A DNA stretch of 64,000 nt. It comes from Candidatus Omnitrophota bacterium (GTDB lineage Bacteria > Omnitrophota > Gorgyraeia > 2-02-FULL-51-18). Shown here in pieces: positions 1-64,000 of the stretch. How positions within the stretch are numbered: the stretch's first letter is position 1; each line of letters starts with the position of its first letter. The stretch covers positions 14,464-78,463 of the forward strand of contig CAMDWQ010000002.1 in NCBI GenBank assembly GCA_945877765.1, given 5' to 3'. The notes beneath the pieces were generated by a model. That model saw nothing but the letters and a program-made list of their open reading frames with translations. It was not told where the DNA came from and searched no databases. A program made the position numbers and the translations under genes.

Positions 1-1311
1 GAAACAAGGATTTATCATCTAAAGTATGCCCGTTTATCCAACTCTCCCATTGATGTGGGGGGGAACGGGACGATTAAGGATCTTGTTTCCTTGCAGAGCG
101 CTTCTATTGAGAGCTCGGGCTCTCGTTCGTCTTCTTCAGGATCTTCGGCCTCATCGACAACCTCCTCAAATTCTAGCTCGGCAACTCCTGCTAATTTGGT
201 GGTTGAGCGCGGAATTGACCGCGTCATCGCAAGTCTCTTGACGCCGGCAGGTAAACTTACCGGTGATATTCAAAGCAACAGCTTGATTATCACGGATGTC
301 CCTTCAAAATTAGATGATATTGAAAAGGTGTTGGCGCAGATTGATCTGCCCACTCCTCAAGTTTTAATTGAAGTCTACTTAATGGAGATCAAAAAAGATA
401 TCCTAACCAATCATGGCGTTGATTGGGGTGGAGAGGATGGAGCGATTGCCTCGTTCACCGGTGGGTCAAGAACCACAGGTTTTCCTTTTACGGAAAGTTT
501 CCTTAACAGTTCAAAGGGTGTAAAGGCGACCACCCAAGGAACATCTACTTTGACGCTGGGAACATTGAGCGCCACAAGTTTTCAGGCGACTTTGCATTTT
601 CTTACGCAGGATATCAGCACAAAAGTATTGGCGCGCCCCCGTGTTCTTACTATGAGCAATGAAGCGGCCAATATCAAGCTCGTGACGAACGCAGCGATCG
701 CTAACCAAACTTCGCTAACAACAGCCGATGGTCAGTCAACTTCCACAGCTAATTCGGCAGAGAGATCTCAGGTCGGCATTACTTTGAAAATGACACCTCA
801 GGTCAATGCCGATGAAACGGTGGGACTATTTTTAGAGCCCTCCATCACCACAGTTGCTGTCTCAAGTTTTTTCCCCACCATATTTTTGGATCCAACTACT
901 CGCGTGGTGCGCACTGTCACACGTGTTAAAAATCATGAGACGCTGGTCATTGGCGGTCTCATGGAAAGAAACGGTAGTAAAGACGGCAAAAGAATACCTT
1001 TTTTAGGAAGCGTCCCTCTGGTTGGAAAGGCTTTCAGCTACGACAATAACTCTGACAGCGATCGCGAGCTTATTATTTTTATTACGCCACACATTGTTCA
1101 TACTTATAATACTTTCTCACAAAAAAATGCAATGTCTCCCATGGGTCAAAAAGATACTTCAATCCAAAAAGTTTTGAGTGAGTTTCGGGATTCAGAGATG
1201 ATTTCTGAGCTCGATGTGGCCGAAGCCCGCGGAATCAAAAATGATCTCAAAGTTAAAGAAAAAAAAATGAGGACGCCGCTTCCTCCTGAAGGCAACAGAG
1301 GTATTCTCTGA
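1..1311 (+). CDS. Secretin (GspD/PilQ family), 5'-truncated at window edge
   Basis: The frame is open from position 1. N-terminal secretin-N-like 'IYHLKYA' motif, Ser-rich linker, and C-terminal secretin signature '...ETLVIGGLMERNGSKDGKRIPFLGSVPLVGKAF...RELIIFITPHIV'. The stop overlaps the start of the next gene (TGATG). Confidence 0.85.
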   Translation, partial: ETRIYHLKYARLSNSPIDVGGNGTIKDLVSLQSASIESSGSRSSSSGSSASSTTSSNSSSATPANLVVERGIDRVIASLLTPAGKLTGDIQSNSLIITDVPSKLDDIEKVLAQIDLPTPQVLIEVYLMEIKKDILTNHGVDWGGEDGAIASFTGGSRTTGFPFTESFLNSSKGVKATTQGTSTLTLGTLSATSFQATLHFLTQDISTKVLARPRVLTMSNEAANIKLVTNAAIANQTSLTTADGQSTSTANSAERSQVGITLKMTPQVNADETVGLFLEPSITTVAVSSFFPTIFLDPTTRVVRTVTRVKNHETLVIGGLMERNGSKDGKRIPFLGSVPLVGKAFSYDNNSDSDRELIIFITPHIVHTYNTFSQKNAMSPMGQKDTSIQKVLSEFRDSEMISELDVAEARGIKNDLKVKEKKMRTPLPPEGNRGIL

Positions 1312-3026
1312 TGGCAGGAAAAAATCCACGCATAGGCGACCTTCTAATTGAAGCTGGGTTGGTTACGGCTTCTCAGGTTGAACAGGCTTTAAAACAACAA
1401 GAGAAGGGTGGGGGGGAACTTCTTGGCGCGACTTTAATTCGGCTTGGATTTGTGGATGAAAAAAATCTTGCCACTGCCCTCAGCAAGCAGCTTAAAATCC
1501 CATTTTTTTCAATGGAAAACTGGCCAGGAATTGCCTCCAACGCCAAGCGATTGACGTATCTCATTCCAGAGGTTTATGCGCGCAAAAATACGGTGCTGGT
1601 GATTGAGCGCAAGGACGGGGTGATGGTAGTCGCTCTGACGGACCCTACCGATGTTGTCTTGTTGGACAACTTGCAAAAAATGACTCGCCTGGAAATAGAA
1701 AGCGTAATTGCGACGCGTACCGATATTATTGCAGCCTTAAATCAAATTTATACCGAGGGGGGAGCGTTAAAATCTGCAGTCGAATCATTTAGGTTGCAGT
1801 CAGGCTTCGAATCCTCGGCTGCGGCAGGTGCTGCAGGCCTTGGGAATGCGGTAGCCGAAATTGATAAAGCGCCGGTGGTGCAGCTGACCAACCTTATTCT
1901 TGACGAAGCGATGCGTTATCGCGCCAGTGATATTCATCTAGAACCTTATGAAAAAGAAACTTCCATTCGTTTTCGTATTGACGGCGTGCTTAAATCAGTC
2001 GCTCCGCCAGACAAAACAATTTTTACGGCACTTGTTTCTCGTTTAAAAATTCTTTCCAATATGGATATCGCTGAAAAGCGTTTGCCTCAAGATGGAAGTT
2101 TTACAGCGACTGTTAGAAATAAGGTCTACGATTTCCGTGTCTCCACCGTGCCAACGATCTACGGGGAAAAAATGGTTTTGCGTATCCTTGACCGCAGCAG
2201 CGCTCGTCTTGAGCTGGGAATACTGGGATTTGAGGCGGATGAATTAGCGCTTTTTCGAGAAGCAATCAATAAGCCTAATGGACTCATTTTAATCACCGGA
2301 CCCACGGGAAGCGGCAAAACCACTACGCTTTACTCAGCCCTAAATGAATTGAAGGGCGAGCAGGTTAATATTACAACCATTGAAGACCCTGTGGAGTATC
2401 AGCTGGAGGGGGTTAATCAGGTCCAAGTGAAGTCAAGTATCGGGTTAACGTTCGCTTCCGCGCTGCGTTCTTTTTTGCGGCAAGATCCTGATATCATTCT
2501 TGTGGGAGAGACACGTGATTTAGAGACGGCACAGATTTGCATCCGCTCATCGCTTACCGGACACCTGGTTTTTAGCACGATTCATACCAACGACGCTATC
2601 TCTAGCGTCACCCGCCTTCAAGATATTGGCATCGAACCTTTTTTGGTCGCCTCCTCCTTAACGCTGATCGTTGCCCAAAGGCTTGTTCGACGACTCTGCG
2701 AGAAATGCAAAATGCCTCACCAGCCGAACTGGGAATCAATTCCCAAGGAAGTCGTTTGGGATAGATCCAAGACCATTTACCAGGCGGTGGGTTGTGAGGA
2801 TTGCGCTAAAACTGGTTATTTAGGTCGAATGGCTATTTATGAAATCGTGCCGGTTTACGAAGATATGCGCGAATTAATTGCAAAAAAAGCACCGATTTCT
2901 GAGCTTCGGGCTCTGGCTTTAAAAAATGGGTGGCCTACGCTTGCCCAAAGCGCTTTCAAAAAAGTTTTTTTAGGAATCACCTCTCTGGATGAGGCTCTGC
3001 GAATGGTTATGATTAGGGAAGGCTAA
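1311..3026 (+). CDS. Type II secretion / type IV pilus assembly ATPase (GspE/PilB family)
   Basis: GspE N-terminal domain, Walker A 'GPTGSGKTTT', Asp/His boxes, and C-terminal tetracysteine-like 'CEKCK...CEDCAKTGY' motif. Length 571 aa. Confidence 0.9.
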   Translation: MAGKNPRIGDLLIEAGLVTASQVEQALKQQEKGGGELLGATLIRLGFVDEKNLATALSKQLKIPFFSMENWPGIASNAKRLTYLIPEVYARKNTVLVIERKDGVMVVALTDPTDVVLLDNLQKMTRLEIESVIATRTDIIAALNQIYTEGGALKSAVESFRLQSGFESSAAAGAAGLGNAVAEIDKAPVVQLTNLILDEAMRYRASDIHLEPYEKETSIRFRIDGVLKSVAPPDKTIFTALVSRLKILSNMDIAEKRLPQDGSFTATVRNKVYDFRVSTVPTIYGEKMVLRILDRSSARLELGILGFEADELALFREAINKPNGLILITGPTGSGKTTTLYSALNELKGEQVNITTIEDPVEYQLEGVNQVQVKSSIGLTFASALRSFLRQDPDIILVGETRDLETAQICIRSSLTGHLVFSTIHTNDAISSVTRLQDIGIEPFLVASSLTLIVAQRLVRRLCEKCKMPHQPNWESIPKEVVWDRSKTIYQAVGCEDCAKTGYLGRMAIYEIVPVYEDMRELIAKKAPISELRALALKNGWPTLAQSAFKKVFLGITSLDEALRMVMIREG

Positions 3027-3034
3027 GCTCACCG

Positions 3035-4246
3035 ATGCCGCGTTTCCGTTATGTAGCCCACACGCTGGCAGGGCTTCGTATTACGGGTGAAGAAGTTGCC
3101 GTTGATGAGAACGCTCTGGTCAGGGCCCTTCAAAGCCGCGATCTGTTCGTCGCGCGATTAGCCATGACCGGTGAAGAGCTTGGGGGCGAGCTTTCCAAAA
3201 GAGCCCATTCAAAAATACGCGATGAGGATCTTCTTCATTTTGCACGAGAATTAGGGACACTGCTGAACTCAGGAATTCCTTTCGATCATGCGCTAGACTT
3301 GGTCACCGACCAAGTGCGAAGCTTTCAACTGGCTAAAGTCTTAATACAGATTCGTGAGGATGTGAACGCAGGCGTCTCTTTTCATCATGCGATCGAAAAG
3401 CATCCCAAAAGTATCCCCTTTTTGTGGGGGCATCTGATTGAAGCGGGGGAGGCTGTAGGTAATATTGCCGGGGTTTTGGGGCATATAGCCAAGCAGCTTG
3501 AGCAGTCAATCGCGCTAAAAAGAAAAATTATATCGGCTCTTTTGTACCCGGCCATCCTGATTGTTGTTACCATCATCGCAATCTCTGTTTTCCTCCTGTT
3601 TGTCATCCCGCAGTTTAGCCGCGTATTTGAGGTTTTGCACACGAAGCTGCCTTTGATGACGCGCGTCATTTTTTCGATTAGTGCATTCGCGAAGACCTTT
3701 TTTATCCCGAGTTTTGTTGTCATTTTTTTGGCCGCTTATATTTTAAAAAAAAGCACCGAGACCCCGACCGGCCGGCGCACGCTGGATCTATGGCTAGTGA
3801 AGGCGCCCATCATTAGCGAGCTCGTTCGAGACGTTGTGATGGCGCGTATTTGTATTAATCTAGCAGCCGTATTATCCAGTGGTGTCGGGCTGATTTATGG
3901 GCTTGATGTAGTTTCGCGGACATCCGGAAATAAGATTTATGAAGAGATGTTGGAAGGCGTGATGGAGGATGTGCGGGACGGCAGCTCCATGTCGCAGGCA
4001 TTAAGTAAGCGGGCTGTTTTTTCTCCGCTGATGATCCAGATGGTGATCGTGGGAGAAGAAAGTGGGCAATTGCCGGAAATGATTCAGAAAGTAGCTAATT
4101 ATTATGAAGAGAAGGTGGAAACTTTGGTGGCGCGAGTCAGCACTTTATTCGAACCGGTGATGTTGATTTTTTTGGGAGTTGTCGTCGGGTCGATTGTAGT
4201 GGCGCTCATGTTGCCGATTGTCACGATTTCATCGTCTCTTCATTGA
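3035..4246 (+). CDS. Inner-membrane platform protein (GspF/PilC family)
   Basis: 403 aa, two repeated GspF domains with hydrophobic TM segments, placed directly after the ATPase. Confidence 0.88.
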   Translation: MPRFRYVAHTLAGLRITGEEVAVDENALVRALQSRDLFVARLAMTGEELGGELSKRAHSKIRDEDLLHFARELGTLLNSGIPFDHALDLVTDQVRSFQLAKVLIQIREDVNAGVSFHHAIEKHPKSIPFLWGHLIEAGEAVGNIAGVLGHIAKQLEQSIALKRKIISALLYPAILIVVTIIAISVFLLFVIPQFSRVFEVLHTKLPLMTRVIFSISAFAKTFFIPSFVVIFLAAYILKKSTETPTGRRTLDLWLVKAPIISELVRDVVMARICINLAAVLSSGVGLIYGLDVVSRTSGNKIYEEMLEGVMEDVRDGSSMSQALSKRAVFSPLMIQMVIVGEESGQLPEMIQKVANYYEEKVETLVARVSTLFEPVMLIFLGVVVGSIVVALMLPIVTISSSLH

Positions 4247-4355
4247 TAAATAGTAGTTGAAATGTGCTAGGTATGGTGTAGACTTACATTAGGAAAGCTA
4301 GTTTTAGTTAAAATATTTTAACAGAACGAAAAGAAGGATAAATAGGGGATTTGAA

Positions 4356-4802
4356 ATGATAAAATTAATAAAAAATAAAAAAGGTTTTACTCTTCTAGAG
4401 CTTTTGATTGTGCTTGTCGTGATGGGTGTTATTGCAGGGTTGATGTTTCCTGTATTGGCGGCTCAGGTTGAAAGAGGGCGTGCTCAGGAAGCGGTGACGG
4501 CACTTGGGACGGCCAAGCAGATGATGGTTGTCTACCATCAAACAACGGGAGGGAATTCCTATGCCAACGCCGGTTTTAATCCTGCGGTTCCTGGGTTCAT
4601 GGGGTACGACCCTAACGCTGCAGCTGCGGGACAAGTACCTGTTTTTATTTACACGGTGGTCTCTGCCGGCGATACATTTACCATCACCGCGACTCGTCAG
4701 GCTACGGTCTTAGCGCCTTTGCCGGCGAATTTTAACCCAGTAAATAACACCATTACTATTAATGAGCAAGGGCAGGTTGTTCGAAACGGCATTTACGCAT
4801 AA
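4356..4802 (+). CDS. Prepilin-type (GspG/major pilin-like) protein 1
   Basis: Class III leader 'MIKLIKNKKG|FTLLELLIVLVVMGVIAGL' with G(-1), F(+1), E(+5) followed by a hydrophobic helix. 148 aa, no Cys pair (GspG-like). Confidence 0.85.
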   Translation: MIKLIKNKKGFTLLELLIVLVVMGVIAGLMFPVLAAQVERGRAQEAVTALGTAKQMMVVYHQTTGGNSYANAGFNPAVPGFMGYDPNAAAAGQVPVFIYTVVSAGDTFTITATRQATVLAPLPANFNPVNNTITINEQGQVVRNGIYA

Positions 4803-4823
4803 TCAGGGCTGAAAGAATGTGGC

Positions 4824-5237
4824 ATGCGTACTTGTAGACAGCTTCAAAATTGCCGAGGTATAGGTCTGGCTGAAATTTTAATTGTCCTGTCGGTTATGTG
4901 TGTGGTGGCAGGACTAACAATACCTGTCTATATCGCAAGGACAGAGAGGCATCGATCGGAGGAAGCGATTCAGCACCTGGCAGCTGTGAAGGATGCTTTG
5001 TTGCAGTACCGATCCCTTAACGGCACCTACGCAGGGGCATCCTTTAATAATATTCGCTACGACCCAAATGTAGGCGAAGCCGGGCAGGACGCTCTTTTTT
5101 CTTACAACCTCGATATTCTTACGACTAATGAGTATACGGTTACCGCTCAACGATTACCATTAGATGCTAATAACGGGAATACGATTAGCCTAGATCAAGC
5201 CGGAACGCTAACGAGGCGGGGAGTTTATGATGGGTAG
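4824..5237 (+). CDS. Prepilin-type protein 2
   Basis: '...CRG|IGLAEILIVLSVMCVVAGL' prepilin N-terminus with E(+5). 137 aa. Confidence 0.75.
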   Translation: MRTCRQLQNCRGIGLAEILIVLSVMCVVAGLTIPVYIARTERHRSEEAIQHLAAVKDALLQYRSLNGTYAGASFNNIRYDPNVGEAGQDALFSYNLDILTTNEYTVTAQRLPLDANNGNTISLDQAGTLTRRGVYDG

Positions 5238-5655
5238 ATTGACACGCCGGCCAACGGGGGGCAGATCGCAAGGGTTTACACTGCTGGAAATATTGATTAC
5301 CCTAATGATTTTGGGGGTACTTGCGGGACTTGCGATACCGATTTATTCCCGGCGAGTTGAAGAGAGCCGCGCCAACGAAGCCACTGTCAATCTCAACGCT
5401 ATCTACATGGGCCAAAAAATATACGCGCTCAATAATAGCGGAGATTACTGGAATGGCGGGGTGGGTCCTGCCGTTGCGGATATCAACACCACTCTAAATA
5501 TTGACATCAATCCGCAATTTTATGACATTGCTTCTATCAGTGCCGCTAACGGGGCAAACCCCAAAACATTTGTCGCCGTTGCAACTCGAAATAATACTTC
5601 GGGCGGGGATGGGGTTACTAGTTATAGGATCAATGACGCTGGTGTGGTGAGTTAG
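5227..5655 (+). CDS. Prepilin-type protein 3
   Basis: '...RSQG|FTLLEILITLMILGVLAGL' prepilin N-terminus. 142 aa. Confidence 0.8.
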   Translation: MMGRLTRRPTGGRSQGFTLLEILITLMILGVLAGLAIPIYSRRVEESRANEATVNLNAIYMGQKIYALNNSGDYWNGGVGPAVADINTTLNIDINPQFYDIASISAANGANPKTFVAVATRNNTSGGDGVTSYRINDAGVVS

Positions 5656-6047
5656 TGTTGACTAGAAATTGTCGCCCGGTCAATGTCACGAAAAATCAAA
5701 ATGGTTTTTCGTTGGTTGAGGTGGTTGTGGCGTTAATTGTTCTTGCCGTGCTTTCTGTGGGTTTGCTTCGAGGTGCAATTTCAGCGCACCGCTCGGTTCC
5801 TGCTCAATTGGATCGCAGCGGCGCTCAAAACCTCGGGCGTGCGATTATTGAGTCTCTTTATGAGGCTGTGCGTCAGGACTGGTGGAATTTAACCGACCGT
5901 CCGCTAAGCGTAGGCACTCCCTTGGGCGCCCCCCGCGCAACGACCGTTGCTGGCAGGACTTACACCTCTGAATATTCGGTCGCCGCTGTCAACTTGGCTG
6001 GAGATCCCGGTCAGGATTATCGCAAGATCGAAGTCACTGTTCGATGA
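5655..6047 (+). CDS. Minor pseudopilin (GspI/PilV-like)
   Basis: '...NQNG|FSLVEVVVALIVLAVLSVGLL'. 130 aa. Confidence 0.7.
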   Translation: MLTRNCRPVNVTKNQNGFSLVEVVVALIVLAVLSVGLLRGAISAHRSVPAQLDRSGAQNLGRAIIESLYEAVRQDWWNLTDRPLSVGTPLGAPRATTVAGRTYTSEYSVAAVNLAGDPGQDYRKIEVTVR

Positions 6048-6610
6048 AAATCAGGGGTACTTCAGGGCACACATTGCTTGAAATTGTAATTGCCAGTGTT
6101 TTGATCGGCATGATTTTTGTGATGATCACCACTTTGTACGCTACTTCCTTGAAATTCTTAAGAGGTGACATGGCCTCAAATGACCTTGATACCTTGTTAG
6201 CTCTTGAGACGATGGCGCGTAACGCTTCGACGTCGACGGACGCCGTCGTGGACATGGGTGGATCACAACTTAAGCTTCGAATCGATACGAATAACCCCTC
6301 CACAGCAACAGCTTTGGATGACCAATGGGTGAGTTATCGCTTTTTAAGGAACGGCGCCGCTTTTGAGCTTAGAAATCGCACGGTGCTGCCTCCCGCAGCT
6401 GCGCCTGCTAATGTGACGGTAGCGGATAGAGAAGTGGTAAGCGGGTTGCCGGTGCTTGGTGGTGCAGGCCAGTCGGGTTTTCAACTTTTAAATCCATCTA
6501 CACCAGAGGGGGCCCCAACGGTTGTACAGATTATGCTGGTAGTTTCGGGCACTGCCAATTCGCAACCGCGCACTTTTTTGACTAGCGTGGCTTTAGAGAG
6601 AGCTAAATGA
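6044..6610 (+). CDS. Minor pseudopilin (GspJ/PilW-like)
   Basis: '...TSG|HTLLEIVIASVLIGMIF'. 188 aa. Confidence 0.65.
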   Translation: MKIRGTSGHTLLEIVIASVLIGMIFVMITTLYATSLKFLRGDMASNDLDTLLALETMARNASTSTDAVVDMGGSQLKLRIDTNNPSTATALDDQWVSYRFLRNGAAFELRNRTVLPPAAAPANVTVADREVVSGLPVLGGAGQSGFQLLNPSTPEGAPTVVQIMLVVSGTANSQPRTFLTSVALERAK

Positions 6611-7026
6611 GGTGCGGTAGGGGCAGATTTCTTAAAAATAAAAAAGGGGCCGTTTTATTTGTGGTGCTTCTATTTAGTCTTTTGATCGCCTCTATCATGG
6701 CTTATATTGCGCATATGGTTTATCAGCGTACACGATTGCTGGATGCGGTGGGTGTCAAACGGACGAGAAATTATTACCGCGCTCAGGCCGGTCTTGTGGA
6801 TGCCTATTGGCGGCTGAGGACGAATCACGCACCGCCTGGATTGCCTGGAAATTTTAATGATGCCAACTTTTCAGTGCAGTATTATATGAGCATTGATTCC
6901 GGCACTATAACGCCGGCACGGGAGGCAGATTCAACCGTCATGGTAACGATAGGGACAAGAAATGACAATATTGCCAGTGCGGATTACCATTTGCGGCCGG
7001 TTTCTGCCACGGGTTTGGACACGTAA
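6607..7026 (+). CDS. Minor pseudopilin lacking Glu+5 (GspK/PilX-like, short)
   Basis: 'KKGAVLFVVLLFSLLIASIMA' prepilin-like hydrophobic N-terminus without E(+5), as in the GspK family. Only 139 aa. Confidence 0.55.
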   Translation: MRCGRGRFLKNKKGAVLFVVLLFSLLIASIMAYIAHMVYQRTRLLDAVGVKRTRNYYRAQAGLVDAYWRLRTNHAPPGLPGNFNDANFSVQYYMSIDSGTITPAREADSTVMVTIGTRNDNIASADYHLRPVSATGLDT

Positions 7027-7053
7027 AATGAATGAGCAGAGAAAGGTGGAGAC

Positions 7054-7539
7054 GTGAAAAATAAACAGTGTTTTGGGACGATGATGGTTTTTTTGTTGTG
7101 GGCTCTGTTGCCCACGGCTCTCGCCGCAGAAGATTCTGCCGTCCCGCAGGCGATGAAAAAAATGCAAGAAAACCAGGCAAGGTTTTTACGTGAAGCGGAC
7201 GAGCAGGAAGAAAAGATGATGGAGGCGATGAAGGCGATAAACCCCGAAGCTTACAAGCAGCGTAAAGCTGCGATTGAAAATCAAAAAAAAATCAATAGCA
7301 TTGCCAGTTTATTTTATGCAAAAAAGATGTCCGAGTCGGAGGCGCGGTCACGATTAACACCTCTTCTAGGAGACCGGATTCGTCAAGAGGCAGCCGGGGT
7401 TGACTCAGAAATTCACCGTCTAGAAAAAAAATTGGAATCTCTTAAGCAGGTGAAGGGAAATAGCTCTGCTTTGCTTAAGCGGCGGATCGACCAGATTCTT
7501 GGTCTGGTAAAAATTAACCCGGAAGACGCAATCTTTTAA
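7054..7539 (+). CDS. Secreted coiled-coil protein (Sec signal peptide; possible periplasmic Spy/CpxP/ZraP-like)
   Basis: GTG start after RBS 'AAAGGTGGAG'. Signal peptide '...LLPTALAAE', then Lys/Glu-rich helical sequence. 161 aa. Confidence 0.45.
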   Translation: MKNKQCFGTMMVFLLWALLPTALAAEDSAVPQAMKKMQENQARFLREADEQEEKMMEAMKAINPEAYKQRKAAIENQKKINSIASLFYAKKMSESEARSRLTPLLGDRIRQEAAGVDSEIHRLEKKLESLKQVKGNSSALLKRRIDQILGLVKINPEDAIF

Positions 7540-7548
7540 AGGACACCT

Positions 7549-8649
7549 ATGATGCTGCAAAAAAAAACACGAAATATCGGATTAATTCTTATTTTGATGA
7601 CGGTTCCTCTCTTTGCATTGCGCGCGGCTAGTGCCGAGGATGTTAAGATAAGCACGTATTATCCAGCACCTTATGGAAGCTATGACGAGCTTACCAGTGA
7701 GAGTAAGACGTTGCTTGCGACCAACCCGATCACGGGGGTCGCGGGGGATGCGAACGCCAAAGTGGGCATCGGAACTACTGTGCCCGCCTACAAGTTGGAC
7801 GTGGCGGGAACCGCTGGTTTGGGACAGACCTATCTCAAAGAATCAACCCTTCTTTTTAGTGATCCAAACCATGCTTTTACAGCCATTGGAAACACAGACG
7901 GTTATGCGGCGATTGAAAATGATGTCAATCGCGACACGCTTATGATTATGGGGCGCAGTGGAGGAATTGGCGGTGTGCGCTCCGTTAGTATTTATGACCG
8001 GTTAGATGTGAACGGCTTTCTGCGCGTATTCAATGGAGCTTTTTTAACTATCAATGACCCGCTTGAAGCGGCTGTGCAAGGTGTAAATAATGGCACTGGA
8101 TCATTAGGATCGCTAGGCGTCGGCGTCTACGGTGTATATGGTATTACGCATTCCAATAGTTTCGCAGGTTATTTTAGAGGGGATTCTTATGGAGTGCTCG
8201 GTGGAAGCGAGCTGGCAGAGGGTTATGCAGGCTTATTCTATAACTACGCATCCAACTACTTCTCAATTTTAGGCTATCAAAATTATGGCTTATATTCCAA
8301 TGGAGTTGTCTCAGCTCTTAACGTAGCACCTTCTGACAGCAGAAAAAAAACTGATATCGCGACCATTCCAAACGCTCTTGATAAAGTCTCTGCTCTTCGC
8401 GGAGTTAATTTCAAATGGAAAGAGGAGAAGCCTCTGGCGGGCCAGCAGATGGGGCTGATCGCGCAGGAAGTGGAAACCGTTTTCCCGGAGCTGGTCACAG
8501 ACGATCCAACCGGGTACAAGGCGCTTAATTATACTGGGCTGTCGGGCGCGCTCGTGGAAGCGATTAAGGAGCTTAAGTTAAAAAATGAAGCTCTTGAAAA
8601 GGAAACACAACTGCTTAAAGAGCGCATAGAAAAGTTAGAAAATAAATAG
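7549..8649 (+). CDS. Secreted Gly-rich fibre-like protein with C-terminal intramolecular-chaperone (Peptidase S74 / endosialidase chaperone-like) domain
   Basis: Signal peptide 'MMLQKKTRNIGLILILMTVPLFALRAASAE', then a Gly/Tyr-rich region. C-terminus 'SDSRKKTDIATIPNALDKVSALRGVNFKWKEEKPLAGQQMGLIAQEVETVFPELV...ALVEAIKELKLKNEALEKE' matches the tail-fibre chaperone domain consensus. Confidence 0.7.
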   Translation: MMLQKKTRNIGLILILMTVPLFALRAASAEDVKISTYYPAPYGSYDELTSESKTLLATNPITGVAGDANAKVGIGTTVPAYKLDVAGTAGLGQTYLKESTLLFSDPNHAFTAIGNTDGYAAIENDVNRDTLMIMGRSGGIGGVRSVSIYDRLDVNGFLRVFNGAFLTINDPLEAAVQGVNNGTGSLGSLGVGVYGVYGITHSNSFAGYFRGDSYGVLGGSELAEGYAGLFYNYASNYFSILGYQNYGLYSNGVVSALNVAPSDSRKKTDIATIPNALDKVSALRGVNFKWKEEKPLAGQQMGLIAQEVETVFPELVTDDPTGYKALNYTGLSGALVEAIKELKLKNEALEKETQLLKERIEKLENK

Positions 8650-8666
8650 AATAATCAAGAAACCAA

Positions 8667-8695
8667 TTGAGATGTCTACTTTATTAGTATATACT
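8667..8695 (+). promoter_or_regulatory. Candidate sigma70 promoter (TTGAGA-17-TATACT), possibly producing a near-leaderless transcript for the 8704 gene
   Basis: -35 at 8667-8672, -10 at 8690-8695, only 8 nt before ATG 8704. No SD sequence in between. Confidence 0.3.
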
Positions 8696-8703
8696 CATTT
8701 CTC

Positions 8704-9522
8704 ATGAGTCTATCTAAACCCAAGAATACTCAAATCGTAATAATCTTCGTCGCAGTCCTTTTGGCTGGCTCAACCGTGTTTTTTTATCAAACTAGCGCAT
8801 CCGAGCGCCAAAATCGCATTCAAAAAGAGCAACAGCTGTCTCAAAAGCAAGTAGAATTGGATAACACAGAAGCACAGATTGCGGAACTCAACAAAGCCAT
8901 GGAAGATCTAAAAGAGACATCAAACAAGACCGTTGAAACTCTCCAGAGCAAAGAAGAGGCGCTAAAAGACTTTGAGGGGCAGTTGAGCAGAATGAAAAAA
9001 GAGGTTGAAAGCTTAAGCCGGGACAAAGAGCAGGCTGTTAACGACAGCTTTAAGAAAGACGAAGTAATTGCTGAGTTTACCGAACGCTTAGCTGTGCTTC
9101 AACGCGAGAAAAAGATCCTTTTGGGTAAACAAGAAGAGCTTACCAAGGAATTGAATGATCTCAAAAATCAAACGTGGCAAGGAAGCTCTTCGTCAGCTGC
9201 CGATGAGCCCTATTCGGTGGTTTCTAGCAATGATTCGGGAGAAGGAATTGATACCGTTAGCTTAGGTAAAATTGTTGTGTCTAAAAAAACGAGTAGCGCT
9301 GCGCGCGTTCAGCAGGTCAATCCGGTCTATGATTTTATTGTTATTGATGCGGGGAAGAATGAAGGAATGAAGGATGGTGCCATTGTCAATATTGTTCGGA
9401 ATAATACCTTGATTGGAAAAGCAGTCATTCGTCACACGCGCCCAGATGTATCTGCCGCAACACTTCTACCTGAATGGAAAAAATTGCCAGTTCAAAAGGG
9501 CGACCTAGTCACTAAGCTCTAA
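8704..9522 (+). CDS. Bitopic coiled-coil membrane protein (N-terminal TM anchor, long coiled coil, C-terminal beta-rich domain; GspM/PilO/GspC-like topology)
   Basis: N-terminal TM 'IVIIFVAVLLAGSTVFFY', heptad-rich Glu/Lys region, Ser-rich linker, and C-terminal 'DFIVIDAGKNEGMKDGAIVNIV...GKAVI' beta-barrel-like (SAF/FlgA-like) segment. Confidence 0.35.
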   Translation: MSLSKPKNTQIVIIFVAVLLAGSTVFFYQTSASERQNRIQKEQQLSQKQVELDNTEAQIAELNKAMEDLKETSNKTVETLQSKEEALKDFEGQLSRMKKEVESLSRDKEQAVNDSFKKDEVIAEFTERLAVLQREKKILLGKQEELTKELNDLKNQTWQGSSSSAADEPYSVVSSNDSGEGIDTVSLGKIVVSKKTSSAARVQQVNPVYDFIVIDAGKNEGMKDGAIVNIVRNNTLIGKAVIRHTRPDVSAATLLPEWKKLPVQKGDLVTKL

Positions 9523-9546
9523 ATCAAATCTATTTTTTAAAAAAAA

Positions 9547-10002
9547 TTAAGCGGTAAATTTATCAGCGTAGCGGGAAATCCACTTGCGCGCTGCTTCTTC
9601 CTCAGAAAGCTCATAGCCGAGTTCGCGAGAAATAGTTTTTTGGTATTCGATAATCTGCAGGACTTCTTCGGCAAGCTTTGCTTTGAAGGCATCGGGGGAA
9701 TTGATGAAGGCTACGCCCGTGCGGAATTGAGTGCTTTTTTTGTACCCTTTGCAATACGCCACGCGCGCGCGGACATCAAACAGTTTTTCCTTCACCGGGA
9801 TTGAGAGAGTTAAAAGAGAACCCTTAGAAAGCCTGCTAGGCCACACAAACGAGAGACCCCCCAGCGAAATATCTTTGGATTCTGAAATATAGACATCTTT
9901 CGCTTTTTCCAGCTTAAGCTGGATGGGAACGTTGACAGGATGACGGAAAAAACGGCGCTTTTCCCTGCGGAATAAGTTTAACATAGGTGTACTATACCAC
10001 AT
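9547..10002 (-). CDS. PilZ domain (c-di-GMP binding) protein
   Basis: 'RREKRRFFRHP' (RxxxR) and 'DISLGGLSF' (DxSxGG) motifs. 151 aa. Divergent from xth. Confidence 0.7.
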   Translation of the reverse strand: MWYSTPMLNLFRREKRRFFRHPVNVPIQLKLEKAKDVYISESKDISLGGLSFVWPSRLSKGSLLTLSIPVKEKLFDVRARVAYCKGYKKSTQFRTGVAFINSPDAFKAKLAEEVLQIIEYQKTISRELGYELSEEEAARKWISRYADKFTA

Positions 10003-10100
10003 GAGATGAGCTTCTTTTTAAAAAAGTTTTTATTCTTTGGGTATGCTCATTTGGATTTAAATTTGCTAATCGACGTCGTGTGCCCGGAGCCTGTTTTTCT

Positions 10101-10129
10101 TTGCGTTACAAGTCTTTTTTGCCTAGAAT
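10101..10129 (+). promoter_or_regulatory. Candidate sigma70 promoter for xth (TTGCGT-17-TAGAAT)
   Basis: -35 TTGCGT at 10101-10106, 17-nt spacer, -10 TAGAAT at 10124-10129, about 15 nt before ATG 10144. Confidence 0.35.
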
Positions 10130-10143
10130 GTGTGCTAGCCATC

Positions 10144-10911
10144 ATGGAAATTAAAATTGTTTCTTGGAATGTCAACGGTATCCGTTCGGCGATGCGGCAA
10201 GGCTTTTTAGATTTTGTCCAAAATGAAAAGCCGGATATTGTTTGTTTGCAGGAAATAAAAGCCGCAGCGGGAGGGATGAAGAATCCGCTCGAAGGTTATT
10301 TTGATTTCTGGAATCACGCACAGAGGCCCGGTTATGCCGGCACGGCGATTTTTAGCCGAATAAAACCGCTAGCCGTCAACAATGGGATCGGGGTTTCTAA
10401 ACACGACAGCGAAGGCAGGGTTTTAACGGCGGAATATAAAGATTTTTTTCTTGTCAATGTGTATGTGCCTAATTCCAAGCGTGATTTGAGTCGTTTGAAT
10501 TATCGTGCAAAAGAGTGGGATGTCGATTTTTTGAAATATCTCAAAACGCTCAGAAAGAAAAAGCCAGTCATTTTTTGCGGTGACTTGAACGTGGCTCACC
10601 ATGAAATTGATCTGACGAATCCCAAGAGCAATCAAAAAAACCACGGTTTTACACCCCAAGAGCGCGCTGGTTTTGATGCGTTTGTAAAGGCTGGCTTCAC
10701 TGATACTTTTCGCGAATTTGAAAAAGGGCCAGGCCATTATACGTGGTGGAGCCGTCTGAATAATTGCCGTAAGCGAAATATCGGCTGGCGTATTGATTAT
10801 TTTTGTATTTCTTCAGATTTAAAGAAATTTTTAAAAAAAGCCTGGATTTTAAACGAGGTTAACGGATCGGATCATTGTCCGGTTGGGATTGTGTTGAAAG
10901 GAGTTTTATGA
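10144..10911 (+). CDS. xth: Exodeoxyribonuclease III (AP endonuclease, Xth family)
   Basis: 'MEIKIVSWNVNGIRSA...CLQEIK...LNVAHHEIDL...GSDHCPV'. The upstream in-frame extension from 10006 has no family support. Confidence 0.85.
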   Translation: MEIKIVSWNVNGIRSAMRQGFLDFVQNEKPDIVCLQEIKAAAGGMKNPLEGYFDFWNHAQRPGYAGTAIFSRIKPLAVNNGIGVSKHDSEGRVLTAEYKDFFLVNVYVPNSKRDLSRLNYRAKEWDVDFLKYLKTLRKKKPVIFCGDLNVAHHEIDLTNPKSNQKNHGFTPQERAGFDAFVKAGFTDTFREFEKGPGHYTWWSRLNNCRKRNIGWRIDYFCISSDLKKFLKKAWILNEVNGSDHCPVGIVLKGVL

Positions 10912-11288
10912 ACTTTAAAAAAATTCAAAAAGAGCAGGATGTATGGTCTCGCAAAAATTTTGGCAACAAAAAAGTTTACCAACCCATTCTTGGCGCGGCG
11001 GAAGAAGTGGGTGAGTTGGCTCATGCGTACTTAAAGATGGAGCAGGGGATACGGGGGACTCGCCAGGAGCATGAGGCTAAGATGAAGGATGCTGTTGGGG
11101 ATACTTGCGTTTTCTTGATGGACTTATGTAATCAGATGGGGTGGCAGTTGGATGAGATTATTGAAAGCACCTGGAACGAGGTAAAAAAGAGAAATTGGAA
11201 AAAAGATACACTTCAAGACACGGAAAAAATAAATCAATACAAATCTAAAACTGCCCGTCGAAAGCCCGGAAAACGGCGGCTTGGATGA
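10908..11288 (+). CDS. MazG-like nucleotide pyrophosphohydrolase domain protein
   Basis: 'LGAAEEVGELAHAY' and 'DAVGDTCVFLMDLCNQMGW' EExxE/DxxD-type motifs. ATGA overlap with the xth stop. Confidence 0.55.
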   Translation: MNFKKIQKEQDVWSRKNFGNKKVYQPILGAAEEVGELAHAYLKMEQGIRGTRQEHEAKMKDAVGDTCVFLMDLCNQMGWQLDEIIESTWNEVKKRNWKKDTLQDTEKINQYKSKTARRKPGKRRLG

Positions 11289-11383
11289 TTCTTCACCAGT
11301 TTATAGCCAAGCGCCCCCTTGTTTCGGGTTTGCAAACGGCGATGATTGGCGCAGCCGCGGCCTCTGCGGTCTATTTCATCGCG

Positions 11384-11412
11384 GGATTTTTCAGTTAGAG
11401 TTGTGGTATAAT
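11384..11412 (+). promoter_or_regulatory. Candidate promoter with extended -10 (TGgTATAAT) upstream of yebC
   Basis: 'tggtataat' at 11404-11412 with a weak -35. About 35 nt upstream of ATG 11448. Confidence 0.35.
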
Positions 11413-11447
11413 TTCCAAAAACAGGAATCACTTTCGAGGGAGATATT

Positions 11448-12200
11448 ATGTCTGGTCACTCAAAATGGGCAACAATTAAGCACAAAAAAGGCGCATTGGA
11501 TGCTAAGCGAGGCGCTCTTTTTACCAAATTAATTAAAGAAATAACGACCGCGGCACGCACGGGCGGCGGAAGCATGGACACGAACCCTCGGCTTCGCCTG
11601 GCGATTGAAAAAGGCAAGGCAGCTAACATGCCTAGCGATAATATTGACCGAGCGGTTAAAAAAGGAACCGGCGAGCTTCCCGGCGTAACGTATGAAGAGT
11701 TGATGTATGAGGGTTACGGCCCTAATGGAATTGCAATTTTGATTGAAATTCTCACCGATAATAAAAACCGCGCGGCGTCCGAAATCCGAAACATTCTTGA
11801 AAAAAAGGGCGGGAGTCTTTCAGGCTCCGGATCGGTAGCGTGGCAGTTTGCCAAAAAAGGGCTGATTGTTGTCAAAAAAGAAGCGGCGGATGAAGACAAA
11901 ATGATGGGTATCGCTTTGGAAGCCGGAGCTTCTGATTTTAGTGCGGAAAAAGAAATTTATGAAATTACGACAGAGCCTCATGATTTTGAAAAAGTAAAAA
12001 AAGCTATCGCGGATGCCGGAATCACGCCGGAAAGCGCCGAAGTGACTCGTATTCCTTCCGCCACTGTTAAAGTGGCTGGAATTAATGAGGCTAGGTCTAT
12101 CATGATCCTAATGGATGCACTTGAAGACCACGAGGATACGCAGAATGTATACGCCAACTTTGATATTTCTGATGAAATTTTGCATGAATTGGCGAAGTGA
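11448..12200 (+). CDS. yebC: YebC/PmpR family DNA-binding transcriptional regulator
   Basis: 'MSGHSKWATIKHKKGALDAKRG' hallmark N-terminus. 250 aa. Confidence 0.9.
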   Translation: MSGHSKWATIKHKKGALDAKRGALFTKLIKEITTAARTGGGSMDTNPRLRLAIEKGKAANMPSDNIDRAVKKGTGELPGVTYEELMYEGYGPNGIAILIEILTDNKNRAASEIRNILEKKGGSLSGSGSVAWQFAKKGLIVVKKEAADEDKMMGIALEAGASDFSAEKEIYEITTEPHDFEKVKKAIADAGITPESAEVTRIPSATVKVAGINEARSIMILMDALEDHEDTQNVYANFDISDEILHELAK

Positions 12201-12206
12201 TTTCGC

Positions 12207-12707
12207 TTGAAGGTTCTCGGGGTTGATCCGGGCCTAAGAATCACCGGCTACGGAGTGGTGCTGGTGCCGGATGGTTGGAAAGGCGACTGTTCGCAGGCGC
12301 AAATACTTGAAGCGGGGATCGTCAACGCTAAAACTCGCGAGGGAATTTCGGAGCGGCTTCGCAAGATCTACCAGTCGCTCTCGGAAGTGATCGAAGAATT
12401 TAAGCCTGATGTGCTGGTGATCGAAAAGTTGTATGCGCATTATAGCCACCCCGCTACGGCGATCTTGATGGGGCATGCGCGAGGCGTTGTTTGCCTTTTG
12501 AGCGGGGTGTATGGAGTGCCGCTGGTCAGCCTCGCTTCCACGCATGTCAAAAAATCAGTGACGGGTAAAGGCCATGCAGGAAAAAATCAGGTTCAGCGCA
12601 TGATTCAGCACGAGTTTTCTCTAAAAAAGCTACCCGAACCTCCCGATGTGGCAGATGCGCTGGCGGTGGCGTTGGCCTACCTAGCCTCCGTAAAGAAAAA
12701 AAGGTGA
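12207..12707 (+). CDS. ruvC: Holliday junction resolvase RuvC
   Basis: TTG start. 'KVLGVDPGLRITGYGVV' RNase H-like fold motif. Confidence 0.88.
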   Translation: MKVLGVDPGLRITGYGVVLVPDGWKGDCSQAQILEAGIVNAKTREGISERLRKIYQSLSEVIEEFKPDVLVIEKLYAHYSHPATAILMGHARGVVCLLSGVYGVPLVSLASTHVKKSVTGKGHAGKNQVQRMIQHEFSLKKLPEPPDVADALAVALAYLASVKKKR

Positions 12708-12711
12708 ACCG

Positions 12712-13350
12712 ATGATCGCGCAAATTTCAGGAAATATTGAAAGTCTTTGTGATAATACGCTGACCCTCGCCGTTGGAGGCATTTCCTATGAAGTTTACAT
12801 TCCCACAGCGGTAATCAAAAATTTTGAAGGGCGCCTTGAAAAAGATTCCAAGATTTCCCTGTTTACCTACCATTACTATCAGACTGATCCTTCGCGAAGC
12901 ATTCCCATTTTGATTGGATTTGCCAATCGCATAGAAAAAGATTTTTTTGAAAAATTTATCACGGTTTCCGGTGTGGGGCCCAAGGCGGCGGTTCGGGCGC
13001 TTTCACAACCCATGCCTGATATTGCCGCGGCCATTGATGAGGGAGATCTTAAGTACCTGAAAGCGCTCCCGGGAATCGGTGAACAGCGCGCCAAAGAAAT
13101 CATTGCCAAGCTACAGGGGAAGATGGGTCGGTTTGGCCTCATGAAAATTACCGCCGGGGCAGGATCTTCAAGGCCTGTGACTTCTAAAGCGTCGGACCTT
13201 GAAAATGAGGCGATGGAAGTGCTTTTGCAATTGGAGTACAAAAAAGACGAGGCTAAAGAGATGCTGCGAAAGGCCTTTTCGCGCAAACCCTCGGTTTCTA
13301 CTATCGAAGAATTGCTTAACGAAGTTTACCGGCAGAAAAAAGAGCTGTGA
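12712..13350 (+). CDS. ruvA: Holliday junction DNA helicase RuvA
   Basis: OB-fold N-domain, tandem HhH 'ISGVGPKAA...[12 protein letters not shown]', and C-terminal RuvB-binding domain. Confidence 0.85.
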
Positions 13351-14420
13351 AAAAAAAAGAGAGCGGTCGCGAGAAAGTTGATTTTGAGAGGACCAAGCGG
13401 CAGGATTTGGTCGACTCGCAAGCCATTGATGACTCTGATGGAGTGGTAGAGATATCGCTTCGCCCCTCCAAAATTGATGAGTTTATCGGCCAGGATCATC
13501 TCAAAGAAAATCTTAAAATTGCTCTCCAGGCGGCTCAAAAAAGAAAAGAACCGCTGGAGCACGTGCTTTTATCCGGGCCTCCGGGGCTAGGCAAGACAAC
13601 ATTGGCGCATATATTGGCGCATGAGATGGGCGCTAAGATCATGGCGACCAGCGGACCGGCGATTGAGCGAGCGGGCGATTTGATTGGCATTTTGACCAAT
13701 CTCGACGACGGCGATATTCTTTTCATCGATGAAATTCACCGCCTTTCCAAAGTGGTTGAAGAATTTGTATATCCGGCGATGGAAGATTACAAAATTGATT
13801 TTGTCGTCGACAAGGGGCCCTACGCTAAGACGATTAAATTTTCGCTGAAACGTTTTACATTGATAGGCGCAACGACGCGGCAGGGGCTTTTGAGTTCGCC
13901 CTTAAGAGACCGTTTTGGATTTTTATTCCACCTTGATTTTTATGAGCCTGAGGATTTGACCCGCATCATTGAGCGGTCGGCTAGCATTCTTTCGATTTCC
14001 ATCGATAAGGATGCAGCGCTTGAGCTGGCTCGCCGCTCACGGGGTACTCCGCGTATCGCCAATAAACTTTTACGGCGCGTCAGGGATTACGTGCAAGTAA
14101 AAGCCCACGACAAGATTACTTTGCAGACTGTGGAACAAGCGCTGCAGAGTCATGGGGTGGATAAAGGTGGGCTGGATGCGCTGGACCGCAAGGTTTTAAA
14201 AGTTTTGATCGAGAATTATGACGGAGGGCCGGTAGGTGTGGATTCGCTGGCCGCGACTCTAAACGAAGAGGTGGATACGCTAGTGGATGTGGTCGAGCCT
14301 TTTTTGCTTAAGATTGGTTTTTTAAAGAGGACTTCCCGTGGCCGCGAAGCTACACCGGCTGCTTTTGCTCACCTTAATTCCCAAAAAAAAGCTTCCCCAA
14401 AAAATAAAGATCTTTTTTGA
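13347..14420 (+). CDS. ruvB: Holliday junction DNA helicase RuvB
   Basis: GTG start overlapping the ruvA stop. AAA+ Walker A '[13 protein letters not shown]', Walker B '[10 protein letters not shown]'. Confidence 0.93.
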
Positions 14421-15577
14421 TGCGTATTAAAATAATGAGCCGATTATTTGTCGCGCTGTTTTTTTTGCAATTTATTTTTCTTCCGCCGCTTCAGGCGGAT
14501 ACCCAAATCCGTGTGCTGGTCGCTGAAAACCAAAAGATGCTGAAAGTGAATATCCGGGGGGAATACCAGATCAGGGTATTGCCGACGATGCAATTGGTAA
14601 AAAAAGGCAAGGGCCTGTCCGATGCTTGGCTTGTGCCGACAGCCGCTGGCGTGCGGATAGGCCACGAAGAATGGGCTTGCCGCGGCCTGCTGATTCAGCC
14701 GGCAGAAGACCGTGATTTGGTCATAGGCCGCTCAGGTTTTCGGGGTGCTATTTCTATCCTCAAAGATAAAAATAATTTATTTTACGCCATTAATTCTTTG
14801 GATATCGAACGATATCTTTATGGCGTGCTTCATCATGAAGTGGCGGCCTGGTGGCCGATGGAGGCGCTTAAGGCTCAGGCAGTTGCCGCGCGCAGTTATG
14901 CATTGTATCAAGCTGCGGTGAGTCAGCGCGCCGAATATGATGTTAAAAGCAATACCAGCTCTCAGGTTTATGGCGGCAGCACCACAGAGCGCTACCGCAC
15001 CAAACGCGCAGTGAATTTGACGGCCGGCGAGGTGCTTTCTTATCAGGGAAAAGCTTTCCCAGCTTATTTCCATGCCGCGTGCGCGGGTTTGACAGCCGCT
15101 TCCTCGGAGCTTTGGAACATTAGCCTGCCTCCTTTAGCCGGTGGAGTTAAGTGCAGCTATTGCCGCATCTCGCCGCATTACAATTGGGAGTCGCGCGTGC
15201 CGCTGGCTGAAATTGAGGAAAAGTTGAAAAAATATGGCCGTCCTGTTGGGCGAACCCTAAGAATCGAAATCATCTCCCAGACACCCTCTCGCCGAGTCGG
15301 AAGGCTTCGTATTATTGGTACCGCCGGAGAGATTGTTGTCGCCGCCAAGGATTTTCGGGTTTGGATTGGAGGTGACAAGATACGCAGCACTTCGTTTTCC
15401 ATTGAAGTGCGTGAAGATGCGATTTATTTTCACGGCAAGGGGTGGGGACACGGCGTGGGGCTTTGCCAGTGGGGCCTTTTGGGGCAGGCGCTCTTAGGAA
15501 AGACCTATCGCAGCCTGCTGGAGTTTTATTACCCCGGATCGCAAATTGCTCTCAATGCGGCGACAAAAACTTCATGA
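14417..15577 (+). CDS. SpoIID/LytB domain protein (peptidoglycan lytic transglycosylase/amidase enhancer family)
   Basis: Signal peptide, then '[31 protein letters not shown]'. Start is TTG 14417 or ATG 14420. Confidence 0.72.
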
Positions 15578-16650
15578 GTACCGATTTTTTTAATTACGAA
15601 TTACCGGCCGAGCTTATTGCTCAAGAACCCTCGTTGACAAGAGACGCCTCGCGACTACTGGTGATTGATCGTAAGACAGGATCCCTCGTGGACCGCCAGT
15701 TTTCCGACATCGAGGAATATTTGGCGCCAGGGGATATTTTGGCGCTTAATGACACCAAAGTGTTTCCTGCTCGCATCCTAGGAAAAAAGGAAAAAACGGG
15801 CGGTAAAGTGGATTTGCTTCTTTTGTCGCCGTACGAAAAAGCGCTTTCCAAGGCCGATGAATCGATGTCGGCAGGCGCAGCGGAAGAATGGAAATCCAAG
15901 ATTCTATGGAAATGCCTGGTCCAACCCTCCCTGAGGGAAGACCAAGAGATAATATTCGAAAATGAGGCGGCGCGAGCGGTATTTCTAAAGAGGGATTTGG
16001 ACGGCGTGCCAATTGTGGAATTTAAAAATATACGGGATCCTCGAGAGCTGTCACGCCGGATCGGGCACATGCCGTTACCGCCCTACATTCGCCGTGAAGA
16101 TGCGCCCCCGGATACCCAGCGCTACCAGACAGTCTACGCCAAGAATGAGGGCGCTGTTGCCGCGCCTACGGCTGGCCTTCATTTTACAGAGGCACTTCTT
16201 GAAAAAATAAGGCACAAAGGTGTCCAAACAGAGATGCTGACGCTTCATGTTGGTTATGGGACATTTAAACCAGTGGAGAATCTTGAAACTCACCGCATGC
16301 ATACCGAAGTTTTTGAGCTGGGGTTGGATGCGGCGGAAAGAATCAACAAGGCAAAGTTGGAAAAAAGACAAATTTTTGCGGTGGGCACAACCACGGTGCG
16401 CGTGCTTGAGACGTGTGTCCAGAATAATCGATTGATAGCTGGCCGGGGAGAAACAGATATTTTTATTCGTGAGCCGTTTGAGTTTGAAGCCGTGGATAGC
16501 CTTGTGACTAATTTTCATTTACCGAAAACCACACTGCTTCTTTTGGTTGGGGCGTTCATGGGAGAAAAACTCTTAAAAAAGGCTTACGAGCACGCCATTC
16601 AAGAGCGATACCGGTTTTATTCGTATGGCGACGCCATGCTGATTTTATAG
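15574..16650 (+). CDS. queA: S-adenosylmethionine:tRNA ribosyltransferase-isomerase QueA
   Basis: '[19 protein letters not shown]' N-terminus and 'TAGLHFT' motif. ATGA overlap with the spoIID stop. The longer ORF from 15442 lacks support. Confidence 0.9.
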   Translation: MSTDFFNYELPAELIAQEPSLTRDASRLLVIDRKTGSLVDRQFSDIEEYLAPGDILALNDTKVFPARILGKKEKTGGKVDLLLLSPYEKALSKADESMSAGAAEEWKSKILWKCLVQPSLREDQEIIFENEAARAVFLKRDLDGVPIVEFKNIRDPRELSRRIGHMPLPPYIRREDAPPDTQRYQTVYAKNEGAVAAPTAGLHFTEALLEKIRHKGVQTEMLTLHVGYGTFKPVENLETHRMHTEVFELGLDAAERINKAKLEKRQIFAVGTTTVRVLETCVQNNRLIAGRGETDIFIREPFEFEAVDSLVTNFHLPKTTLLLLVGAFMGEKLLKKAYEHAIQERYRFYSYGDAMLIL

Positions 16651-16679
16651 CGGCTGATGAGATTTCAGGGTTATTTCCT

Positions 16680-17555
16680 ATGAAAAAAGAAAAGCTGCCT
16701 CCATTTTCCGCTGAAATTATTTTACGGCCTCGGTCTGCGTGGCTTTCTTTTGATTGGAACGAATTTTTTCAGTACCAGGATCTTTTGTGGCTCCTGGTGC
16801 GACGGGACATCGTCGCCCGCTACAAGCAAACTTTTTTCGGCAGAAGCTGGTTTGTTTTGCAGCCGTTACTGATGACCATCGTTTTTACGGTTGTTTTTGG
16901 AGGCGGGGTGGGTATCTCCACCGACGGCGCGCCGCGTATTCTTTTTTATCTCTGCGGGCTGCTTCCGTGGATTTATTTTTCAGAAAGCCTTCTTTCGGCC
17001 TCCTCAGCGCTTTTATCCAACGCGGACATGTTTCGTAAAATTTATTTTCCTCGATTGATTGTACCTATTGCCACGGTGCTATCGAGGCTTTTTGGTTTCG
17101 CCGTTCATTTCGGCATATTGATCGCTGTTTATGCCTATTACAAATTTTTTACCGTTTCCGGACAGAGCCTTTTTTTTGGCCGTTTCTGGTGGCTGCTTCC
17201 TTTGGCTTTTTGCCAGACGCTGGTCTTAAGCCTGGCAATGGGTTTGTGGGTCTCTGCGCTTTCGGTCAAGCGCCGTGATCTCCAGCATGCGGCGCCATTT
17301 TTGATTCAGATATGGATGTATGTTTCGCCGGTGATTTACCCGGTTTCGCTCGTTTCCGCTCAATGGCATGCGGCGTACCGCTTGAACCCAATGACCTGGG
17401 TTATTGAATTGTACCGGCACGCCTTCCTAGGAACGCCGTCCTTGGTAATTAATGCCGGCTGGATAGTAACCTCGTTGTTGATAAGTTTTTTTCTTTTGAT
17501 AGGCGGTTTTGCGGCGTTTAACGGCATTCAGCGGACGCTGGTCGACGCTCTCTAG
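16680..17555 (+). CDS. ABC-2 type polysaccharide export permease (Wzm/KpsM/TagG family)
   Basis: Six predicted TM segments and 'RDIVARYKQTFFGRSWFVLQPLLM' ABC-2 signature. 291 aa. Confidence 0.75.
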   Translation: MKKEKLPPFSAEIILRPRSAWLSFDWNEFFQYQDLLWLLVRRDIVARYKQTFFGRSWFVLQPLLMTIVFTVVFGGGVGISTDGAPRILFYLCGLLPWIYFSESLLSASSALLSNADMFRKIYFPRLIVPIATVLSRLFGFAVHFGILIAVYAYYKFFTVSGQSLFFGRFWWLLPLAFCQTLVLSLAMGLWVSALSVKRRDLQHAAPFLIQIWMYVSPVIYPVSLVSAQWHAAYRLNPMTWVIELYRHAFLGTPSLVINAGWIVTSLLISFFLLIGGFAAFNGIQRTLVDAL

Positions 17556-17560
17556 CGCGC

Positions 17561-18724
17561 ATGAGCCTGCCAGCCCTTGAGACGCAAGCACTTTCCAAAT
17601 CATATTCCATCCTGTCGGGTGGAAAATCCGAAACTCTGTGGGCGATCAAAGACCTAACACTTTCAATCCAAAATGGCGAGGTTGTGGGAATTATCGGGCG
17701 TAATGGTGCGGGCAAATCAACGCTGTTGAAAATCCTTTCCCGAATCACCGACCCCACCTCAGGCCATGCGATTTTGCGCGGAAGAGTTTCTTCTCTTCTA
17801 GAGGTTGGTACAGGTTTTCATCCGGAGCTTAGCGGCACCGACAATGTCTATGTTAACGGCGCGATTCTGGGAATGAAGCGTGCGGAAATAAGCGCAAAAT
17901 TTAAAGCCATTTCTGAATTTGCCGAAATTGAGAAGTTTATGGACATGCCCATTAAGTTTTATTCCAGCGGCATGCTGCTGCGCCTGGCTTTTGCTGTTGC
18001 CGCCCACTTGGAACCGGAGGTTCTAATTGTGGATGAGATTCTTGCCGTGGGTGATATTGGTTTCCAAAAAAAATGTATTGAAAAAACACACGACCTAACT
18101 CAGAGCGGGCGGACGGTGGTGCTGGTCTCGCACCAGATGAACCAGATTCGAAAACTATGCACCCGTTGTTTTTGGCTGGAGGAGGGCCGTCTAAAACAAG
18201 AAGGGCCGGTAGCGGAGGTGACAAGCGCCTACGAAGAAACGGCGGTATCAGGCGCTATTTTTCGTGATGCCCAGACGCATCCGTCCGCTGTGCGCGGAAA
18301 GGCAAAATTCAGCGGATGGGAAATCAGCGAACCGGCCCCGGACCCCAAGAGAAGTTTTGCGGTGAAAGCCGAACAGCCGTTTTCGGCGGCGTTTACGGCA
18401 GAGATTTCGACCGAATTGTTCAACGTGATTCAGGGCTGCGCTCTTTACGATTCTCAAGGACAACTTCTTTGGGGCGGCGGCGCCCAGCATCTGCGATTGA
18501 CGCCCGGGCGTAAAAAATTTATTTACCGGATGCCGGCGCTTCCTTTGACGCCGGGGAACTATTATTGGCATGTCAGTCTTTACGAGGGAGAAGAAATGCT
18601 CGACAATTGGTACGCAAAGCCCGCGATGAACGTGGAGGCTTTGCCCTTGAATCATCCGATGGATGTCTGGCGTGGGATTTTAAATTTTCCTTATAATTTT
18701 AAGGTGACCGATGAGACCTCGTGA
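17561..18724 (+). CDS. Polysaccharide ABC transporter ATP-binding protein with C-terminal glycan-binding extension (Wzt-like)
   Basis: Walker A 'GRNGAGKSTLLKIL', ABC signature 'YSSGMLLRLAF', Walker B 'VLIVDEILAVGD'. About 150-aa C-terminal extension typical of Wzt. Confidence 0.8.
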   Translation: MSLPALETQALSKSYSILSGGKSETLWAIKDLTLSIQNGEVVGIIGRNGAGKSTLLKILSRITDPTSGHAILRGRVSSLLEVGTGFHPELSGTDNVYVNGAILGMKRAEISAKFKAISEFAEIEKFMDMPIKFYSSGMLLRLAFAVAAHLEPEVLIVDEILAVGDIGFQKKCIEKTHDLTQSGRTVVLVSHQMNQIRKLCTRCFWLEEGRLKQEGPVAEVTSAYEETAVSGAIFRDAQTHPSAVRGKAKFSGWEISEPAPDPKRSFAVKAEQPFSAAFTAEISTELFNVIQGCALYDSQGQLLWGGGAQHLRLTPGRKKFIYRMPALPLTPGNYYWHVSLYEGEEMLDNWYAKPAMNVEALPLNHPMDVWRGILNFPYNFKVTDETS

Positions 18725-18787
18725 ATGGATCGATCTACTTGTTCTTCGGGTAAATAATTTCATTCGTCTTAAAAGCGACGGTTTCCA

Positions 18788-19669
18788 ATGACCGAGAGTC
18801 AATACCCCTGTATTTCTGTTGTGATTCCCTCATTTAACCAGGGTCGTTTTATTGAACAAACCCTTCTGTCTGTTTTGGGGCAACAGTACCCAAACCTCGA
18901 GGTGCTGGTAATGGATGCAGGCAGCACCGACGAAACTCATGAAATTCTGAGGAAGTATCAAGATAGAATTTTTTGGCAAGCTAAGCCCGATGGCGGACAG
19001 GCAGAAGCGATCAATGAAGGGATGCGTATCAGTCGGGGAGATATTCTTTGCTGGCTAAGCTCTGATGATTTTTATTTGCCTGGCACTCTTTTGGACATCG
19101 CTCGTCGTTTCCAGGGGCATCTGAAGGAGTCTTTTTTGGTGTACGGCTCTGCACTGACTCTTTATGAGGAAAATGGCGTCATTGACGGTGGTTGGAAAAA
19201 TGCCGATGCGCTGGATTGCGTTGCGCTGACTTATGAGTGTACGGTGATTCAGCCCAGCGTTTTTTGGACTCGTGAAGCGTGGCGGCGGGTAGGACCGATC
19301 AACACCAAGTACGACCACGTGATTGACTGGGAATGGTATATCCGCGCTTCCAAAATTGCGACTTTTTGTTCTGTTGCAAAATTTTATTCAGTATTCAGGC
19401 TCCATCCGTTGCAGAAATCGAAAAAGGACGGGTTGTGCCGACGCCGGGAAATACTCGAAGTCATCGATATTTACGCGCCAGACAATTGGAAAAAAAATTA
19501 TCATTTAATTTACAGCCGCTTCGAACGCGTTCAGCGGCTACTAGTTTTTTTTAAAAATAGAAAAAGCATCTCTCTTTATTTATTGTTTTGCCTATGTTTT
19601 CCGTGGGTTGCTTTTAAAATTAAATCACGGCGGGATGTAGGGATTATCCTGGGTATGTTGGAACAATAA
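18788..19669 (+). CDS. Glycosyltransferase family 2
   Basis: 'ISVVIPSFNQGRFIEQTLLSVLGQQYPNLEVLVMDAGSTDET' GT-A N-terminus and 'WLSSDDFY' DxD-like motif. Confidence 0.8.
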   Translation: MTESQYPCISVVIPSFNQGRFIEQTLLSVLGQQYPNLEVLVMDAGSTDETHEILRKYQDRIFWQAKPDGGQAEAINEGMRISRGDILCWLSSDDFYLPGTLLDIARRFQGHLKESFLVYGSALTLYEENGVIDGGWKNADALDCVALTYECTVIQPSVFWTREAWRRVGPINTKYDHVIDWEWYIRASKIATFCSVAKFYSVFRLHPLQKSKKDGLCRRREILEVIDIYAPDNWKKNYHLIYSRFERVQRLLVFFKNRKSISLYLLFCLCFPWVAFKIKSRRDVGIILGMLEQ

Positions 19670-19687
19670 CCTTCTTAAAGGAATTCT

Positions 19688-22243
19688 ATGGAAACTCTTC
19701 CGCTTATCTCCATGGTGACGCCCTCGCTGAATCAGGGCGAGTATTTGGAGCAAGCGATAGTCTCGGTCCTTTCCCAAGATTATCCTCGCATCGAATACAT
19801 AATCATCGATGGCGGCAGCACGGATGGCAGCCAAAAAATCATTGAGCGCTATCAAGAGCGTTTGAAATACTGGCGGAGTGCCCCGGATCGCGGACAGTCA
19901 CACGCTATCAATGAGGGATTTGCTCGCTCATTCGGAGAAATTTTGTGCTGGCTCAATTCGGACGACATTTTGATGCCAGGCGCTTTGCGTCGCGTGGCGG
20001 ATTATTTCACTGCCCAGACGAGCCCTGCTTGGCTTATCGGCGGTTGTGAGATTTTTGATGACGAAAAAAATAAAGTTTTCACACGTTTTGCCCACCCCGA
20101 CCTAAACCAAAAAACCTTGCTAGATTGGGATCGGTATTGTTTTGCGCAGCAATCTACTTTTTGGAATCGCTCGATGTGGGAAAAAGCAGGCCCCTTAAAC
20201 GAGTCTCTTCACTACGCGATGGATTTTGCGCTTTGGATTTCCATGATGAAGCAGGCACTGCCAATAAAATCGAATGATGTTTTTTCGCGGTATAGGCTTC
20301 ACTCTAGGGCCAAGGGAATCGCTGGGGCAGATTTATCTCGCAGGGAGCTGCTGAGCGTTATCCACGACAGCAGCACTCTCGTTGATGGGGGATCGGTATC
20401 GCAGCTGGATTCCAAGACCACCCGCTCACCGGATGTCAAAATTTACTGCTTAGCCGCATCCTGTTCAAGGCATAGTTGGGGCACGGGAATAATTTACAAC
20501 CACGCCGCTATTTTACGAAAAAATGGCTATCCTGCTTTTGTTCTGCATGAAGAGGAGCCATTTTCTTTGGAATGGCTTCACTGTGATGTTCCGGTAGTCT
20601 ATCTCAACCGCATGCAAACCTCGATCAGAAAACATGATTTATTGATTGTCCCTGAAGTGATGGCATCAGACCCTAAAATTCTTTCCATTCAATGCCGGAA
20701 AGTGGTGCATGTGCAGAATATTTTTTTTATGACGACGAATGCTCCTGATAACATTGATTTCTCGAAACTCGGATACGAGAGAGTGCTAATTGCGTCGGAG
20801 CGCATGCAAGACGCCATCGTCCGTTTTCACGGGATCCGAGGGGATATCATGCCGCCTTTTGTGGCACCCTATTTTTATCCTGCGACAACCCCCAAAAAAT
20901 CTCACGCTCGGCCCCGGCGGATCGTGATTTATCCCAAAAATGAATGCCTGGACTATCAAATCCTTTCACGGGTTTTACGCGAATATGTAGAGAATCATTG
21001 CACGGGATGGGAGATTGTCGAGCTGCGCGGAAAATCTCACACCGAGTGGGCCGACCTCTTAAGGGGATCTGCTTTTTTTGTGAGCGTGAACTGTTGTGAG
21101 GGTTTTAATGCCAGTGTTCCTGAGGCAATGGCGGCCGGCTGCATCCCGTTTTGTTATGACGCGTATGGCGGCCTGGATTATCTCAAAGATAACCACAATG
21201 CCTGCGCCTTTCCGAATAATCACATTTATCCGCTGCTGACGCGCTTAACCGATTGGATGGACCGCTATGACAAAATTCAACCACAGTTATTATCGATGCG
21301 GAAAAAAGCTTACAAAACAATGCTCGGCTATCGGATAGAAAAAACTGAGGCGGCGCTGTTGCTTTTGTTTAAAGATTTGATCCCAAAAAAAAGCGTGATT
21401 CCCGATAAAAATGAAAATGCGGAGCGCTACCAGGCGTTTATAAAAATTGCTAAAGACCGTTCCCGGGAGTACGCGACTGCAAAGCCATTTGCGCACACTG
21501 TGCTCGATAATTTTTTTCCAGAGCCGGTTCTCGAGCAAGTAATTAATGAATTTCCTTTGACTGAAGCGGCTCTGTGGCAGCGTTACCGCAACAGCCACGA
21601 GCAGAAGCTTGAGTGGTCTGCCAGCGCTCAGATGGGAGAGGTGACGGATCGGCTGCTAAAGGAGCTTTGCAGCGCCAACTTTCTATTGTTTCTAGAAAAA
21701 CTGACCGGCATTCGTGGGTTGATCCCCGATCTTAATCTTTCTGGGGCGGGGCTGCACCAGGTGGAGGCGGGTGGTTTTTTGGATATACATGTGGATTTTA
21801 ACCGACACAAAACCACCGGGTACGAACGGCGGCTGAATTTACTTTTGTATTTGAATAAAGATTGGAAAGAAGAATATGGCGGTCACCTAGAACTTTGGGA
21901 CAGCGCGCGGCAGAATTGCGTCAAAAAAATTACTCCCGTGTTTAACCGCTGTGTCATTTTTAGTACGTCGCGATTTTCTTGGCATGGTCACCCGCAGCCG
22001 CTCGCGTGCCCCCCAGACAGAACCCGCAAGTCACTCGCGCTTTATTATTACACGCGCACCCGAAATGATGGGGAATCACAGGGAGGCCACAACACCTTGT
22101 TTGGTCCGATGCCGGCACCTGTTAAGAAGAATGCTTTTTTGTGGGAGCTTCTTTGGATGATATTCTCGCCCAGACTCATGAATCAAGCCCAGCGTCTTAA
22201 GAGAAAGTGGTTGGGACCCAAAAGCCCTAAGGACGCATCGTAA
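19688..22243 (+). CDS. Multidomain glycosyltransferase: N-terminal GT2 + central GT1/GT4-like region + C-terminal 2OG-Fe(II) oxygenase (prolyl-hydroxylase-like) domain
   Basis: GT2 'ISMVTPSLNQGEYLEQAIVSVLSQDYPRIEYIIIDGGSTDGS'. Central 'EAMAAGCIPF' GT-B-like. C-terminal 'GGFLDIHVDFNRH...YGGHLELWD...RCVIFSTSRFSWHGHPQP...RKSLALYYY' carries HxD...H and a basic 2OG-binding residue. Confidence 0.7.
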   Translation: METLPLISMVTPSLNQGEYLEQAIVSVLSQDYPRIEYIIIDGGSTDGSQKIIERYQERLKYWRSAPDRGQSHAINEGFARSFGEILCWLNSDDILMPGALRRVADYFTAQTSPAWLIGGCEIFDDEKNKVFTRFAHPDLNQKTLLDWDRYCFAQQSTFWNRSMWEKAGPLNESLHYAMDFALWISMMKQALPIKSNDVFSRYRLHSRAKGIAGADLSRRELLSVIHDSSTLVDGGSVSQLDSKTTRSPDVKIYCLAASCSRHSWGTGIIYNHAAILRKNGYPAFVLHEEEPFSLEWLHCDVPVVYLNRMQTSIRKHDLLIVPEVMASDPKILSIQCRKVVHVQNIFFMTTNAPDNIDFSKLGYERVLIASERMQDAIVRFHGIRGDIMPPFVAPYFYPATTPKKSHARPRRIVIYPKNECLDYQILSRVLREYVENHCTGWEIVELRGKSHTEWADLLRGSAFFVSVNCCEGFNASVPEAMAAGCIPFCYDAYGGLDYLKDNHNACAFPNNHIYPLLTRLTDWMDRYDKIQPQLLSMRKKAYKTMLGYRIEKTEAALLLLFKDLIPKKSVIPDKNENAERYQAFIKIAKDRSREYATAKPFAHTVLDNFFPEPVLEQVINEFPLTEAALWQRYRNSHEQKLEWSASAQMGEVTDRLLKELCSANFLLFLEKLTGIRGLIPDLNLSGAGLHQVEAGGFLDIHVDFNRHKTTGYERRLNLLLYLNKDWKEEYGGHLELWDSARQNCVKKITPVFNRCVIFSTSRFSWHGHPQPLACPPDRTRKSLALYYYTRTRNDGESQGGHNTLFGPMPAPVKKNAFLWELLWMIFSPRLMNQAQRLKRKWLGPKSPKDAS

Positions 22244-24528
22244 TGGTTGATGTCATTATTCCTATTTTCAACGCCTACGAGGCGCTTGCGCGCTGTTTGG
22301 AGAGCATAAGGGCGACCAGCGCCGGAGAGGTCTCCTACCGCCTTATCCTGATTGATGACGCCAGTGAGGACCCAAGAATTTTTCCCTTTCTTGAAAAAAT
22401 GAAAGCGCCTGACGATCTGCTGTTGAAAAATGAAAACAATTTAGGTTTTGTCCAGACCGCAAACCGAGGAATGGCTGTTTCGCAGGAGCATGATGTTGTA
22501 TTGCTTAATTCGGACACCCTCGTAACAGAGGGTTGGTTAGCAGCACTCCAAAAAGCGGCTTACCAGCACCCCTCGATCGGCGGCGCTAACCCGCTGACGA
22601 ATTGCGCTTCTATTTTCTCTGTCCCCGAGCTGTCCGCATTTGCCCAGCCGACTTCATTACAAAAAATAAGCCGTTGGATAAAAAATAACCAGAAGGGATT
22701 AGCGCACGACATTCCATCAGCCGTCGGGTTTTGTTTTTATATTAAACGATGTGTTATTCGCGAGGTTGGGCTGTTTGATGAAATTTTTGGCAGGGGTTAT
22801 GGTGAAGAGAATGATTTTTGCATGAAAGCCAAGAAAAGGGGATATCGATTTGTTCTTACCAACGAAGCCTTCGTTTATCACGAAGGTCACGTTTCGATGA
22901 AGGCCGCGGGTGTTGTCCTAGAGGGACAAGAAGCTTTGCCAGCGCATCAGAACATTATTGATGAGCGTTATCCTGGATACTCAGACATGGTTCAACGTTA
23001 TGCGCACAGCGGCGTGATGCAGCAAATGCGCTCGGATGTTTTACAGGGCTTGGCTTCACAGCTGGGTTTGGGGCGAAAAAGAATTCTTTATTTTCTCCAT
23101 CACGCGGTGGACGGCTCTAGTGTCGGCGGAGCCGAATTTCATGTACGTGGTTTGGTGGAGCAGCTGAAACAAGAATATGTCTGTTATGTTGCGCGCATCG
23201 AGAACAATGTATTTTACATTGATGAGTATGTGGACGAGCTGCATCTTTCCTATGCTTACCCGCTAAGCCAACGACTGCCCTACCTGGCTTTGAGGCATCC
23301 GGCCGCGTTTCAGGCGGCTTGTGAAGTTTTGACGGCGTTCGCGATTGATCTTGTGCACATGCATTTGACGATGAACAATAATCTTGAAATTGTGCATGCC
23401 GCAAAGACTCTTGGCATCCCAGTTTTTTTATCTTTGCATGATTACTATTGTGCCAGTCCTGATTTTAATCTCTCCTACAAATTTCACGACCTGACTTGGA
23501 ATGAAAACCGAAATCCACCGCGTGGTTTTTTTTATGGTCTCTATGGCGCAAGAAATTTTAATGAAATTGCATGGCGCCAAGAGATGGCTGCTGCCTTTAG
23601 GCGGATAGATGAAGTTTTGGTCCCTAGCCATGACACGCTAAATCGTGTAAAAAAATATTTTAAGCGAACCACGAGAATTCGCGTGATTGAGCACGGTGTT
23701 CTTGACTATGAAACCAATTTGCTTTCCTTGCAAGCAGCAAGCCGGGATTCAAAAAAGTTTTCTATTTGTTTTTTGGGGTACACGCACGCCCCTCATAAGG
23801 GAGCCCAAGTGCTGCCCAAGATCATCCCAAAACTTCTGGCGCAAGGCATTGAAGTGCATCTTTTAGGTACTGACGCTGTTCATTGGAAGCGATATCCCTG
23901 GGCGCGGGAAATCCATATCCATGGCTCTTATCAACGCTCTCAAGTGATTCAAAAAATACGGACCATCAACCCATCCCTTGTCGCAATCACTTCCATCTGC
24001 CCCGAAACTTTTTCATACACCCTTAATGAGGCCTGGGCTGCTGGCGTGCCTGTGGTGGTGCCGCCTATCGGGGCTCCGGCAGAGCGAGTACAAAGGGCGG
24101 GTGGCGGGGTTGTACTGAGTGATTTCAAGCCAGAAACTTTTATCAGAGAAGTAATGGGAATGGTAAACAACAAGGCAGAATACAGCCAGCTTCAAAAGGC
24201 TGCGGAGAACATGCGCTTGAAGACAGCTGATGAAAATACTCAAGACTATCGGTATTTGTATGAGTCGTATTTTGCCAGGCACACGCAGGCGAGGCGCAGC
24301 AATTATTCCCCCGTAAACCAATTTAAACTTCAAGGGCAAAAAAAATATTGGGGTCTAAGCGCTCCTTTTGAGGGGCCCAGGTTTTTGTTTGCCATGAGCT
24401 TGTTGCATGATTTTAAGTGGATGCTTGTGCCGTTTGTTCGCCGCTCAACAGCTTGGTTCCTGGCTCTTTTTTCAAAGTCTCAAAATACGGAAATTGAGAT
24501 TTTGGACGGCGACCTGTCCGAAGAGTAA
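22243..24528 (+). CDS. Bifunctional glycosyltransferase (N-terminal GT2 + C-terminal GT1/GT4-like)
   Basis: 'VIIPIFNAYEALARCLESI...LIDDAS' GT-A N-terminus. C-terminal 'LNEAWAAGVPVVVPPIGAPAERV' GT-B EX7E-like region. 761 aa. Confidence 0.7.
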   Translation: MVDVIIPIFNAYEALARCLESIRATSAGEVSYRLILIDDASEDPRIFPFLEKMKAPDDLLLKNENNLGFVQTANRGMAVSQEHDVVLLNSDTLVTEGWLAALQKAAYQHPSIGGANPLTNCASIFSVPELSAFAQPTSLQKISRWIKNNQKGLAHDIPSAVGFCFYIKRCVIREVGLFDEIFGRGYGEENDFCMKAKKRGYRFVLTNEAFVYHEGHVSMKAAGVVLEGQEALPAHQNIIDERYPGYSDMVQRYAHSGVMQQMRSDVLQGLASQLGLGRKRILYFLHHAVDGSSVGGAEFHVRGLVEQLKQEYVCYVARIENNVFYIDEYVDELHLSYAYPLSQRLPYLALRHPAAFQAACEVLTAFAIDLVHMHLTMNNNLEIVHAAKTLGIPVFLSLHDYYCASPDFNLSYKFHDLTWNENRNPPRGFFYGLYGARNFNEIAWRQEMAAAFRRIDEVLVPSHDTLNRVKKYFKRTTRIRVIEHGVLDYETNLLSLQAASRDSKKFSICFLGYTHAPHKGAQVLPKIIPKLLAQGIEVHLLGTDAVHWKRYPWAREIHIHGSYQRSQVIQKIRTINPSLVAITSICPETFSYTLNEAWAAGVPVVVPPIGAPAERVQRAGGGVVLSDFKPETFIREVMGMVNNKAEYSQLQKAAENMRLKTADENTQDYRYLYESYFARHTQARRSNYSPVNQFKLQGQKKYWGLSAPFEGPRFLFAMSLLHDFKWMLVPFVRRSTAWFLALFSKSQNTEIEILDGDLSEE

Positions 24529-24593
24529 ATTTTATAAAGCATTGACACTATTTTTTAAATAACACAAAATGTGAGTTCACAAAGTGAGGGAAT

Positions 24594-25484
24594 ATGGCAG
24601 AATTAAAAACAAATTGGAAAAATCTTGTCAAGATGGCAGTGCAGGGGAAACCTGCGAATCCTTTGCGTTTCGGAGAATTTGAAATGGATTGGAAGGGGCA
24701 AGGACACTCGCTGCCGAGTGTTGGGGGGATTACTTACAACGTAAAGGTGGGCGACAGCGCATTTCATTGGCGGGGTGATCATATCGAGCCGGGTGTGTCG
24801 ATGGTGTTGGATGAAGAAAAAAGATCCAGCAAGCAAAATATGGCACTGCAGTTTTTGGCGTGTGTTGGCAATGAGGCGGTGGTTGTCTCGGGTGCCGCCA
24901 AAGGCGCTAGGGGCGTAGTGGTTGGGCATCATGGCGGCGTGGAGCACATGATCGTCGATTTTGACGATAAAACTCTCAACAAACTGACGTATGATGACAA
25001 AATTTTGATTAAGGCTTTCGGGCAAGGCCTCAAGCTTCTGGACGTGCCGGAGGTTTTTGTATACAACCTAGATCCCGGAGTTTTAAAGCCTTGGGGAGTT
25101 AGGATTTCTGGGGGCAAGCTGGAAGTGCCTGTGACAATGACGGTGCCGTCCTCGCTCATGGGCTCAGGGCTTGGGCACGGCGACCCTGCGACCGGAGACT
25201 ACGACATCACCACACAGGATGCCAAAGCGGTAAAACGCTATGGGTTGGATCAGCTGCGTTTTGGAGATTTTGTGGCCATCATGGATGCGGATAATACATT
25301 TGGGCGGCATTATTTTGAGGGAGCTGTTACGATTGGGGTTGTTGCGCACTCGGATAGCTTTCTTTCAGGTCATGGGCCGGGAATTTCAACGCTATTTTCA
25401 TCGAGAACGCCTGCGATTCGTCCTAAGATTTCATATAATGCTAATCTTGCCAATGTGTTAAAAATCGGAAGATATAGGAAATAA
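24594..25484 (+). CDS. Conserved hypothetical protein
   Basis: 296-aa ORF with RBS 'GAGGGAATATG'. No confidently recognised family. Confidence 0.5.
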   Translation: MAELKTNWKNLVKMAVQGKPANPLRFGEFEMDWKGQGHSLPSVGGITYNVKVGDSAFHWRGDHIEPGVSMVLDEEKRSSKQNMALQFLACVGNEAVVVSGAAKGARGVVVGHHGGVEHMIVDFDDKTLNKLTYDDKILIKAFGQGLKLLDVPEVFVYNLDPGVLKPWGVRISGGKLEVPVTMTVPSSLMGSGLGHGDPATGDYDITTQDAKAVKRYGLDQLRFGDFVAIMDADNTFGRHYFEGAVTIGVVAHSDSFLSGHGPGISTLFSSRTPAIRPKISYNANLANVLKIGRYRK

Positions 25485-25493
25485 GTGCTTGGC

Positions 25494-25650
25494 GAGGGGC
25501 TAATTATCTTCTTTTAGCCAACGTTAAATTTGCCCCTCCGAGGCAAATTTAACTCGATAGATAAGAGCTCGCTCGTCCCCATCTACTACGATGGGGACAC
25601 CATGGCCGCTCGCCTTATCTACGCGTCTAAAAGAAGATAATTAGCCCCTC
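25494..25650. repeat. 157-nt structured element bounded by a perfect 24-bp inverted repeat with nested hairpins (intergenic, hypothetical protein -> tgt)
   Basis: Arms 25494-25517 'gaggggctaattatcttcttttag' and 25627-25650, exact reverse complements. Inner 12-bp hairpin (gttaaatttgcc/ggcaaatttaac) and 9-bp hairpin (gtccccatc/gatggggac), flanked by gataag/cttatc. Confidence 0.55.
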
Positions 25651-25671
25651 ACCGAACACTGGAACCAAAAA

Positions 25672-26817
25672 ATGCAGAAAATTTTTGAAATTCAACATAA
25701 GGATCCTCAAAGCAAAGCCCGGACGGGTGTGTTGAAAACTGCCCATGGGGAAATAAAGACGCCCGTCTTTATGCCGGTGGGGACGCAGGCGACGGTTAAG
25801 ACGATTTCCAATGATGAGCTTCTGGGGACTGGCGCGCAGGTTATTTTGTCCAATAGCTATCATTTGTATTTGCGGCCAGGCGAAGCGGTGATGAAAGAGG
25901 CGGGCGGGTTGCACCGCTTTATGAATTGGCAGAAACCAATTCTTACGGATTCGGGAGGTTTTCAGATTTTTAGCCTGGCTAGATTAAACAAAATTACCGC
26001 CGAGGGCGTGCATTTCCAATCTCACATCGATGGCTCTAAACATTTTTTATCTCCGGAAGATGTCATTCGCGTTGAGCATACGTTGGGCAGTGATATTATT
26101 ATGCCTTTGGATGAGTGTGTGAAGTATCCCAGCGAACATGATTATGTAAAAAAATCTCTTAAAATTACCCATGACTGGGCACGGCGGAGTAAGGTGGCGT
26201 GGGAGGCGGCTGGTTGTAGAAATGATTATGGTTTGAGCAGTATTCTTTTTGGGATTGTACAGGGTGGCGTCTATCATGATCTGCGGGAAGAATCAGCCAA
26301 GGCGTTGGTGGATATTGATTTTCCGGGATATTCGATCGGGGGTTTGAGTGTGGGCGAGCCTAGCCAGGCGATGTATGAGACGTTGGCGGCTACATTGCCG
26401 CATTTACCTGAAGATAAGCCGCATTATTTAATGGGAGTGGGATTTCCTCTGGATCTTTTTGAAGCGGTGTCGCAGGGCGTAGATATGTTTGATTGTGTGG
26501 TTCCCACGCGAAACGGACGCAATGCCACGGTATTTACTCGATATGGAAAGCTTTTGCTTCGCGGCGCTTCCTATATCCGTGATTTTGGACCTATCGAGGA
26601 AGGCTGTGCTTGCTACACCTGCAAAAATCATACCCGCGCATACTTGCGCCACCTTTTCAATGCGGACGAATATTTGGCGGGTCGATTAGCTTCTTTACAT
26701 AATCTAACATTTTTTATACAATTGCTGGCATCAATGAGGCGGGCGATTGAGGAAGATAGGTTCGTAGCGTTTCGCCGCGAGTTTGAAAGTGATTACAACC
26801 GCATAAAGGAGTCCTAA
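25672..26817 (+). CDS. tgt: Queuine tRNA-ribosyltransferase Tgt
   Basis: 'FMPVGTQATVK...LGFPLDLFEAV...CxCxxC' zinc motif 'CACYTCKNHTRAYLRHL'. Confidence 0.93.
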   Translation: MQKIFEIQHKDPQSKARTGVLKTAHGEIKTPVFMPVGTQATVKTISNDELLGTGAQVILSNSYHLYLRPGEAVMKEAGGLHRFMNWQKPILTDSGGFQIFSLARLNKITAEGVHFQSHIDGSKHFLSPEDVIRVEHTLGSDIIMPLDECVKYPSEHDYVKKSLKITHDWARRSKVAWEAAGCRNDYGLSSILFGIVQGGVYHDLREESAKALVDIDFPGYSIGGLSVGEPSQAMYETLAATLPHLPEDKPHYLMGVGFPLDLFEAVSQGVDMFDCVVPTRNGRNATVFTRYGKLLLRGASYIRDFGPIEEGCACYTCKNHTRAYLRHLFNADEYLAGRLASLHNLTFFIQLLASMRRAIEEDRFVAFRREFESDYNRIKES

Positions 26818-27104
26818 TGCAAGGTCAGCCCCCATTTTTTCTTCAGCCGCAATTTGTCATGATGCTTTTTTTTATCGGAATGATGTATTTCATTATTCTT
26901 CGTCCGCAAATCAAGGCCAAAAAAGACCACCAAAATCTTCTGGCAAAGCTTGATAAAAATGATGAAATCATTACCTCCGGCGGAGTGCATGCAACCGTGA
27001 TCTCTGTGGGAGACAAGACCGTCATTTTGCGAATCGCTGACAATGTGAAAATTGAAATCGAGAAAAGCTCGATTACACAAGTCACCAAATCCAGGCAGTC
27101 CTAA
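26817..27104 (+). CDS. yajC: Preprotein translocase subunit YajC
   Basis: 'MMLFFIGMMYFIILRPQIKAKKDHQ...GDEIITSGGVHATVISV'. TAATG overlap with tgt. The true start may be the internal Met. Confidence 0.82.
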   Translation: MQGQPPFFLQPQFVMMLFFIGMMYFIILRPQIKAKKDHQNLLAKLDKNDEIITSGGVHATVISVGDKTVILRIADNVKIEIEKSSITQVTKSRQS

Positions 27105-27120
27105 ACCAAAAGAAAGCGTT

Positions 27121-29316
27121 ATGACACAAAAAAGTTTATCTTGGCGTTTTTCTCTGATTGCAATCGTCGTTGCCGCCTGTTTTTATTATGCGATTCCTCC
27201 GTTTGGCACTCCCCAGAAACCGGGAAAGATAAAGCTTGGATTGGATTTGCAGGGTGGCATGCATTTGTTGCTACGCGTGGACACCTCAAAGCTTTCGGAA
27301 AAAGCCAAAGAGGATGCTACGGAGCGAGCGATGGAAATTATTCGTAACCGTATCGATCAATTCGGCGTTGCGGAGCCTTCCATTCAGCGCGAGGGAAATG
27401 ACCGCATTGTGGTTCAGCTTCCGGGAGTCACAGACCGCGAGCGCGCGCTGTCTCTTTTGGGGAAGACGGCACTTTTGGAATTTAAAGTAGTTTCTGATGA
27501 CGCTGGACTGCTAAAAGAGGCGATCGCAGGAAACGTGCCCGATGGTTTTGAGCTGCACTCATCGGATGAGGGTGGGCAGATTCTTGTTGAAAAAGAAACA
27601 CTTTTGACGGGCAAGCATATCACTAACGCCGGGGTAAGCTTTGAATCCAACTTTAATGAGCCTGTTGTTACGTTAGAATTTAACAGCGAAGGCGGGAAAA
27701 TTTTTTCTGACATCACCGGGGCGAATGTCGGCCGCCGGATTGCAATTATTCTGGATGGAAATGTGCAGTCTGCACCCGTGGTGAACGAGCGCATCCCTTC
27801 GGGAAAAGCACAAATTACCGGACGCTTCAATATTGATGCCGCCAACGATCTGTCGATTGCCTTGCGAGCCGGCGCCTTACCCGCACCTATTATCGTGGAG
27901 GAAGAACGAAGTGTGGGTCCAAGCCTTGGAAAGGATTCGATTCAGCAGGGAATTAGCGCGTCGCTCTTCGGGTTTGGTGCTGTCGTTGTTTTCATGATGA
28001 TTTATTATATGTTTGGCGGTCTTGTCGCCAGCATCGCCCTCTTCTTAAATGTCGTCATTACACTGGCCGCTTTGAGTTATTTTCATGCCACGCTGACACT
28101 GCCGGGTATCGCTGGGACCGTGTTGACAGTGGGTATGGCGGTGGACGCAAACGTGCTTATTTTTGAGCGTATCCGCGAAGAGCGCGCTCTGGGAAAACCG
28201 ATGGCCGCGGCCTTGATCGCCGGCTACAACAAAGCCTTTTTAACCATTTTGGATACGCACTCAACGACACTGATTTCATCGGGAATCCTTTATTATATCG
28301 GTACGGGTCCGATCAAGGGGTTTGCGTTGACGCTGGCAATTGGTATTTTGGCAAGCTTGTTCACCAGCGTTTTTGTCACCCGGGCAATTTTTGATCTTTT
28401 GATTAGCAAGGGCGGTTTAAAAAATCTAAAGATGTTACAACTTTTAAACTATGTGCCAAAAATTGATTACTTAAAAGTCCGTAAAATTTGCTACATCGGT
28501 TCGGTTCTTGTGATTTTAGCGGGAGCCTATTTCTTTTTTAACCGCGGGGAAAAAATGTTTGGCGTCGAATTCACCGGCGGTACGATGCAAGAGTACCGTT
28601 TTACTCAAGCCGTTTCGGTAGACGATATTCGCAAGAGTCTGGATCAGATTGGATTTGGCACGGCGACGATTCAAAAGGTAGGCGAAGGCAACGATATCAT
28701 GATCCGTGCCGGTCAGGGATCCGAAACCACGATACAGAAAAAACTCACGCAGGATTTTCCCCAAAATAAACATGAATTGTTAAGGCTTGAAAGTGTTGGC
28801 CCGGTGGTGGGCAAAGAGCTCAAAGTGAAGGCGCTTTGGGCGGTTGCACTCGCGCTGTTGGGGATTTGGATATACATCGTATGGCGTTTTGATTTTAAAT
28901 TTGCTTTTGGCGCGATCCTCTCGCTTTTTCATGACGCGTTGGTTACGATCGGTTTTGTCGCCATCAGCGGCCGTGAATTTTCGGTGCCAGTGCTTGCGGC
29001 AATTTTGACGATCATTGGTTTTTCAATCAATGATACGATTGTCATTTTTGACCGCATTCGTGAGAGGCGTCGCGCCGGGACGAAGGAGACCTTTGCGGAG
29101 ACGGTGAATACCAGTATCAACCAGACGCTGCCGAGGACAATTTTGACAACGTTGACGGTTTTTATGGTAATCCTGGCGCTTTATTTTAAGGGTGGTGAAG
29201 TGATTAATGACTTTGCGTTTACGATGCTTGTAGGTGTGATTAGCGGTACCTATTCCACGATTTATATCGCCGCCCCGGTCCTGATTGATTGGCCCGGTTC
29301 TAAGAAAAACAAATGA
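27121..29316 (+). CDS. secDF: Fused protein-export membrane protein SecDF
   Basis: SecD periplasmic domain plus two 6-TM SecD/SecF blocks with repeated '...FDRIRE...' motifs. Follows yajC. Confidence 0.9.
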   Translation: MTQKSLSWRFSLIAIVVAACFYYAIPPFGTPQKPGKIKLGLDLQGGMHLLLRVDTSKLSEKAKEDATERAMEIIRNRIDQFGVAEPSIQREGNDRIVVQLPGVTDRERALSLLGKTALLEFKVVSDDAGLLKEAIAGNVPDGFELHSSDEGGQILVEKETLLTGKHITNAGVSFESNFNEPVVTLEFNSEGGKIFSDITGANVGRRIAIILDGNVQSAPVVNERIPSGKAQITGRFNIDAANDLSIALRAGALPAPIIVEEERSVGPSLGKDSIQQGISASLFGFGAVVVFMMIYYMFGGLVASIALFLNVVITLAALSYFHATLTLPGIAGTVLTVGMAVDANVLIFERIREERALGKPMAAALIAGYNKAFLTILDTHSTTLISSGILYYIGTGPIKGFALTLAIGILASLFTSVFVTRAIFDLLISKGGLKNLKMLQLLNYVPKIDYLKVRKICYIGSVLVILAGAYFFFNRGEKMFGVEFTGGTMQEYRFTQAVSVDDIRKSLDQIGFGTATIQKVGEGNDIMIRAGQGSETTIQKKLTQDFPQNKHELLRLESVGPVVGKELKVKALWAVALALLGIWIYIVWRFDFKFAFGAILSLFHDALVTIGFVAISGREFSVPVLAAILTIIGFSINDTIVIFDRIRERRRAGTKETFAETVNTSINQTLPRTILTTLTVFMVILALYFKGGEVINDFAFTMLVGVISGTYSTIYIAAPVLIDWPGSKKNK

Positions 29317-29321
29317 TTCGA

Positions 29322-31003
29322 TGAGGCGAAACTGGGTTCTTCATCCGCCTGGTGATGAAGCCCATCGCCTTGCTACTGCATTAAAAATAAACCCGCTGAT
29401 TGCCGGCCTTTTGCTTCGCCGCGGCCTATCCGACCACGGTGAAATCGACCGGTTTCTAAATCCTTCCTTCGAGCACCTCCAAGACCCCTTTGTTTTTGTA
29501 GACATGGCCAAAGCGGTCGAAAGAATCCGTCAGGCGATTCGTCAAAAAGAAAAAATTTTAGTTTACGGCGACTACGATGTTGACGGCATCACCGGAAGCG
29601 CCATTTTGTATCCGGTACTAAAAAAACTTGGCGCCGATGTTGAAGTCCATATTCCACACCGGATGAATGACGGGTACGGGCTTAACCGGGATTCTTTAGA
29701 AAAACTTCTCCGGCAAAAATTCACTCTGGTCATCACGGTGGACAATGGGATCACCGGCGCTGACGAGGTGCGCTATTTAAATGAAAAAGGCGCCGACGTG
29801 ATTATCGTGGATCACCACACTCCCAAAGAGGAGGTGCCGCCGGCGTTTGCGATTGTCAGCAGTGTTGCGGGGGGCAAAGGAGACAATAATCTTGCGGCTT
29901 GCGGACTGGCTTTTAAAGTGGCGTGGGCGCTATTGGGGAGTCTTGAGCAGGCGCTTGAGTATTTGGATTTAGTGGCGGTGGGCACCGTCGCTGATTTGGC
30001 TCCCGTGCTTGGGGACAATCGGATTATTCTTAAATTAGGCCTTCCGCTTTTAGCCAAAACCAAGCGCCCCGGTTTAAGAGCGCTGATGGAAGTCGCCAAA
30101 ATAGAAAAACATTTTGTTTCTTACCGCGATATCGCGTTTGGTTTGGGGCCTCGCATCAATGCGTCGGGACGGATGGGCTCACCGCTGGCGGCGTTTAAGT
30201 TATTGACCACTGAAAATCCTCTCGAAGCCAGGAATCTGGCGCAAATTCTTGACCAGGGCAATCGTGACCGTCAACGGGTGGAAGCAGATGCTTTCGAAGA
30301 GGCAATTGGGCAGGTGGAGATGGATCCGGGTAAAGAAGAGCAAAAAATTATTGTTCTGGAGAATGCGGCTTGGCATGAAGGCGTTCTTGGAATTATTGCC
30401 GCCCGGCTTGTCGAGCGCTACCGCAAGCCCGCCATTGTGATTTCGCTAAAAGGCAATGTGGGAAAGGGATCTGGCCGATCGATTCCTTCCTTTTCTATTT
30501 ATGACGCCATGCTTCCTCATGAAACGCTCATGGTAAATTTTGGCGGCCACGCCCAAGCGTGTGGTTTAACGATACAAAAAGAAAATATTCAGGCACTTCG
30601 TCAAAGCCTAAACCGTGCGGATTACAAAATGGGCGATCTGTCGGAAGGCGTTGATTTGGCTGTGGACGGGCAGATGCTGGCGGCCGATATCGGAGCGCCT
30701 TTTTTGAAAGCGTTGGGCCAGATGACGCCCTTTGGACCGGGAAACCCAAAACCTTTGTTTGTTTCTAAGAATATGAAAGTACGCGGAGAAGTGAGAAAAC
30801 GCGGCAAAGACACGCTTCAATGCTGGATGACGGATCAAGCGGGTAAAATCACGTTGGAAGTGATAGGGTTTCGTTCGTATGGACGCTGGATGTCTGATGG
30901 GCAAGAAAAAAGCGCCGTTGATATTGTGTATCAACCGGCGCTTAAAACATTTAATGGCATTACTTCAATCCAGCTAGAGCTGGAGGACTGGCGGTCAGGC
31001 TGA
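29322..31003 (+). CDS. recJ: Single-stranded-DNA-specific exonuclease RecJ
   Basis: DHH motifs 'VYGDYDVDGITG', 'IITVDNG', 'DHH' and DHHA1 'GGGH'. Start chosen at 'MRRNWVLHP'. Confidence 0.88.
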
Positions 31004-31258
31004 GACGGCTTCGGGCTTCCAGGTACGTCTGGGGGCTTTGACGACCTTGCCAGCTTTGAGGTAGTTGGCGGCAACCAGAACTCGTTTGACGGTGCCGTTT
31101 TCAATAATCTTGACGGATTGTAAATTGGGCTTAAAACGACGGCAGGTGATGCCGGTGGTCTTAAGACCGATACCGCCGGACTTCTTGGCAATACCGCGAC
31201 GGGCAATACGTTTTCCCATTTTTGGCTTTTTTCCGGTAAAATAGCAAACTTTAGACAT
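30995..31258 (-). CDS. rpmB: 50S ribosomal protein L28
   Basis: 'MSKVCYFTGKKPKMGKRIARRGIAKKSGGIGLKTTGITCRRFKPNLQ', 87 aa. The 3' end overlaps the recJ 3' end by 9 nt. The longer annotated ORF upstream is unsupported. Confidence 0.9.
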   Translation of the reverse strand: MSKVCYFTGKKPKMGKRIARRGIAKKSGGIGLKTTGITCRRFKPNLQSVKIIENGTVKRVLVAANYLKAGKVVKAPRRTWKPEAVSA

Positions 31259-31337
31259 CGAGAACTCCTTAAAAATAGTTAAATTGAGAAGCAGTAATGT
31301 ATCACGGTGCTCGTGGAGAGCGCAAGAGAAATTCTTC

Positions 31338-33422
31338 ATGGAACAAACGATCTCCTTAAAAACCCCCCTGCAGTACTTAAAGGGCGTGGGGCCTGAGCGC
31401 TCCAAGGTCTTGGCGCGGCTAAACCTCGTGACCATCCTGGACTTGCTGTATTTTTTCCCCCGCCGCTACGAAAATCGCCTGCCGGTGAAGCTTATTGGCG
31501 AGTTGGTTTTTGAGGACAAGGAGTGCGTTCGTGGTGTTGTTTCTAGCTGTGGGGTGATGCGTCTGCGGACGGGGCAGGTGATTTTAAAGGTTGTGATTTC
31601 TGATGGCAAGTCACAGATGCACGGTCTTTGGTTTAATCAAGCGTATCTTAAAAAGACATTCACCCCCAAATCAAGCGTGATTTTTTATGGAAAAGCCGAA
31701 AAATCCGGCAAGCAGGCGCAAATGGTTCATCCCGAATATGAGATATTCCCCGGGGATGTTCCAGCCCAAACAGTTCATACAGGCAGAATCGCTCCCATCT
31801 ATCCTCTGACGGAAGATTTGGCGCAAAAAGGGATTCGCCAGTTGGTTTATCGGGCGCTTGAGATATTTTCAAGCCTGTTGCGGGATCCTTTGGCGCTTTC
31901 GATGAAAAATCGTCTTGATCTTCCTGACCGCGCTTGGGCGATCCGCCAGATTCATTTTCCGGATGAGGAAAGAAATGCGCTGTCGGCGTATCGCAGGCTT
32001 GTATTTGATGAATTTTTCATGATGCAGATTGTATTGGAGATGAAAAAAGCTGAATATCAAAAAGAAAACCGGCTGATGACTCACGGTGATAAAAAGGCCC
32101 AGGTGGAGCAATTTTTGACGACGCTTGATTTTGAGTTGACTGCGGGCCAGGAAAAAGCTGTGTGGGAAATAATTGCGGATCTGCAATCGGGGCATGTGAT
32201 GAATCGGCTGGTGCAGGGCGATGTTGGTAGCGGCAAAACCGTGGTGGCCGCGGCGGCTCTTGTTTTTACTGCGGCTAATGGCTTCCAGGGGGCGCTGATG
32301 GCGCCGACCGAAGTCTTGGCGCAGCAGCATTATTTAAAACTTTCTCAGTTTCTTGAGCCTTTGGGAATTGCCTGTGGGTATCTTGCTCAAAATCTTCCCG
32401 CAGCCGAAAAAGAAAAAATCCTAACGCGTTTGGCAGATGGCTCGGTTGACGTGGTGGTTGGCACGCACTCGTTGATTCAAGAGGGTGTGCGTTTTAAAAA
32501 GCTGGGTCTTGCAGTCATTGATGAACAGCATAAATTTGGCGTGTTCCAGCGAGGGGCACTGGCGAAAAAGGGTTTTGAGTCGGCGCATCTTCTTTTGATG
32601 ACTGCGACACCGATTCCCAGAACCTTGGCGCTGACACTTTACGGGGATCTTGATATTTCCATCATTGGTGAGTTGCCTCAGGGGCGCCAGCCGGTGCGGA
32701 CGTTGTGGGTCACTGAGAATCGTAGGCAGGCGATGTATGCGCTTTTGGATTCTTTTTTGGCCAAGGGAAGTCAAGGGTATGTGCTTTGTCCGCTGATTGA
32801 ATTTAAAGGAAAAGAAGACGTTAAGAGTATTTTTAAGGCTTACGAAGATCTCTCGCAAGTTTTGTCGCATCGAAAATTTGGTATTTTGCATGGCAAAATG
32901 AAGAGCGATGAAAAAAAGAAAGTCATGCAAGAGTTTAAAGAAAAGAAGATCGATGTGCTTATTTCTACTGTCGTGATCGAGGTAGGGATCGACGTGCCCA
33001 ATGCCAATATCATGATCATTGAAAATGCGGAAAAATTTGGCTTGGCGCAGCTGCATCAGTTACGGGGGCGTGTGGGACGTGGGGCTGAGGAATCCTACTG
33101 CATTCTTTTCTCGGAGGCACGCGGCGAGGATTCTATTGAAAGGTTGGAAGCATTTACCAAGACCTCCAGCGGCTTTGAGATTGCCGAGAAGGATTTAAGT
33201 CTTCGCGGCGGAGGTGACATCGTGGGTGAGAAACAGCACGGCCTGCCTCCACTACGCATTGGGGATATCGTGCGGGATATTGCAATTCTTGAATTGGCCA
33301 AAAAAGAGGCTAGGAAAATCGTCTCGGTCGACCCAAAACTTCTCGCGCCCCAAAACCGACTGGTCCGCCGTGCCGTGGAAAGCCGGTACGGGATAAGCTC
33401 GAAAACAGCGGCTCTCTCTTGA
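31338..33422 (+). CDS. recG: ATP-dependent DNA helicase RecG
   Basis: 'MEQTISLKTPLQYLKGVGPERSKVLA' wedge-domain N-terminus. Helicase motifs 'GDVGSGKT', 'DEQH', 'TATPIPRT', 'QLHQLRGRVGRG'. Confidence 0.9.
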   Translation: MEQTISLKTPLQYLKGVGPERSKVLARLNLVTILDLLYFFPRRYENRLPVKLIGELVFEDKECVRGVVSSCGVMRLRTGQVILKVVISDGKSQMHGLWFNQAYLKKTFTPKSSVIFYGKAEKSGKQAQMVHPEYEIFPGDVPAQTVHTGRIAPIYPLTEDLAQKGIRQLVYRALEIFSSLLRDPLALSMKNRLDLPDRAWAIRQIHFPDEERNALSAYRRLVFDEFFMMQIVLEMKKAEYQKENRLMTHGDKKAQVEQFLTTLDFELTAGQEKAVWEIIADLQSGHVMNRLVQGDVGSGKTVVAAAALVFTAANGFQGALMAPTEVLAQQHYLKLSQFLEPLGIACGYLAQNLPAAEKEKILTRLADGSVDVVVGTHSLIQEGVRFKKLGLAVIDEQHKFGVFQRGALAKKGFESAHLLLMTATPIPRTLALTLYGDLDISIIGELPQGRQPVRTLWVTENRRQAMYALLDSFLAKGSQGYVLCPLIEFKGKEDVKSIFKAYEDLSQVLSHRKFGILHGKMKSDEKKKVMQEFKEKKIDVLISTVVIEVGIDVPNANIMIIENAEKFGLAQLHQLRGRVGRGAEESYCILFSEARGEDSIERLEAFTKTSSGFEIAEKDLSLRGGGDIVGEKQHGLPPLRIGDIVRDIAILELAKKEARKIVSVDPKLLAPQNRLVRRAVESRYGISSKTAALS

Positions 33423-33970
33423 AAATTTTATCCGGCTATTTAAAAGGGCGACTGGTGCATTTTAAACCCAGCCAGACTTTAAGGCCCACTGCCGATGTGG
33501 TGCGCAAAGCCATTTTTGATACGCTCCAGGGCGCTCTCGAAGGAAAGCGGGTGCTGGATGTTTTTAGTGGTACAGGCGCGATGGGTTTTGAAGCGCTCTC
33601 ATCCGGCGCCAGCGAGGTTCTGTGGGTCGAAGCTGAACGAACACAGACAGCCTCTATTGAAAAAACAATCACAGCGCTCGGCTTGGAGGGTGTCGGCAGG
33701 GTAATTCATTCGGATGCCTTCAAGGCTATCGAGAGTCTGGGCCGTCACGGGGAAGTATTTGACCTTATTTTTTTAGACCCGCCCTATCATCAAGGATTAG
33801 GCCAGAGAGCGGTCGGGTTAATTTCCCGATTGGGACTTTGCCGTGCCGGCGCATTTGTCATATTAGAAACTCACAAAACGGAAGACCCTCCAGAGATTGT
33901 GGGTGGGTTGAAAGCAGTCAAAACCAAGAAGCATGGGGATACCAAGATTACGTTTTACCGACAAGATTAA
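33419..33970 (+). CDS. rsmD: 16S rRNA (guanine966-N2)-methyltransferase RsmD
   Basis: TTG start overlapping the recG stop. 'LRPTADVVRKAIFDTL', 'VLDVFSGTGAMGFEALSRGA', 'IFLDPPY'. Confidence 0.85.
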   Translation: MKILSGYLKGRLVHFKPSQTLRPTADVVRKAIFDTLQGALEGKRVLDVFSGTGAMGFEALSSGASEVLWVEAERTQTASIEKTITALGLEGVGRVIHSDAFKAIESLGRHGEVFDLIFLDPPYHQGLGQRAVGLISRLGLCRAGAFVILETHKTEDPPEIVGGLKAVKTKKHGDTKITFYRQD

Positions 33971-34057
33971 AACGACTCACGCAACAAAGCAAACCCTCCG
34001 CCCGACTTGTATCAGCCTCCCCTCTCAGGCATACTTACGCAACCCATAACATAACCC

Positions 34058-37000
34058 ATGAAATTAGATATGTTTATTAACCGCAACCTTTTCAAAAGAC
34101 GAAACCGAATAGGCCTCCGCCTGATATCGCTAGGTCTCGTTATGTCCTTTTTATTCCAAGACTTAAGCTATGGGGGTCAGAGAGGGCAAGACAGGCCGCT
34201 GGCACAGAAGACAATCTACCTTGTTCAGGATGCCCACTCGAATCTCTCTGGGCAGAAAAGTGTAGCTACGATTATCCAGGGCCTCGCGTTAAATGAAAAG
34301 GTTAAAACCATTTACCTGGAAGCGGGTAACGGAAATGAGTCCCTGTCGTTTCTACGCGGGGATGCTGATGCTGAGCGGCTTAAAATAGCGGCAGCTTCCT
34401 ATCTAATTTCCGGTCGCTTGCGTGGTTTTGAATTTGCCAATCTCACGTCTACCCCAAACCTAACTCTTTGGGGCGTCGAAGATATGGAGTTGTACGCCAA
34501 ATCCTTATCTGCCTACCAAATGGTTTCCAAAGATCGGGGTCGGCTGTCCGCTTATCTCGATCGATCGGTTTCGGCGGCGGAAACCCTTAAGAGCTCGGTG
34601 TACGGCGGGGCCCTTCTTTCGTTCGATCAGACAATTGCCGGTTTAAAGGTCAAAAACGACCCTGAAAGTGTAATCCATTTCATCAGTGGAGAGGCGGTAA
34701 AAGCTGGGATCGATCCCAAAAAATACCCTCACGTGCGCGCGTATGTTTCACTAAAAAAATTGGAAACGCGTATCGATTTTGAAAAAGCCAGTAAAGAGCA
34801 GGCTGAGGCGGCCGGCAGCCTCGACCCCGCAGAGATAAGCAAGTACCCGAATCTTTTACTCTACGCCCGATACGAAAAGCGCGCTGCCGTTTTACGTTCG
34901 GCGGCGTTTGTTTTGGAGGTGGACGCGCTTGAGGCACAGCTTTATGAGCGCTTTGCTGCATCGTCCGACGAAAAAAAACTTCTTCAAGCCTCGCGCGATC
35001 TTGCGCTCTTCAAAAAACTGATCGCGTTGACGCTGACGCCTGATGAATACACCGAATATCTATCGCGTGGGGAGTCGATGGAAATAGAGCGGATCACGGG
35101 TTTCCTTAACAAGAAAATAGTCGACTTGAATAAATTTTACGAAAAAGCCGTATTTCTCGAAGAGGGTTACGCGAACTCCGTCAAAATCTGCGAAGATTTT
35201 TATTCGCTAACGCTCCAAAGAGACGAGCGTTTCGTCGCTAATACGCTGACCCAGATGAAGGAGCGGGGAGAGAATAAAGCCGTTCTCATAACCGGCGGTT
35301 TCCACGCGCCGAATTTGAAGCGCTTGTTCGCCGAGCGGAACGTAAACGTCGTTTCCATCGTTCCGCGGATCGAGCAGGAAACCAACTTGAAAAATTACGA
35401 GTCGCAGCTCCTGGGTCCTTTTGCCGGGCAATTTAACAAATCTGCCCACACCGTCTCAACTCATACCAACATGCCTGTCGGCCTCCTGACACGCGACGCG
35501 CTCGGCGGCCCGGACGGCGTAGATTTCTGCGCAGCTATCCACGGCGCCCGCCTTTCCGCCAAAGATCTTCATAAAAAAATGCGTCAACGCTCTTCCTTGC
35601 TGGGTCTCCCCGGAGTAGGGCTTAAGTCAAAAATTCTGTCCGGCGCGCGGCTCGCGAAAGTCGATGCGATGAGCGTAGAAGAAAATGGAAGGGCCGCGAA
35701 AATCATCGAACGCTTTATTCGGCTCAAAGACCAGGCCTATTTATCATCGGGATTGAATGTGAGTTCCAGAAACAATTTTAGCAATCTTGTTACTCATCGA
35801 ATGAGCTCGGGGGAGAGACTATTGAGTTGGTATTTCCTGAGCAATGAGCAATGCGTTGTGTGGGAGGACCTCGAGGATTTCAAAACTAATCTTACGTTGT
35901 CTGTAAGTGTGCTGGATCACGCACTAAGATACGAATCTTCAGAGCTCGCGGAGGTTCCAAAAGATATGATTCAGCGAATTACCGGCTATCGAATGGCCGA
36001 AGGATTCGCTCTGGGCATCAATTTATCACTTTTAAATAAAGGGTTTTTGCCCGAACATAAGGCTCAAATCAAGGTCTTACGAGACAATCTTCATGCAATC
36101 GCCTACGACTGGAGCGCTTTGGTTGATTCTGTGGAAAATCGCCAAGCGACTGAAGGCGCCCGGTTGGCAGAAAGCAAGCCAGTAAGTGCCGCGCGCCTAG
36201 CCGATAATGCAATTGTGACGGGCATTGATTCGCCGTATCCTTGGGATGATTTACGTCAGGAAGATGCAAGAAAAGCGCAGTTTAAAAAACCCTATTTTCA
36301 TGATTTTTTGAAAAATTGTTTCGCTGGGCAAGAGTCTGTCAAAGCCGTTGATATCGGAACCGGTGACGGTTGGTTTGTGGATGAAATCGCCCCGATCTTT
36401 GAGACGCTGTTCCCCGGCGCTATCGTCCAGGGCGTTGAGACGGATGTTGCTTTTGGATTTGAGAATCCAAGCGCCTTTCTCGCTAAGAATGGCCCTGAGT
36501 CAATGGATTTTGTTTCCATCGTTGCCCCGGACCCCATGCGACGAACGGAGCAAATGGAGGTCGCTGATGTATTGTTGCGCCCCAATGGAGTTTTATACAT
36601 CTCGGGCAATTACATGACCAATATATGGGCAACTTCCTGGCTTCTGGAGCGCGGTTACTCCATTTCCCGCATTCCAAGTTTCAACCAAGGACCTCCTTTT
36701 AGTCCTTATGAAGGCCAAGAATTTAGCGGGATCATTTTAGCTAGCAAATCAAATATAAAAGGTTTTCAGTATTTGAAAAAAATGGGATGGGACGTCTTTG
36801 TGTATAATGGCGCCCGTTTGGCCAATATTTCTATTGTCCAGTTACCGGATATCGTACGAGTCGCCGATCGTGTTATAGATTTTATCGATCACGGGGTAGA
36901 GTTTAGCAATGATAGGGAACAGTTGCTCGCTGCATTGAAGTTGGTTGATTTTATGTCGAATAATTTGAATGAATTTGTTCCCGATACCCGTCAAAGAACC

Positions 37001-39472
37001 CAAACAATGTTCTTAATCGAAAACTCTCGAAATAAACTCTCCCAAAATGGTTATGAATTGAATCATTTGGATAACCAGCTTATGTACTCTTTTTCCCGGA
37101 CGGTCATTGCCGGTTTTAGGCTCAGAATGCATAAAGATCCCAAGCTTATCCGGTTTGATCAACAGGTTCAGCGGCCGCGCAAATTTATTATTGAAAATTT
37201 GACGGATCGTCTTCAAAAGGCCAAGCCGTTTTTTAAAGAGAAAGGTTTAGATGAGAAGGTTTCGCAGAAACTTCTTTCAATTCTGATCTGGGAACAATTT
37301 AGTACACTTCTGATGAATGTTGTGGATTTTGAGCCCATATATTCCGACGAGTATGGCGCTATCCTGAAATCTCTGATTGAGCAGGGGCTCGTCGGTGGGT
37401 GGGTGATTCAGGATATTGCCCAACTGGATCGCGAGACACCGTCCGCACGAGCTAAAAGTAACTGGTCTTATATGAAAAAGATAATAGATGTTCTGTTTGT
37501 GGGAGAGGAGCCCGCTTTACAACAACAGTTCCTAGCCGCGGTGATGGAATTCAATCAAGAGTATTCCGTGGCGGGAAATTTGGACAAGGAAACAGAGCAA
37601 GCCATTTTTCAATTAAATTTCTTGAGCTATAGGCATCTTGACCGGTTCACGCCCACCTCGTCGCTCAGCGCCGTGGGACGCAGGATTGTGCGCCATAAGC
37701 TTCTTCCTTCGGAAATCGTCGAAGCTTATGAAAAAATTCAACGAGCGATGCGGACCAAAGGGCTTCTCAGTCCCGAACTTGTCTATGATTTATCGGCCGC
37801 AGACATTTCATCCGCACTGCTTTTAACTGATGCGGAAACCTTCTATTTTAATGATGCTCTTGCGTTTGGTTTTGACGCTGATCCTAACGATCCGCGATAC
37901 GCACGCTTAAAAGAAGCGTATCTGATCGATAAATCAATCAAGGGGTATTCCAACGGTGTTCTACTGGAATCTATCGGAAGCGTTCGGGTTATTTTGGAAT
38001 GGGAGCTAGAGATGCTCGGCGCCCGCAATATTCGTATTGAGAGAAATGCTTCGAACCTGGATCGTTATGAAGTGAGTTTTGACTGGTCATACGATGGGTC
38101 TGAGGCCTTTCGTAAGCCTCGTAAAATAATTTATACCCAGGGCACCTTCGAGTCAGATGATGGGTTTGCCGCGCACGCCAATAGCTTGACAGGGGGAATG
38201 TACCTACGTAAGGCCGATATGGGGCTTTTCGCGATTTCGGATATCAAGATGCCGGTTCTGATTAGTTTTGAGAATTCAGAAAATCTTCCCGGTTACGACC
38301 GTTTTCCACTCACGGAAATGGTCGGTGCCAGCGCCTCATCCGTATATATCAGTCAGCCAGATACAAATTATGCCGATGTTAATAAAGGCTCGGTCTATGT
38401 TCGGAAGGAAAACGCTCCAAAGCATGACGTGAAAAAGGGCGCCCGGCTCGCGACAGAGGATCAGGAGCATCTTCAGCGTCTCGCTTTGGAGTTAGCGGTT
38501 TCGCGATCTGAGAGCGAGCTGGGAAATGAAATTGCCGTTTCGATTGATGATGAGAATCCGTCGTTATTTCGCGTGTCGGTGGAACGCGACGCCGAAGGCG
38601 CTTTGATAGCCGTGAAAATGTTCTTGAGAGGCGACGATCAGCCGGTTGTTGATTTGAATGGGAATATTCGCCAGAGGCTGAGAAATTTGCAGGCTACGAG
38701 CACCTCCCCCACGGATGTTGTTCGGGATGCCGTTCTTACACCGATGAACATCGCAGCTATGAGGGCGGATGCCGCGATGCCTGCAGACCTCGAGAAAGAG
38801 ACGCTAGGGGCGTATGGCTTAGCAATTCCAATGGGTAGATTCGCGGCGTGGGACAGCGTTCGGTTTGAGGCTCAGGTAAAATTGTTATCGCGAGATATAA
38901 AAAAGGCTAAGGAAAAATCCAAATACAAAAAGGCCGTTTACTATCTGGAAGGTACCGATAGTTTTAGCGAGGCACAGCGATCCATCCTTCGGGATGAAAT
39001 TCAAAAAGCCGGTCTTGGGGAAGACGTTCAGTTTAATGCCGCGGATAAATTTAACGGAATCGTTATCCGGATAGCCTCTCCCGACGATGAAGAGGCTCTC
39101 GGGGTAGAGAGCAATGCACTGATTTTCCCCGTGTCTGGAATTCAGCCCGATGCGCTACTGGGTTGGTACGAAGCGCTCCGCTCGGCGACGTTTATCGCAA
39201 CCGCATTGGGAGGCCTATACACCGAGGCGGGTTTATCGCACCAGGACATTAACGCCGCTTCAGTCCCCATCGAGGTTTTTGAACATTTCAACAGCCGAGC
39301 CGAACATCGCGTGGCGGACCGCGCCGCATTCGCCGATCTCCTGACGGGTCGCATGCATAAAACCGACCGCGCCCGTTTCAGTTTTTATCTACCCATTATC
39401 GAGCGTGTTCCCACGGATCTTTTGATCGCGGCCGCACGTCTTGCGCTCCGCACAGCGGGCGTTTCGGCGTAA
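34058..39472 (+). CDS. Giant multidomain protein (1804 aa): N-terminal TM, then TraB/Tiki/GumN-like domain, then class I SAM-methyltransferase-like segment, then about 900 aa of unknown function
   Basis: 'IYLVQDAHSNLSG' and 'VLITGGFHAPNL' resemble the paired GxxH motifs of the TraB/Tiki family. 'AVDIGTGDGWFVDEIAP...VQGVETD...LLRPNGVLYISG' resemble MTase motifs I/II/III. Single uninterrupted ORF. Confidence 0.7.
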   Translation: MKLDMFINRNLFKRRNRIGLRLISLGLVMSFLFQDLSYGGQRGQDRPLAQKTIYLVQDAHSNLSGQKSVATIIQGLALNEKVKTIYLEAGNGNESLSFLRGDADAERLKIAAASYLISGRLRGFEFANLTSTPNLTLWGVEDMELYAKSLSAYQMVSKDRGRLSAYLDRSVSAAETLKSSVYGGALLSFDQTIAGLKVKNDPESVIHFISGEAVKAGIDPKKYPHVRAYVSLKKLETRIDFEKASKEQAEAAGSLDPAEISKYPNLLLYARYEKRAAVLRSAAFVLEVDALEAQLYERFAASSDEKKLLQASRDLALFKKLIALTLTPDEYTEYLSRGESMEIERITGFLNKKIVDLNKFYEKAVFLEEGYANSVKICEDFYSLTLQRDERFVANTLTQMKERGENKAVLITGGFHAPNLKRLFAERNVNVVSIVPRIEQETNLKNYESQLLGPFAGQFNKSAHTVSTHTNMPVGLLTRDALGGPDGVDFCAAIHGARLSAKDLHKKMRQRSSLLGLPGVGLKSKILSGARLAKVDAMSVEENGRAAKIIERFIRLKDQAYLSSGLNVSSRNNFSNLVTHRMSSGERLLSWYFLSNEQCVVWEDLEDFKTNLTLSVSVLDHALRYESSELAEVPKDMIQRITGYRMAEGFALGINLSLLNKGFLPEHKAQIKVLRDNLHAIAYDWSALVDSVENRQATEGARLAESKPVSAARLADNAIVTGIDSPYPWDDLRQEDARKAQFKKPYFHDFLKNCFAGQESVKAVDIGTGDGWFVDEIAPIFETLFPGAIVQGVETDVAFGFENPSAFLAKNGPESMDFVSIVAPDPMRRTEQMEVADVLLRPNGVLYISGNYMTNIWATSWLLERGYSISRIPSFNQGPPFSPYEGQEFSGIILASKSNIKGFQYLKKMGWDVFVYNGARLANISIVQLPDIVRVADRVIDFIDHGVEFSNDREQLLAALKLVDFMSNNLNEFVPDTRQRTQTMFLIENSRNKLSQNGYELNHLDNQLMYSFSRTVIAGFRLRMHKDPKLIRFDQQVQRPRKFIIENLTDRLQKAKPFFKEKGLDEKVSQKLLSILIWEQFSTLLMNVVDFEPIYSDEYGAILKSLIEQGLVGGWVIQDIAQLDRETPSARAKSNWSYMKKIIDVLFVGEEPALQQQFLAAVMEFNQEYSVAGNLDKETEQAIFQLNFLSYRHLDRFTPTSSLSAVGRRIVRHKLLPSEIVEAYEKIQRAMRTKGLLSPELVYDLSAADISSALLLTDAETFYFNDALAFGFDADPNDPRYARLKEAYLIDKSIKGYSNGVLLESIGSVRVILEWELEMLGARNIRIERNASNLDRYEVSFDWSYDGSEAFRKPRKIIYTQGTFESDDGFAAHANSLTGGMYLRKADMGLFAISDIKMPVLISFENSENLPGYDRFPLTEMVGASASSVYISQPDTNYADVNKGSVYVRKENAPKHDVKKGARLATEDQEHLQRLALELAVSRSESELGNEIAVSIDDENPSLFRVSVERDAEGALIAVKMFLRGDDQPVVDLNGNIRQRLRNLQATSTSPTDVVRDAVLTPMNIAAMRADAAMPADLEKETLGAYGLAIPMGRFAAWDSVRFEAQVKLLSRDIKKAKEKSKYKKAVYYLEGTDSFSEAQRSILRDEIQKAGLGEDVQFNAADKFNGIVIRIASPDDEEALGVESNALIFPVSGIQPDALLGWYEALRSATFIATALGGLYTEAGLSHQDINAASVPIEVFEHFNSRAEHRVADRAAFADLLTGRMHKTDRARFSFYLPIIERVPTDLLIAAARLALRTAGVSA

Positions 39473-39655
39473 AGTCTGATACAATCTCTGCATACAGCGG
39501 GTTTCACAACTATCGAGAAAACGCTTACATCCAAACCCCGCCATTCACCTTGTGTTCTCCCTATTATTTTGATAAATTGGACTTCGATTTACTCGATTAA
39601 ACAGAAGGCAAGAGCGGTCGTGGTCAATACTAAAGAAATACGGAGCCTTTTTTAA

Positions 39656-40342
39656 GTGTCTAATTTTCTAAAATCTTCGGTGGGCCGTAAGAGTGTTATG
39701 GCGGTCACGGGTCTTTTGCTTTTTGGTTTTGTGATCATCCACATGATCGGGAATCTACAGCTATTTCTCGGGCAGGATGCGCTCAATGACTATGCCAAGC
39801 ACTTGGTAGAAATGCCTCTTTTGTTGTGGCCGGCGCGGGTAGTTCTGTTGGCGATACTCGTCACCCATATTTTTGTCTCGATGAGCTTGGCCAAGGAAAA
39901 TCGGGTGGCGCGTCCGGTGCGCTACACCCAGGGAGCTACGATTCAAGCCTCTTATGCTTCGCGAACGATGGTGATGTCCGGCATCATTATTTTTCTTTTC
40001 ATCGTCTATCATCTACTGCATTTTACTTTTGGAAAAATACAGCCGCAATTTTATGACCAACTGGATGCCGAGGGCCGCAAGGATGTGTATGGAATGATCG
40101 TTTACGGATTTCAAAATATTTATGTATCGGGCGCTTACGTGACGGCGATGGCCGTGCTCTGCTTTCATCTTTCGCATGGGCTGCAAAGTCTTTTCCAGTC
40201 GCTAGGATTGCGTTCAAACGCACTGGCGCCTCTTTTGAAAAAAATGGCGGTTGGATTAAGTTTGTTTATTTTTATCGGGAATACCTCTATTCCTCTTTCT
40301 ATTCTTCTGGGGTTTGTTCGCATGCCCGGGGTAGGGCGCTAA
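39656..40342 (+). CDS. sdhC: Succinate dehydrogenase / fumarate reductase cytochrome b subunit (5-TM, Bacillus/Wolinella type)
   Basis: 228 aa with five hydrophobic helices and conserved His residues. Directly upstream of the flavoprotein subunit. Confidence 0.75.
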
Positions 40343-42255
40343 TGGAACTTAACGGAAAAATCCCCCCAGGGCCCTTAGCTGAAAAGTGGGACAAGCACCG
40401 CTTCAATCTTAAGCTAATCAATCCCGCCAATAAACGGAAACATGAAATTATTGTGGTGGGCACGGGTCTTGCCGGCGCCGCCGCTGCAGCCTCCTTGGCT
40501 GAGCTGGGTTATGGCGTGCATTCATTTTGTTTTCAGGACAGCCCAAGGCGTGCGCACAGCATTGCCGCTCAAGGCGGAATTAATGCCGCCAAAAATTATC
40601 AAAACGATGGCGACAGCGTGGAGCGTCTTTTTTATGACACGATCAAGGGTGGAGATTTTCGCGCGCGTGAAGCCAATGTGTACCGCTTGGCGCAGATTAG
40701 TACGAGCATCATTGATCAATGCGTTGCGCAAGGCGTACCGTTTGCGCGTGAATACGGAGGGTCGCTAGCCAACCGCTCTTTTGGCGGCTCGCAAGTGTCT
40801 CGCACGTTTTATGCCCGTGGTCAGACGGGGCAGCAGCTTCTTTTAGGTGCCTATCAGGCCTTGTCGCGTCAAATCGGCATAGGGAAAGTCAAAATGTATC
40901 CTCGCACTGAAATGCTGGATTTGGTTTTGGTTGACGGTCACGCCAAGGGTATCGTGGTGCGCGATTTGGTCACTGGGAAAATTTCCTCGTATGCCGCGGA
41001 TGCGGTGGTCCTGGCAACGGGGGGCTATTCGAATGCCTATTATCTTTCAACCAATGCCGTGGGCTGTAACGTGACGGCGATTCACCGCGCTTATAAAAAA
41101 GGCGCTTATTTTGCCAACCCTTGCTACACGCAAATTCACCCGACCTGCATTCCGGTCAGCGGGGATTACCAATCCAAGTTGACGCTCATGTCCGAATCGC
41201 TTCGCAATGACGGGCGTATCTGGGTCCCTTTAAAAAAAGGCGACAAACGGGCACCGGCGGATATTCCGGAGAGCGAGCGTGATTATTATTTAGAGAGAAA
41301 ATATCCCAGCTACGGAAATCTGGCTCCGCGCGATATTGCGTCTCGTGCCGCTAAGGAGGTCTGTGATGAGGGCCGTGGGGTGGGAGAGTTGGGTCTAGGT
41401 GTGTATCTTGATTTTGCCGATGCCATCAAACGGGTAGGCGCCAAAGTCATCGACGAGCGCTACGACAATCTTTTTGCGATGTATGAGCGCATCACCGGTG
41501 AAGACCCCTTCCGGTCGCCCATGAGAATTTATCCCGCGCTCCATTACACGATGGGTGGTCTTTGGGTGGATTATAATCTGATGAGCAATATCCCGGGATT
41601 GTACGTCATCGGTGAAGCTAATTTTTCAGATCACGGCGCCAACCGACTGGGGGCAAGCGCTCTGATGCAGGGCCTGGCGGATGGTTATTTTATTTTGCCG
41701 TATACGATCGGCGATTATTTAGCGGTGTCGGGGAAGGTGAAGGTCAAGGCGGATCACGCGGAATTTAAAAAATCCGAAGAAGATGTCTCACGGCGCACTC
41801 AACTATTTTTATCGATCAAAGGAAAGCGTACCGCGGATTCTTTTCATAAGGAGCTGGGGCTTTTACTTTGGGAAAATTGCGGAATGGCGCGGACGGATGA
41901 GGGGTTAAAGAGGGCACTGGCAAAGATTCCCGTCATCCGTGACGAGTTTTGGAAGAATTTGAATGTTCCCGGCGAGGGCCAAGAAATGAACAAATCGCTG
42001 GAGCGCGCGGGACGCGTGGCAGACTTTCTTGAGTTTGCTGAGCTTTTATGTCTGGATGCTCTCGAGCGAAAAGAATCCTGCGGCGGGCACTTCCGGCAAG
42101 AATTTCAGACCTCGGAAGGAGAGGCCAAGCGCGATGATGCCAATTTTTGTCATGTCGCGGCCTGGGAGTTTAAGGGCGTGGGCAAAGAGCCGGTACGCCA
42201 CCAAGAACCGCTCGTGTTTGAAAATGTCCATTTAGGCGAAAGAAACTACAAATGA
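40342..42255 (+). CDS. sdhA: Succinate dehydrogenase / fumarate reductase flavoprotein subunit
   Basis: FAD-binding '[12 protein letters not shown]', '[12 protein letters not shown]' (covalent FAD His), 'HYTMGG'. Confidence 0.95.
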
Positions 42256-43016
42256 GCACACCAAGTATGAATTTAAAACTTCGCGTCTGGCGCCAAAAGG
42301 ATGCTTCCAAGGCCGGTAAAATTGAGGAATACGAAGCTAAAAATATTAATCCGCACATGTCTTTTTTGGAGATGCTCGATGTGGTGAATGAGGGCCTGGC
42401 CCAAAACGGCGTGGAGCCGATTGCTTTTGACAGCGATTGCCGTGAGGGAATATGCGGGATGTGTTCGCTGGTCATTAACGGCATTCCTCACGGACCGGAT
42501 CGCGGGACGGCGACCTGTCAGCTGCATATGAGAAAATTTAAGGACGGCGATACCATCACGATTGAACCGTGGCGTGCGAAGGCGTTTCCAGTGGTGAAAG
42601 ATTTGGTGACGGACCGCAGTGCTTTTGACCGCATCATTCAAGCGGGGGGATTTGTCTCAGTAAATACTGGCTGCGCTCCCGAGGCCAACGCGATCCCCAT
42701 TGGCAAGCATCTGGCGGATCCCGCGATGGATGCCGCGGCTTGTATCGGTTGCGGAGCCTGTGTCGCGGCCTGTAAAAACGCTTCGGCCATGCTTTTTGTT
42801 GCCGCCAAAGTATCTCATTTGGCCCTCTTACCTCAAGGGCAGGTAGAAAAAGCGGCGCGTGTCCAAAAAATGGTTGCTGCGATGGACCGCGAGCAATTTG
42901 GAAATTGTACCAATCAGTTTGAATGCGAAGCGGCTTGTCCCAAAGAAATCAGTGTTTCTTTTATTTCAAAAATGAACCAGGAATACTTAAAAGCATTCAA
43001 AGGAGATATCTTATGA
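42252..43016 (+). CDS. sdhB: Succinate dehydrogenase / fumarate reductase iron-sulfur subunit
   Basis: 2Fe-2S 'CREGICGMC', 4Fe-4S '[11 protein letters not shown]', 3Fe-4S '[12 protein letters not shown]'. Confidence 0.92.
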
Positions 43017-43453
43017 GCGATCTTGCGCCGGCGGCGCCGTCCGCGGGGGCCAAAAAAGTCCCCGGACCGGTTATTTTTGTGGCCATCTTGAATTTTTTGT
43101 CGGTCTCATTTTTGGGGATTATTTCGTTGGTTTGCCTGATAGCCCTCATCTTCGGCAACGTCATGGGTCTTTATGATGTTGTTTCCAAGCAAATGAGTCA
43201 GTATGCTCAGACACCCAATTATACTTATGGGGTGACGTTTATTTTTGGGGCGCTATTGGCGGCCTGCTTAACGTTTGTTCTTTTCTTTGTTTTTCTGGGG
43301 ATAGGGCTTCTGAAAAGAAAAAAAACAGCTTGGTATGTGCAGGTGGTGTTGAGCGTGCTGGGCCTTTTTGCCTTTCCGCTGGGGACGATCTTTAACGGCA
43401 TCATCTTATTCTTATTTTTCCGTCAACCAATTCGCGATTTTTTTGAGGTCTAA
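43013..43453 (+). CDS. Small membrane protein (hypothetical)
   Basis: ATGA overlap with sdhB. Four predicted TM helices. 146 aa. Confidence 0.45.
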
Positions 43454-43455
43454 TC

Positions 43456-44307
43456 ATGCCGCTAGTCAAAGCTAAAATACGTGTGGGACACAGCCCGGAC
43501 GCGGACGACGCATTTATGTTTTATGCGATTGCTCACGATAAAATTAAAACTGAGGGAATCAAGTTTTCTCACGTAATCGAGGATATTGAAAGTCTCAACA
43601 AGCGGGCGTTTAAAGCGGAGCTTGAAGTGACCGCGGTTTCGGCGTTTGCTTTTTTTGAATGTGCGGACAAGTACGCTCTCATGGCTTGCGGTGCCAGCAT
43701 CGGGGATAATTATGGTCCAGTGCTTGTTTCAAAAAAAAGCATGTATGCCAAAGAGCTAAAAGGGAAGAAAATTGCCGTGCCAGGCCTGCACACGACCGCT
43801 TATCTGACACTGAAACTTTTTTTGCCTGATTTTGAAGAGGTGGTGGTGCCTTTTGATAAAATTTTAGATGCCGTAGAAAACGGCGAAGTCGATGCGGGTC
43901 TTGTCATCCACGAGGGACAACTGACTTACGGGAAGCTGGGATTTAAAAAAGTGGTGGATTTGGGCGAATGGTTTTATGAAATGACTAAACTGCCCTTGCC
44001 TCTAGGCGTCGATGTCATCCGCAAGAGCCTTGGCCGGGATATCATGAGAAAAACCACCCGGATTTTAAAAGAAAGCATTGTTTACGCGCTCAAACACCGC
44101 GAAGAGGCGCTGGAGTATGCGATGAAGTTTGGCCGCGGCGTTGAGACAGCCACGGCGGACCAGTTTGTGGGCATGTATGTCAACGACTACACAGTGGATA
44201 TGGGAAAAAAAGGCAAAGACGCGCTCCATTTCCTGCAAAAAGCCGCCATTGATGCGGGGCTAGTCAAAAAGAAACTTGCCCAGATTGAATTTGTGGACAT
44301 GAATTAA
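43456..44307 (+). CDS. MqnA/MqnD family protein (futalosine-route menaquinone biosynthesis; likely 1,4-dihydroxy-6-naphthoate synthase MqnD)
   Basis: 'RVGHSPDADDAFMFYAIAH' matches the MqnD-type 'SP(C/D)xxD(T/A)F(I/M)FYA' N-terminal motif. PBP-like fold size (283 aa). Confidence 0.65.
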   Translation: MPLVKAKIRVGHSPDADDAFMFYAIAHDKIKTEGIKFSHVIEDIESLNKRAFKAELEVTAVSAFAFFECADKYALMACGASIGDNYGPVLVSKKSMYAKELKGKKIAVPGLHTTAYLTLKLFLPDFEEVVVPFDKILDAVENGEVDAGLVIHEGQLTYGKLGFKKVVDLGEWFYEMTKLPLPLGVDVIRKSLGRDIMRKTTRILKESIVYALKHREEALEYAMKFGRGVETATADQFVGMYVNDYTVDMGKKGKDALHFLQKAAIDAGLVKKKLAQIEFVDMN

Positions 44308-44321
44308 GCGGACCTAATTCT

Positions 44322-46136
44322 GTGGCTATAAAAAAATCCTCTCAGACATTTATCCAAAAATCTTCCGAATGGATACGCAAGCCCAAAAAAAGCGACGCCA
44401 ATTTAAAAGATTATTTTAAAACGTACCAATCTTTTCGCTGGAAGTCAGTTGAAAAAGAGTTTGACTGGCACAAGACGGGCAAGGTCAATATGGTCCACGA
44501 GATCATCGACCGGCACGCGCAAGGTGCTAGAAAAAATAAAGTGGCGCTTTATTTTTGGGATCCCGCATCTACCCAAGTCTATCCTCGGGGACGTGACGAA
44601 AAATATACCTTTTTGGATTTAAAAAAATCCTCCTCTCGTTTTGGGCATGTCCTAAAAAAATGCGGTGTCAAAAAAGGGGATCGCGTCGCTGTGTTTTTGC
44701 CTCGGACGCCGGAGCTTTACATTTCTATCTTGGGAATTCATCGTGTGGGCGCAATTCCGGTGCCGCTTTTCGAGGCATTCATGGAAACTGCAGTGCTGGA
44801 CCGGCTTTCTGACAGCCAGGCGTCTGTTATCGTGACCAACACAGCGCTTAAAGGACGGGTTCCATTTGAAAAATTAAATCATTTGAAGGGCGTTATTTTG
44901 GTGGACGAGTTAGAGGTCAGTAGAAGCGAAAACCAAGACAACGAACCTGCCTGCGATTTCTGCGATGTTTACAATTATTTTGAAGAGATGAAACTAGCAT
45001 CTGAGTCTTTGGAGCCGGTGTGGCTTAACAAGGACGATGGCTTGGTGATCCATTACACTTCCGGATCCACGGGAAAATCCAAAGGAGTTTTGCATCGTCA
45101 GTACGCGATGGTAGGGCACTTGCAGACATCCAAGTGGGTGCTTGATTTGCGCGAAGATGATATTTATTGGTGCACAGCCGATCCGGGCTGGGTGACGGGA
45201 ACTTCTTATGGCATTTACGGGCCCTGGTCGTTGGGGGCTTCGAGCGTCGTTCTGGGGGGGCGGTTTTCCGCTGAGCGCTGGTACGAGGCGATTCAAAAAT
45301 ACAGCGTCACGGTTTGGTACAGCGCGCCGACGGCGTTTCGGATGCTGATGGCTCAAGGTAAAACGCTTCCCAAAAAGTTTAATTTAAAAAGTATCCGCCA
45401 TATCTGTTCGGTGGGTGAGCCGCTTAATCCCGAGGCTCTGCGCTGGATTCGCGCCATTACCGGTGTCGCGCCGCACGAGACATGGTGGATGACGGAGACA
45501 GGGATGCACATTATCTGCAATTTCCGGAGCCTTGATTTTAAATTAGGCGCCACGGGCCGGCCTTTTCCGGGGACTTACGCGAGCGTTGTTGACGACAAGG
45601 GGAAAGAAGTCGCGCCCAACACGCTGGGAAATCTCGTGGTCAAAACCGGCTGGCCATCCTTGATGAAAGAGATTTGGAAAAATAAAGCGAAGTTTGACGA
45701 ATATTTTGAATTGAAGGGCTGGTACAAGAGCGGGGATTCCGCCTACAAGGACAAAGATGGTTTTATTTGGTTTGCTGGACGCGTGGATGATGTGATCAAG
45801 ACGGCGGGTGAGCGCGTGGGGCCGTTTGAGGTCGAGAGCGCTCTTATTCAGCACCCGGCCGTGGCGGAGGCTGGCGTCATCGGAAAACCAGATCAAGTGC
45901 GCGGGCACATTATCAAGGCGTTTATCAGCTTGCGTCCGGGATTTTCACCCTCAGATCATTTAAAAGCAGAAATTGCTGATTTTGTGAAAAAAAATCTCGC
46001 GGCACACGCTGCCCCGCGTGAAATTGATTTTCGTGACAGCATCCCCAAGACTCGCTCGGGGAAAATCATGCGGCGCGTATTGAGGGCGTGGGACCAGGGG
46101 TTGCCGGTGGGAGATGTTAGTACAATGGACGAATAG
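44322..46136 (+). CDS. Acetyl-CoA synthetase-like AMP-forming acyl-CoA ligase
   Basis: 'IHYTSGSTGKSKGV', 'YWCTADPGWVTGTSYGIYGP', 'SGDSAYKDKDGFIWFAGRVDDVIK', C-terminal 'RSGKIMRR'. Confidence 0.85.
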   Translation: MAIKKSSQTFIQKSSEWIRKPKKSDANLKDYFKTYQSFRWKSVEKEFDWHKTGKVNMVHEIIDRHAQGARKNKVALYFWDPASTQVYPRGRDEKYTFLDLKKSSSRFGHVLKKCGVKKGDRVAVFLPRTPELYISILGIHRVGAIPVPLFEAFMETAVLDRLSDSQASVIVTNTALKGRVPFEKLNHLKGVILVDELEVSRSENQDNEPACDFCDVYNYFEEMKLASESLEPVWLNKDDGLVIHYTSGSTGKSKGVLHRQYAMVGHLQTSKWVLDLREDDIYWCTADPGWVTGTSYGIYGPWSLGASSVVLGGRFSAERWYEAIQKYSVTVWYSAPTAFRMLMAQGKTLPKKFNLKSIRHICSVGEPLNPEALRWIRAITGVAPHETWWMTETGMHIICNFRSLDFKLGATGRPFPGTYASVVDDKGKEVAPNTLGNLVVKTGWPSLMKEIWKNKAKFDEYFELKGWYKSGDSAYKDKDGFIWFAGRVDDVIKTAGERVGPFEVESALIQHPAVAEAGVIGKPDQVRGHIIKAFISLRPGFSPSDHLKAEIADFVKKNLAAHAAPREIDFRDSIPKTRSGKIMRRVLRAWDQGLPVGDVSTMDE

Positions 46137-46142
46137 CGTCAT

Positions 46143-46289
46143 GGCGGGAGGTTGTTTATTTTTGCAGCGAATGCATGCGACGCGCAGGCTGCTATGTGTA
46201 AATTTTTTTACAGCCTGAAGCTCGACGAAAGTCCCAAGCCCCGTCGACGCGGAGCGGCAATTTGCGGAAAAAATAAACAACCTCCCGCC
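46143..46289. repeat. 147-nt structured element bounded by a 21-bp perfect inverted repeat (intergenic, after acyl-CoA ligase)
   Basis: Arms 46143-46163 'ggcgggaggttgtttattttt' and 46269-46289 'aaaaataaacaacctcccgcc'. Internal caggctg/cagcctg hairpin and cgtcgacg palindrome. Confidence 0.5.
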
Positions 46290-46325
46290 CACACCTATTT
46301 TTAGACTATTACACAAAAGGAGACT

Positions 46326-46586
46326 GTGATGTTCGAGCAAATTAAAGGAATGGCGGGGAAATTTCAGATGATGCAGAAAATGATGCAGGATGAGGATTTT
46401 AAGGCGTTTGTTTCCAATCCTAAAATTCAGGCGCTGTTTGGGGATCCTGAGTTTAAGGAAATTGCAAAAACGCGCGATTTTAGTAAGATCCTTACCAACC
46501 CTAAATTTTCAGGTCTGATGAAGGACCCCGAAATCGCGTCGTTGGTGGCCAAGCTCAACCCTAAAAAATTCATTCCCACCCCATGA
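46326..46586 (+). CDS. Small hypothetical protein with internal repeats
   Basis: 86 aa with repeated 'DPEFKEI / NPKFSGL / DPEIASL' units. RBS 'AAAGGAGAC'. Confidence 0.4.
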   Translation: MMFEQIKGMAGKFQMMQKMMQDEDFKAFVSNPKIQALFGDPEFKEIAKTRDFSKILTNPKFSGLMKDPEIASLVAKLNPKKFIPTP

Positions 46587-47185
46587 CGCCGATAAAGGCT
46601 CTTCTTTTGGTGCTAATTTTTTTAGCGTTGAACCAGAATTTGTCGCAGGCGTCCTCGCGCGAGGAGTGGAAGGATCAGGATAAAGATGGCTTCAAAGAGA
46701 CGCACTTATTTTTGGATGGAAAAGGAAAATTGCTGCAGAAAACCAAGGACACCAATGCCGACGGAAAGCCTGATGAGTATTCCAGCTATCCTCAAGGTAG
46801 CCGAAATTTTGTCTTGAAGGAATTGGATCGCAATTTTGACGGGAAAATTGACAAGCGCTCTCTTTCTCAATGGGATCCCAATAAAGGCATTTCAATTTGG
46901 GATGGAAAGCGCATCATCAAGACCCCCGTCCCCGGCTACAGCCCGATTTGGAAAGAAGGGGACAATGATTTTGACGGCATTATTGATACTTATCATGAAA
47001 AAAAACAAAAAAATGAAACAGTCGCACCTCTAAAAAACAAGGTGGGGCAGGCGATCGATATTCGCCCTATGACGGTTTCAGCACAAGATGGGGTTGAAAA
47101 AACAGCCAAGGAAGCAGGTCCCCAAACTTCGCAAGAACAAGAGCGTATCGATCAGTTAAATCAAAAGATGGGTCTGAAATCATGA
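46583..47185 (+). CDS. Secreted protein with repeated D-x-D-G-x-x-D (EF-hand/calcium-binding-like) motifs
   Basis: Signal peptide 'LLVLIFLALNQNLSQAS'. Motifs 'DKDGFKE', 'NADGKPDE', 'DRNFDGKIDK', 'DNDFDGIIDT'. Confidence 0.45.
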   Translation: MTPIKALLLVLIFLALNQNLSQASSREEWKDQDKDGFKETHLFLDGKGKLLQKTKDTNADGKPDEYSSYPQGSRNFVLKELDRNFDGKIDKRSLSQWDPNKGISIWDGKRIIKTPVPGYSPIWKEGDNDFDGIIDTYHEKKQKNETVAPLKNKVGQAIDIRPMTVSAQDGVEKTAKEAGPQTSQEQERIDQLNQKMGLKS

Positions 47186-48744
47186 AAAACAAAACGCTGG
47201 CACTAGTGGTTTTTATTTGCGGTATGGCGACGATGACGCTTGAGCTTGTCGGCTCACGGATTTTTGCGCCCTATGTGGGCACCTCCATTTTTGTTTGGAC
47301 GAACCTGATTGGTGTCATTCTTGGATTTTTAAGTCTTGGGTATGCCTGGGGAGGAAAAATCGCCGACAAAAATCCGAGCGCAAATATTTTTTCTTTAATT
47401 ATTCTTGGGGCTGCCTTTTGGATTATCTTGCTGGGATTTATTTCAGACCCTGTGTTGGTTTTGATTCAGCAGGTGGTCCATGATGTGCGTGCCGCGGCAC
47501 TTTTAGCAGCGATAGTTTTATTCGGGGTTCCATCGACCCTTTTGGGGATGGTGTCTCCCTACGCTGTTAAGCTCAAAACTTATTCCCCCGATAAAGCGGG
47601 GTCCGCCGTGGGGGAGCTTTATGCGCTCTCAACGATCGGCAGTATTGCGGGGACTTTTTTGACGGGCTTTGTACTGCTATCTTATTTTGGAAACACGCTC
47701 ATCCTTTTTGGGCTTGCAGGGGTCTTGATTTTGACGGCCTTGATGGTTTCTCGATGGGCAGGCAAGGCCAAGATCTTCTTTTTTTTGATTGCCGTATTTT
47801 TGTCGTGCTCGTCCGAGGTTTTGGCCAGCATCATTCGCGGAAGAGACCTTGTGGATGTGAACACACCTTACAGTCGTGTTTGGATTTACGATTTACCGGC
47901 GCAGGGCGCCAAAACAGCCAGGGTCATGCAGATCAATGACGAGCTCAGCTCGATGAAAATTTTAGGCAGTCAAGAGCTCCTCGCGCCCTACACCAAATAT
48001 TATGAGCTTTCGGGCCACTTTTATCCCAACCCAACGAGCACGCTGATGCTGGGAGGGGCAGGTTATTGTTATCCCGAAAAATTTCTCTCTGATTATCCTC
48101 AAGCCGCTATCGATGTGGTAGAGATTGATCCGGGAGTTACCCGTCTGGCTGAAAAATATTTTGATTTAAAAGAGGATAGCCGCCTTACGATTTATCACGA
48201 AGACGCTCGCACCTACCTAAACAGGAATAAAAAAATTTACAATTTAATCTTTGTCGATGTTTTCCGGTCCTCCTCCATTCCCTTTCACGTCACCACCAAA
48301 GAAGCTGTGCGTAAAATGGCCGAAGCGCTCGATGATGAGGGGATCCTTATGATGAACGTGATATCCAGTATTGAAGGGGAGGCTGGGGAGTTTCTGAGAG
48401 CGGAGCTGGCTACGCTCAAAACAGCTTTCTCCCAGGTCTACATTTATCCCGTGCAGGATCGTGACAATGCAAAATTAGTACAAAATTTAATGGTGGTAGC
48501 TTTAAAGTCAAAAAGCATTCCCAAATTTTATAGCCGGGACGCTAAGCTCAATGACTATTTGTCCCATTTATGGATCAACCCCATCGTCGAGGATCAGGCG
48601 GTTCTGACAGATGATTTTGCTCCAGTCGACCGCTATTCGCTTAGGAATTTAAGTGGTCTAAGCGCATCCGAAAACCCTATATTTAAGCATTGGAAGCGAC
48701 TTTTCTCACAAAGAACGCTATTTGGTGAAAAAGCCCACTCTTAA
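47182..48744 (+). CDS. Polyamine aminopropyltransferase (spermidine synthase family) fused to an N-terminal multi-TM domain
   Basis: About 200-aa N-terminal membrane region, then 'STLMLGGAGYCYPEKFL...VEIDPGVTRLAEKYF...NLIFVDVF' SpeE-like motifs. Confidence 0.72.
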   Translation: MKNKTLALVVFICGMATMTLELVGSRIFAPYVGTSIFVWTNLIGVILGFLSLGYAWGGKIADKNPSANIFSLIILGAAFWIILLGFISDPVLVLIQQVVHDVRAAALLAAIVLFGVPSTLLGMVSPYAVKLKTYSPDKAGSAVGELYALSTIGSIAGTFLTGFVLLSYFGNTLILFGLAGVLILTALMVSRWAGKAKIFFFLIAVFLSCSSEVLASIIRGRDLVDVNTPYSRVWIYDLPAQGAKTARVMQINDELSSMKILGSQELLAPYTKYYELSGHFYPNPTSTLMLGGAGYCYPEKFLSDYPQAAIDVVEIDPGVTRLAEKYFDLKEDSRLTIYHEDARTYLNRNKKIYNLIFVDVFRSSSIPFHVTTKEAVRKMAEALDDEGILMMNVISSIEGEAGEFLRAELATLKTAFSQVYIYPVQDRDNAKLVQNLMVVALKSKSIPKFYSRDAKLNDYLSHLWINPIVEDQAVLTDDFAPVDRYSLRNLSGLSASENPIFKHWKRLFSQRTLFGEKAHS

Positions 48745-48825
48745 ACCCAGACTAGCTTAAGCTATAATTCCTATTGACAATCACCCTGCGGGGTGCTATT
48801 TTATCAGCTCTTTACGAGGAGATTT

Positions 48826-49263
48826 ATGTCAACATTTTTTTTGAAGAAAGAACAGATTACCGATAAGAAGTGGCATGTGATTGATGCCAAAGACCAAGTG
48901 GTCGGCCGCCTGGCTGCCCGCATTTCAAGAATTTTGATGGGAAAAAATAAGACTTCGTACACTCCTCACGTCGACAGCGGGGATGGCGTGATTGCCATCA
49001 ATGCCTCGCAAGTGCGCGTCACGGGCAGGAAAAACGAGCAAAAACTTTACACCAACTACTCGGGTTATCCGGGCGGGTTGAAGACAAGGACTTTTGATCG
49101 TGTGATGAAGCAGGACCCGACGTATGCGCTGACGCATGCGGTCAAGGGAATGCTTCCTAAAAACCGGATGGGCAAGCAGATGATTACTCATTTTTTGGTG
49201 TATGCCGGATCTACGCATCCGCACCAGGCTCAGAAACCGCAAGCCATGAACACAAAGGCCTAA
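48826..49263 (+). CDS. rplM: 50S ribosomal protein L13
   Basis: '[21 protein letters not shown]...LMGKNK..YTPH'. Start taken at 'MSTFFLKK'. Confidence 0.9.
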
Positions 49264-49267
49264 TTTA

Positions 49268-49702
49268 ATGTCGACTGAAACGGTTAAAGTAAAACCCACA
49301 CTTCTTAAAGCCTCGACCGACAAAGTAATGACTCGGGGCGGACGCAAGGAAGCCACGGCGCGCGTACAACTTTTTAAAGGCACGGGAATCATTCAGGTCA
49401 ACAAAAGAGCGCTCAAAGCTTATTTTGGTCGACCGACACTTGAAATGGTCATTCGCCAGCCTTTGGAAGCCATCCAGTTGCAGGACAAGGTCGATGTGAT
49501 TGCCAATGTCCGTGGCGGCGGTCTCTCAGGTCAAGCAGGAGCCATTCGTCATGCTATTTCACGGGCACTGGTTCAATTTGATGCCACACTCAAGCCTCTT
49601 CTGCGCAAGGGAGATTTTCTCATGCGCGATGACCGCATGAAGGAACGTAAAAAGTATGGACGCAAGGGCGCACGCCGTCGCTTCCAGTTCTCCAAGCGTT
49701 AA
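49268..49702 (+). CDS. rpsI: 30S ribosomal protein S9
   Basis: '[19 protein letters not shown]...[25 protein letters not shown]' canonical C-terminus. Confidence 0.95.
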
Positions 49703-49757
49703 AGTGAGGCAAATCCCGAGTTTCATTTTTTAATTAAATTGTTGTAAGTGAAGGAAC

Positions 49758-49794
49758 AGCCGAGCTTTATGCTCGGCTTTCTTTTTTATTTTTT
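49758..49794 (+). terminator. Rho-independent terminator after rplM-rpsI
   Basis: Stem 'agccgagc'-tttat-'gctcggct' followed by 'ttctttttttattttt'. Confidence 0.7.
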
Positions 49795-49874
49795 GACATG
49801 CACGACAAAGCTAATTATAATGAACACTTCGCGGATAAAATAGCACAGATAATACAGAGCAGTGTCAGAGTAGT

Positions 49875-49944
49875 GTCATCCCCGAATTTTCTTATCGGGG
49901 ATCATGTATTAGTTTGATTCCCGATTAAAACTTTCGGGAATGAC
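49875..49944 (+). repeat. Bipartite palindromic repeat unit, copy A (upstream of argC)
   Basis: 'gtcatccccga-N10-tcggggatcatg...tgattcccga-N10-tcgggaatgac'. Ends 13 nt before ATG 49958, with GGGAG in between. Confidence 0.8.
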
Positions 49945-49957
49945 GATTGGGAGCGGA

Positions 49958-50983
49958 ATGAAAAAACTTCGAGTAGGTATTGTCGGCGCCACCGGATATA
50001 CCGGTGAAGAAATCGTACGCATCCTCTCCAAACACCCACACGTTGAAATCACTTACGTCTCCGGAAAAGAAGACCGTGAGATTAGGATTCAGGAAATCTT
50101 TCCTTACCTGTCTGGAAGATTGGATTTGGAATGCAAGGCTTTTTCGCAGGAGGAAGCCACCGAAAAAACAGATCTTGTTTTTTTATCCCTGCCGCACACC
50201 GTTTCGATGCAAGCCGCACCCTTATTTTTGAAAGCGGGGAAAAAAGTCATTGATGTCAGCGCTGATTACCGGCTAAAAGATCTGGCCGTCTATGAAAAAT
50301 TTTATAAGGTTGAGCACAAAGACCCGGCGAATTTAAAACACGCGATTTATGGTTTACCTGAAATCAACCGGGAAAAAATTCGGAAAGCCTCGCTTGTGGC
50401 CAATCCTGGCTGCTATCCGACCGGCGCCATTCTTGGGCTTTTGCCCGGAATCAAGGGCGGGTTTTTCGATCTAGACCGCATTTGCATCGACGCCAAGAGC
50501 GGAGTCACCGGGGCGGGGAGAAAAGCGGAAAAATCGCTCAACTTTTCGGAAGTCAATGAGTCTTTCAAAGCTTATAAACTTTTTGAGCATCAGCACGTCC
50601 CTGAAATCGATCAGGAGCTCAGCCGCTTTTCAAAAAAAGAAGTCAGCGTTGTTTTTGTTCCGCATCTTTTGCCCATCAATCGGGGCATTTTAAGCACGAT
50701 GTATATTCCGCTGAAAAAAAAGACGACGACGCAGGATCTTTGCACGGCGTATCAAAAATTTTATAAAAATGAGCCGTTTGTAAAAGTGTACGGCGGCGGC
50801 CGTTTGCCCGAATTAAAACATGTGGCGCATACCAATTTTTGCGATATTGGCCTTAAAGTCAACGAAGCCAAGTCGCTCGCCGTTGTCGTGGCGGCGATTG
50901 ATAATTTGACCAAAGGTGCCGCAGGGCAGGCCGTGCAGAACATGAATATCATGTCCGGTTTTGACGAGCGCGAGGGCTTTTAA
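49958..50983 (+). CDS. argC: N-acetyl-gamma-glutamyl-phosphate reductase
   Basis: 'KLRVGIVGATGYTGEE' NAD-binding motif and active-site 'ANPGCYPT'. The upstream ATG 49940 lies inside the repeat and was not used. Confidence 0.93.
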   Translation: MKKLRVGIVGATGYTGEEIVRILSKHPHVEITYVSGKEDREIRIQEIFPYLSGRLDLECKAFSQEEATEKTDLVFLSLPHTVSMQAAPLFLKAGKKVIDVSADYRLKDLAVYEKFYKVEHKDPANLKHAIYGLPEINREKIRKASLVANPGCYPTGAILGLLPGIKGGFFDLDRICIDAKSGVTGAGRKAEKSLNFSEVNESFKAYKLFEHQHVPEIDQELSRFSKKEVSVVFVPHLLPINRGILSTMYIPLKKKTTTQDLCTAYQKFYKNEPFVKVYGGGRLPELKHVAHTNFCDIGLKVNEAKSLAVVVAAIDNLTKGAAGQAVQNMNIMSGFDEREGF

Positions 50984-52207
50984 ATGAAAGTCATTCACGG
51001 CGGCATCACGGCGGCAACAGGATTTAAAGCCAGCGGGCTTTATTGCGGCATTAAAGTTTCGAAGAAAAAAGATCTTTCGCTTATTTATTCTGAAAAAATT
51101 TGCGATGCGGCCGGCTCCTTTACAACCAATAAAGTCCAAGCGTCTTGCGTGGTGGTAAATAAAGAGCACTTAAAGGACCATAAAGCACAGGCGATTATTG
51201 CCAATTCGGGAAACGCCAATTGCATGACCGGCGAGAGTGGTTTTGAAAATACCAGAACCATGGCGTCTGTGACAGCTCGGTTACTTAAAATTCGTAAGAA
51301 GGATGTCTTGGTTGCGTCAACCGGTGTCATTGGGAAGCCGTTGCCGATTAAAAAAATTATAGAAGCAGCGCCGCAGTTGGTGGGAGATCTGAGCAAAAAA
51401 GGCGGAGAGCATGCCGCTGCGGGTATTTTGACCACGGACCGCTTAAATAAAGAAATGGCAGTGGAGTTTTTGGTCGGTGCAAAGAGTGTACGTGTAGGTG
51501 CTATCGCCAAAGGAGCCGGGATGATTCATCCGCAGATGACTGTCCACGGGCCCAAACACGCGACCATGCTTTGTTTTGCGACAACCGATGCGTTGATTGC
51601 GCCGACGGCACTGCGCGCGGCTTTGGACCGGTCCATAGGCAAATCTTTTAATGCCATCACCATTGACGGTGATATGTCGACGAATGACATGGTGTTGGTG
51701 CTGGCCAACGGCATGGCAGGGAACAAAAAAATAATCGAGGGCACCAAAGAGTTTCGTTTGTTTGTCCGCGCACTCGAAACCATTTTTTTACACCTGGCCA
51801 AGGAAATGGTACGGGACGCCGAGGGTGCCACTAAATTTGTGGAAGTGGCGGTTAAAAATGCTTCCAGCGCCGAAGACGCAATTAATACGGCCCGTTCCGT
51901 TGCCAGTTCCAATCTTTTTAAGTGCGCTTTGTTTGGTTCAGATCCCAACTGGGGACGCATCGCTGCTGCTGCCGGATATTCTGGCGCTCATCTGGATCCC
52001 TGGAAGCTTTGTATTTATTTGGGAAAAGAACTCGTTCTCAAAAATGGCGGCAGGGTCAAACAAAAAGCAGCCGTGCTAAACCGCGTTTTTGCGCAAAAAA
52101 ATATTAAAATTACCGTCGACTTGGGATTGGGAAAGTACAGCGCCAGCGCTTATACGTGTGATTTTTCAACCGGGTATGTGCGGATTAATTCCGCGTACAG
52201 AACTTAA
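50984..52207 (+). CDS. argJ: Bifunctional glutamate N-acetyltransferase / amino-acid acetyltransferase ArgJ
   Basis: 'GFKASGLYCGIK', and autoproteolysis region 'FATTDALI' (ATML/TTDA-type). 407 aa. Confidence 0.93.
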   Translation: MKVIHGGITAATGFKASGLYCGIKVSKKKDLSLIYSEKICDAAGSFTTNKVQASCVVVNKEHLKDHKAQAIIANSGNANCMTGESGFENTRTMASVTARLLKIRKKDVLVASTGVIGKPLPIKKIIEAAPQLVGDLSKKGGEHAAAGILTTDRLNKEMAVEFLVGAKSVRVGAIAKGAGMIHPQMTVHGPKHATMLCFATTDALIAPTALRAALDRSIGKSFNAITIDGDMSTNDMVLVLANGMAGNKKIIEGTKEFRLFVRALETIFLHLAKEMVRDAEGATKFVEVAVKNASSAEDAINTARSVASSNLFKCALFGSDPNWGRIAAAAGYSGAHLDPWKLCIYLGKELVLKNGGRVKQKAAVLNRVFAQKNIKITVDLGLGKYSASAYTCDFSTGYVRINSAYRT

Positions 52208-52245
52208 TTATCAGGGCGCTGTTTCGTTTGGACACGAAATAGGTT

Positions 52246-52275
52246 TGATCCCCGATTAAAGATTTCGGGGATGAC
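52246..52275 (-). repeat. Half-copy (single hairpin) of the palindromic repeat, copy B, inverted orientation (upstream of argB)
   Basis: 'tgatccccgattaaagatttcggggatgac'. The flanking 'gatgacactgtgctgacatt' mirrors the 5' flank of copy A. Confidence 0.65.
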
Positions 52276-52303
52276 ACTGTGCTGACATTGGAGAGGGTAA
52301 ACC

Positions 52304-53167
52304 ATGGATGATATTATTAAAAAAGCGGATGTGTTGATTGAAGCGCTTCCGTTTATCCAGAGTTTTTATGACAAGACGGTTGTTATTAAATATGGCGGTG
52401 CGGTTCTCACGGATACCGAGATACGGCGCAACGTGCTTGAGGACATTGTGTTTATGAGCTACGTGGGCATGCGGCCGGTGCTGGTTCACGGTGGCGGCCC
52501 GTACATCAGTAAGCGGTTGGAGTCTACCGGTAAAATACCCAAATTTGTGCAGGGTTTTCGTGTCACGGACGAAGAGACCATCGAAGTAGTCGAGGAAGAG
52601 CTCACCAAAATTAATCGCGAGATTGTCCGCGAAATCATTTCTTTAGGGGGGAGTGCGATTTCCCTTTCGGGCAGAGAAGATCATCTGATCGAAGTTAAAA
52701 AGCACGCAGACATCGACGGTGAGGACATCGGTTTTGTTGGGGAAGTTACCAAAGTGAATGGCGATGTGATTTCAAAAATGATCACTAGCGACATCATCCC
52801 GGTCATCTCACCGATGGGTATCGGCAAAGACGGATTGACGTACAACGTGAACGCGGACCAGGCGGCTGCGGAAATTGCGCGCAATCTCAGTGCTCTCAAA
52901 TTCATTTTGCTGACGAACGTCCGCGGTATTTTAAAAAATCTTGAGGACCCCGAGTCCGTTATTTCTCACATCACCATCGCCGAAGTGGATGAGTACATGG
53001 AAAAAAAAGTCATTGGCGGCGGCATGATACCAAAGGTGCGTGCTTGTATGCGTGCGCTCGACCGTGGAGTTAAGAAAACCCATATTATTGACGGGCGGAT
53101 TCCTCATGGACTCCTGCTTGAAATTTTCACCGATAAGGGCATTGGCACCGAAATTGTCAGGCGCTAG
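52304..53167 (+). CDS. argB: Acetylglutamate kinase
   Basis: 'VIKYGGAV...PVLVHGGGP...' amino-acid kinase motifs. 287 aa. Confidence 0.93.
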   Translation: MDDIIKKADVLIEALPFIQSFYDKTVVIKYGGAVLTDTEIRRNVLEDIVFMSYVGMRPVLVHGGGPYISKRLESTGKIPKFVQGFRVTDEETIEVVEEELTKINREIVREIISLGGSAISLSGREDHLIEVKKHADIDGEDIGFVGEVTKVNGDVISKMITSDIIPVISPMGIGKDGLTYNVNADQAAAEIARNLSALKFILLTNVRGILKNLEDPESVISHITIAEVDEYMEKKVIGGGMIPKVRACMRALDRGVKKTHIIDGRIPHGLLLEIFTDKGIGTEIVRR

Positions 53168-53179
53168 AGAGAAAATCTG

Positions 53180-54367
53180 ATGGATTATAGAAAAATAATA
53201 CGGCTCTATTACGATTACGTCGTTCCCTGCTATACCAAGTTTCCGCTGGTTTTGCAGAAGGGCCGCGGGACTCGCGTGTGGGATTCTCATGGCGACGAAT
53301 ACCTTGATTTTTTTCCCGGATGGGCAGTTAGCGGGATTGGGCATTGCCATAAGCGCGTGACGGAGGCTATCAAGCGTCAGGTCGAGCAGCTGATGCACGT
53401 GTCCAATAACTATTACCATGCCGAACAGGGAAAGCTGGCGGAGCTGATTATTCGCCACTCGTTTCCAGGGAAGGTTTTTTTCTGTAACTCCGGCGCGGAA
53501 GCTAATGAAGCGGCGTTTAAACTTGCTCGCAAATTTGGAAATCCTGCACGCAACGAAATTATCGCGATGGAGCGTTCTTTTCATGGCAGGACGCTTGCCG
53601 CGGTCACAGCGACAGGAACGGCAAAGTATCACGAGGGATTCGAGCCTCTGGTGCCAGGTTTTAAACATGTGCCATTCAACGATTTTGCCGCGCTTGAGCG
53701 AGCGGTGTCCTCCAAGACAGCCGCTATTATCATGGAGCCTATTCAAGGGGAAGGCGGCATTCATGTGGCGGATTCTCACTATTTATCGAACGTGAGGCGT
53801 CTTTGCAATGACAAAAAGATTCTTTTGATATTTGATGAGGTGCAGACCGGGATGGGGCGTACCGGCAGACTGTTTTGTTTTAAAAATTTTGGGATTGAGC
53901 CGGATGTGATGACGCTGGCGAAGTCGCTTGGCAGTGGTTTTCCGATCGGCGCCATGGTGGTCAAAAAGCAATATGCCGATATTTTGCAGCCGGGAATGCA
54001 TGCCACCACATTTGGCGGAAGCCCGCTGGCTTGTGTGGCGGCATTGGCGACATTTGAAGCGATTGAAAAAGAAAAACTCTTGAGTAATGCGGTCGTTACT
54101 GGTTCCCACTTATTTAAAAAATTGGGAGAGCTTAAAAAGAAGCATTCGATCATTCGCCAAGTGCGCGGGATGGCGCTCATGGCGGGAATTGAGCTTGAAA
54201 TTGAGGGAAAGGCGATTTATGAGCAGTGTTTACAGAGAAAACTTCTCATTAATTGCACACAAGGAAACGTTCTTCGTCTCATGCCTCCGTTGGTGGTGAA
54301 AGAAAAAGAGATTGATCGGGCGATTCAGATTTTAGATGAAGTCCTGGCAGGTCAGGCAGGAAAATGA
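53180..54367 (+). CDS. argD: Acetylornithine aminotransferase
   Basis: Class III aminotransferase. PLP-lysine region 'IFDEVQTGMGRTG...LAKSLGSGFPIGA'. Confidence 0.9.
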   Translation: MDYRKIIRLYYDYVVPCYTKFPLVLQKGRGTRVWDSHGDEYLDFFPGWAVSGIGHCHKRVTEAIKRQVEQLMHVSNNYYHAEQGKLAELIIRHSFPGKVFFCNSGAEANEAAFKLARKFGNPARNEIIAMERSFHGRTLAAVTATGTAKYHEGFEPLVPGFKHVPFNDFAALERAVSSKTAAIIMEPIQGEGGIHVADSHYLSNVRRLCNDKKILLIFDEVQTGMGRTGRLFCFKNFGIEPDVMTLAKSLGSGFPIGAMVVKKQYADILQPGMHATTFGGSPLACVAALATFEAIEKEKLLSNAVVTGSHLFKKLGELKKKHSIIRQVRGMALMAGIELEIEGKAIYEQCLQRKLLINCTQGNVLRLMPPLVVKEKEIDRAIQILDEVLAGQAGK

Positions 54368-54393
54368 TTCGTAAAAAAAGGGAGTAGGATTCC

Positions 54394-55404
54394 ATGAAAA
54401 AGAAATCAAGCAAGAAGTCCAAATCTAAAAAAATTTCTTCGGGGGCCCGCAAACCGGCGGTCCTGTTTGAAGCGAAAGATTTTCTGAGTTTAAAAGAAGT
54501 CCACGCATCGGATTTGGAGACTTTATTTAAGCTGGCGGACAAAATGAAAAAAAATCCCGCGCAGTTTTTGGGAAAATTAAAAGGCAAGTCACTGGCGCTT
54601 CTATTCCAGAAGCCATCGATCCGTACGCGCGTGTCTTTCCAGGTAGGAATGGCTCAGCTGGGTGGAAACTGTGTCTACATGGACCCCCAGGAAATGCCGC
54701 TAGGCGAGCGTGAGTCCATCAAGGACGTGGCAAGAGTTTTGTCGCGCTATTGCGATGCGGTGGTGACGCGTACTTATTCGCACACGGCGTTGGAAGATTT
54801 TGCCAAATTTGCCACGGTTCCGGTGATCAACGGCTTGAGTGATTCTTACCACCCCTGCCAGACGATTGCGGACCTCTTTACGATTCGCGAAAAATTTGGT
54901 GATTTGAAGAAAATCAATATTGCCTATATCGGCGATAGCAACAATGTTCTGAACTCTCTTTTGTACGGCGTTGCCAAAGTGGGTGCGAATCTATCCATTG
55001 CGTCTCCCCGTGGCTATGAACCGAATGAAGAGATCTTAAAAGACCTAAAGCTTCAGTGCAAGGATTCCGGCGCTAAAATTGCCGTGTGTAACAATCCGTT
55101 TAACGCGATCAAAAACGCCCATGTCGTTTACACGGACGTCTGGGTGAGTATGGGCCAGGAAAAGCAGCGCGACCAGCGGTTGCGTGATTTCCAGCCGTTT
55201 CAAGTCAATGGCGCGATTGCCAGTAAAGCACCCAAGGACTCGATTTTTATGCACTGTTTGCCGGCGCATCGCGGCGAAGAAATCACCGACGAGGTTATTG
55301 AGCATCCGCGTTCGGCTATTTTTGACCAAGCTGAAAACAGGCTTCACACACAGAAAGCGCTGCTGTATTTGCTTTTGACAAGAAAAACTAAAAAGAAAAA
55401 GTAA
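54394..55404 (+). CDS. argF: Ornithine carbamoyltransferase
   Basis: 'STRTR' carbamoyl-phosphate motif ('PSIRTRVSF'), 'HPCQ', 'HCLPAHRGEE'. Confidence 0.93.
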   Translation: MKKKSSKKSKSKKISSGARKPAVLFEAKDFLSLKEVHASDLETLFKLADKMKKNPAQFLGKLKGKSLALLFQKPSIRTRVSFQVGMAQLGGNCVYMDPQEMPLGERESIKDVARVLSRYCDAVVTRTYSHTALEDFAKFATVPVINGLSDSYHPCQTIADLFTIREKFGDLKKINIAYIGDSNNVLNSLLYGVAKVGANLSIASPRGYEPNEEILKDLKLQCKDSGAKIAVCNNPFNAIKNAHVVYTDVWVSMGQEKQRDQRLRDFQPFQVNGAIASKAPKDSIFMHCLPAHRGEEITDEVIEHPRSAIFDQAENRLHTQKALLYLLLTRKTKKKK

Positions 55405-55415
55405 TCACACAAGGT

Positions 55416-55486
55416 GTCATCCCCGAGATCATTAATCGGGGATCATGTCTTAAGTTTGATTCCCGATAAAAAAATTCGGGAATGAC
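55416..55486 (+). repeat. Palindromic repeat unit, copy C1 (tandem pair upstream of argG)
   Basis: 71-nt unit matching the family consensus. Separated from C2 by 12 nt. Confidence 0.8.
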
Positions 55487-55498
55487 GTAGAATGGTAT

Positions 55499-55568
55499 GT
55501 CATCCCCGAAATCTTTTATCGGGGATCATGTGTAGGTTTGATTCCCGATTAAAACTTTCGGGAATGAC
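55499..55568 (+). repeat. Palindromic repeat unit, copy C2
   Basis: 70-nt unit. Ends 13 nt before ATG 55582, with GGGAGAG in between. Confidence 0.8.
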
Positions 55569-55581
55569 ATTGGGAGAGAAA

Positions 55582-56751
55582 ATGAAAAAAATTGTTCTAG
55601 CATATTCCGGCGGTTTAGACACTTCGGTCGCGATTAAGTGGCTCAAAGACAAAGGCTATGAAGTGATCGCCTACATGGCGGATGTGGGTCAAGAAAAAAC
55701 CACCACCGCGGCGATTGCGCGCGCGAAAAAAGCCGGCGCCTCCAAAGTTGTCGTGAAGGATCTCAAAAAGAAATTTGTGACGGACTATGTATGGCCGGCG
55801 CTAAAGGCCGGAGCTGTTTACGAAGGCCGTTACACGCTAGCCACCGCCTTGTCACGTCCCTGTATTGCGGCCGAACAAGTCGCGGTTGCACACGCCGAAA
55901 AGGCCACCGCAGTCGGTCACGGCTGTACCGGGAAGGGCAACGATCAGGTACGCTTTGAGGTCACGATCCAAGCGCTCGATAGCTCACTTGAGATTTTAGC
56001 GCCTTTGCGCGAATGGGAGTTTAAGTCGCGCGATGAGGAAATTGATTACGCGATCAAGCACCGGATTCCTATTGACGTCACGAAGAAAAGCTCGTATTCC
56101 ATCGACAAGAACGTGTGGGGCGTGTCGGTCGAGTCTGGCGTTCTCGAAAATCCTAATATAGAACCGCCGCAGGATTCATTCCAGTGGACGCGCGGCGCCG
56201 AAAAAAGAAATCTTAAAGATCGCGTTGTTACGATCGAATTCAACAAAGGTATCCCCGTTGGCCTCGACGGCAAAAAGCTCGGGCCGCTTGAGCTCATCGC
56301 CAAACTCAATGATACCGGGGCGCAATACGGCATCGGCCGCATGGACATGATCGAAAATCGTCTCGTCGGCATCAAATCCCGCGAGACATACGAAGCGCCG
56401 GCCGCGACGATTCTGATGCTTGCACACGCGGATCTTGAGAGCCTCGTGCTTGACCGCGAACTTTTGCATTACAAGCAGGGGATTTCGCAGAAGTACGCAG
56501 ATCTTGTGTATTACGGTCTGTGGTTTACGCCAATGCGTGAGGCGCTGGACGCGTTCGTTGAAACCACGCAGAAAAAAGTCACTGGCAAAGTCCGTGTGCG
56601 CCTGCGCAAATTCAGCGCGAACATTGTCGGCCGCACCTCACCGTTTTCGCGTTATAACGAGAACCTGGCGACGTACACCGCCAAGGATACGTTTGATCAC
56701 CGGCTCGCCAAGGGGTTCATCGACCTTTGGGCTCTGCCTTACAGGAAATGA
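55582..56751 (+). CDS. argG: Argininosuccinate synthase
   Basis: 'KIVLAYSGGLDTSV' PP-loop and 'GCTGKGNDQVRFE'. The longer ORF from 55492 would read through the repeats. Confidence 0.93.
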   Translation: MKKIVLAYSGGLDTSVAIKWLKDKGYEVIAYMADVGQEKTTTAAIARAKKAGASKVVVKDLKKKFVTDYVWPALKAGAVYEGRYTLATALSRPCIAAEQVAVAHAEKATAVGHGCTGKGNDQVRFEVTIQALDSSLEILAPLREWEFKSRDEEIDYAIKHRIPIDVTKKSSYSIDKNVWGVSVESGVLENPNIEPPQDSFQWTRGAEKRNLKDRVVTIEFNKGIPVGLDGKKLGPLELIAKLNDTGAQYGIGRMDMIENRLVGIKSRETYEAPAATILMLAHADLESLVLDRELLHYKQGISQKYADLVYYGLWFTPMREALDAFVETTQKKVTGKVRVRLRKFSANIVGRTSPFSRYNENLATYTAKDTFDHRLAKGFIDLWALPYRK

Positions 56752-56759
56752 CGCGAAGC

Positions 56760-56830
56760 GTCATCCCCGAAATATTTAATCGGGGATCATGTGTTGGGTT
56801 TGATTCCCGATAAAAACTTTCGGGAATGAC
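56760..56830 (+). repeat. Palindromic repeat unit, copy D (upstream of argH)
   Basis: 71-nt unit. The additional 7-bp palindrome atgacgc/gcgtcat spans the argG stop codon. Confidence 0.8.
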
Positions 56831-56844
56831 AGGGAGTATTAAAA

Positions 56845-58221
56845 ATGGCAAAAAAATTATGGGGCGGGCGCTTTCGCAAGAAAATAGACCCGGATTTTGA
56901 CAAATTTAGCGCCTCGTTCCGCTGGGATCATCGGCTTAGCGGCTATGATCTGGCAATCGACGCGGCGCATGCCAAAGCTTTGAAAAAATGTGGTGTTTTG
57001 ACTTCATCAGAAGCCAAAAAAATACTTGCCGCGGTAGCGAGTTTGCAAAAAAAGGCCGCAGCGGGAACCTTAAAACTTGATAAGTCCTCCGAAGACGTGC
57101 ATTCGGCGATCCAGGCCGAATTGAAGAAAATTGCGGGTCCGGCCGCGGATAAAATTCATACGGGCCGCTCGCGCAATGACTTAGTGAGTCAGAGCAGCCG
57201 GCTTTATGTCAAAGACCATTTGGTGCGCATCGCGCGCCTTTTGACCGTTTTACAGAAAGAGATCGTCGCGAAGGCCGCGCAGTCCGAGAAGGTTCTTTTG
57301 CCCGGCATGACGCATCTTCAGCCAGCGCAGGTTCTCTCACAGGCGCATATTTTTCTATCGTACGTTGAGATGTTGGAGCGCGACCGCCTGCTTGCCGGGG
57401 GAGCCCTGAAGCTCGCCGACCTATGCGTGCTAGGTAGCGGTGCATTGGCCGGCACAACGTATGCGCTCGACCAGAAGCTGATCGCCCGCGAATTGGGCCT
57501 TTCGGCAATCACGCGCAACAGCTACGATGTTGCGGGCGACCGGGACTTCGTCGCGGCAGCACTGTATGTCACATGGTCTATTGGGACGCATCTTTCGCGT
57601 ATTGCCGAAGATCTCATGATTGGCCAGACGCGCGGTTTTATGACTGTCGATATGGACCAGGCTTTTTGCACGGGCAGTTCCATGATGCCGCAGAAAAAAA
57701 ACGCTGATTTCACCGAATTGGTACGCGGTGCCGCGGGAGTATTTGCGGGTAATTTTACGGGCATGGCAGTGACGCTTAAAGGATTGCCAACGTCGTACAA
57801 CCGCGATCTCCAGTGGGATAAAAAATATCTTTTTGAATCCGTGGAAACAGCCGAAGAAATTTTGACTATTTTTATACGCCTGATGAAAACGCTTCGAATC
57901 AACGCCCCTGCGGCAGAAAAGTTTTTAAAGGACGAGAGTTTGTATGCCACCGATCTTGCGGATTATCTGGTCGGGCGGGGCGTGCCGTTTGGGACCGCGC
58001 ATGAACAGGTAGGGAAGATTGTCAGTTTTTCAGAAGAAAAAGGGATCGCTATTTCCAAAATTGGGCTAGATCTTTTAAAACAGTTCGCGCCAAAGCTTGA
58101 GGCGGATGTTTACGATTTATTTACCCCCGAGCATTCGGTGCGAATGAAAAAAACCAGCGGCAGCACTCATCCGGCGGAGATCGCAAAACAAATTAATTTT
58201 TGGAAACATAAGTTAAAATAA
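56845..58221 (+). CDS. argH: Argininosuccinate lyase
   Basis: 'GRSRNDLV' and 'GSSMMPQKKNAD' fumarate-lyase signature. Confidence 0.95.
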   Translation: MAKKLWGGRFRKKIDPDFDKFSASFRWDHRLSGYDLAIDAAHAKALKKCGVLTSSEAKKILAAVASLQKKAAAGTLKLDKSSEDVHSAIQAELKKIAGPAADKIHTGRSRNDLVSQSSRLYVKDHLVRIARLLTVLQKEIVAKAAQSEKVLLPGMTHLQPAQVLSQAHIFLSYVEMLERDRLLAGGALKLADLCVLGSGALAGTTYALDQKLIARELGLSAITRNSYDVAGDRDFVAAALYVTWSIGTHLSRIAEDLMIGQTRGFMTVDMDQAFCTGSSMMPQKKNADFTELVRGAAGVFAGNFTGMAVTLKGLPTSYNRDLQWDKKYLFESVETAEEILTIFIRLMKTLRINAPAAEKFLKDESLYATDLADYLVGRGVPFGTAHEQVGKIVSFSEEKGIAISKIGLDLLKQFAPKLEADVYDLFTPEHSVRMKKTSGSTHPAEIAKQINFWKHKLK

Positions 58222-58223
58222 CT

Positions 58224-58286
58224 GTCATTCCCAAATTTTTTATCGGGAATCAAACTTGATCCCCGATTAAAGATTTCGGGGATGAC
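58224..58286 (-). repeat. Palindromic repeat unit, copy E, inverted orientation (upstream of lysA)
   Basis: 'gtcattccc-aaattttttatcgggaatcaaac ttgatccccgattaaagatttcggggatgac' is the reverse complement of the consensus. Confidence 0.78.
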
Positions 58287-58299
58287 ACTCGAGGAGTTT

Positions 58300-59565
58300 A
58301 TGCATCGATTTCATTATAAAGGCAAAGAGCTTTACGCGGAAAATGTAGCGGTCCGCAAAGTGGCTCAGGCTGTGGGGACACCTTTTTACCTCTACAGCAT
58401 CGGCACTTTTCTTGACCATTATTTCAAGCTTCAGGAAGCGTTTAAGCCGCTCAATCCCCTGATCTGTTTTTCTACCAAGGCCAACTCCAATTTGACGGTT
58501 CTCAAAGCACTCGTCAACCAGGGATCCGGTCTTGATATTGTCTCGGGCGGTGAGCTGGCACGAGCCAAAAAAGTCGGTGTGGATCCCCAGAAAATCGTGT
58601 ACGCCTCTGTCGGAAAGTCTCAAGCAGAGATTGAGGAAGCGATACGTTCCAAAATTTTAATGTTCAATGTGGAGTCTGTGCAGGAGTTGGAAGTAATCAA
58701 CGCCGCAGCTGCTAAGCTAAAAACAAGCCAGAAGATTGCCATCCGCATCAATCCGGACGTTCAGCCGCACACGCATCATTACATCACCACCGGATCCAAG
58801 GAGAATAAATTTGGGTTGGACATGGAGACCGCCTATAAGCTTTTTGTGGAGGCTTATCGCTACCCCAATTTGCAATTTGCCGGGATTCATATCCATATTG
58901 GTTCGCAAATCACCGAGTCCCGGCCATTTGTGCAAGCCATCAAAAAATGTCTTCAATTTATCGATAGCGTCAGCTACAACGGCAGTGCGGTTGAATACTT
59001 AAATATCGGCGGAGGGCTTGGCATCGTGTATTCCAAGGAAAAACCGCAGACAGCCCAGCAGTTTGCCAATGTCGTGGTGCCCCTTTTTAAAAAAAACCAG
59101 GGCCTTAAGATTGTTCTTGAGCCCGGAAGATTTATTTCGGGAAACAGCGGCATCTTGGTGACGAAGGTGATGTATGAGAAGATCGCCAAGACAAAATCTT
59201 TTTTGATTGTGGACGCGGCGATGAATGATTTGATTCGGCCGGCATTTTACGGCGCGTATCATGAAATTGTGCCGGTCACCAAGAAATCGGGAAAAAAGAA
59301 GTTTGCTCAAGCCGATATTGTGGGTCCCATTTGCGAAAGCGGCGATTTTTTGGCAAAAAATAGGAAGATGGATTCTGCCGCTGTGGGGGATCTGCTGGCC
59401 GTAATGTCATGCGGGGCTTATGGGTTTGTGATGTCGAGCAATTACAATACACGGCCGCGCGTGCCGGAGGTGGTGGTGAAGGGCGCAAAATTTTATACCG
59501 CGCGCCGACGCGAAACACTTGATGATCTTTTTCGTGTCGAAAAAATAGTCCAAGAGGTGGTTTGA
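58300..59565 (+). CDS. lysA: Diaminopimelate decarboxylase
   Basis: Orn/DAP/Arg decarboxylase family: PLP-Lys 'FSTKAN', 'GGGLGI', 'EPGRFISG', 'CESGD'. Start chosen at ATG 58300 after 'GAGGAG'. The ATG at 58282 lies inside the repeat. Confidence 0.9.
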   Translation: MHRFHYKGKELYAENVAVRKVAQAVGTPFYLYSIGTFLDHYFKLQEAFKPLNPLICFSTKANSNLTVLKALVNQGSGLDIVSGGELARAKKVGVDPQKIVYASVGKSQAEIEEAIRSKILMFNVESVQELEVINAAAAKLKTSQKIAIRINPDVQPHTHHYITTGSKENKFGLDMETAYKLFVEAYRYPNLQFAGIHIHIGSQITESRPFVQAIKKCLQFIDSVSYNGSAVEYLNIGGGLGIVYSKEKPQTAQQFANVVVPLFKKNQGLKIVLEPGRFISGNSGILVTKVMYEKIAKTKSFLIVDAAMNDLIRPAFYGAYHEIVPVTKKSGKKKFAQADIVGPICESGDFLAKNRKMDSAAVGDLLAVMSCGAYGFVMSSNYNTRPRVPEVVVKGAKFYTARRRETLDDLFRVEKIVQEVV

Positions 59566-59568
59566 TCC

Positions 59569-60378
59569 ATGGCCAAAGAAATCTCATTCACAAAAATGGT
59601 GGGAGCTGGAAACGACTTTATCGTGATAGACAATCGCACGGGTGTTGTTGCCGCGAGATCTCGTGCCGCTAAAAAATGGTGTGACCGTAAAAATTCTATC
59701 GGCGCGGATGGTGTCCTTTTTTTAGAAAAATCTCGACAGGCCAATTTTCAGATGCGGATAGTCAATTCAGACGGCAGCGAAGCGGAAATGTGCGGAAACG
59801 GAATTCGTTGTATTGCCAAATTTGCGCAAGACCAGAAGTTGGTCGGTAAAAAATTTAAAATCCAGACGATTGCCGGTATCATTGATGTCGAAATCAAAGG
59901 GGCTATTGTGAAGGCGCGGATGGTGGATCCCAAAGACATGAAACTTAACCTCAACATTCTTTTAAATGATCAATCCGCGGCGATGAGCTTTGTGAATACC
60001 GGGGTGCCTCATGCCGTTTGTGTGGTGAAGTCTCTCAAAGCGGTTGATGTTGATGGGTTGGGACGCGCAATCCGCACGCATGATTATTTTAAGCCTCGCG
60101 GGACCAACGCCAATTTTATTCAATTTAATCTCGACCGTTCGATTGACATCCGCACGTACGAACGCGGTGTTGAGGGCGAGACGCTTTCCTGTGGCACAGG
60201 CTCTACGGCCGGCGCTTTGATTGCCGCGGCCACCAAAGATCTTCCATCGCCGGTGTTGGTTCGGACAAAAAGCGGGGAAACTTTAAAGATTTATTTTTCA
60301 AAAGAGGGGCAGAACTTCCACGATGTGTATCTGGAAGGCCCTGTTCAAAAAAGTTTCGAGGGGAGGGCGACACAATGA
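59569..60378 (+). CDS. dapF: Diaminopimelate epimerase
   Basis: '[15 protein letters not shown]', and catalytic Cys motifs 'MCGNGIRC' and 'CGTGSTA'. Confidence 0.9.
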
Positions 60379-61253
60379 AGTTTCATGGAGCGATGACCGC
60401 ACTTGCCACACCGTTTAAAAATGGAAAAGTGGATGAAAAAACACTGGCTGCTTTAGTGCGCCGGCAAATCAAAGCGGGGATTGACGGACTCATTCCTGTG
60501 GGGACGACGGGCGAATCTCCCACGCTTTCGCATCTTGAGCATGAGCGCGTAATTGAGATTACGGTCGAGGCCGCTGAAAAAAAAGTCCCGGTGATTGCCG
60601 GAACAGGCTCTAACAGCACGGCAGAGGCGATTTCTTTAACCAAATTTGCAAAAAAAGCCGGCGCTTCCGCGGCACTCATTGTGACGCCTTATTACAACAA
60701 GCCGACACAGGAAGGGATTTACCGTCATTACGAGGCGATTGCCAAGGCGGTGGACATTCCAATCATTCTTTATAATATTCCAGGGCGTTCGGTGGTGAAT
60801 GTCGCTCCCGAAACGGTGGCGCGGCTCTCCAAGATTCCGACGATCGTCGCGGTTAAAGAATCCACAGGAAATATGGATCAGGCCTCGCATATTTTATCGC
60901 TTTGCGATATCACAGTTCTTTCGGGCGACGATTCGCTGACCCTGCCGCTTTTGGCTCTAGGCGCTAAGGGTGTTATTTCGGTAGCGGCCAATATTGTGCC
61001 GGAAGCGGTTTCAGAATTGGTCGATTCATTTTTTGTCGGCAATCTTTCAAAGGCGCAGGCGCTCCATCACAAACTTTTTTCGTTGTGCCGGGCTTTGTTT
61101 GTCGAAACCAACCCGATTCCAGTAAAGCGCGCGATGAAGTTGTTGGGGCTTTGCGAAGGGGACGTTCGTTTACCTCTGTGTGCCATGCAGCCGCAAAATG
61201 AAAAAATATTGATTCAGGCACTTAAGGATTTTGGTTTAAGGATAAAGGGTTAA
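60375..61253 (+). CDS. dapA: 4-hydroxy-tetrahydrodipicolinate synthase
   Basis: 'ALATPF...[15 protein letters not shown]', Schiff-base Lys region 'VAVKESTGN'. ATGA overlap with dapF. Confidence 0.93.
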
Positions 61254-61256
61254 TCA

Positions 61257-62051
61257 ATGATTAAAATTGCCGTCAACGGAGCTGTGGGAAGAATGGGAAG
61301 CCGCATTTTAGCGCTGGCTTCCGAAGCCCCCAAAGATTTTGAGATTGCCGGCGCTTTTGAGCATGAAAAAAGTGGTCAACGCGGACAGCGGCTTTCACTG
61401 GGCAAGCAGAGTCTCTTGGTTGAGGGAATAAACAAATCCTCTTTGAAGGGAAAGGGAGTCTTGATTGATTTTTCAGGGCCCACAGGGACGTCGGCTGCGC
61501 TTGTTCATGCAGCAAAGGCAGGCTGGGGGGTTGTGGTGGGTACGACAGGGCTTGAGCCAGCGATCCAAAAAAGCATACAAAAATTTTCACGAACAATCCC
61601 CATTGTTTATTCAGCCAACATGAGCGTTGGGGTAAACCTTATCGCAAAGCTCGTGGCGCTGGCGGCTGAAAAACTAGGCAAAGATTTTGATATCGAAATC
61701 ACAGAGGCGCACCACCGTCATAAAAAAGATGCCCCCAGTGGTACGGCGCTTCTTTTGGCCGAGGCGATTACGCGGGCAAAGGGCTGGCAGCTTGAAAAAG
61801 TGTTAAAGATGCGCAAACCCGGAAAATCTGAAACCGAGCGCTCTAACGAAGAAATCGGCATGCAGGTAATCCGAGCCGGAGAAATTGTCGGCGACCATAC
61901 CGTGCTTTTTGCAGGCCTAGCCGAAACCATCGAGATCACGCATCGCGCCCAGTCGCGCGACACGTTTGCCCGCGGCGCACTCACAGCGGCAACTTTTTTA
62001 TCCAAAAAGAAATCCGGCCTTTTCACGATGGCGGATGTCCTAGGAATTTAA
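61257..62051 (+). CDS. dapB: 4-hydroxy-tetrahydrodipicolinate reductase
   Basis: 'IKIAVNGAVGRMGSRI' NAD(P)-binding and 'EAHHRHKKDAPSGTA' DapB signature. Confidence 0.9.
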   Translation: MIKIAVNGAVGRMGSRILALASEAPKDFEIAGAFEHEKSGQRGQRLSLGKQSLLVEGINKSSLKGKGVLIDFSGPTGTSAALVHAAKAGWGVVVGTTGLEPAIQKSIQKFSRTIPIVYSANMSVGVNLIAKLVALAAEKLGKDFDIEITEAHHRHKKDAPSGTALLLAEAITRAKGWQLEKVLKMRKPGKSETERSNEEIGMQVIRAGEIVGDHTVLFAGLAETIEITHRAQSRDTFARGALTAATFLSKKKSGLFTMADVLGI

Positions 62052-62056
62052 ATCTA

Positions 62057-63274
62057 ATGACACATCCTTTTTTTCTTGAAGAATCTAATCGCCTGAAAGC
62101 ACTGCCTCCGTATCTTTTTCTCGAGATTGACCGCGCCAAACGGCGGGCGATTGAAAAAGGGGTCAAAGTGATTGATTTCGGCATTGGCGATCCTGATCAG
62201 CCAACACCCAAATATATTCTGGATGTCATGCAGCGCGTGGTCAAAGACCCCAAAAATCATCATTATCCTCTGGACCGCGGAAGCCACGCCTTTCGGTTGG
62301 CGGCATCCGTATGGTTAAAAAAACGATTTGGAAGCTATTTTGACCCGGACACTGAAATTTTGCCGCTCATTGGCTCGAAGGAAGGGATTGCTCATCTGCC
62401 ATTAGCCTTCATCAATCCCGGTGATGTCGTGCTGGTTCCTGATCCTTGTTATCCGCCGTACAAAAGCGGCACATTGTTTGCCGGCGGGCACGCGCATCTT
62501 ATGCCGCTGAAGGAAGAAAACGCATTTCTGCCAGATTTTGAAGCGGTCCCCGCAGAAGTTTTAAAAAAATCAAAAATAATTTTTGTAAACTACCCCAATA
62601 ATCCCACGGGTGCTGTAGCGACGCGCCCCTTTTACGAGAAGCTGGTCAAGTGGGCACACACACACAAAATCCTCATTGCCTCGGATCTGGCTTATTCGGA
62701 GGTATTTTTTACAAAAGAAAAACCGCTGAGCATTTTTGAAGTTCCGGGGGCCAGAGAGGTAGCGATTGAATTTCACTCTCTCTCAAAGACTTGTAATATG
62801 ACTGGCTGGCGGATTGGTTTTGCCGTTGGAAGAGCCGAAGCGATTTCTTCGCTCTTGCGGGTGAAATCCAACCTTGATTCGGGTGTTTTTACCGCGATAC
62901 AAATGACCGCGATTGAGGCGCTCAAAAATAGTTTTGGGTTTTCCAAGAAAACCAACATCATGTATCGCCGCCGCCGCGATCTTTTGGTGGCTGGCTTAAA
63001 AGAGCTGGGTTTCCCCATAAAACCCAATCAGGCCTCCTTTTATTTGTTTACTCGCCTTCCGGCGGGGTCAACGGATTCTACTACCTATTGTAAAAATCTT
63101 TTGGAGAAAACGGGCATTGTCGCAACGCCTGGAGTGGGCTTTGGAGCGCCGGGCGAGGGCTATATTCGTTTTACGTTGACGGTGCCAGAAGCTGAAATTC
63201 GCGAAGCCATCATACGGATGAAAAAATATTACGCAGTGTCATCCCCGAAATCTTTAATCGGGGATCATGTCTAG
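62057..63274 (+). CDS. dapL: LL-diaminopimelate aminotransferase-like class I aminotransferase (DapL-type); last 12 codons + stop lie inside repeat copy F
   Basis: 'SKEGIAHLPLAFINPGD', 'FVNYPNNPTG', PLP-Lys 'SLSKTCNMTGWRIG'. Contiguous with dapB/dapA/dapF/lysA. C-terminal 'VSSPKSLIGDHV*' is encoded by 'gtgtcatccccgaaatctttaatcggggatcatgtctag'. Confidence 0.78.
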   Translation: MTHPFFLEESNRLKALPPYLFLEIDRAKRRAIEKGVKVIDFGIGDPDQPTPKYILDVMQRVVKDPKNHHYPLDRGSHAFRLAASVWLKKRFGSYFDPDTEILPLIGSKEGIAHLPLAFINPGDVVLVPDPCYPPYKSGTLFAGGHAHLMPLKEENAFLPDFEAVPAEVLKKSKIIFVNYPNNPTGAVATRPFYEKLVKWAHTHKILIASDLAYSEVFFTKEKPLSIFEVPGAREVAIEFHSLSKTCNMTGWRIGFAVGRAEAISSLLRVKSNLDSGVFTAIQMTAIEALKNSFGFSKKTNIMYRRRRDLLVAGLKELGFPIKPNQASFYLFTRLPAGSTDSTTYCKNLLEKTGIVATPGVGFGAPGEGYIRFTLTVPEAEIREAIIRMKKYYAVSSPKSLIGDHV

Positions 63275-63307
63275 GTTTGATTCCCGATAAGTACTTTCGG
63301 GAATGAC
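63238..63307 (+). repeat. Palindromic repeat unit, copy F (overlaps dapL 3' end, upstream of folK)
   Basis: 70-nt unit matching the consensus. Confidence 0.8.
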
Positions 63308-63345
63308 AAAGGGAGTCACAAAGGGAATGCAAATGGAAGGGTGCT

Positions 63346-63846
63346 ATGGCCATCGTTTATATAGGTGTGGGAAGCAATCTTGGGGACCGCCAGTCTAACA
63401 TTGACCGCGCTTTCGCGTTTCTTCGCGAAGACGAAGACATCGAAGTCCTGGCAATTTCAAACCTTGTGGAGACTGATTTTGAAGGGCAGGGTCCCGAACA
63501 AGGCAAATTTTTAAATGGGGCCTTTAAAATTATAACCGATCTCTTGCCTTTGGACCTTCTAAGCCGTCTCAAAGCGGTGGAAAGACGGCTCGGCCGTGTG
63601 AAGGCTCAGGGGGTAAATCTGCCGCGTACGCTGGATCTGGATATTCTTTTCTATGATGACGTGGTGATTGTGGACGGAAAGACTCTTCAGATTCCACATC
63701 CAAGGCTCGAGGAACGTCTCTTTGTCCTGGATCCATTGGCCCAAATAGCTCCGGATCTTGTTCATCCACGCAGCGGCAAGACGATACAAGATCTTCACCG
63801 GGACCTTTTACATCATGCAAGTTCTCTCAAGCCCCAAAACTCTTAA
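63346..63846 (+). CDS. folK: 2-amino-4-hydroxy-6-hydroxymethyldihydropteridine pyrophosphokinase (HPPK)
   Basis: '[13 protein letters not shown]...', '[12 protein letters not shown]', '[15 protein letters not shown]'. Confidence 0.9.
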
Positions 63847-64000
63847 AAAACTCGTCGCTCTCCTTCGTAAAAAAAATAAGTCGATTGGGTTTGTTCCCAC
63901 GATGGGTTCTTTGCATGAGGGCCATCTGACGCTCGCGAAGAAATCTATCCAAGAGAATAATTTTACAATTGCCAGTATTTTTGTAAATCCGCTGCAGTTT
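63816..64000 (+). CDS. panC: Pantoate--beta-alanine ligase, 3'-truncated at window edge
   Basis: '...[21 protein letters not shown]' HIGH-type motif of PanC. Overlaps the folK 3' end in another frame. Runs off the window. Confidence 0.8.

Follow-up and report, generated by a model that had tools for sequence, protein, structure and literature searches.

What does the gene cluster at the start of this window (the whole 64,000-nucleotide stretch of the Candidatus Omnitrophota contig) encode: an incomplete type II secretion system (T2SS), or a type IV pilus? The original prediction favored the former, describing a cluster in T2SS gene order. Profile searches returned the same nine genes in the same order and at the same coordinates (window 1-7026), all on the + strand, with E-values that exclude chance for the family matches. 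A secretin cut at its 5' end opens the cluster, followed by an assembly ATPase of 571 aa, a platform protein, and six genes of prepilin type. The genes are tightly spaced or overlap by 1-11 nt, except that 109 nt separate the platform gene from the first pilin gene:

1..1311, + strand: secretin, 3' 436 codons (Pfam Secretin 3e-38 plus Secretin_N), 5' end cut by the window
1311..3026, + strand: pilus assembly (extension) ATPase of PilB/MshE type, 571 aa (T2SSE 2.7e-139, MshEN 1.6e-15)
3035..4246, + strand: inner-membrane platform protein of the PilC/GspF/MshG family, 403 aa (Pfam T2SSF in two stretches, 1.3e-57)
4356..4802, + strand: pilin pA1, 148 aa, no Cys (N_methyl 1.4e-8; signal motif KKG↓FTLLE)
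4824..5237, + strand: pilin pA2, 137 aa, second conserved pilin orthogroup (39% identity to pA1)
5227..5655, + strand: pilin pA3, 142 aa, third conserved pilin orthogroup (N_methyl 5.6e-7)
5655..6047, + strand: minor pilin m1, 130 aa, GTG start, NG↓FSLVE, GspI/PilV position (N_methyl 2.9e-8)
6044..6610, + strand: minor pilin m2, 188 aa, SG↓HTLLE, GspJ/PilW position (N_methyl 0.014 only)
6607..7026, + strand: minor pilin m3, 139 aa, KG↓AVLFV, GspK/PilX position (prepilin-like hydrophobic N-terminus without Glu5)

The first five prepilin-like genes (4356..4802, 4824..5237, 5227..5655, 5655..6047, and 6044..6610) each carry a class III signal motif (G-x-x-x-x-E) and match N_methyl. From gene and domain content, family affinities, and the synteny seen in relatives, we consider it probable (roughly 75%) that the window genes make up the downstream two-thirds of a compact operon, at a single locus, for a type IVa-like pilus gated by c-di-GMP; the gating, the identity of the major pilin, retraction, and biological role are parts of this reading that we infer. 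As the operon of an adhesion fibre rather than an incomplete T2SS, the locus is a fairly ordinary finding—nearly all Omnitrophota are reported to carry type IVa pilus clusters (PMC10066038).

The original prediction had cautioned that the secretin was cut at the window edge and that upstream genes could not be assessed from the window alone, and this was borne out. A contig 100% identical to window 1-4442 (L001) supplied the full-length secretin (569 aa, L001 8292..10001), which starts 399 nt 5' of the window, and immediately 5' of it a 533-aa PilM-PilN fusion, a 183-aa PilO/GspM protein, and a 114-aa HR-domain-like protein. The reported lack of L, M, and C was therefore an artefact of the window edge, and pilMNOP directly upstream is the arrangement that the prediction itself had tied to an ordinary type IVa pilus. 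The PilM_2 HMM matches the PilM part of the fusion and its relatives, and Foldseek with the fusion model (pLDDT 60, low confidence) ranked PilM (E 5e-17) ahead of FtsA and of GspL/EpsL (E 1e-9). The 183-aa protein has PilO/T2SSM_b profile matches, and T2SSB is matched by four of the seven members of the HR-like family. The entire locus thus reads PilM-PilN fusion, PilO, small HR-domain protein (PilP/GspB/GspC-HR-like), secretin, PilB/MshE-type ATPase, PilC platform, three pilins, and three minor pilins, with synteny kept in four relatives (L005, L089, L093, and L054).

If the locus were instead a non-canonical T2SS, a short periplasmic pseudopilus would push folded exoproteins through the secretin, with an adjacent secreted protein bearing an S74 chaperone domain as candidate cargo. 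We regard this as unlikely, even though the order of secretin, ATPase, platform, pilins, and I/J/K-like proteins is that of a T2SS, the small HR-like protein weakly matches both T2SSB and T2SSC, and the top raw NCBIfam scores were GspD for the secretin and GspF for the platform. Every T2SS equivalog cutoff was missed by a wide margin. The secretin scored 213.6 against GspD (cutoff 351), 190.3 against PilQ (284), and 143 against MshL (250), and the platform scored 323.5 against GspF (424) and approximately 265 against PilC models (700). No component reached the curated cutoffs of PilB, PilC, or PilQ either, which counts against a pilus. The full-length secretin consists of an STN/N0-like domain (STN 1.2e-7), one Secretin_N stretch split by a Ser/Thr-rich linker, a Secretin pore domain (5e-38), and a C-terminal tail of ~70 aa. 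E. coli GspD, by contrast, has N0 plus three Secretin_N domains. AMIN domains, usual in model PilQ proteins, are missing from the locus secretin, a point against the pilus reading.

For the ATPase, the proposal of a T2SS rather than a type IV pilus was not supported. Its best NCBIfam score was to PilB (622.9 bits versus 580.8 for GspE, both below cutoff), such that the GspE-minus-PilB difference, +178 bits in true GspE, is -42 bits in the locus ATPase. The catalytic core alone fits both models equally (PilB 548.6, GspE 540.0), a point against the pilus reading and for a T2SS. At the N-terminus, however, the GspL-binding N1E region is replaced by an MshEN domain, which aligns with V. cholerae MshE-N (5htl, E 4e-18), and the protein exceeds the cutoff of a c-di-GMP motif model (NF053729, 58.4 bits versus 38). 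The best solved-structure matches were full-length PilB of M. xanthus and Geobacter, and core identity was 51% to ATPases of PilB-PilT-PilC loci versus 46-47% to GspE. In a neighbour-joining tree (100 bootstraps; T2SS references from E. coli only, no Msh reference ATPase), the window ATPase grouped with that of L005 in 100/100 replicates and with that of L054 (Omnitrophota) in 79/100, with L009 (Omnitrophica) next; it was nested among PilB ATPases and joined E. coli GspE in 0/100. These nearest ATPase relatives are what places the uncultured source bacterium, probably, in the Omnitrophota. The ATPase is thus not a GspE but a PilB-type enzyme with a predicted N-terminal c-di-GMP-binding MshEN domain.

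The original prediction was also right that pilT and pilD are absent from the window: neither a pilT-like paralog nor a prepilin peptidase was found among the window ORFs scanned, the remaining ORFs sitting between housekeeping genes, nor did either gene appear anywhere in the 72.7 kb of available sequence; prepilin processing and retraction are therefore assumptions. The missing PilT would suit a T2SS, but in the locus of a close relative (L009, Omnitrophica) the secretin-ATPase pair is followed at once by a gene for PilT (434 bits, cutoff 319). Absence of both genes from the locus is also a feature of MSH loci, and a strict MSHA-type pilus, belonging to the MSH clade of Denise et al. 2019, would account for the MshEN domain and for a single locus paralleling mshI-J-K-L-(M-N)-E-G, then pilins mshB-A-C-D, then mshO-P-Q; the L089 locus even has a TPR protein, MshN-like only by its repeats. 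We think such membership improbable: MshM (an ExeA-like AAA protein mandatory in the TXSScan MSH model) is absent, no MshN lies between secretin and ATPase, the MshL score ranks under GspD and PilQ, ordinary PilB and PilF also carry MshEN domains, and the placement of the ATPase comes from a tree of non-Msh references.

The pilins point toward a type IVa-like pilus as well. pA1, the first pilin gene and 3' of the only sizeable intergenic gap, is likely the major pilin. Its profile gave near full-length matches to type IVa pilins (9laa, PAK 1oqw/8tum, Thermus PilA4), and the best Foldseek hits of its AlphaFold model (pLDDT 88) were PAK pilin, a Shewanella type IV pilin, and A. baumannii PilA. 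The globular parts of the first three pilin-like proteins are free of Cys, as predicted and as in GspG; yet the label "GspG-like" did not hold, for the GspG model was matched only at positions 1-54/60 of 134, within the N-terminal helix, and a GspG pseudopilus model received a probability of 0.08 for the globular domain. Nor are the three genes a recent or unusual triplication of a major pseudopilin—their pairwise identities are 26-39%, orthologs of each occur in three other genomes, and related loci carry 2-5 genes of this type. Judged by sequence, pA1, pA2, and pA3 represent three orthologous groups of old standing, retained in at least four genomes; a pseudogene origin was also rejected. 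In pA2, residues +1 to +3 are atypical (G↓IGLAE versus G↓FT(L/M)(V/L)E in orthologs); its orthologs L005_c, L089_b, and L091_b are 46-51% identical. pA3 shares 26-28% identity with pA1 and pA2, has orthologs in L005, L089, L091, and L093 (42-56%), and may be the GspH/FimU-position pilin preceding the I-J-K-like trio.

Labels within that trio are based on position, size, and N-terminal features only. m1 has weak PilV (23 bits) and XpsI matches confined to the N-terminus, with orthologs in L005, L089, and L091 and a more distant one in L093 (28%). m2 is kept in four relatives (30-56% identity), and searches against families and solved structures gave no significant match. Neither a family nor a solved-structure match was found for m3, which is kept in four relatives, all without Glu5 and with an invariant YY(R/H)AQAG motif; at 139 aa it is far smaller than E. 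coli GspK (325 aa), a further argument against a T2SS.

Downstream of m3 lie the following:

7054..8649, + strand: two variable genes, for a 161-aa secreted coiled-coil protein and a 366-aa secreted Peptidase_S74 protein (Peptidase_S74 3.8e-19)
8704..9522, + strand: 272-aa membrane-anchored coiled-coil protein with a C-terminal FlgT_C/MreC-like beta-barrel; homologs adjoin relatives' loci
9547..10002, - strand: 151-aa PilZ-domain protein (PilZ 2.8e-14; RxxxR (REKRR) and DxSxxG (DISLGG) motifs)

The first pair, possibly co-transcribed with the pilus locus, includes the candidate T2SS cargo, whose Peptidase_S74 region is an intramolecular-chaperone domain. Genes for secreted proteins directly downstream would fit a T2SS, but conservation of the locus does not extend to them: at this position L089 has a 591-aa TPR protein, L093 a 167-aa protein, and L091 no gene. 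The pair is outside the conserved part of the pilus machine. Homologs of the 272-aa protein lie downstream of the locus in L089, L091, and L093 and upstream in L054 and L009, and FlgT_C is matched by five of the six family members (best E 8.9e-5), making it a conserved neighbour and candidate accessory component. The PilZ protein, linked to the pilus by adjacency only, has copies in the equivalent position in L089, L090, and L091 (81-82% identity) and might act as another receptor for c-di-GMP. Farther downstream, 10-17 kb from the locus and beyond the housekeeping genes YebC, RuvCAB, and QueA, are genes for large glycosyltransferases and an ABC-2/Wzt exporter. A filament machine for DNA uptake (a competence pilus) or Hps-like polysaccharide export, rather than adhesion, could be read from that exporter region, from a ComP_DUS match of pA2 (23 bits), N-terminal ComG-family matches among pilins, and a very weak HpsC match of m1 (E 0.047); slime secretion in cyanobacteria and myxobacteria is also reported to require secretins (PMC12475490). 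We consider this very improbable, as all such profile matches are below cutoff and mostly within the shared N-terminal helix, ComEA, ComEC, and DprA genes are absent from the locus, and the housekeeping genes part the glycosyltransferases from it.

If the locus works like the characterised type IV pili, the prepilins would be cut by a peptidase whose gene lies elsewhere, and the minor-pilin trio would form a tip or initiation complex priming assembly on PilC. The PilM domain would hold the hexameric ATPase at the membrane, and the ATPase would drive pilin addition once c-di-GMP occupies its MshEN domain; the fibre would exit through the short, one-N-domain secretin, which the HR-domain protein would couple to a periplasmic PilN/PilO ring. 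Any retraction would depend on a PilT gene outside the locus, as in Vibrio MSHA, where c-di-GMP-bound MshE and an unlinked PilT offer a precedent (PMC4624765). The likely role, again by analogy, is attachment to surfaces or host cells.

Among known systems, type IVa pili (P. aeruginosa, M. xanthus, Thermus) provide counterparts for PilM, PilN, PilO, the HR/PilP-like protein, secretin, and PilC. They also share the PilB-like ATPase with an MshEN N-terminus (M. xanthus and Geobacter PilB, Thermus PilF), the type IVa pilin fold, and a minor-pilin set ending in one without Glu5, and the locus ATPase nests among those of PilB-PilT-PilC loci. Unlike these models, whose loci are scattered, ours is one operon with PilM and PilN fused, a short secretin without AMIN, pilins without a C-terminal disulfide, a K/PilX-position protein of only 139 aa, no PilY1-like gene, unlinked PilT and PilD, and every component below curated equivalog cutoffs. 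A T2SS (GspC-M; E. coli T2SS-beta locus L086) shares the order from secretin to minor pilins, Cys-free pilins, and, in GspL (cytoplasmic actin-like domain, TM segment, periplasmic ferredoxin-like domain), the architecture of the PilM-PilN fusion. It differs in placing assembly-platform genes after gspK rather than 5' of the secretin, in having GspC with a PDZ domain and three secretin N-domains rather than one, and in its ATPase N-terminus (MshEN here); the locus pilins match GspG in the N-terminal helix only, and sequence similarity to GspH, GspI, GspJ, and GspK is absent.

The closest known gene order is that of the Vibrio MSHA locus. V. cholerae MSHA (mshIJKLMNEGF-mshBACDOPQ) is a single locus running in nearly the same order—PilM-like MshI, PilO-like MshJ, small MshK, secretin MshL, ATPase MshE, platform MshG, pilins, minor pilins—with a c-di-GMP-binding MshEN domain on MshE and with PilT and prepilin peptidase outside. 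MshM, MshN, and MshF are absent here, the secretin falls short of the MshL model, a small protein replaces large MshQ, and MSH is not known to be described from this phylum. MSHA serves as a working model for c-di-GMP-gated extension in attachment. Nearest by ATPase are Omnitrophota loci of the same architecture. Many of the type IVa pilus clusters that Seymour et al. 2023 (PMC10066038) describe from Omnitrophota adjoin a type-2/3 F-type ATPase, unlike ours. The PilM-like and secretin proteins weakly match the Amuc_1101 and Amuc_1098 families of the Akkermansia Amuc_1098-1101 pilus-like cluster, far from their cutoffs (41.9 versus 650; 68.8 versus 750). The Omnitrophota and Akkermansia clusters, like ours, are proposed to serve in attachment to other cells or to a host.

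Profile searches against Pfam and NCBIfam confirmed the run of nine genes at positions 1-7026 of the window, all on the plus strand.

Genes of the pilus-type cluster
1..1311, plus strand: secretin, with its ORF open at the window edge (Pfam Secretin, 3e-38)
1311..3026, plus strand: T2SSE-family ATPase with an MshEN domain, 571 aa (2.7e-139)
3035..4246, plus strand: two-domain T2SSF platform protein, 403 aa (1.3e-57)
4356..4802, plus strand: prepilin-type protein pA1 (N_methyl / GFxxxE)
4824..5237, plus strand: prepilin-type protein pA2 (N_methyl / GFxxxE)
5227..5655, plus strand: prepilin-type protein pA3 (N_methyl / GFxxxE)
5655..6047, plus strand: prepilin-type protein m1 (N_methyl / GFxxxE)
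6044..6610, plus strand: prepilin-type protein m2 (N_methyl / GFxxxE)
6607..7026, plus strand: m3, the sixth small ORF, with a prepilin-like hydrophobic N-terminus without Glu5

The original prediction had taken these genes for an incomplete type II secretion system (T2SS) with a triplicated major pseudopilin, an interpretation that we found largely unsupported; once the 2.9 kb upstream are included, the genes read instead as a complete type IV pilus encoded in a single locus. Several of its observations nevertheless hold—the cluster itself, the lack of cysteine in the globular parts of pA1, pA2, and pA3, and the absence of a PilT-like paralog and of a prepilin peptidase within the window. Across the window and the 8.7 kb that precede it, neither pilT nor pilD was detected. 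The remainder of the window is of housekeeping character (xth, yebC, ruvCAB, queA, tgt, secDF, recJ, recG, sdh, and arginine and lysine biosynthesis); scanning the window with Rfam models and for tRNA genes gave no matches, and a promoter and terminator scan of 1-10200 gave counts equal to those of shuffled controls, such that no operon boundaries could be drawn. Also within the window, at 16680-24528 on the plus strand, lie genes for an ABC-2/Wzt-type polysaccharide exporter and, after it, for a GT2 protein and two multi-domain glycosyltransferases of very large size (851 and 761 aa), of which one has a 2OG-Fe(II) oxygenase domain. Further along (34058-39472, plus strand), an 1804-aa ORF without a Pfam or NCBIfam match has an N-terminal hydrophobic segment and six or more copies of the short motif GARL(A/S) along its length; the Omnitrophota are noted for large orphan proteins.

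An exact-sequence look-up with the ATPase returned L001 (CANFBX010000006.1, GCA_947444795.1) and an ENA contig, L002. Window positions 1..4442 are 100% identical to L001 8691..13132, and L001 adds 8.7 kb of upstream sequence; on it the secretin is complete (569 aa, L001 8292..10001) and is directly preceded, at L001 5811..8301, by a PilM-PilN fusion, PilO, and a protein resembling the HR-type domain family. The reported lack of L, M, and C is thus an artefact of the window edge, and pilMNOP-type genes directly upstream of the secretin—an arrangement that the original prediction had itself set against a T2SS—are what this contig carries.

The fusion is a 533-aa protein of GspL-like architecture, whose N-terminal part matches PilM_2 and TIGR01175 (pilM) and, weakly, the Akkermansia Amuc_1101 PilM-like family, and whose C-terminal part matches PilN. 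Its AlphaFold model, of low confidence (pLDDT 60), displays an actin-like beta-beta-beta-alpha pattern, then a long helix (344-394) and a C-terminal alpha-beta-beta repeat. Foldseek with this low-confidence model, which we treat as support for the HMM result only, ranked PilM of P. aeruginosa, Thermus, and M. xanthus first (E 5e-17 to 9e-15), followed by FtsA and then EpsL/GspL (1e-9). Apparent rarity of the fusion, seen in a word-indexed search (5 matches), was an artefact of that search: an exhaustive HMMER search recovered 829 cluster representatives at E<=1e-3 (241 at E<=1e-10), nearly all of 500-560 aa and aligned end to end.

The two smaller upstream proteins fit the same subcomplex to different degrees. 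One, of 183 aa, matches PilO (3.7e-10), T2SSM_b, and GspM_XpsM. The other, of 114 aa, has a signal peptide and an RDPF motif ahead of a beta-rich C-terminus, and no PDZ domain was detected in it; matches within its family are weak, to T2SSB in four of seven members (best E 0.0014) and to T2SSC and PilP in one of seven each. (L009 7790..8098, which had entered the alignment of this family, is an HTH protein and was rejected as a member.) These features point to an HR-type domain protein, with the PilP assignment weak. The HR fold is common to GspC, GspB, and PilP, in which the domain docks onto the N0 domains of secretins.

The secretin itself comprises an STN/N0-like domain, a single Secretin_N domain split by a Ser/Thr-rich linker, and the pore domain, whereas E. 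coli GspD carries N0 and three Secretin_N domains (N1-N3). It scored below cutoff on all three relevant models, GspD (213.6; cutoff 351.35), PilQ (190.3; cutoff 284.35), and, ranking under both, MshL (TIGR02519, 143.1; cutoff 250.2).

For the assembly ATPase, PilB was the first-ranking NCBIfam model (622.9 bits, cutoff 675.65) and GspE the second (580.8, TIGR02533 cutoff 630.25), both below cutoff. Among solved structures, full-length PilB matched best (M. xanthus 504 bits, Geobacter 494), and the Vibrio GspE structure matched over the catalytic core only (390 bits). The core alone (residues 189-571) reached 548.6 on the PilB model and 540.0 on the GspE model, while genuine E. coli GspE, included as a control, reached 706 on GspE and 529 on PilB; these scores argue clearly that the ATPase is not a canonical GspE, and it appears PilB-like mainly by way of its N-terminal half. 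This half is an MshEN domain that exceeds the cutoff of the c-di-GMP-motif model NF053729 (58.4, cutoff 38), and over residues 6-144 it can be aligned both to the V. cholerae MshE N-domain with c-di-GMP bound (5htl, E 4e-18) and to the c-di-GMP-binding domains of Thermus PilF. Two 24-residue c-di-GMP motifs, RIGDLLIEAGLVTASQVEQALKQQ and LLGATLIRLGFVDEKNLATALSKQ, are both present, and the Walker A, Asp box, Walker B, His box, and tetracysteine motifs read from the translation are intact.

Relatives of the ATPase were collected by scanning one genome per GTDB species, which gave at least 80 loci. The closest among the matches listed derives from a Candidatus Omnitrophota MAG (L054, 50% identity); the remaining ones listed are 39-44% identical and come from many phyla. 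In a neighbour-joining (not maximum-likelihood) tree of 93 sequences (385 core columns, 100 bootstraps), with T2SS references from E. coli only and MSH references absent, the window ATPase grouped with that of the relative L005 (100/100) and then with L054 (79/100); next outward came L009 (Omnitrophica WOR_2), then L073 and L077, and further out the ATPases of classical PilB-PilT-PilC loci, among which the window ATPase nests. Grouping with E. coli GspE/EtpE was recovered in 0/100 bootstraps of this tree. Identity over the core is ~51% to PilB-type proteins, 46-47% to E. coli GspE, and 42% to HofB. In L009, a PilT gene directly follows the secretin-ATPase pair (TIGR01420, 434 bits, cutoff 319).

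As a separate observation, two full-length PilB-like ATPase genes lie in tandem in a number of Omnitrophota loci (L012, L022, L032, L048, L060, and L064) and in the Planctomycetia MAGs L040 and L075. When these were placed in a tree, the upstream copies of six loci formed one clade and the downstream copies another, with the L040 and L048 pair apart in a separate clade; the split between upstream and downstream copies indicates old tandem duplications.

The pilins, described as GspG-like in the original prediction, are better accommodated among the type IVa pilins by both profile and predicted fold. On the GspG model TIGR01710 they scored 34-40 bits (cutoff 88.85), aligning only over positions 1-54/60 of 134, and similarity to E. 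coli GspG by BLAST was likewise limited to the N-terminal helix, a segment common to all type IV pilins. pA1 has a short leader, the motif G↓FTLLE, and a mature protein of ~138 aa. The profile of its homologs matches the Geobacter pilin, M. xanthus PilA, and Thermus PilA4, and covers PilA structures almost end to end, with alignments spanning positions 2-110 for PilA (9laa), 10-124 for PAK-type pilins, and only 10-71 for GspG. Its AlphaFold model (pLDDT 88) has a long alpha1 helix and a four-stranded sheet; the top Foldseek matches were PAK pilin (1oqw), a Shewanella type IV pilin (4d40), and A. baumannii PilA, which we take as supporting evidence only because the E-values are weak (0.03), and the Xcp pseudopilus model was matched with a probability of 0.08.

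Nor do pA1, pA2, and pA3 represent one triplicated major pseudopilin. They are 26-39% identical to one another and fall into separate orthologous groups, each with members in the relatives L005, L089, and L091 (the pA3 group also in L093), and are therefore old, retained, non-redundant genes. Such pilin genes number from two (L093) to five (L054) per relative, and a recent duplicate within the pA1 group was seen in L005 only. The idea that the three are pseudogenes was rejected on the basis of intact ORFs and signal motifs and of orthologs of each in other genomes; recent triplication or antigenic variation was discounted on the same grounds of intact genes with separate orthologs elsewhere. 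The sole sizeable intergenic gap of the cluster (109 nt) precedes pA1, which has a good Shine-Dalgarno sequence and is the candidate major pilin, and pA3 could be an H/FimU-position pilin ahead of an I-J-K-like trio.

By position, pA3, m1, m2, and m3 are the candidates for GspH, I, J, and K, with no significant similarity past the N-terminal helix, and profiles of m2 and m3 gave no significant match among solved structures. Both are conserved in four relatives, and m3 lacks Glu5 in all of them; the absence of Glu5 from this K-position protein is shared with GspK, yet m3 is only 139 aa long. A much larger prepilin-like protein was observed in L054 (395-4144, plus strand): 1249 aa, with an N-terminus without Glu5 (…KKDRGFALVLTLALVV…) and no Pfam domain, encoded upstream of the Omnitrophota pilus locus and 1.5 kb from its first gene. 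Such a protein could serve as a giant minor pilin of K type or as a tip adhesin.

Synteny extends over the entire locus in L005, L089/L090, and L093, and L054 keeps it with variations; the conserved order is PilMN, PilO, HR-like protein, secretin, ATPase, PilC, pilins, and three minor pilins. Immediately downstream in the window are the following genes.

Neighbours downstream of the cluster
7054-8649, plus strand: 161-aa secreted coiled-coil protein and 366-aa secreted Peptidase_S74 protein, directly after the last pilin gene
8704-9522, plus strand: 272-aa membrane-anchored protein with a TM segment, a coiled coil, and a C-terminal FlgT_C/MreC-like beta-barrel
9547-10002, minus strand: PilZ-domain protein with intact RxxxR and DxSxxG motifs

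The 161-aa and 366-aa genes, the latter encoding a C-terminal Peptidase_S74 intramolecular-chaperone domain of phage tail-fibre/endosialidase type, are not conserved with the locus; L089 has a TPR protein in their place and L093 a 167-aa protein, and in L091 the slot is empty. The 272-aa protein, by comparison, has homologs in L089 (11887-12735), L091 (5714-6562), L093 (10104-10946), L054 (4753-5640), and L009 (5408-6244), and adjoins the locus in all five, even in the distant L054 and L009, whose copies are found on the upstream instead of the downstream side; it is a candidate for an unrecognised accessory factor of the pilus. The PilZ-domain protein is 81-82% identical in L089 and L091, compared with 40-60% for the pilus proteins, and thus evolves like a housekeeping gene; the housekeeping neighbours YebC, RuvC, RuvA, and RuvB are 78-89% identical between genomes. 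The pilus genes therefore evolve much faster, as expected for a surface structure under host or phage pressure. On the far upstream side, L001 2666-5010 carries genes for an Hpt protein, a hybrid histidine kinase, and a response regulator between ExbD and a HAD hydrolase. We considered these as pilus-linked and rejected them: in L003 and L005 a DUF493 gene occupies the ExbD-HAD slot in their place, and the signalling genes thus probably lie outside the pilus locus.

Taken as a whole, the parts list, with PilM, PilN, PilO, and HR-like genes ahead of the secretin, a PilB/MshE-type ATPase, the type IVa-like pilins, and PilT in the L009 locus, points to one locus that encodes a type IVa-like pilus. 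That the system instead serves T2SS-like secretion strikes us as unlikely. A run of secretin, ATPase, platform, and pilin genes at the edge of a contig or window does mimic an incomplete T2SS, and the present case has corrective value in this respect, but none of the testable T2SS-specific features was clearly found. The candidates for GspC, GspL, GspM, and the minor pseudopilins gave ambiguous matches, and for the others the results are negative: the ATPase falls below the TIGR02533 cutoff, scores higher on the PilB model, stands apart from GspE in the tree, and has an MshEN N-terminus; the one Secretin_N domain does not match the N0 plus N1-N3 of GspD; and the pilins do not match GspG beyond the N-terminal helix.

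The nearest ATPase relatives and the common locus architecture suggest that the window comes from the Omnitrophota, and a type IVa-like assignment is compatible with what is known of this phylum. Seymour et al. 2023, using TXSScan calls, found type IVa pilus clusters in almost all members of the Omnitrophota and suggested that they serve cell-cell attachment (PMC10066038); those clusters are often beside a type-2/3 F-type ATPase (PMC10066038), which is absent at the window locus. The locus is a well-resolved example of this machinery proposed for host attachment, with c-di-GMP control of the assembly ATPase as a predicted feature and the coiled-coil/beta-barrel neighbour as a possible accessory factor. 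A further reading, which we regard as unlikely, is that Omnitrophota and related uncultured bacteria have a distinct and compact lineage of type IV filaments, intermediate between type IVa pili, MSH, and T2SS, to which the locus belongs. Such a lineage would be marked by the PilM-PilN fusion, a secretin with a single N-domain, a minimal tip complex, several pilins that are conserved and non-redundant, a predicted c-di-GMP-gated ATPase, and a conserved, so far unrecognised accessory protein that is anchored in the membrane and has a coiled coil and FlgT_C/MreC-like barrel; if true, this might be a filament without a dedicated PilT, with which ultra-small cells might latch onto hosts.

Returning to the type IVa-like pilus, the locus shares with type IVa systems the PilM, PilN, PilO, and PilP subcomplex upstream of the secretin (the PilP assignment being weak) and the type IVa major pilin features of pA1. 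For its ATPase, PilB is the best-scoring family, and the protein aligns over its full length with PilB structures, though the cutoff is missed; its secretin likewise misses the PilQ cutoff, and no AMIN domain was detected in it, whereas PilQ usually has them. The nearest known gene order is that of the V. cholerae MSHA locus, mshIJKLMNEGF-mshBACDOPQ, in which MshE binds c-di-GMP via its N-terminal domain and for which PilT is encoded elsewhere (PMC4624765). Both share the single-locus order I-J-K-L...E-G-pilins-minor pilins without a prepilin peptidase, which MSH loci lack (PMC4624765, PMC6668835), and an MshE-like MshEN ATPase, a feature not exclusive to MSH; by analogy, the system probably works like MSHA. 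On the other hand, no counterpart of MshN lies between secretin and ATPase, whose stop and start overlap at 1311, and no AAA/ExeA-like MshM gene was found in the locus. Because mshM, mandatory in the TXSScan MSH model (PMC6668835), is absent and the secretin falls below the MshL cutoff, we do not file the locus as MSH. Denise et al. describe type IVa pili as polyphyletic, with MSH and T2SS derived from them and many "generic" systems in existence (PMC6668835); the locus fits this grey zone of type IV filaments, on the type IVa side, as an ordinary though compact type IV pilus locus from a lineage that has received little study.

What the first reader, a model, noticed from the sequence alone, without database searches (positions are those of the whole stretch)
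16680..24528. ABC-transporter-dependent glycan locus with two giant multidomain glycosyltransferases, one fused to a 2OG-Fe(II) oxygenase domain
Wzm/Wzt (Wzt with a C-terminal extension of the type that recognises chain-terminating residues) is followed by a GT2. Next comes an 851-aa GT2 + GT-B-like + prolyl-hydroxylase-like 2OG oxygenase fusion (HxD...H...R/K present). Last is a 761-aa GT2 + GT4 fusion. In known O-PS systems the terminator read by Wzt is a methyl or phosphate group added by WbdD-like enzymes. A 2OG oxygenase fused to the polymerase-like GT suggests a different, undescribed glycan modification or terminating chemistry. No nucleotide-sugar genes are adjacent.
Basis: partly seen in the sequence, partly recalled or inferred. 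Interest (0 to 1): 0.6.

Follow-up and report, generated by a model that had tools for sequence, protein, structure and literature searches.

The report
Glycan export operon with oxygenase-fused glycosyltransferase
This is a five-gene operon for building and exporting a cell-surface polysaccharide, ordinary in outline, except that one of its sugar-adding enzymes is fused to an iron/2-oxoglutarate oxygenase from a widespread, uncharacterised family that keeps turning up in bacterial polysaccharide gene clusters.

Summary

The triple fusion was found only in this organism among 5.8 billion proteins. It is intact in independent assemblies. Split versions exist elsewhere, such as [GT2-GT-B] followed by 2OG, or GT2/2OG/GT-B as separate genes after Wzt.

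The oxygenase family is large (1131 clusters at E<=1e-30). About a third of its immediate neighbours are polysaccharide genes. Wzx flippase loci (27 of 80) far outnumber Wzt loci (5 of 80). Orthologues of the partner GT-B also occur in ABC-transporter loci without the oxygenase. The 851-aa model shows no coiled-coil ruler, and the other GT proteins leave little room for one.

The domain is therefore best read as an accessory glycan-tailoring oxygenase. A new chain-terminating cap read by Wzt remains possible but unsupported. This is a new variant of a known kind, of moderate interest.

The parts
16680..17555 (+). Wzm, the ABC-2 type permease (291 aa)
   Evidence: Pfam ABC2_membrane E 1.9e-20. 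The best NCBIfam hit is KpsM-like and weak. Only 29 nt separate it from the queA stop codon.
17561..18724 (+). Wzt, the ATPase (387 aa): nucleotide-binding domain at aa ~24-226 plus a C-terminal extension
   Evidence: ABC_tran E 6e-20. The best solved relative is full-length A. aeolicus Wzt (8DKU), E 4e-68, aligned over aa 24-349, which runs into its carbohydrate-binding domain. NCBIfam galactan Wzt/RfbE and TagH models hit below their cut-offs.
18296..18613 (+). Wzt C-terminal carbohydrate-binding-type domain (aa 246-351)
   Evidence: Pfam Wzt_C E 9.5e-6, 26.1 bits against a cut-off of 30.4. The extension alone hits the R. terrigena Wzt CBD 5HNO at E 1.5e-4 and the A. aeolicus CBD 8DKY/6O14 at E ~0.05. 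The low-confidence single-sequence model is all-beta here.
18788..19669 (+). Stand-alone GT2 (293 aa), a paralogue of the N-terminal module of the 851-aa protein, with a hydrophobic C-terminal segment at aa 260-278
   Evidence: Glycos_transf_2 E 6e-25. It is 37% identical over 222 aa to aa 5-225 of the 851-aa protein, and has an 'SDD' motif at aa 95-97. Hydrophobic C-terminal segment.
19688..20287 (+). 851-aa protein, module 1: GT2 (GT-A fold)
20435..21382 (+). 851-aa protein, module 2: GT4-like GT-B ('mid' domain), E-x7-E motif at aa 471-479
21479..22057 (+). 851-aa protein, module 3: PHD/Tpa1-like 2OG-Fe(II) oxygenase. H701 (21788-21790), D703 (21794-21796), H766 (21983-21985), R780 (22025-22027)
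22127..22216 (+). 851-aa protein C-terminal hydrophobic and cationic amphipathic helices (aa 814-843), a putative membrane tether
   Evidence: The AF2 model has helices at 816-825 and 828-841. Hydrophobic moment is 0.53 with net charge +5 for aa 826-843. Stand-alone family members have an equivalent basic tail. Analogous to the amphipathic helix of WrtF (PMC12595478). The tethering role is an inference.
22243..24528 (+). 761-aa GT2 (aa 4-216) + GT4 (aa 294-656, E-x7-E motif at aa 588-596) with a hydrophobic C-terminal segment at aa 714-732. Its start overlaps the upstream stop codon (TAATG).
   Evidence: Pfam GT2 E 1.6e-13, Glyco_transf_4 E 2.6e-13 and Glyco_trans_1_4 E 4e-10. Motifs and the 1-nt overlap. 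Hydrophobic segment.
24500..24523 (+). Terminator-like hairpin at the 3' end of the operon, followed by a promoter-like site (24542-24570) ahead of the DUF4438 gene
   Evidence: Consensus scan. The number of terminator-like sites in the region is not above the shuffles, so this is weak evidence only.

Best explanation
The locus is an operon for ABC-transporter-dependent synthesis of a lipid-linked surface polysaccharide, of the O-antigen type, in a bacterium that encodes a secretin and so probably has an outer membrane.

Five glycosyltransferase modules are spread over three proteins that look membrane-tethered: a GT2, a GT2 + GT4-like GT-B, and a GT2 + GT4. They are inferred to build the chain on a polyprenyl carrier at the cytoplasmic face. 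Wzm/Wzt then exports it. Wzt carries a carbohydrate-binding-type domain, which in studied systems checks the non-reducing end of the chain.

The C-terminal module of the 851-aa protein is a catalytically intact Fe(II)/2-oxoglutarate/O2-dependent oxygenase. It most likely acts as an accessory tailoring enzyme that oxidises a residue of the nascent glycan, probably by hydroxylation. It is inferred to work alongside the GT-B module to which it is fused here and to which it is recurrently linked elsewhere.

Shown: domain identities, catalytic residues, fold, operon structure, and the genomic association of the oxygenase family with polysaccharide loci and with the GT-B family.

Inferred: the substrate, the reaction, the membrane tethering, and the lipid carrier.
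For: - Domain architecture and gene order. The stop and start codons of the two large genes overlap.
- Wzt is a close relative of the solved O-antigen exporter, E 4e-68, with the alignment running into its CBD. The extension alone hits solved CBDs.
- A secretin and T2SS-E/F-type genes lie in the window.
- The family is large: 4322 clusters at E<=1e-3 and 1131 at E<=1e-30.
- Among 123 immediate neighbours of 63 genomic homologues, Pfam finds 14 Wzx-type flippases, 9 GT2, 7 GT1/4, 5 RmlD/epimerases, 4 Wzy_C and 3 sulfotransferases.
- Independent fusions of this oxygenase to GT2 (P0152, P0146, P0267) and to methyltransferases (P0141, P0143) exist.
- Split versions of this fusion exist. In L089, a [GT2-GT-B] gene is followed by a 2OG gene with overlapping stop and start. 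In L084, the order is Wzt...GT2, 2OG, GT-B. In L041, L088, L092 and L093, the 2OG gene and the GT-B are one or two genes apart.
- Enzymes of the same fold with sugar-derived small-molecule substrates are among the top structural neighbours (PolD, PasI).
- The fusion is intact in an independent assembly that is 99.46% identical, with 29 substitutions and no indels.
Against: - No substrate or product is known for any member of this oxygenase family.
- The nearest solved structures are mostly protein prolyl hydroxylases (Tpa1, OGFOD1, PHD2, PPHD, PhyA).
- About half of the homologue loci showed no recognisable polysaccharide gene with the simple searches used. Some have unrelated neighbours (L003, L004).
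- The GT-B family is not always linked to the oxygenase. It is absent from L090, L094, L096, L098 and L099.
- No initiating transferase, ligase or sugar-nucleotide genes lie in the window, so the glycan class is inferred.
- The oxygen lifestyle of the host is unknown.
Confidence: 0.55

Rival explanations
1. Terminator reading. The oxygenase modifies the non-reducing terminal sugar, for example by hydroxylating it or oxidising the acceptor carbinol to a ketone. This stops polymerisation and creates the cap that the Wzt carbohydrate-binding domain must recognise before export. The oxygenase would replace the methyl, methyl-phosphate or Kdo caps of known systems.
For: - Wzt has a CBD-type extension.
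- The oxygenase is the only non-glycosyltransferase enzyme module in the operon.
- In three Acidobacteriota loci, a homologous oxygenase lies 3.5-4.5 kb from a Wzt with Wzt_C hits of 34.5, 30.5 and 28.3 bits.
- Known terminator modules are often fused to polymerase GT modules (WbbB and ORF6-O7 in PMC11231755).
Against: - The 851-aa model has no extended coiled coil; its longest helix is 24 residues. The 761-aa and 293-aa proteins leave no unassigned stretch longer than about 105 aa. All characterised terminator proteins have such a ruler (PMC11231755).
- The family is found five times more often beside Wzx flippases than beside Wzt (27 against 5 of 80).
- In L084, methyltransferases are present with it in a Wzt locus.
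- L098 has Wzm/Wzt and the GT-B orthologue but no oxygenase.
- The Wzt C-domains of oxygenase-containing loci are not detectably similar to this one (no WztC hit at E<=1e-5).
- One of the five GT modules could add a sugar cap instead, as proposed for R. tropici (PMC12595478).
Confidence: 0.15
2. Donor-making reading. The oxygenase acts on a nucleotide-sugar or other small sugar precursor, not on the polymer. It would generate an unusual donor that the fused glycosyltransferase uses directly. This would explain why no sugar-nucleotide genes are needed in the locus.
For: - Some homologues sit next to NAD-dependent sugar epimerase/dehydratase genes (L003; 5 of 123 neighbours).
- Fusion to a GT would allow channelling (inference).
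Against: - No sequence-level relationship to PolD/PasI beyond the shared superfamily (E 1.4e-3 and 0.012).
- The conserved cationic amphipathic C-terminal tail of the family fits action at the membrane on lipid-linked substrates better than action on soluble donors.
- There is no direct evidence either way.
Confidence: 0.15
3. Protein-hydroxylase reading. The domain hydroxylates a protein residue such as proline. This could create an attachment site that the fused glycosyltransferases extend, as in Skp1 or collagen. Alternatively it could act as an oxygen sensor that regulates glycan synthesis.
For: - One source annotates homologues as Tpa1-like proline hydroxylases.
- Hydroxylase-glycosyltransferase fusions are known for collagen lysyl hydroxylase LH3 and mimivirus L230 (own knowledge).
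Against: - The gene context is lipid-linked polysaccharide assembly and export (Wzm/Wzt, Wzx, Wzy), not protein modification.
- No collagen-like or proline-rich candidate is in the window. The 1804-aa ORF is 3.4% proline.
- Sequence identity to protein hydroxylases is only 17-22%.
Confidence: 0.08
4. Non-catalytic reading. The domain is a degenerate or purely structural appendage, for example a docking module.
For: None specific. No activity has been shown for any family member.
Against: - Both metal-binding histidines, the aspartate and the 2OG-binding arginine are present and invariant across 40 diverse members.
- The fold is confidently predicted.
- An independent strain keeps the ORF intact without indels.
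Confidence: 0.03

Closest known systems
Wzm/Wzt-CBD O-antigen export with polymerase-terminator assembly (E. coli O9a/K. pneumoniae O3 WbdA-WbdD; K. pneumoniae O12 WbbB; O4 and O7 systems; A. aeolicus WzmWzt)
   Same: - ABC-2 permease plus an ATPase with a C-terminal carbohydrate-binding-type domain. The closest solved homologue is A. aeolicus Wzt (E 4e-68).
- Multi-module glycosyltransferases encoded next to the transporter.
- Putative membrane-tethering C-terminal helices.
   Different: - No methyltransferase, kinase, GT99 or GT137 terminator module.
- No coiled-coil ruler (PMC11231755).
- An Fe(II)/2OG oxygenase module is fused to a dual-GT protein. No held paper links this with Wzm/Wzt.
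Tpa1 / OGFOD1 / PHD2 / PPHD / PhyA prolyl hydroxylases (2OG-FeII_Oxy_3, P4H-like DSBH fold)
   Same: - HxD...H triad and C-terminal Arg.
- Pfam family PF13640.
   Different: - Only 17-22% identity.
- The genomic context is polysaccharide assembly rather than ribosome, translation or hypoxia pathways.
- It forms its own large bacterial family of ~280-aa proteins with a basic C-terminal tail.
PolD / PasI (P4H-fold 2OG enzymes of high-carbon sugar nucleoside biosynthesis)
   Same: - They show that this fold can act on sugar-derived substrates.
   Different: - These are soluble secondary-metabolite enzymes acting on a nucleoside sugar phosphate.
- Sequence similarity is marginal.
- They are not in polysaccharide loci.
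KdoO (Kdo 3-hydroxylase of Burkholderia/Yersinia LPS) and LpxO (own knowledge)
   Same: They set a precedent for Fe(II)/2OG dioxygenases that hydroxylate LPS components at the inner membrane. This is a functional analogy.
   Different: They belong to different sequence families. No Pfam hit to the Kdo-hydroxylase or Asp/Arg-hydroxylase models was listed for the 851-aa protein at E<=0.01. They act on the core/lipid A, not on an ABC-exported polymer.
Collagen lysyl hydroxylase LH3/PLOD3 and mimivirus L230 (own knowledge; LH domains as 2OG oxygenases in PMC5802723)
   Same: One polypeptide combines glycosyltransferase domains with a C-terminal 2OG oxygenase. The logic is to hydroxylate and then glycosylate the new hydroxyl.
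   Different: Their substrate is a protein (collagen lysine). The GT domains and the oxygenase are not orthologous to those here. Nothing here points to a protein substrate.
WrtF and related GT2 modules of rhizobial ABC-dependent O-antigen loci
   Same: - WrtF has a C-terminal amphipathic membrane helix.
- The R. tropici locus has a CBM-bearing Wzt and no assigned terminator (PMC12595478).
   Different: WrtF is a single-module enzyme with no oxygenase partner. Sugar specificity cannot be transferred at this level of identity.

Membership tests
Wzm/Wzt O-antigen-type ABC exporter | ABC-2 family permease encoded next to the ATPase | tested here: met
   ABC2_membrane E 1.9e-20. The two genes are 5 nt apart.
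Wzm/Wzt O-antigen-type ABC exporter | Wzt-type nucleotide-binding domain | tested here: met
   phmmer E 4e-68 to A. aeolicus Wzt and E 7e-52 to TarH. NCBIfam equivalog models hit only below their cut-offs (193 against 400 bits), so it is a member of the broad class, not of a named equivalog.
CBD-bearing (cap-dependent) Wzt subclass | C-terminal domain homologous to Wzt_C (PF14524), a jelly-roll CBD | tested here: inconclusive
   Pfam gives 26.1 bits, below the 30.4 cut-off, although E is 9.5e-6. The extension alone hits CBD crystal structure 5HNO at E 1.5e-4 and 8DKY/6O14 at E ~0.05. The full-length alignment to 8DKU continues to aa 349. The single-sequence AF2 model was too poor (pLDDT 41) for a fold test. 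Homology is likely.
CBD-bearing (cap-dependent) Wzt subclass | Binding of a specific terminal cap, and export that depends on it | not testable with these tools
   This needs binding assays or genetics.
Polymerase-terminator assembly with molecular ruler (WbdD / WbbB / O4 / O7 type) | [quoted passage not shown] | tested here: not met
   The longest helix in the AF2 model of the 851-aa protein is 24 residues, aa 574-597. Pfam domain coordinates leave only 77- and 105-aa unassigned stretches in the 761-aa protein. No dedicated coiled-coil predictor was run.
Polymerase-terminator assembly with molecular ruler (WbdD / WbbB / O4 / O7 type) | A terminator module of a known class (methyltransferase, kinase, beta-Kdo GT99, GT137) | tested here: not met
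   No such Pfam or NCBIfam hit in any of the five proteins. A terminating GT among the five GT modules cannot be excluded.
Fe(II)/2-oxoglutarate oxygenases, P4H/PHD-like (PF13640) | His-x-Asp...His facial triad | tested here: met
   H701, D703 and H766 are invariant columns in the 40-sequence alignment A1.
Fe(II)/2-oxoglutarate oxygenases, P4H/PHD-like (PF13640) | Basic residue that binds the 2OG C5 carboxylate | tested here: met
   R780 is invariant and S782 nearly invariant (R-x-S).
Fe(II)/2-oxoglutarate oxygenases, P4H/PHD-like (PF13640) | Double-stranded beta-helix fold | tested here: met
   [not shown]
Protein prolyl hydroxylases (Tpa1/PHD/PPHD) | A protein or peptide substrate | not testable with these tools
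   Only fold similarity is shown. The gene context argues against it.
KdoO-type LPS sugar hydroxylase | Sequence membership of the Kdo-hydroxylase family | tested here: not met
   No such family appears among the Pfam or NCBIfam hits of the 851-aa protein at E<=0.01.
GT4-like retaining GT-B glycosyltransferases (middle module) | E-x7-E motif in the C-terminal Rossmann half | tested here: met
   EGFNASVPE at aa 471-479. Both Glu residues are invariant in A6.
GT4-like retaining GT-B glycosyltransferases (middle module) | Two-Rossmann-domain GT-B fold | tested here: inconclusive
   Structural matches to 8xsg/8xsh, PimA and WlaC. However, the N-terminal half is modelled with low to medium confidence (pLDDT below 50 at aa 346-373), and the Pfam hits are below cut-off (23.6 against 26.4 bits).
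GT2 inverting GT-A glycosyltransferases (three modules) | Pfam GT2 match above the cut-off, and a DxD-type motif | tested here: met
   88.5, 88.0 and 51.4 bits against a cut-off of 23.3. Motifs are SDD, SDD and SDT at aa ~90-97.

The most novel reading that the evidence does not exclude
The ~280-aa oxygenase family fused here may be an unrecognised, widespread class of polysaccharide-modifying Fe(II)/2OG oxygenases. It would install a hydroxyl or keto group on a residue of a lipid-linked glycan. The GT4-like partner would then glycosylate the new hydroxyl, a 'hydroxylate-then-glycosylate' logic so far known for collagen, Skp1 and base J but not for bacterial polysaccharides. In this operon the product could even be a new kind of chain cap read by the Wzt carbohydrate-binding domain. 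A radical-SAM/SPASM gene recurs between the oxygenase and the GT in four loci. It could be an oxygen-independent counterpart.
Probability: 0.2. Interest if true: 0.75.

Novelty: new variant of a known kind. Interest (0 to 1): 0.5.

Why it matters
Bacterial surface polysaccharides set serotype, phage sensitivity and immune recognition. Their non-sugar tailoring chemistry, as described in the papers read here, runs to methyl and methyl-phosphate caps and O-acetyl groups.

An oxygen-dependent oxidation step built into a glycosyltransferase would add a new reaction type to glycan assembly. It would also link surface structure to oxygen, iron and 2-oxoglutarate availability.

It would give a first functional handle on a family of more than a thousand sequence clusters found across many bacterial groups, including Cyanobacteria, Bacteroidota, Acidobacteriota, Proteobacteria, Actinomycetota, Planctomycetota and Saccharibacteria-type candidate lineages. 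The fusion works as a 'Rosetta stone', pointing to the GT4-like family as the oxygenase's working partner.

If the oxygenase turned out to make the export cap, that would extend the known cap chemistries (methyl, methyl-phosphate, Kdo).

Tried and rejected
1. Searching the 5.8-billion-protein set with the Wzt C-terminal 158 aa alone gave nothing, not even the protein itself. That search was wasted.
2. AF2 of Wzt without an alignment gave pLDDT 41. The Foldseek hits on it have TM ~0.18 and are driven by sequence, so they do not count as a fold test.
3. Two full-length alignments for structure prediction were discarded (A2 and A3). MAFFT stretched tandem-GT2 proteins over non-homologous domains, or misplaced the oxygenase homologues. 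A4 was checked domain by domain before use.
5. The key survey of Wzt-CBM loci and terminator chemistries (Mann, Kimber and Whitfield 2019, Glycobiology) is not held. I could not check whether it lists oxygenases.
6. My greedy gene calling lost the oxygenase gene in 17 of the 80 loci. Neighbour statistics therefore rest on 63 loci.
7. I looked for a collagen-like or proline-rich target in the window. The 1804-aa ORF is neither.
8. I expected the GT4-like family to be strictly linked to the oxygenase after 5 of 6 loci showed it. A metagenome scan then found seven more orthologue loci, of which only one has the oxygenase. The link is recurrent but facultative.
9. A neighbour-joining tree of 87 oxygenase domains did not place this one inside a Wzt-associated clade. 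It branches alone.
10. The organism could not be named. The window's proteins have no cluster mates at 90% identity and carry no names.

Full report
**What is there**

Between queA (15442-16650) and a DUF4438 gene plus tgt (24594-26817) lie five co-directional genes with gaps of 5 to 63 nt. The last two genes share a TAATG stop/start overlap. Pfam assigns them as follows:

| Coordinates | Product |
|---|---|
| 16680-17555 | Wzm (ABC2_membrane) |
| 17561-18724 | Wzt (ABC_tran plus a C-terminal extension) |
| 18788-19669 | a 293-aa GT2 |
| 19688-22243 | an 851-aa GT2 + GT-B + 2OG-FeII_Oxy_3 protein |
| 22243-24528 | a 761-aa GT2 + GT4 protein |

- Base composition matches the flanks.
- No sugar-nucleotide, initiating-transferase or ligase gene is adjacent.
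- The window also encodes a secretin with T2SS-E/F-type partners. The host therefore probably has an outer membrane, and an O-antigen-type product is plausible.
- The organism is an unnamed metagenome-assembled lineage. Even its RuvB has no relative at 90% identity.

**The transporter**

- Wzt's closest solved relative is the full-length A. aeolicus O-antigen Wzt (E 4e-68). The alignment runs through residue 349, well into that protein's carbohydrate-binding domain.
- The 158-residue extension alone hits the R. terrigena Wzt CBD crystal structure (5HNO, E 1.5e-4). It hits the A. aeolicus CBD more weakly.
- Pfam Wzt_C matches at E 9.5e-6 but scores 26.1 bits, below the curated 30.4.
- A single-sequence AF2 model was too poor to test the fold.
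- I regard homology to Wzt CBDs as likely but not proven to family standard. Cap binding itself cannot be tested here.

**The 851-aa protein**

An AF2 model built on a checked three-domain alignment (A4) has mean pLDDT 74.9. Block-mean values are mostly 81-96 across the oxygenase domain.

- Module 2 (aa ~250-565) belongs to a tight family of ~335-aa stand-alone GT4-like proteins (36-43% identity). It has an invariant E-x7-E motif.
- The protein ends in a hydrophobic segment followed by a cationic amphipathic helix (aa 814-843). Stand-alone family members share this feature. The O-antigen transferase WrtF has a similar membrane-tethering helix (PMC12595478).

Neither refutes the observation.

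**Is the fusion real, and is it unique?**

- A word-indexed search of 5.8 billion proteins found the full architecture only in this organism's own cluster. Every other hit covers a single domain.
- An independent assembly is 99.46% identical, with 29 substitutions and no indels. It keeps the ORF intact.
- Split equivalents exist. In L089, a 633-aa [GT2 + GT4-like] protein is followed, with overlapping stop and start, by a 253-aa oxygenase.
- In a Segetibacter locus (L084), GT2, oxygenase and GT4-like genes lie side by side downstream of Wzt.
- Other fusions of this oxygenase to GT2 (P0152, P0146, P0267) and to SAM methyltransferases (P0141, P0143) also occur.

**What the oxygenase family associates with**

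An exhaustive HMMER scan found 4322 clusters at E<=1e-3 and 1131 at E<=1e-30. Most are ~280-aa single-domain proteins. A genome scan returned at least 598 confirmed relatives. The 80 best come from many bacterial groups, including Cyanobacteria, Bacteroidota, Acidobacteriota, Proteobacteria, Actinomycetota, Planctomycetota and Saccharibacteria-type candidate lineages.

Pfam families among 123 immediate neighbours in 63 of those loci:

| Family | Count |
|---|---|
| Wzx-type flippases (Polysacc_synt) | 14 |
| GT2 | 9 |
| GT1/4 | 7 |
| RmlD/epimerases | 5 |
| Wzy_C | 4 |
| Sulfotransferases | 3 |

- These numbers seem far above what I would expect by chance, though no background control was run.
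- A Wzx-like gene lies within 10 kb in 27 of the 80 loci. A Wzt lies within 10 kb in 5.
- Three of those five Wzt proteins have Wzt_C hits.
- A neighbour-joining tree does not place this domain in a Wzt-specific clade.
- The family is therefore polysaccharide-associated regardless of export route.

**The GT4-like partner**

Strong orthologues of module 2 sit one or two genes from an oxygenase gene in L041, L084, L088, L092, L093 and L089. In four of these loci (L041, L088, L092, L093) a radical-SAM/SPASM gene sits next to the GT-B gene; in L088, L092 and L093 it lies between the oxygenase and the GT-B. Seven other orthologue loci lack the oxygenase. One of them, L098, has Wzm, a GT4, Wzt, the GT4-like orthologue and then a GT2, with a methyltransferase further downstream. 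The link is recurrent but facultative, which is the behaviour expected of a tailoring enzyme.

**Interpretation**

The best-supported reading is as follows. This is an ABC-transporter-dependent glycan assembly operon. Its oxygenase module is an accessory, O2/Fe/2OG-dependent tailoring enzyme. It acts at the membrane on the nascent glycan together with the GT4-like module. Confidence is about 0.55 for that function. Confidence that the operon is of the Wzm/Wzt glycan-assembly class is far higher.

- Wzt has a CBD-type domain.
- The oxygenase is the only non-GT enzyme in the operon.

Several findings count against it:
- The hallmark coiled-coil ruler of terminator proteins is absent (PMC11231755).
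- The family is mostly found in Wzx/Wzy loci, which have no terminators.
- The oxygenase is dispensable in related ABC-transporter loci.
- Methyltransferases are present in some loci.
- A GT-added cap is a known alternative for CBM-Wzt loci without an obvious terminator (PMC12595478).

Known caps are methyl, methyl-phosphate and Kdo (PMC9445017, PMC11231755).

Other live rivals:
- Action on a nucleotide-sugar precursor, with PolD and PasI as fold precedents.
- Protein hydroxylation, as the nearest structures are prolyl hydroxylases. The gene context argues against this.

**Comparison with known systems, and novelty**

- The transporter and the GT modules belong to well-known classes.
- The oxygenase belongs to the PF13640 superfamily, but no member of its sub-family appears to be characterised.
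- Full-text searches found no paper that connects '2OG-Fe' with Wzm/Wzt or with flippase-containing polysaccharide clusters.
- KdoO and LpxO are functional precedents for 2OG-dependent hydroxylation of LPS components (own knowledge), but they are unrelated in sequence.
- I rate this a new variant of a known kind, with interest 0.5. It is a clear, testable lead to a new glycan-tailoring reaction, not yet evidence of one.

Noticed in passing
window 25480-25665 (+), between the DUF4438 gene and tgt: A 186-nt element with 34-nt inverted-repeat arms (25484-25517 and 25627-25660, 91% complementary) that enclose two inner hairpins. As RNA it folds to -92.2 kcal/mol, z = -13.1 against shuffles. It is single-copy in the window. 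It has no Rfam match even at E<=1. It may be a structured RNA or a palindromic mobile remnant.
   Followed up: partly
L041 6945-8141; L088 7706-8911; L092 7952-9157; L093 588-1817: A radical-SAM/SPASM gene recurs next to the GT4-like gene in four loci from different sources; in L088, L092 and L093 it lies between the oxygenase gene and the GT4-like gene. The window's fusion has no such gene. It may be an oxygen-independent counterpart or a second tailoring step.
   Followed up: partly
window 34058-39472 (+): A 1804-aa ORF with no Pfam match at E<=1e-5. A short motif, G/A-A-R-L-A/S, recurs at least six times along the protein (around aa 497, 530, 700, 712, 919 and 1472). Its function is unknown.
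   Followed up: no
window 24594-25484 (+): A DUF4438 gene (both Pfam halves, E 2e-56 and 6e-49) lies between the glycan operon and tgt, with its own promoter-like site at 24542-24570. I did not test whether it belongs functionally with the operon.
   Followed up: no
window 55-4246 and 7549-8649 (+): Secretin, T2SS-E and T2SS-F genes (a pilus or type II secretion cluster) are followed a few genes later by a 366-aa ORF whose C-terminus is a Peptidase_S74 'endosialidase chaperone' domain, better known from phage tail fibres.
   Followed up: no
whole window: Gene orientation is strongly biased. 48 of the 53 ORFs of at least 150 aa are on the + strand, and several of the five on the - strand overlap + strand genes. 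Cumulative GC skew rises steadily. This suggests one replichore of a genome with marked leading-strand gene bias.
   Followed up: no
L098 4700-9843: A metagenome locus has the gene order Wzm, GT4, Wzt (weak Wzt_C, 21.4 bits), GT4-like orthologue, GT2. A methyltransferase and a DegT aminotransferase lie downstream, and there is no oxygenase. It would serve as a natural 'minus-oxygenase' comparator.
   Followed up: partly
window 14417-15577 and 15442-16650: The mechanical ORF for queA starts 136 nt inside the preceding SpoIID-domain ORF. The Pfam match begins at residue 49, so the true queA start is probably further downstream.
   Followed up: no

Follow-up and report, generated by a model that had tools for sequence, protein, structure and literature searches.

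The question raised by this locus is what a large and highly symmetrical palindrome, here called E1, represents between the gene of a DUF4438 protein and tgt, the gene of queuine tRNA-ribosyltransferase. The window, by which we mean the whole stretch of 64,000 nt that was analysed, belongs to a MAG of Candidatus Omnitrophota, as placed by its Tgt homologues. Nearly all genes of the window lie on the + strand, including DUF4438, tgt and, 3' of the latter, yajC and secDF. The DUF4438-tgt spacer measures 187 nt; the first base of E1 is the final A of the DUF4438 stop codon, and 11 nt separate the end of the element from the tgt ATG. The initial annotation had described an element of 157 nt and had considered it compatible with a MITE-like insertion, a structured sRNA or a 5'-UTR element of tgt.

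The analysis of the structure bears out most of that description. The 24-bp exact terminal inverted repeats and the perfect 12-bp hairpin are present as had been claimed, and the 9-bp hairpin (gtccccatc...gatggggac) is likewise perfect. The gataag/cttatc helix also exists, its length being 8 bp and not 6, and the extent of 157 nt, right as far as the 24-bp arms are concerned, has to be enlarged to 177 nt because the pairing runs on to 34 nt at 91% (25484-25517 / 25627-25660, including the 24-bp perfect part; Table 1). For the 24-mer arm 0 matches are expected by chance, as judged from 100 shuffles of the window. RNA folding of the + strand gives -91.1 kcal/mol with z = -12.4, and that of the - strand gives -102.9 kcal/mol with z = -12.3, none of the 200 shuffles being as good for either strand; the DNA fold gives z = -11.9, and the 109-nt interior folded by itself gives z = -6.2. 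The predicted structure is a closed three-way junction, in agreement with the closed multi-branch structure proposed at first. The structure of E1 is far beyond chance. All the pairs in the four perfect helices are Watson-Crick (53/53) without a single G-U pair, and the three imperfect outer positions favour neither strand; such helices look like those of a DNA-level palindrome, or of a very young element, rather than those of an evolved RNA. A 12-mer, AATTWGCCCCTC, occurs twice (25527-25538 and 25639-25650) and its complement once (25494-25505). The first of these copies is the 5' arm of hairpin A running into the loop and repeats the end of the right outer arm, and the 5' arm at 25494-25505 may pair with it alternatively at 11 of 12 positions. 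The reuse of this motif could be the trace of a stepwise inverted duplication, or could correspond to repeated protein-binding sites.

Table 1. Location of E1, its parts, the flanking genes and the other palindromic elements of the window.
Feature	Position	Strand	Description
DUF4438 protein gene	24594..25484	+	296 aa; upstream of E1; Pfam PF14505 and PF20999; stop codon abuts E1
tgt (queuine tRNA-ribosyltransferase)	25672..26817	+	downstream of E1; Pfam PF01702, E = 8e-159
E1, whole palindromic element	25484..25660	.	177 nt; three-way junction closed by a long outer stem; 34-nt inverted repeat I1 at 91%
E1, terminal inverted repeats			sequence type of the ends, GAGGGGCTAATTATC
E1, left outer imperfect extension	25484..25493	.	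7/10 paired with 25651-25660
E1, left perfect arm	25494..25517	+	exact 24-mer, GAGGGGCTAATTATCTTCTTTTAG
E1, hairpin A	25523..25553	.	perfect 12-bp stem GTTAAATTTGCC / GGCAAATTTAAC, 7-nt loop; arms 25523-25534 / 25542-25553
E1, hairpin B domain	25558..25621	.	8-bp helix around perfect 9-bp hairpin
E1, 8-bp helix	25558-25565 / 25614-25621	.	TAGATAAG / CTTATCTA; inverted repeat and fold
E1, 9-bp hairpin	25575-25598	.	GTCCCCATC / GATGGGGAC; perfect stem, 25575-25583 / 25590-25598
E1, right perfect arm	25627..25650	-	exact reverse complement of the left arm
E1, right outer imperfect extension	25651..25660	.	partner of 25484-25493
E2, second long-stem palindrome	46143-46289		30-nt arms at 90%, 21 bp perfect; three-way junction
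R repeat			GTCATCCCCGA..TCGGGGATCATG then TTGATTCCCGA..TCGGGAATGAC
R copy	49871-49946		
R copy	52236-52278		half copy
R copy	55413-55490		
R copy	55497-55572		
R copy	56756-56833		
R copy	58222-58289	-	
R copy	63234-63311		

Five conspecific assemblies span E1 entirely (the window, L001, L003, L004 and L094), and its sequence is the same in all of them, base for base. Of the four besides the window, three are independent ENA assemblies and one is a second NCBI MAG, so E1 is not an assembly artefact. Another four conspecific contigs, L002, L005, L006 and L007, end inside it (4/7 same-strain contigs), with break points between 25589 and 25612. These interruptions bear on a possible inverton, in which the 24-bp inverted repeats would act as recombinase sites and the 109-bp interior would flip to alter the expression of tgt. 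Perfect inverted repeats around a short segment just upstream of a gene are what such a device looks like, and heterogeneity of the population could be the cause of the breaks. Nonetheless, the interior has one and the same orientation in 9/9 contigs, that is, the five spanning E1 and the four ending inside, and it holds no promoter consensus on either strand; moreover, the break points vary, which is what a loss of coverage in a strong palindrome should produce. No recombinase gene is found nearby, the only integrase-family gene seen being located ~8 kb past the right end of the window, ~46 kb from E1 and in a housekeeping context. We rejected the inverton, which we regard as hardly credible. 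E1 was also considered as an attC-like site. The core motifs of attC sites follow the order RYYYAAC...GTTRRRY; the GTTAAAT...ATTTAAC hairpin of E1 has them in the opposite order, integron context is absent, and the candidate was dropped.

Ends of this kind are not confined to E1. Logan and MEGAHIT assemblies, which are independent of each other, repeatedly end inside palindromes: in E1, in the L009 spacer described below (L010 and L011) and in the R copy at 63234-63311, where L098 starts. MAG assemblies are fragmented by these palindromic elements, probably via coverage loss or graph branching, and this is their practical cost.

The orthologous junctions of related genomes are informative about the origin of E1. 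The DUF4438-tgt spacer is 15 nt long in L012/L014 (Tgt identity 88%), 25 nt in the P0007 contig (86%) and 4 nt in L013 (82%), and in L015, L017, L019 and L024 (66-78%) the two genes range from overlapping to under about 20 nt apart. The junction is empty in these seven relatives, whose Tgt is 66-88% identical and whose genes overlap or lie at most about 25 nt apart; the tight arrangement is therefore ancestral and the 187-nt spacer of the window derived. This comparison of junctions shows E1 to be lineage-specific extra DNA found only in this species.

The same comparison decides largely against a function for which the element might have been conserved, namely that of a cis-regulatory leader or riboswitch of tgt or of an independently transcribed structured sRNA, on either strand. 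The very stable multi-branch fold on both strands, the position of E1 directly 5' of tgt and 11 nt from its ATG, and the alternative pairing of the 5' arm with 25527-25538 would all suit such a role. Against it, E1 is missing from 7/7 informative orthologous junctions, all of them too short to hold it, so that the proposal of a 5'-UTR element of tgt is not supported; absence at orthologous loci, the outcome named beforehand as refuting, was found, and it speaks against a conserved tgt leader. Rfam 15, a check that the initial annotation had suggested, returned 0 matches at the gathering score over the whole window, and, with E <= 10, just four weak ones, to eukaryotic RNA families and located in or next to E1, which we regard as noise. 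A sigma-70 promoter consensus is absent from both strands of E1, and 0 terminator-like sites were found on either strand of 25300-25800. The sequence 3' of the E1 stem, ACCGAACACTGGAACC, has no U-tract either, so the earlier statement that E1 is not a simple terminator was correct. The lack of promoter and terminator consensus concerns an organism using canonical ones, and together with the empty Rfam search and the absence at orthologous loci it tells against the proposed sRNA. Furthermore, the helices contain no G-U pairs and are symmetric palindromes in the style of DNA. We consider a leader, riboswitch or sRNA very unlikely; by sequence E1 looks like an ordinary small palindromic insertion, and an annotation placing it upstream of tgt should not label it as riboswitch, leader or sRNA.

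With respect to the signals used by this organism, the rpsI-argC spacer (49760-49830 in the window, 9690-9760 in L095) holds a conserved intrinsic terminator followed by a TTGACA-N17-TATAAT promoter. These sequences indicate that this Omnitrophota lineage uses standard sigma-70 promoters and U-tract terminators.

In other relatives the junction is long and is occupied by sequences unrelated to E1. In L009 the spacer measures 372 nt and contains an unrelated 207-nt palindrome with 43-nt outer and 21-nt inner arms (-118 kcal/mol), for which Rfam gave only a sub-threshold match to a plant miRNA precursor that reflects the long hairpin. The junction of L008 is occupied by an element some 90 nt long, GTCATCTCGAG...CTCGAAATGAC, whose termini resemble the R repeat of the window, and that of P0006 has a spacer of about 150 nt through which the gene caller reads as a 36-aa N-terminal extension. 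L009, L008 and P0006 are all members of the clade with a Tgt identity of at least 86%. Two or three other close relatives thus hold different palindromic sequences at the DUF4438-tgt junction. L009 also shows, at 3861-3975, directly 5' of tgt and beside the 207-nt palindrome, a G+C-rich structured stretch, GGCGGGTGGCGCGGAGG...GGACCCGCC, without any match in Rfam.

The window itself contains further palindromes at intercistronic junctions. E2 folds with -72 to -74 kcal/mol (z = -7.5) and sits right after the acetyl-CoA synthetase gene and before an 86-aa ORF. The orthologous spacers, 22 nt long in L095 and 46 nt long in L096, lack it, and Rfam in E-value mode gave no meaningful match for it. 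The arms of E1 and E2 have TGGCG.G.GG.T..TTAT.TT in common (15/22), with the GGCG motif 6 nt past the stop codon in both. The grouping of E1 and E2 as one family was not adopted, as three unrelated sites of the window score equally and longer probes fail to pick E2.

The R repeat is a 72-nt double hairpin with seven copies between 49.8 and 63.3 kb of the window. All of them are intercistronic, each directly 5' of a GGGAG-type Shine-Dalgarno sequence followed by the next start codon; in 5/7 the upstream stop codon is no more than about 30 nt away, and one copy overlaps it. The arg operon of L095, the nearest relative, is syntenic but has no R copy, its spacers being 18-26 nt, and no long inverted repeat was found in the 26 kb of that relative that were examined. 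R-like copies are found elsewhere, in the DUF4438-tgt spacer of L008 and in the JGI contig L100 (1011-1082). R is a REP/BIME- or MITE-like family of this genome. The possibility that E1 is a relative of R was discarded, an nhmmer profile of R matching neither E1 nor E2. The copy at 63234-63311 overlaps the last 40 nt of an aminotransferase ORF (62057-63274) and seems to supply the final codons and the stop of that gene. The sequences of E2 and R, in summary, show that this same genome gained other palindromic elements at other intercistronic junctions.

Taking these observations together, we propose, as the probable reading, that E1 belongs to the MITE, foldback or Correia-ERIC type of small self-complementary elements without coding function, that it entered the formerly tight DUF4438-tgt junction in the lineage of this species, and that it is now fixed there. 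In this proposal E1 would have come ready-made as a non-autonomous element, either transposed in trans or brought in by some related process that depends on hairpins. E1 is clearly non-coding, its longest open stretch being 40 codons, with no gene called there in any assembly and no match of its six-frame peptides among 5.8 billion protein clusters. With respect to copy number, no second E1 was found in about 74 kb of its own genome, so that the single copy in the window initially reported stands. When E1 and E2 were compared by blastn-short with the fetched loci, which amount to 1.4 Mb (~1/4 Omnitrophota relatives), only self matches resulted; blastn of E1 against plasmids and phages gave no match, and the six-frame peptides revealed no copy that a gene caller had translated. 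An exact 20- or 22-mer of the E1 arm had 0 matches in GTDB representative genomes, JGI metagenomes and IMG/VR, which says little on within-genome copies since the source species is absent from the GTDB/JGI sets.

Terminal inverted repeats, a small non-coding body and empty sites in relatives are features of MITEs that E1 displays; a flanking target-site duplication is one that it does not. The initial annotation had proposed a search for such duplications, and none abuts the boundary of the 34-nt repeat (..GGAAATA / GGAACC..) or that of the 24-nt repeat (..GCTTGGC / ACCGAAC..). Neither a transposase nor a RAYT domain was found in the genes checked, and these take in most of the window and 10 kb past its right end. 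The interior of E1 is atypical, consisting of its own perfect hairpins instead of continuing the terminal palindrome. The MITE-like insertion first suggested is the best fit, supported by the empty orthologous junctions and weakened by the lack of a second copy and of a flanking direct repeat; strict membership of E1 in the MITEs is unproven.

Several known systems can be compared with E1. The ERIC/IRU and REP/BIME elements of enterobacteria are palindromes, perfect or imperfect, located between co-transcribed genes and thought to modulate mRNA stability. ERIC and REP form multi-copy families with a conserved consensus, the REP units being of ~35 nt and tied to RAYT transposases. E1 is similar to all of these in being a palindrome between genes that are probably co-transcribed and differs in that a single copy was found; the REP/BIME-like family of the window is the 72-nt R repeat and not E1. 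Copy numbers of ERIC are given in PMC10969869. The same work describes QMITE2 of Coxiella burnetii (PMC10969869), in which terminal inverted repeats of 23-29 bp surround a core of 113-145 bp and the fold energy is -113 kcal/mol; E1, with arms of 24-34 bp, a core of 109 nt and -91 kcal/mol, matches described prokaryotic MITEs of this sort in its dimensions and fold energy. With prokaryotic MITEs in general E1 shares the non-coding nature, a size of <300 bp, the intergenic position, the presence or absence between related genomes and a very stable stem-loop in the transcript, which is predicted for E1; it departs from them in the lack of flanking direct repeats and in that neither a second copy nor a cognate IS was found, and its core is made of perfect local hairpins. 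Because the flanking direct repeats of MITEs decay with time (PMC10969869), the missing target-site duplication weakens MITE membership without excluding it.

The Correia elements of Neisseria (CREE/NEMIS) resemble E1 in size class, symmetric inverted-repeat ends, position 5' of a gene and insertion polymorphism (PMC2649163; PMC2229807). CREE are 104-157 bp long, and their inverted repeats are RNase III substrates when transcribed (PMC2649163). However, they number about 100-250 copies, are flanked by a target duplication of TA or, rarely, CA, and have an IHF site and ends that form promoters (PMC2649163), whereas E1 shows none of those that were tested and belongs to an unrelated phylum; a TA or CA pair of the CREE type flanks neither repeat boundary of E1. 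The likeness of E1 to CREE is plausibly one of function, E1 working like them, and not one of membership. E1 belongs to no named sequence family and is a kind of element already known.

A different origin, without any mobility, would be the construction of E1 in place as an orphan, by template switching during replication or by inverted duplication. Such a local origin would agree with the single copy in everything searched, with the lack of a target-site duplication and with the perfect Watson-Crick pairing of all the main helices. The presence of AATTWGCCCCTC at 25527-25538 and 25639-25650, complementary to 25494-25505, is the residue to be expected from successive inverted copying, and every related genome carries a long palindrome peculiar to it. 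That perfect hairpins can be created and maintained by template switching has been documented (PMC8794818), and E1 resembles those hairpins in its perfect stems without G-U pairs, in the 12-nt motif reused in both orientations and in being lineage-specific. On the other hand, the documented events are mostly of tens of nt and reuse neighbouring sequence (PMC8794818), while E1 amounts to ~170 nt with no visible local source; the window offers no origin for this new sequence and the ancestral spacer was of 0-25 nt, so template switching alone is insufficient. The dispersed palindromic family R of the same genome demonstrates that ready-made elements do insert, and a single junction that was filled independently three or four times is more suggestive of insertion, either targeted or tolerated. 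We consider this local origin rather unlikely, though the most serious competitor of the insertion of a ready-made element.

Regarding the consequences of the insertion that we favour, E1 would be co-transcribed in the DUF4438-tgt operon mRNA, since it lies between co-directional genes without a terminator. In the mRNA it would fold to about -90 kcal/mol, and the 34-bp outer duplex of the resulting hairpin may serve as an RNase III substrate and as a barrier to 3' exonucleases. The element would part the two cistrons physically and end any translational coupling between them, and the mRNA segments upstream and downstream of it would probably differ in stability. Effects of a transcribed stem on the RNA have been discussed for MITEs generally (PMC10969869, PMC2229807), and by analogy E1 probably acts as an RNase III or mRNA-stability hairpin. 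Any effect on tgt would be a by-product of the insertion and not an ancestral regulatory design.

The importance of E1 is modest overall. Its interest lies in documenting that small palindromic elements of several kinds have recently colonised the intercistronic junctions of an uncultured Omnitrophota lineage, the closest sequenced relative being free of them at the same sites. Should these elements act on operon mRNA, whether by differential stability or by processing through RNase III, nature would have set up a clean experiment in the DUF4438-tgt pair, tight in the relatives and uncoupled here.

Other Omnitrophota have their own, unrelated, near-perfect palindromes of about 100-280 nt, namely in L017 (13808-14211), L019 (2653-2776 and 15643-15924) and L096 (2365-2464), and it seems that long orphan palindromes recur in the phylum. 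A 74-nt spacing between the arms is common to L009, L017 and L019; as their interiors are unrelated, it was treated as a coincidence. One may speculate that E1, E2 and the palindromes of L009, L017 and L019 form a class of orphan intercistronic RNA modules, each made de novo by template switching, with arms kept perfect in the same way, and retained for splitting coupled operons into separately processed cistrons by RNase III or a similar activity. We regard such a class as improbable; were it true, it would represent a recurrent rewiring of operon expression, defined by structure and free of sequence, in a phylum whose genomes are extremely compact and single-strand-biased.

Finally, the gene order around the junction deserves a comment. 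In the related Omnitrophota L009, L012 and L013 it is queA, a small hypothetical gene, DUF4438 and tgt, and in that order of the relatives DUF4438 and tgt abut or overlap. This arrangement hints at a role of the DUF4438 protein in queuosine modification. In the window (15442-26817) a block of ~8 kb, from 16680 to 24528, separates queA from DUF4438; the genes checked in this block encode two glycosyltransferases, both large and multi-domain and one of them with a 2OG-Fe(II) oxygenase domain, as well as an ABC-2 transporter.
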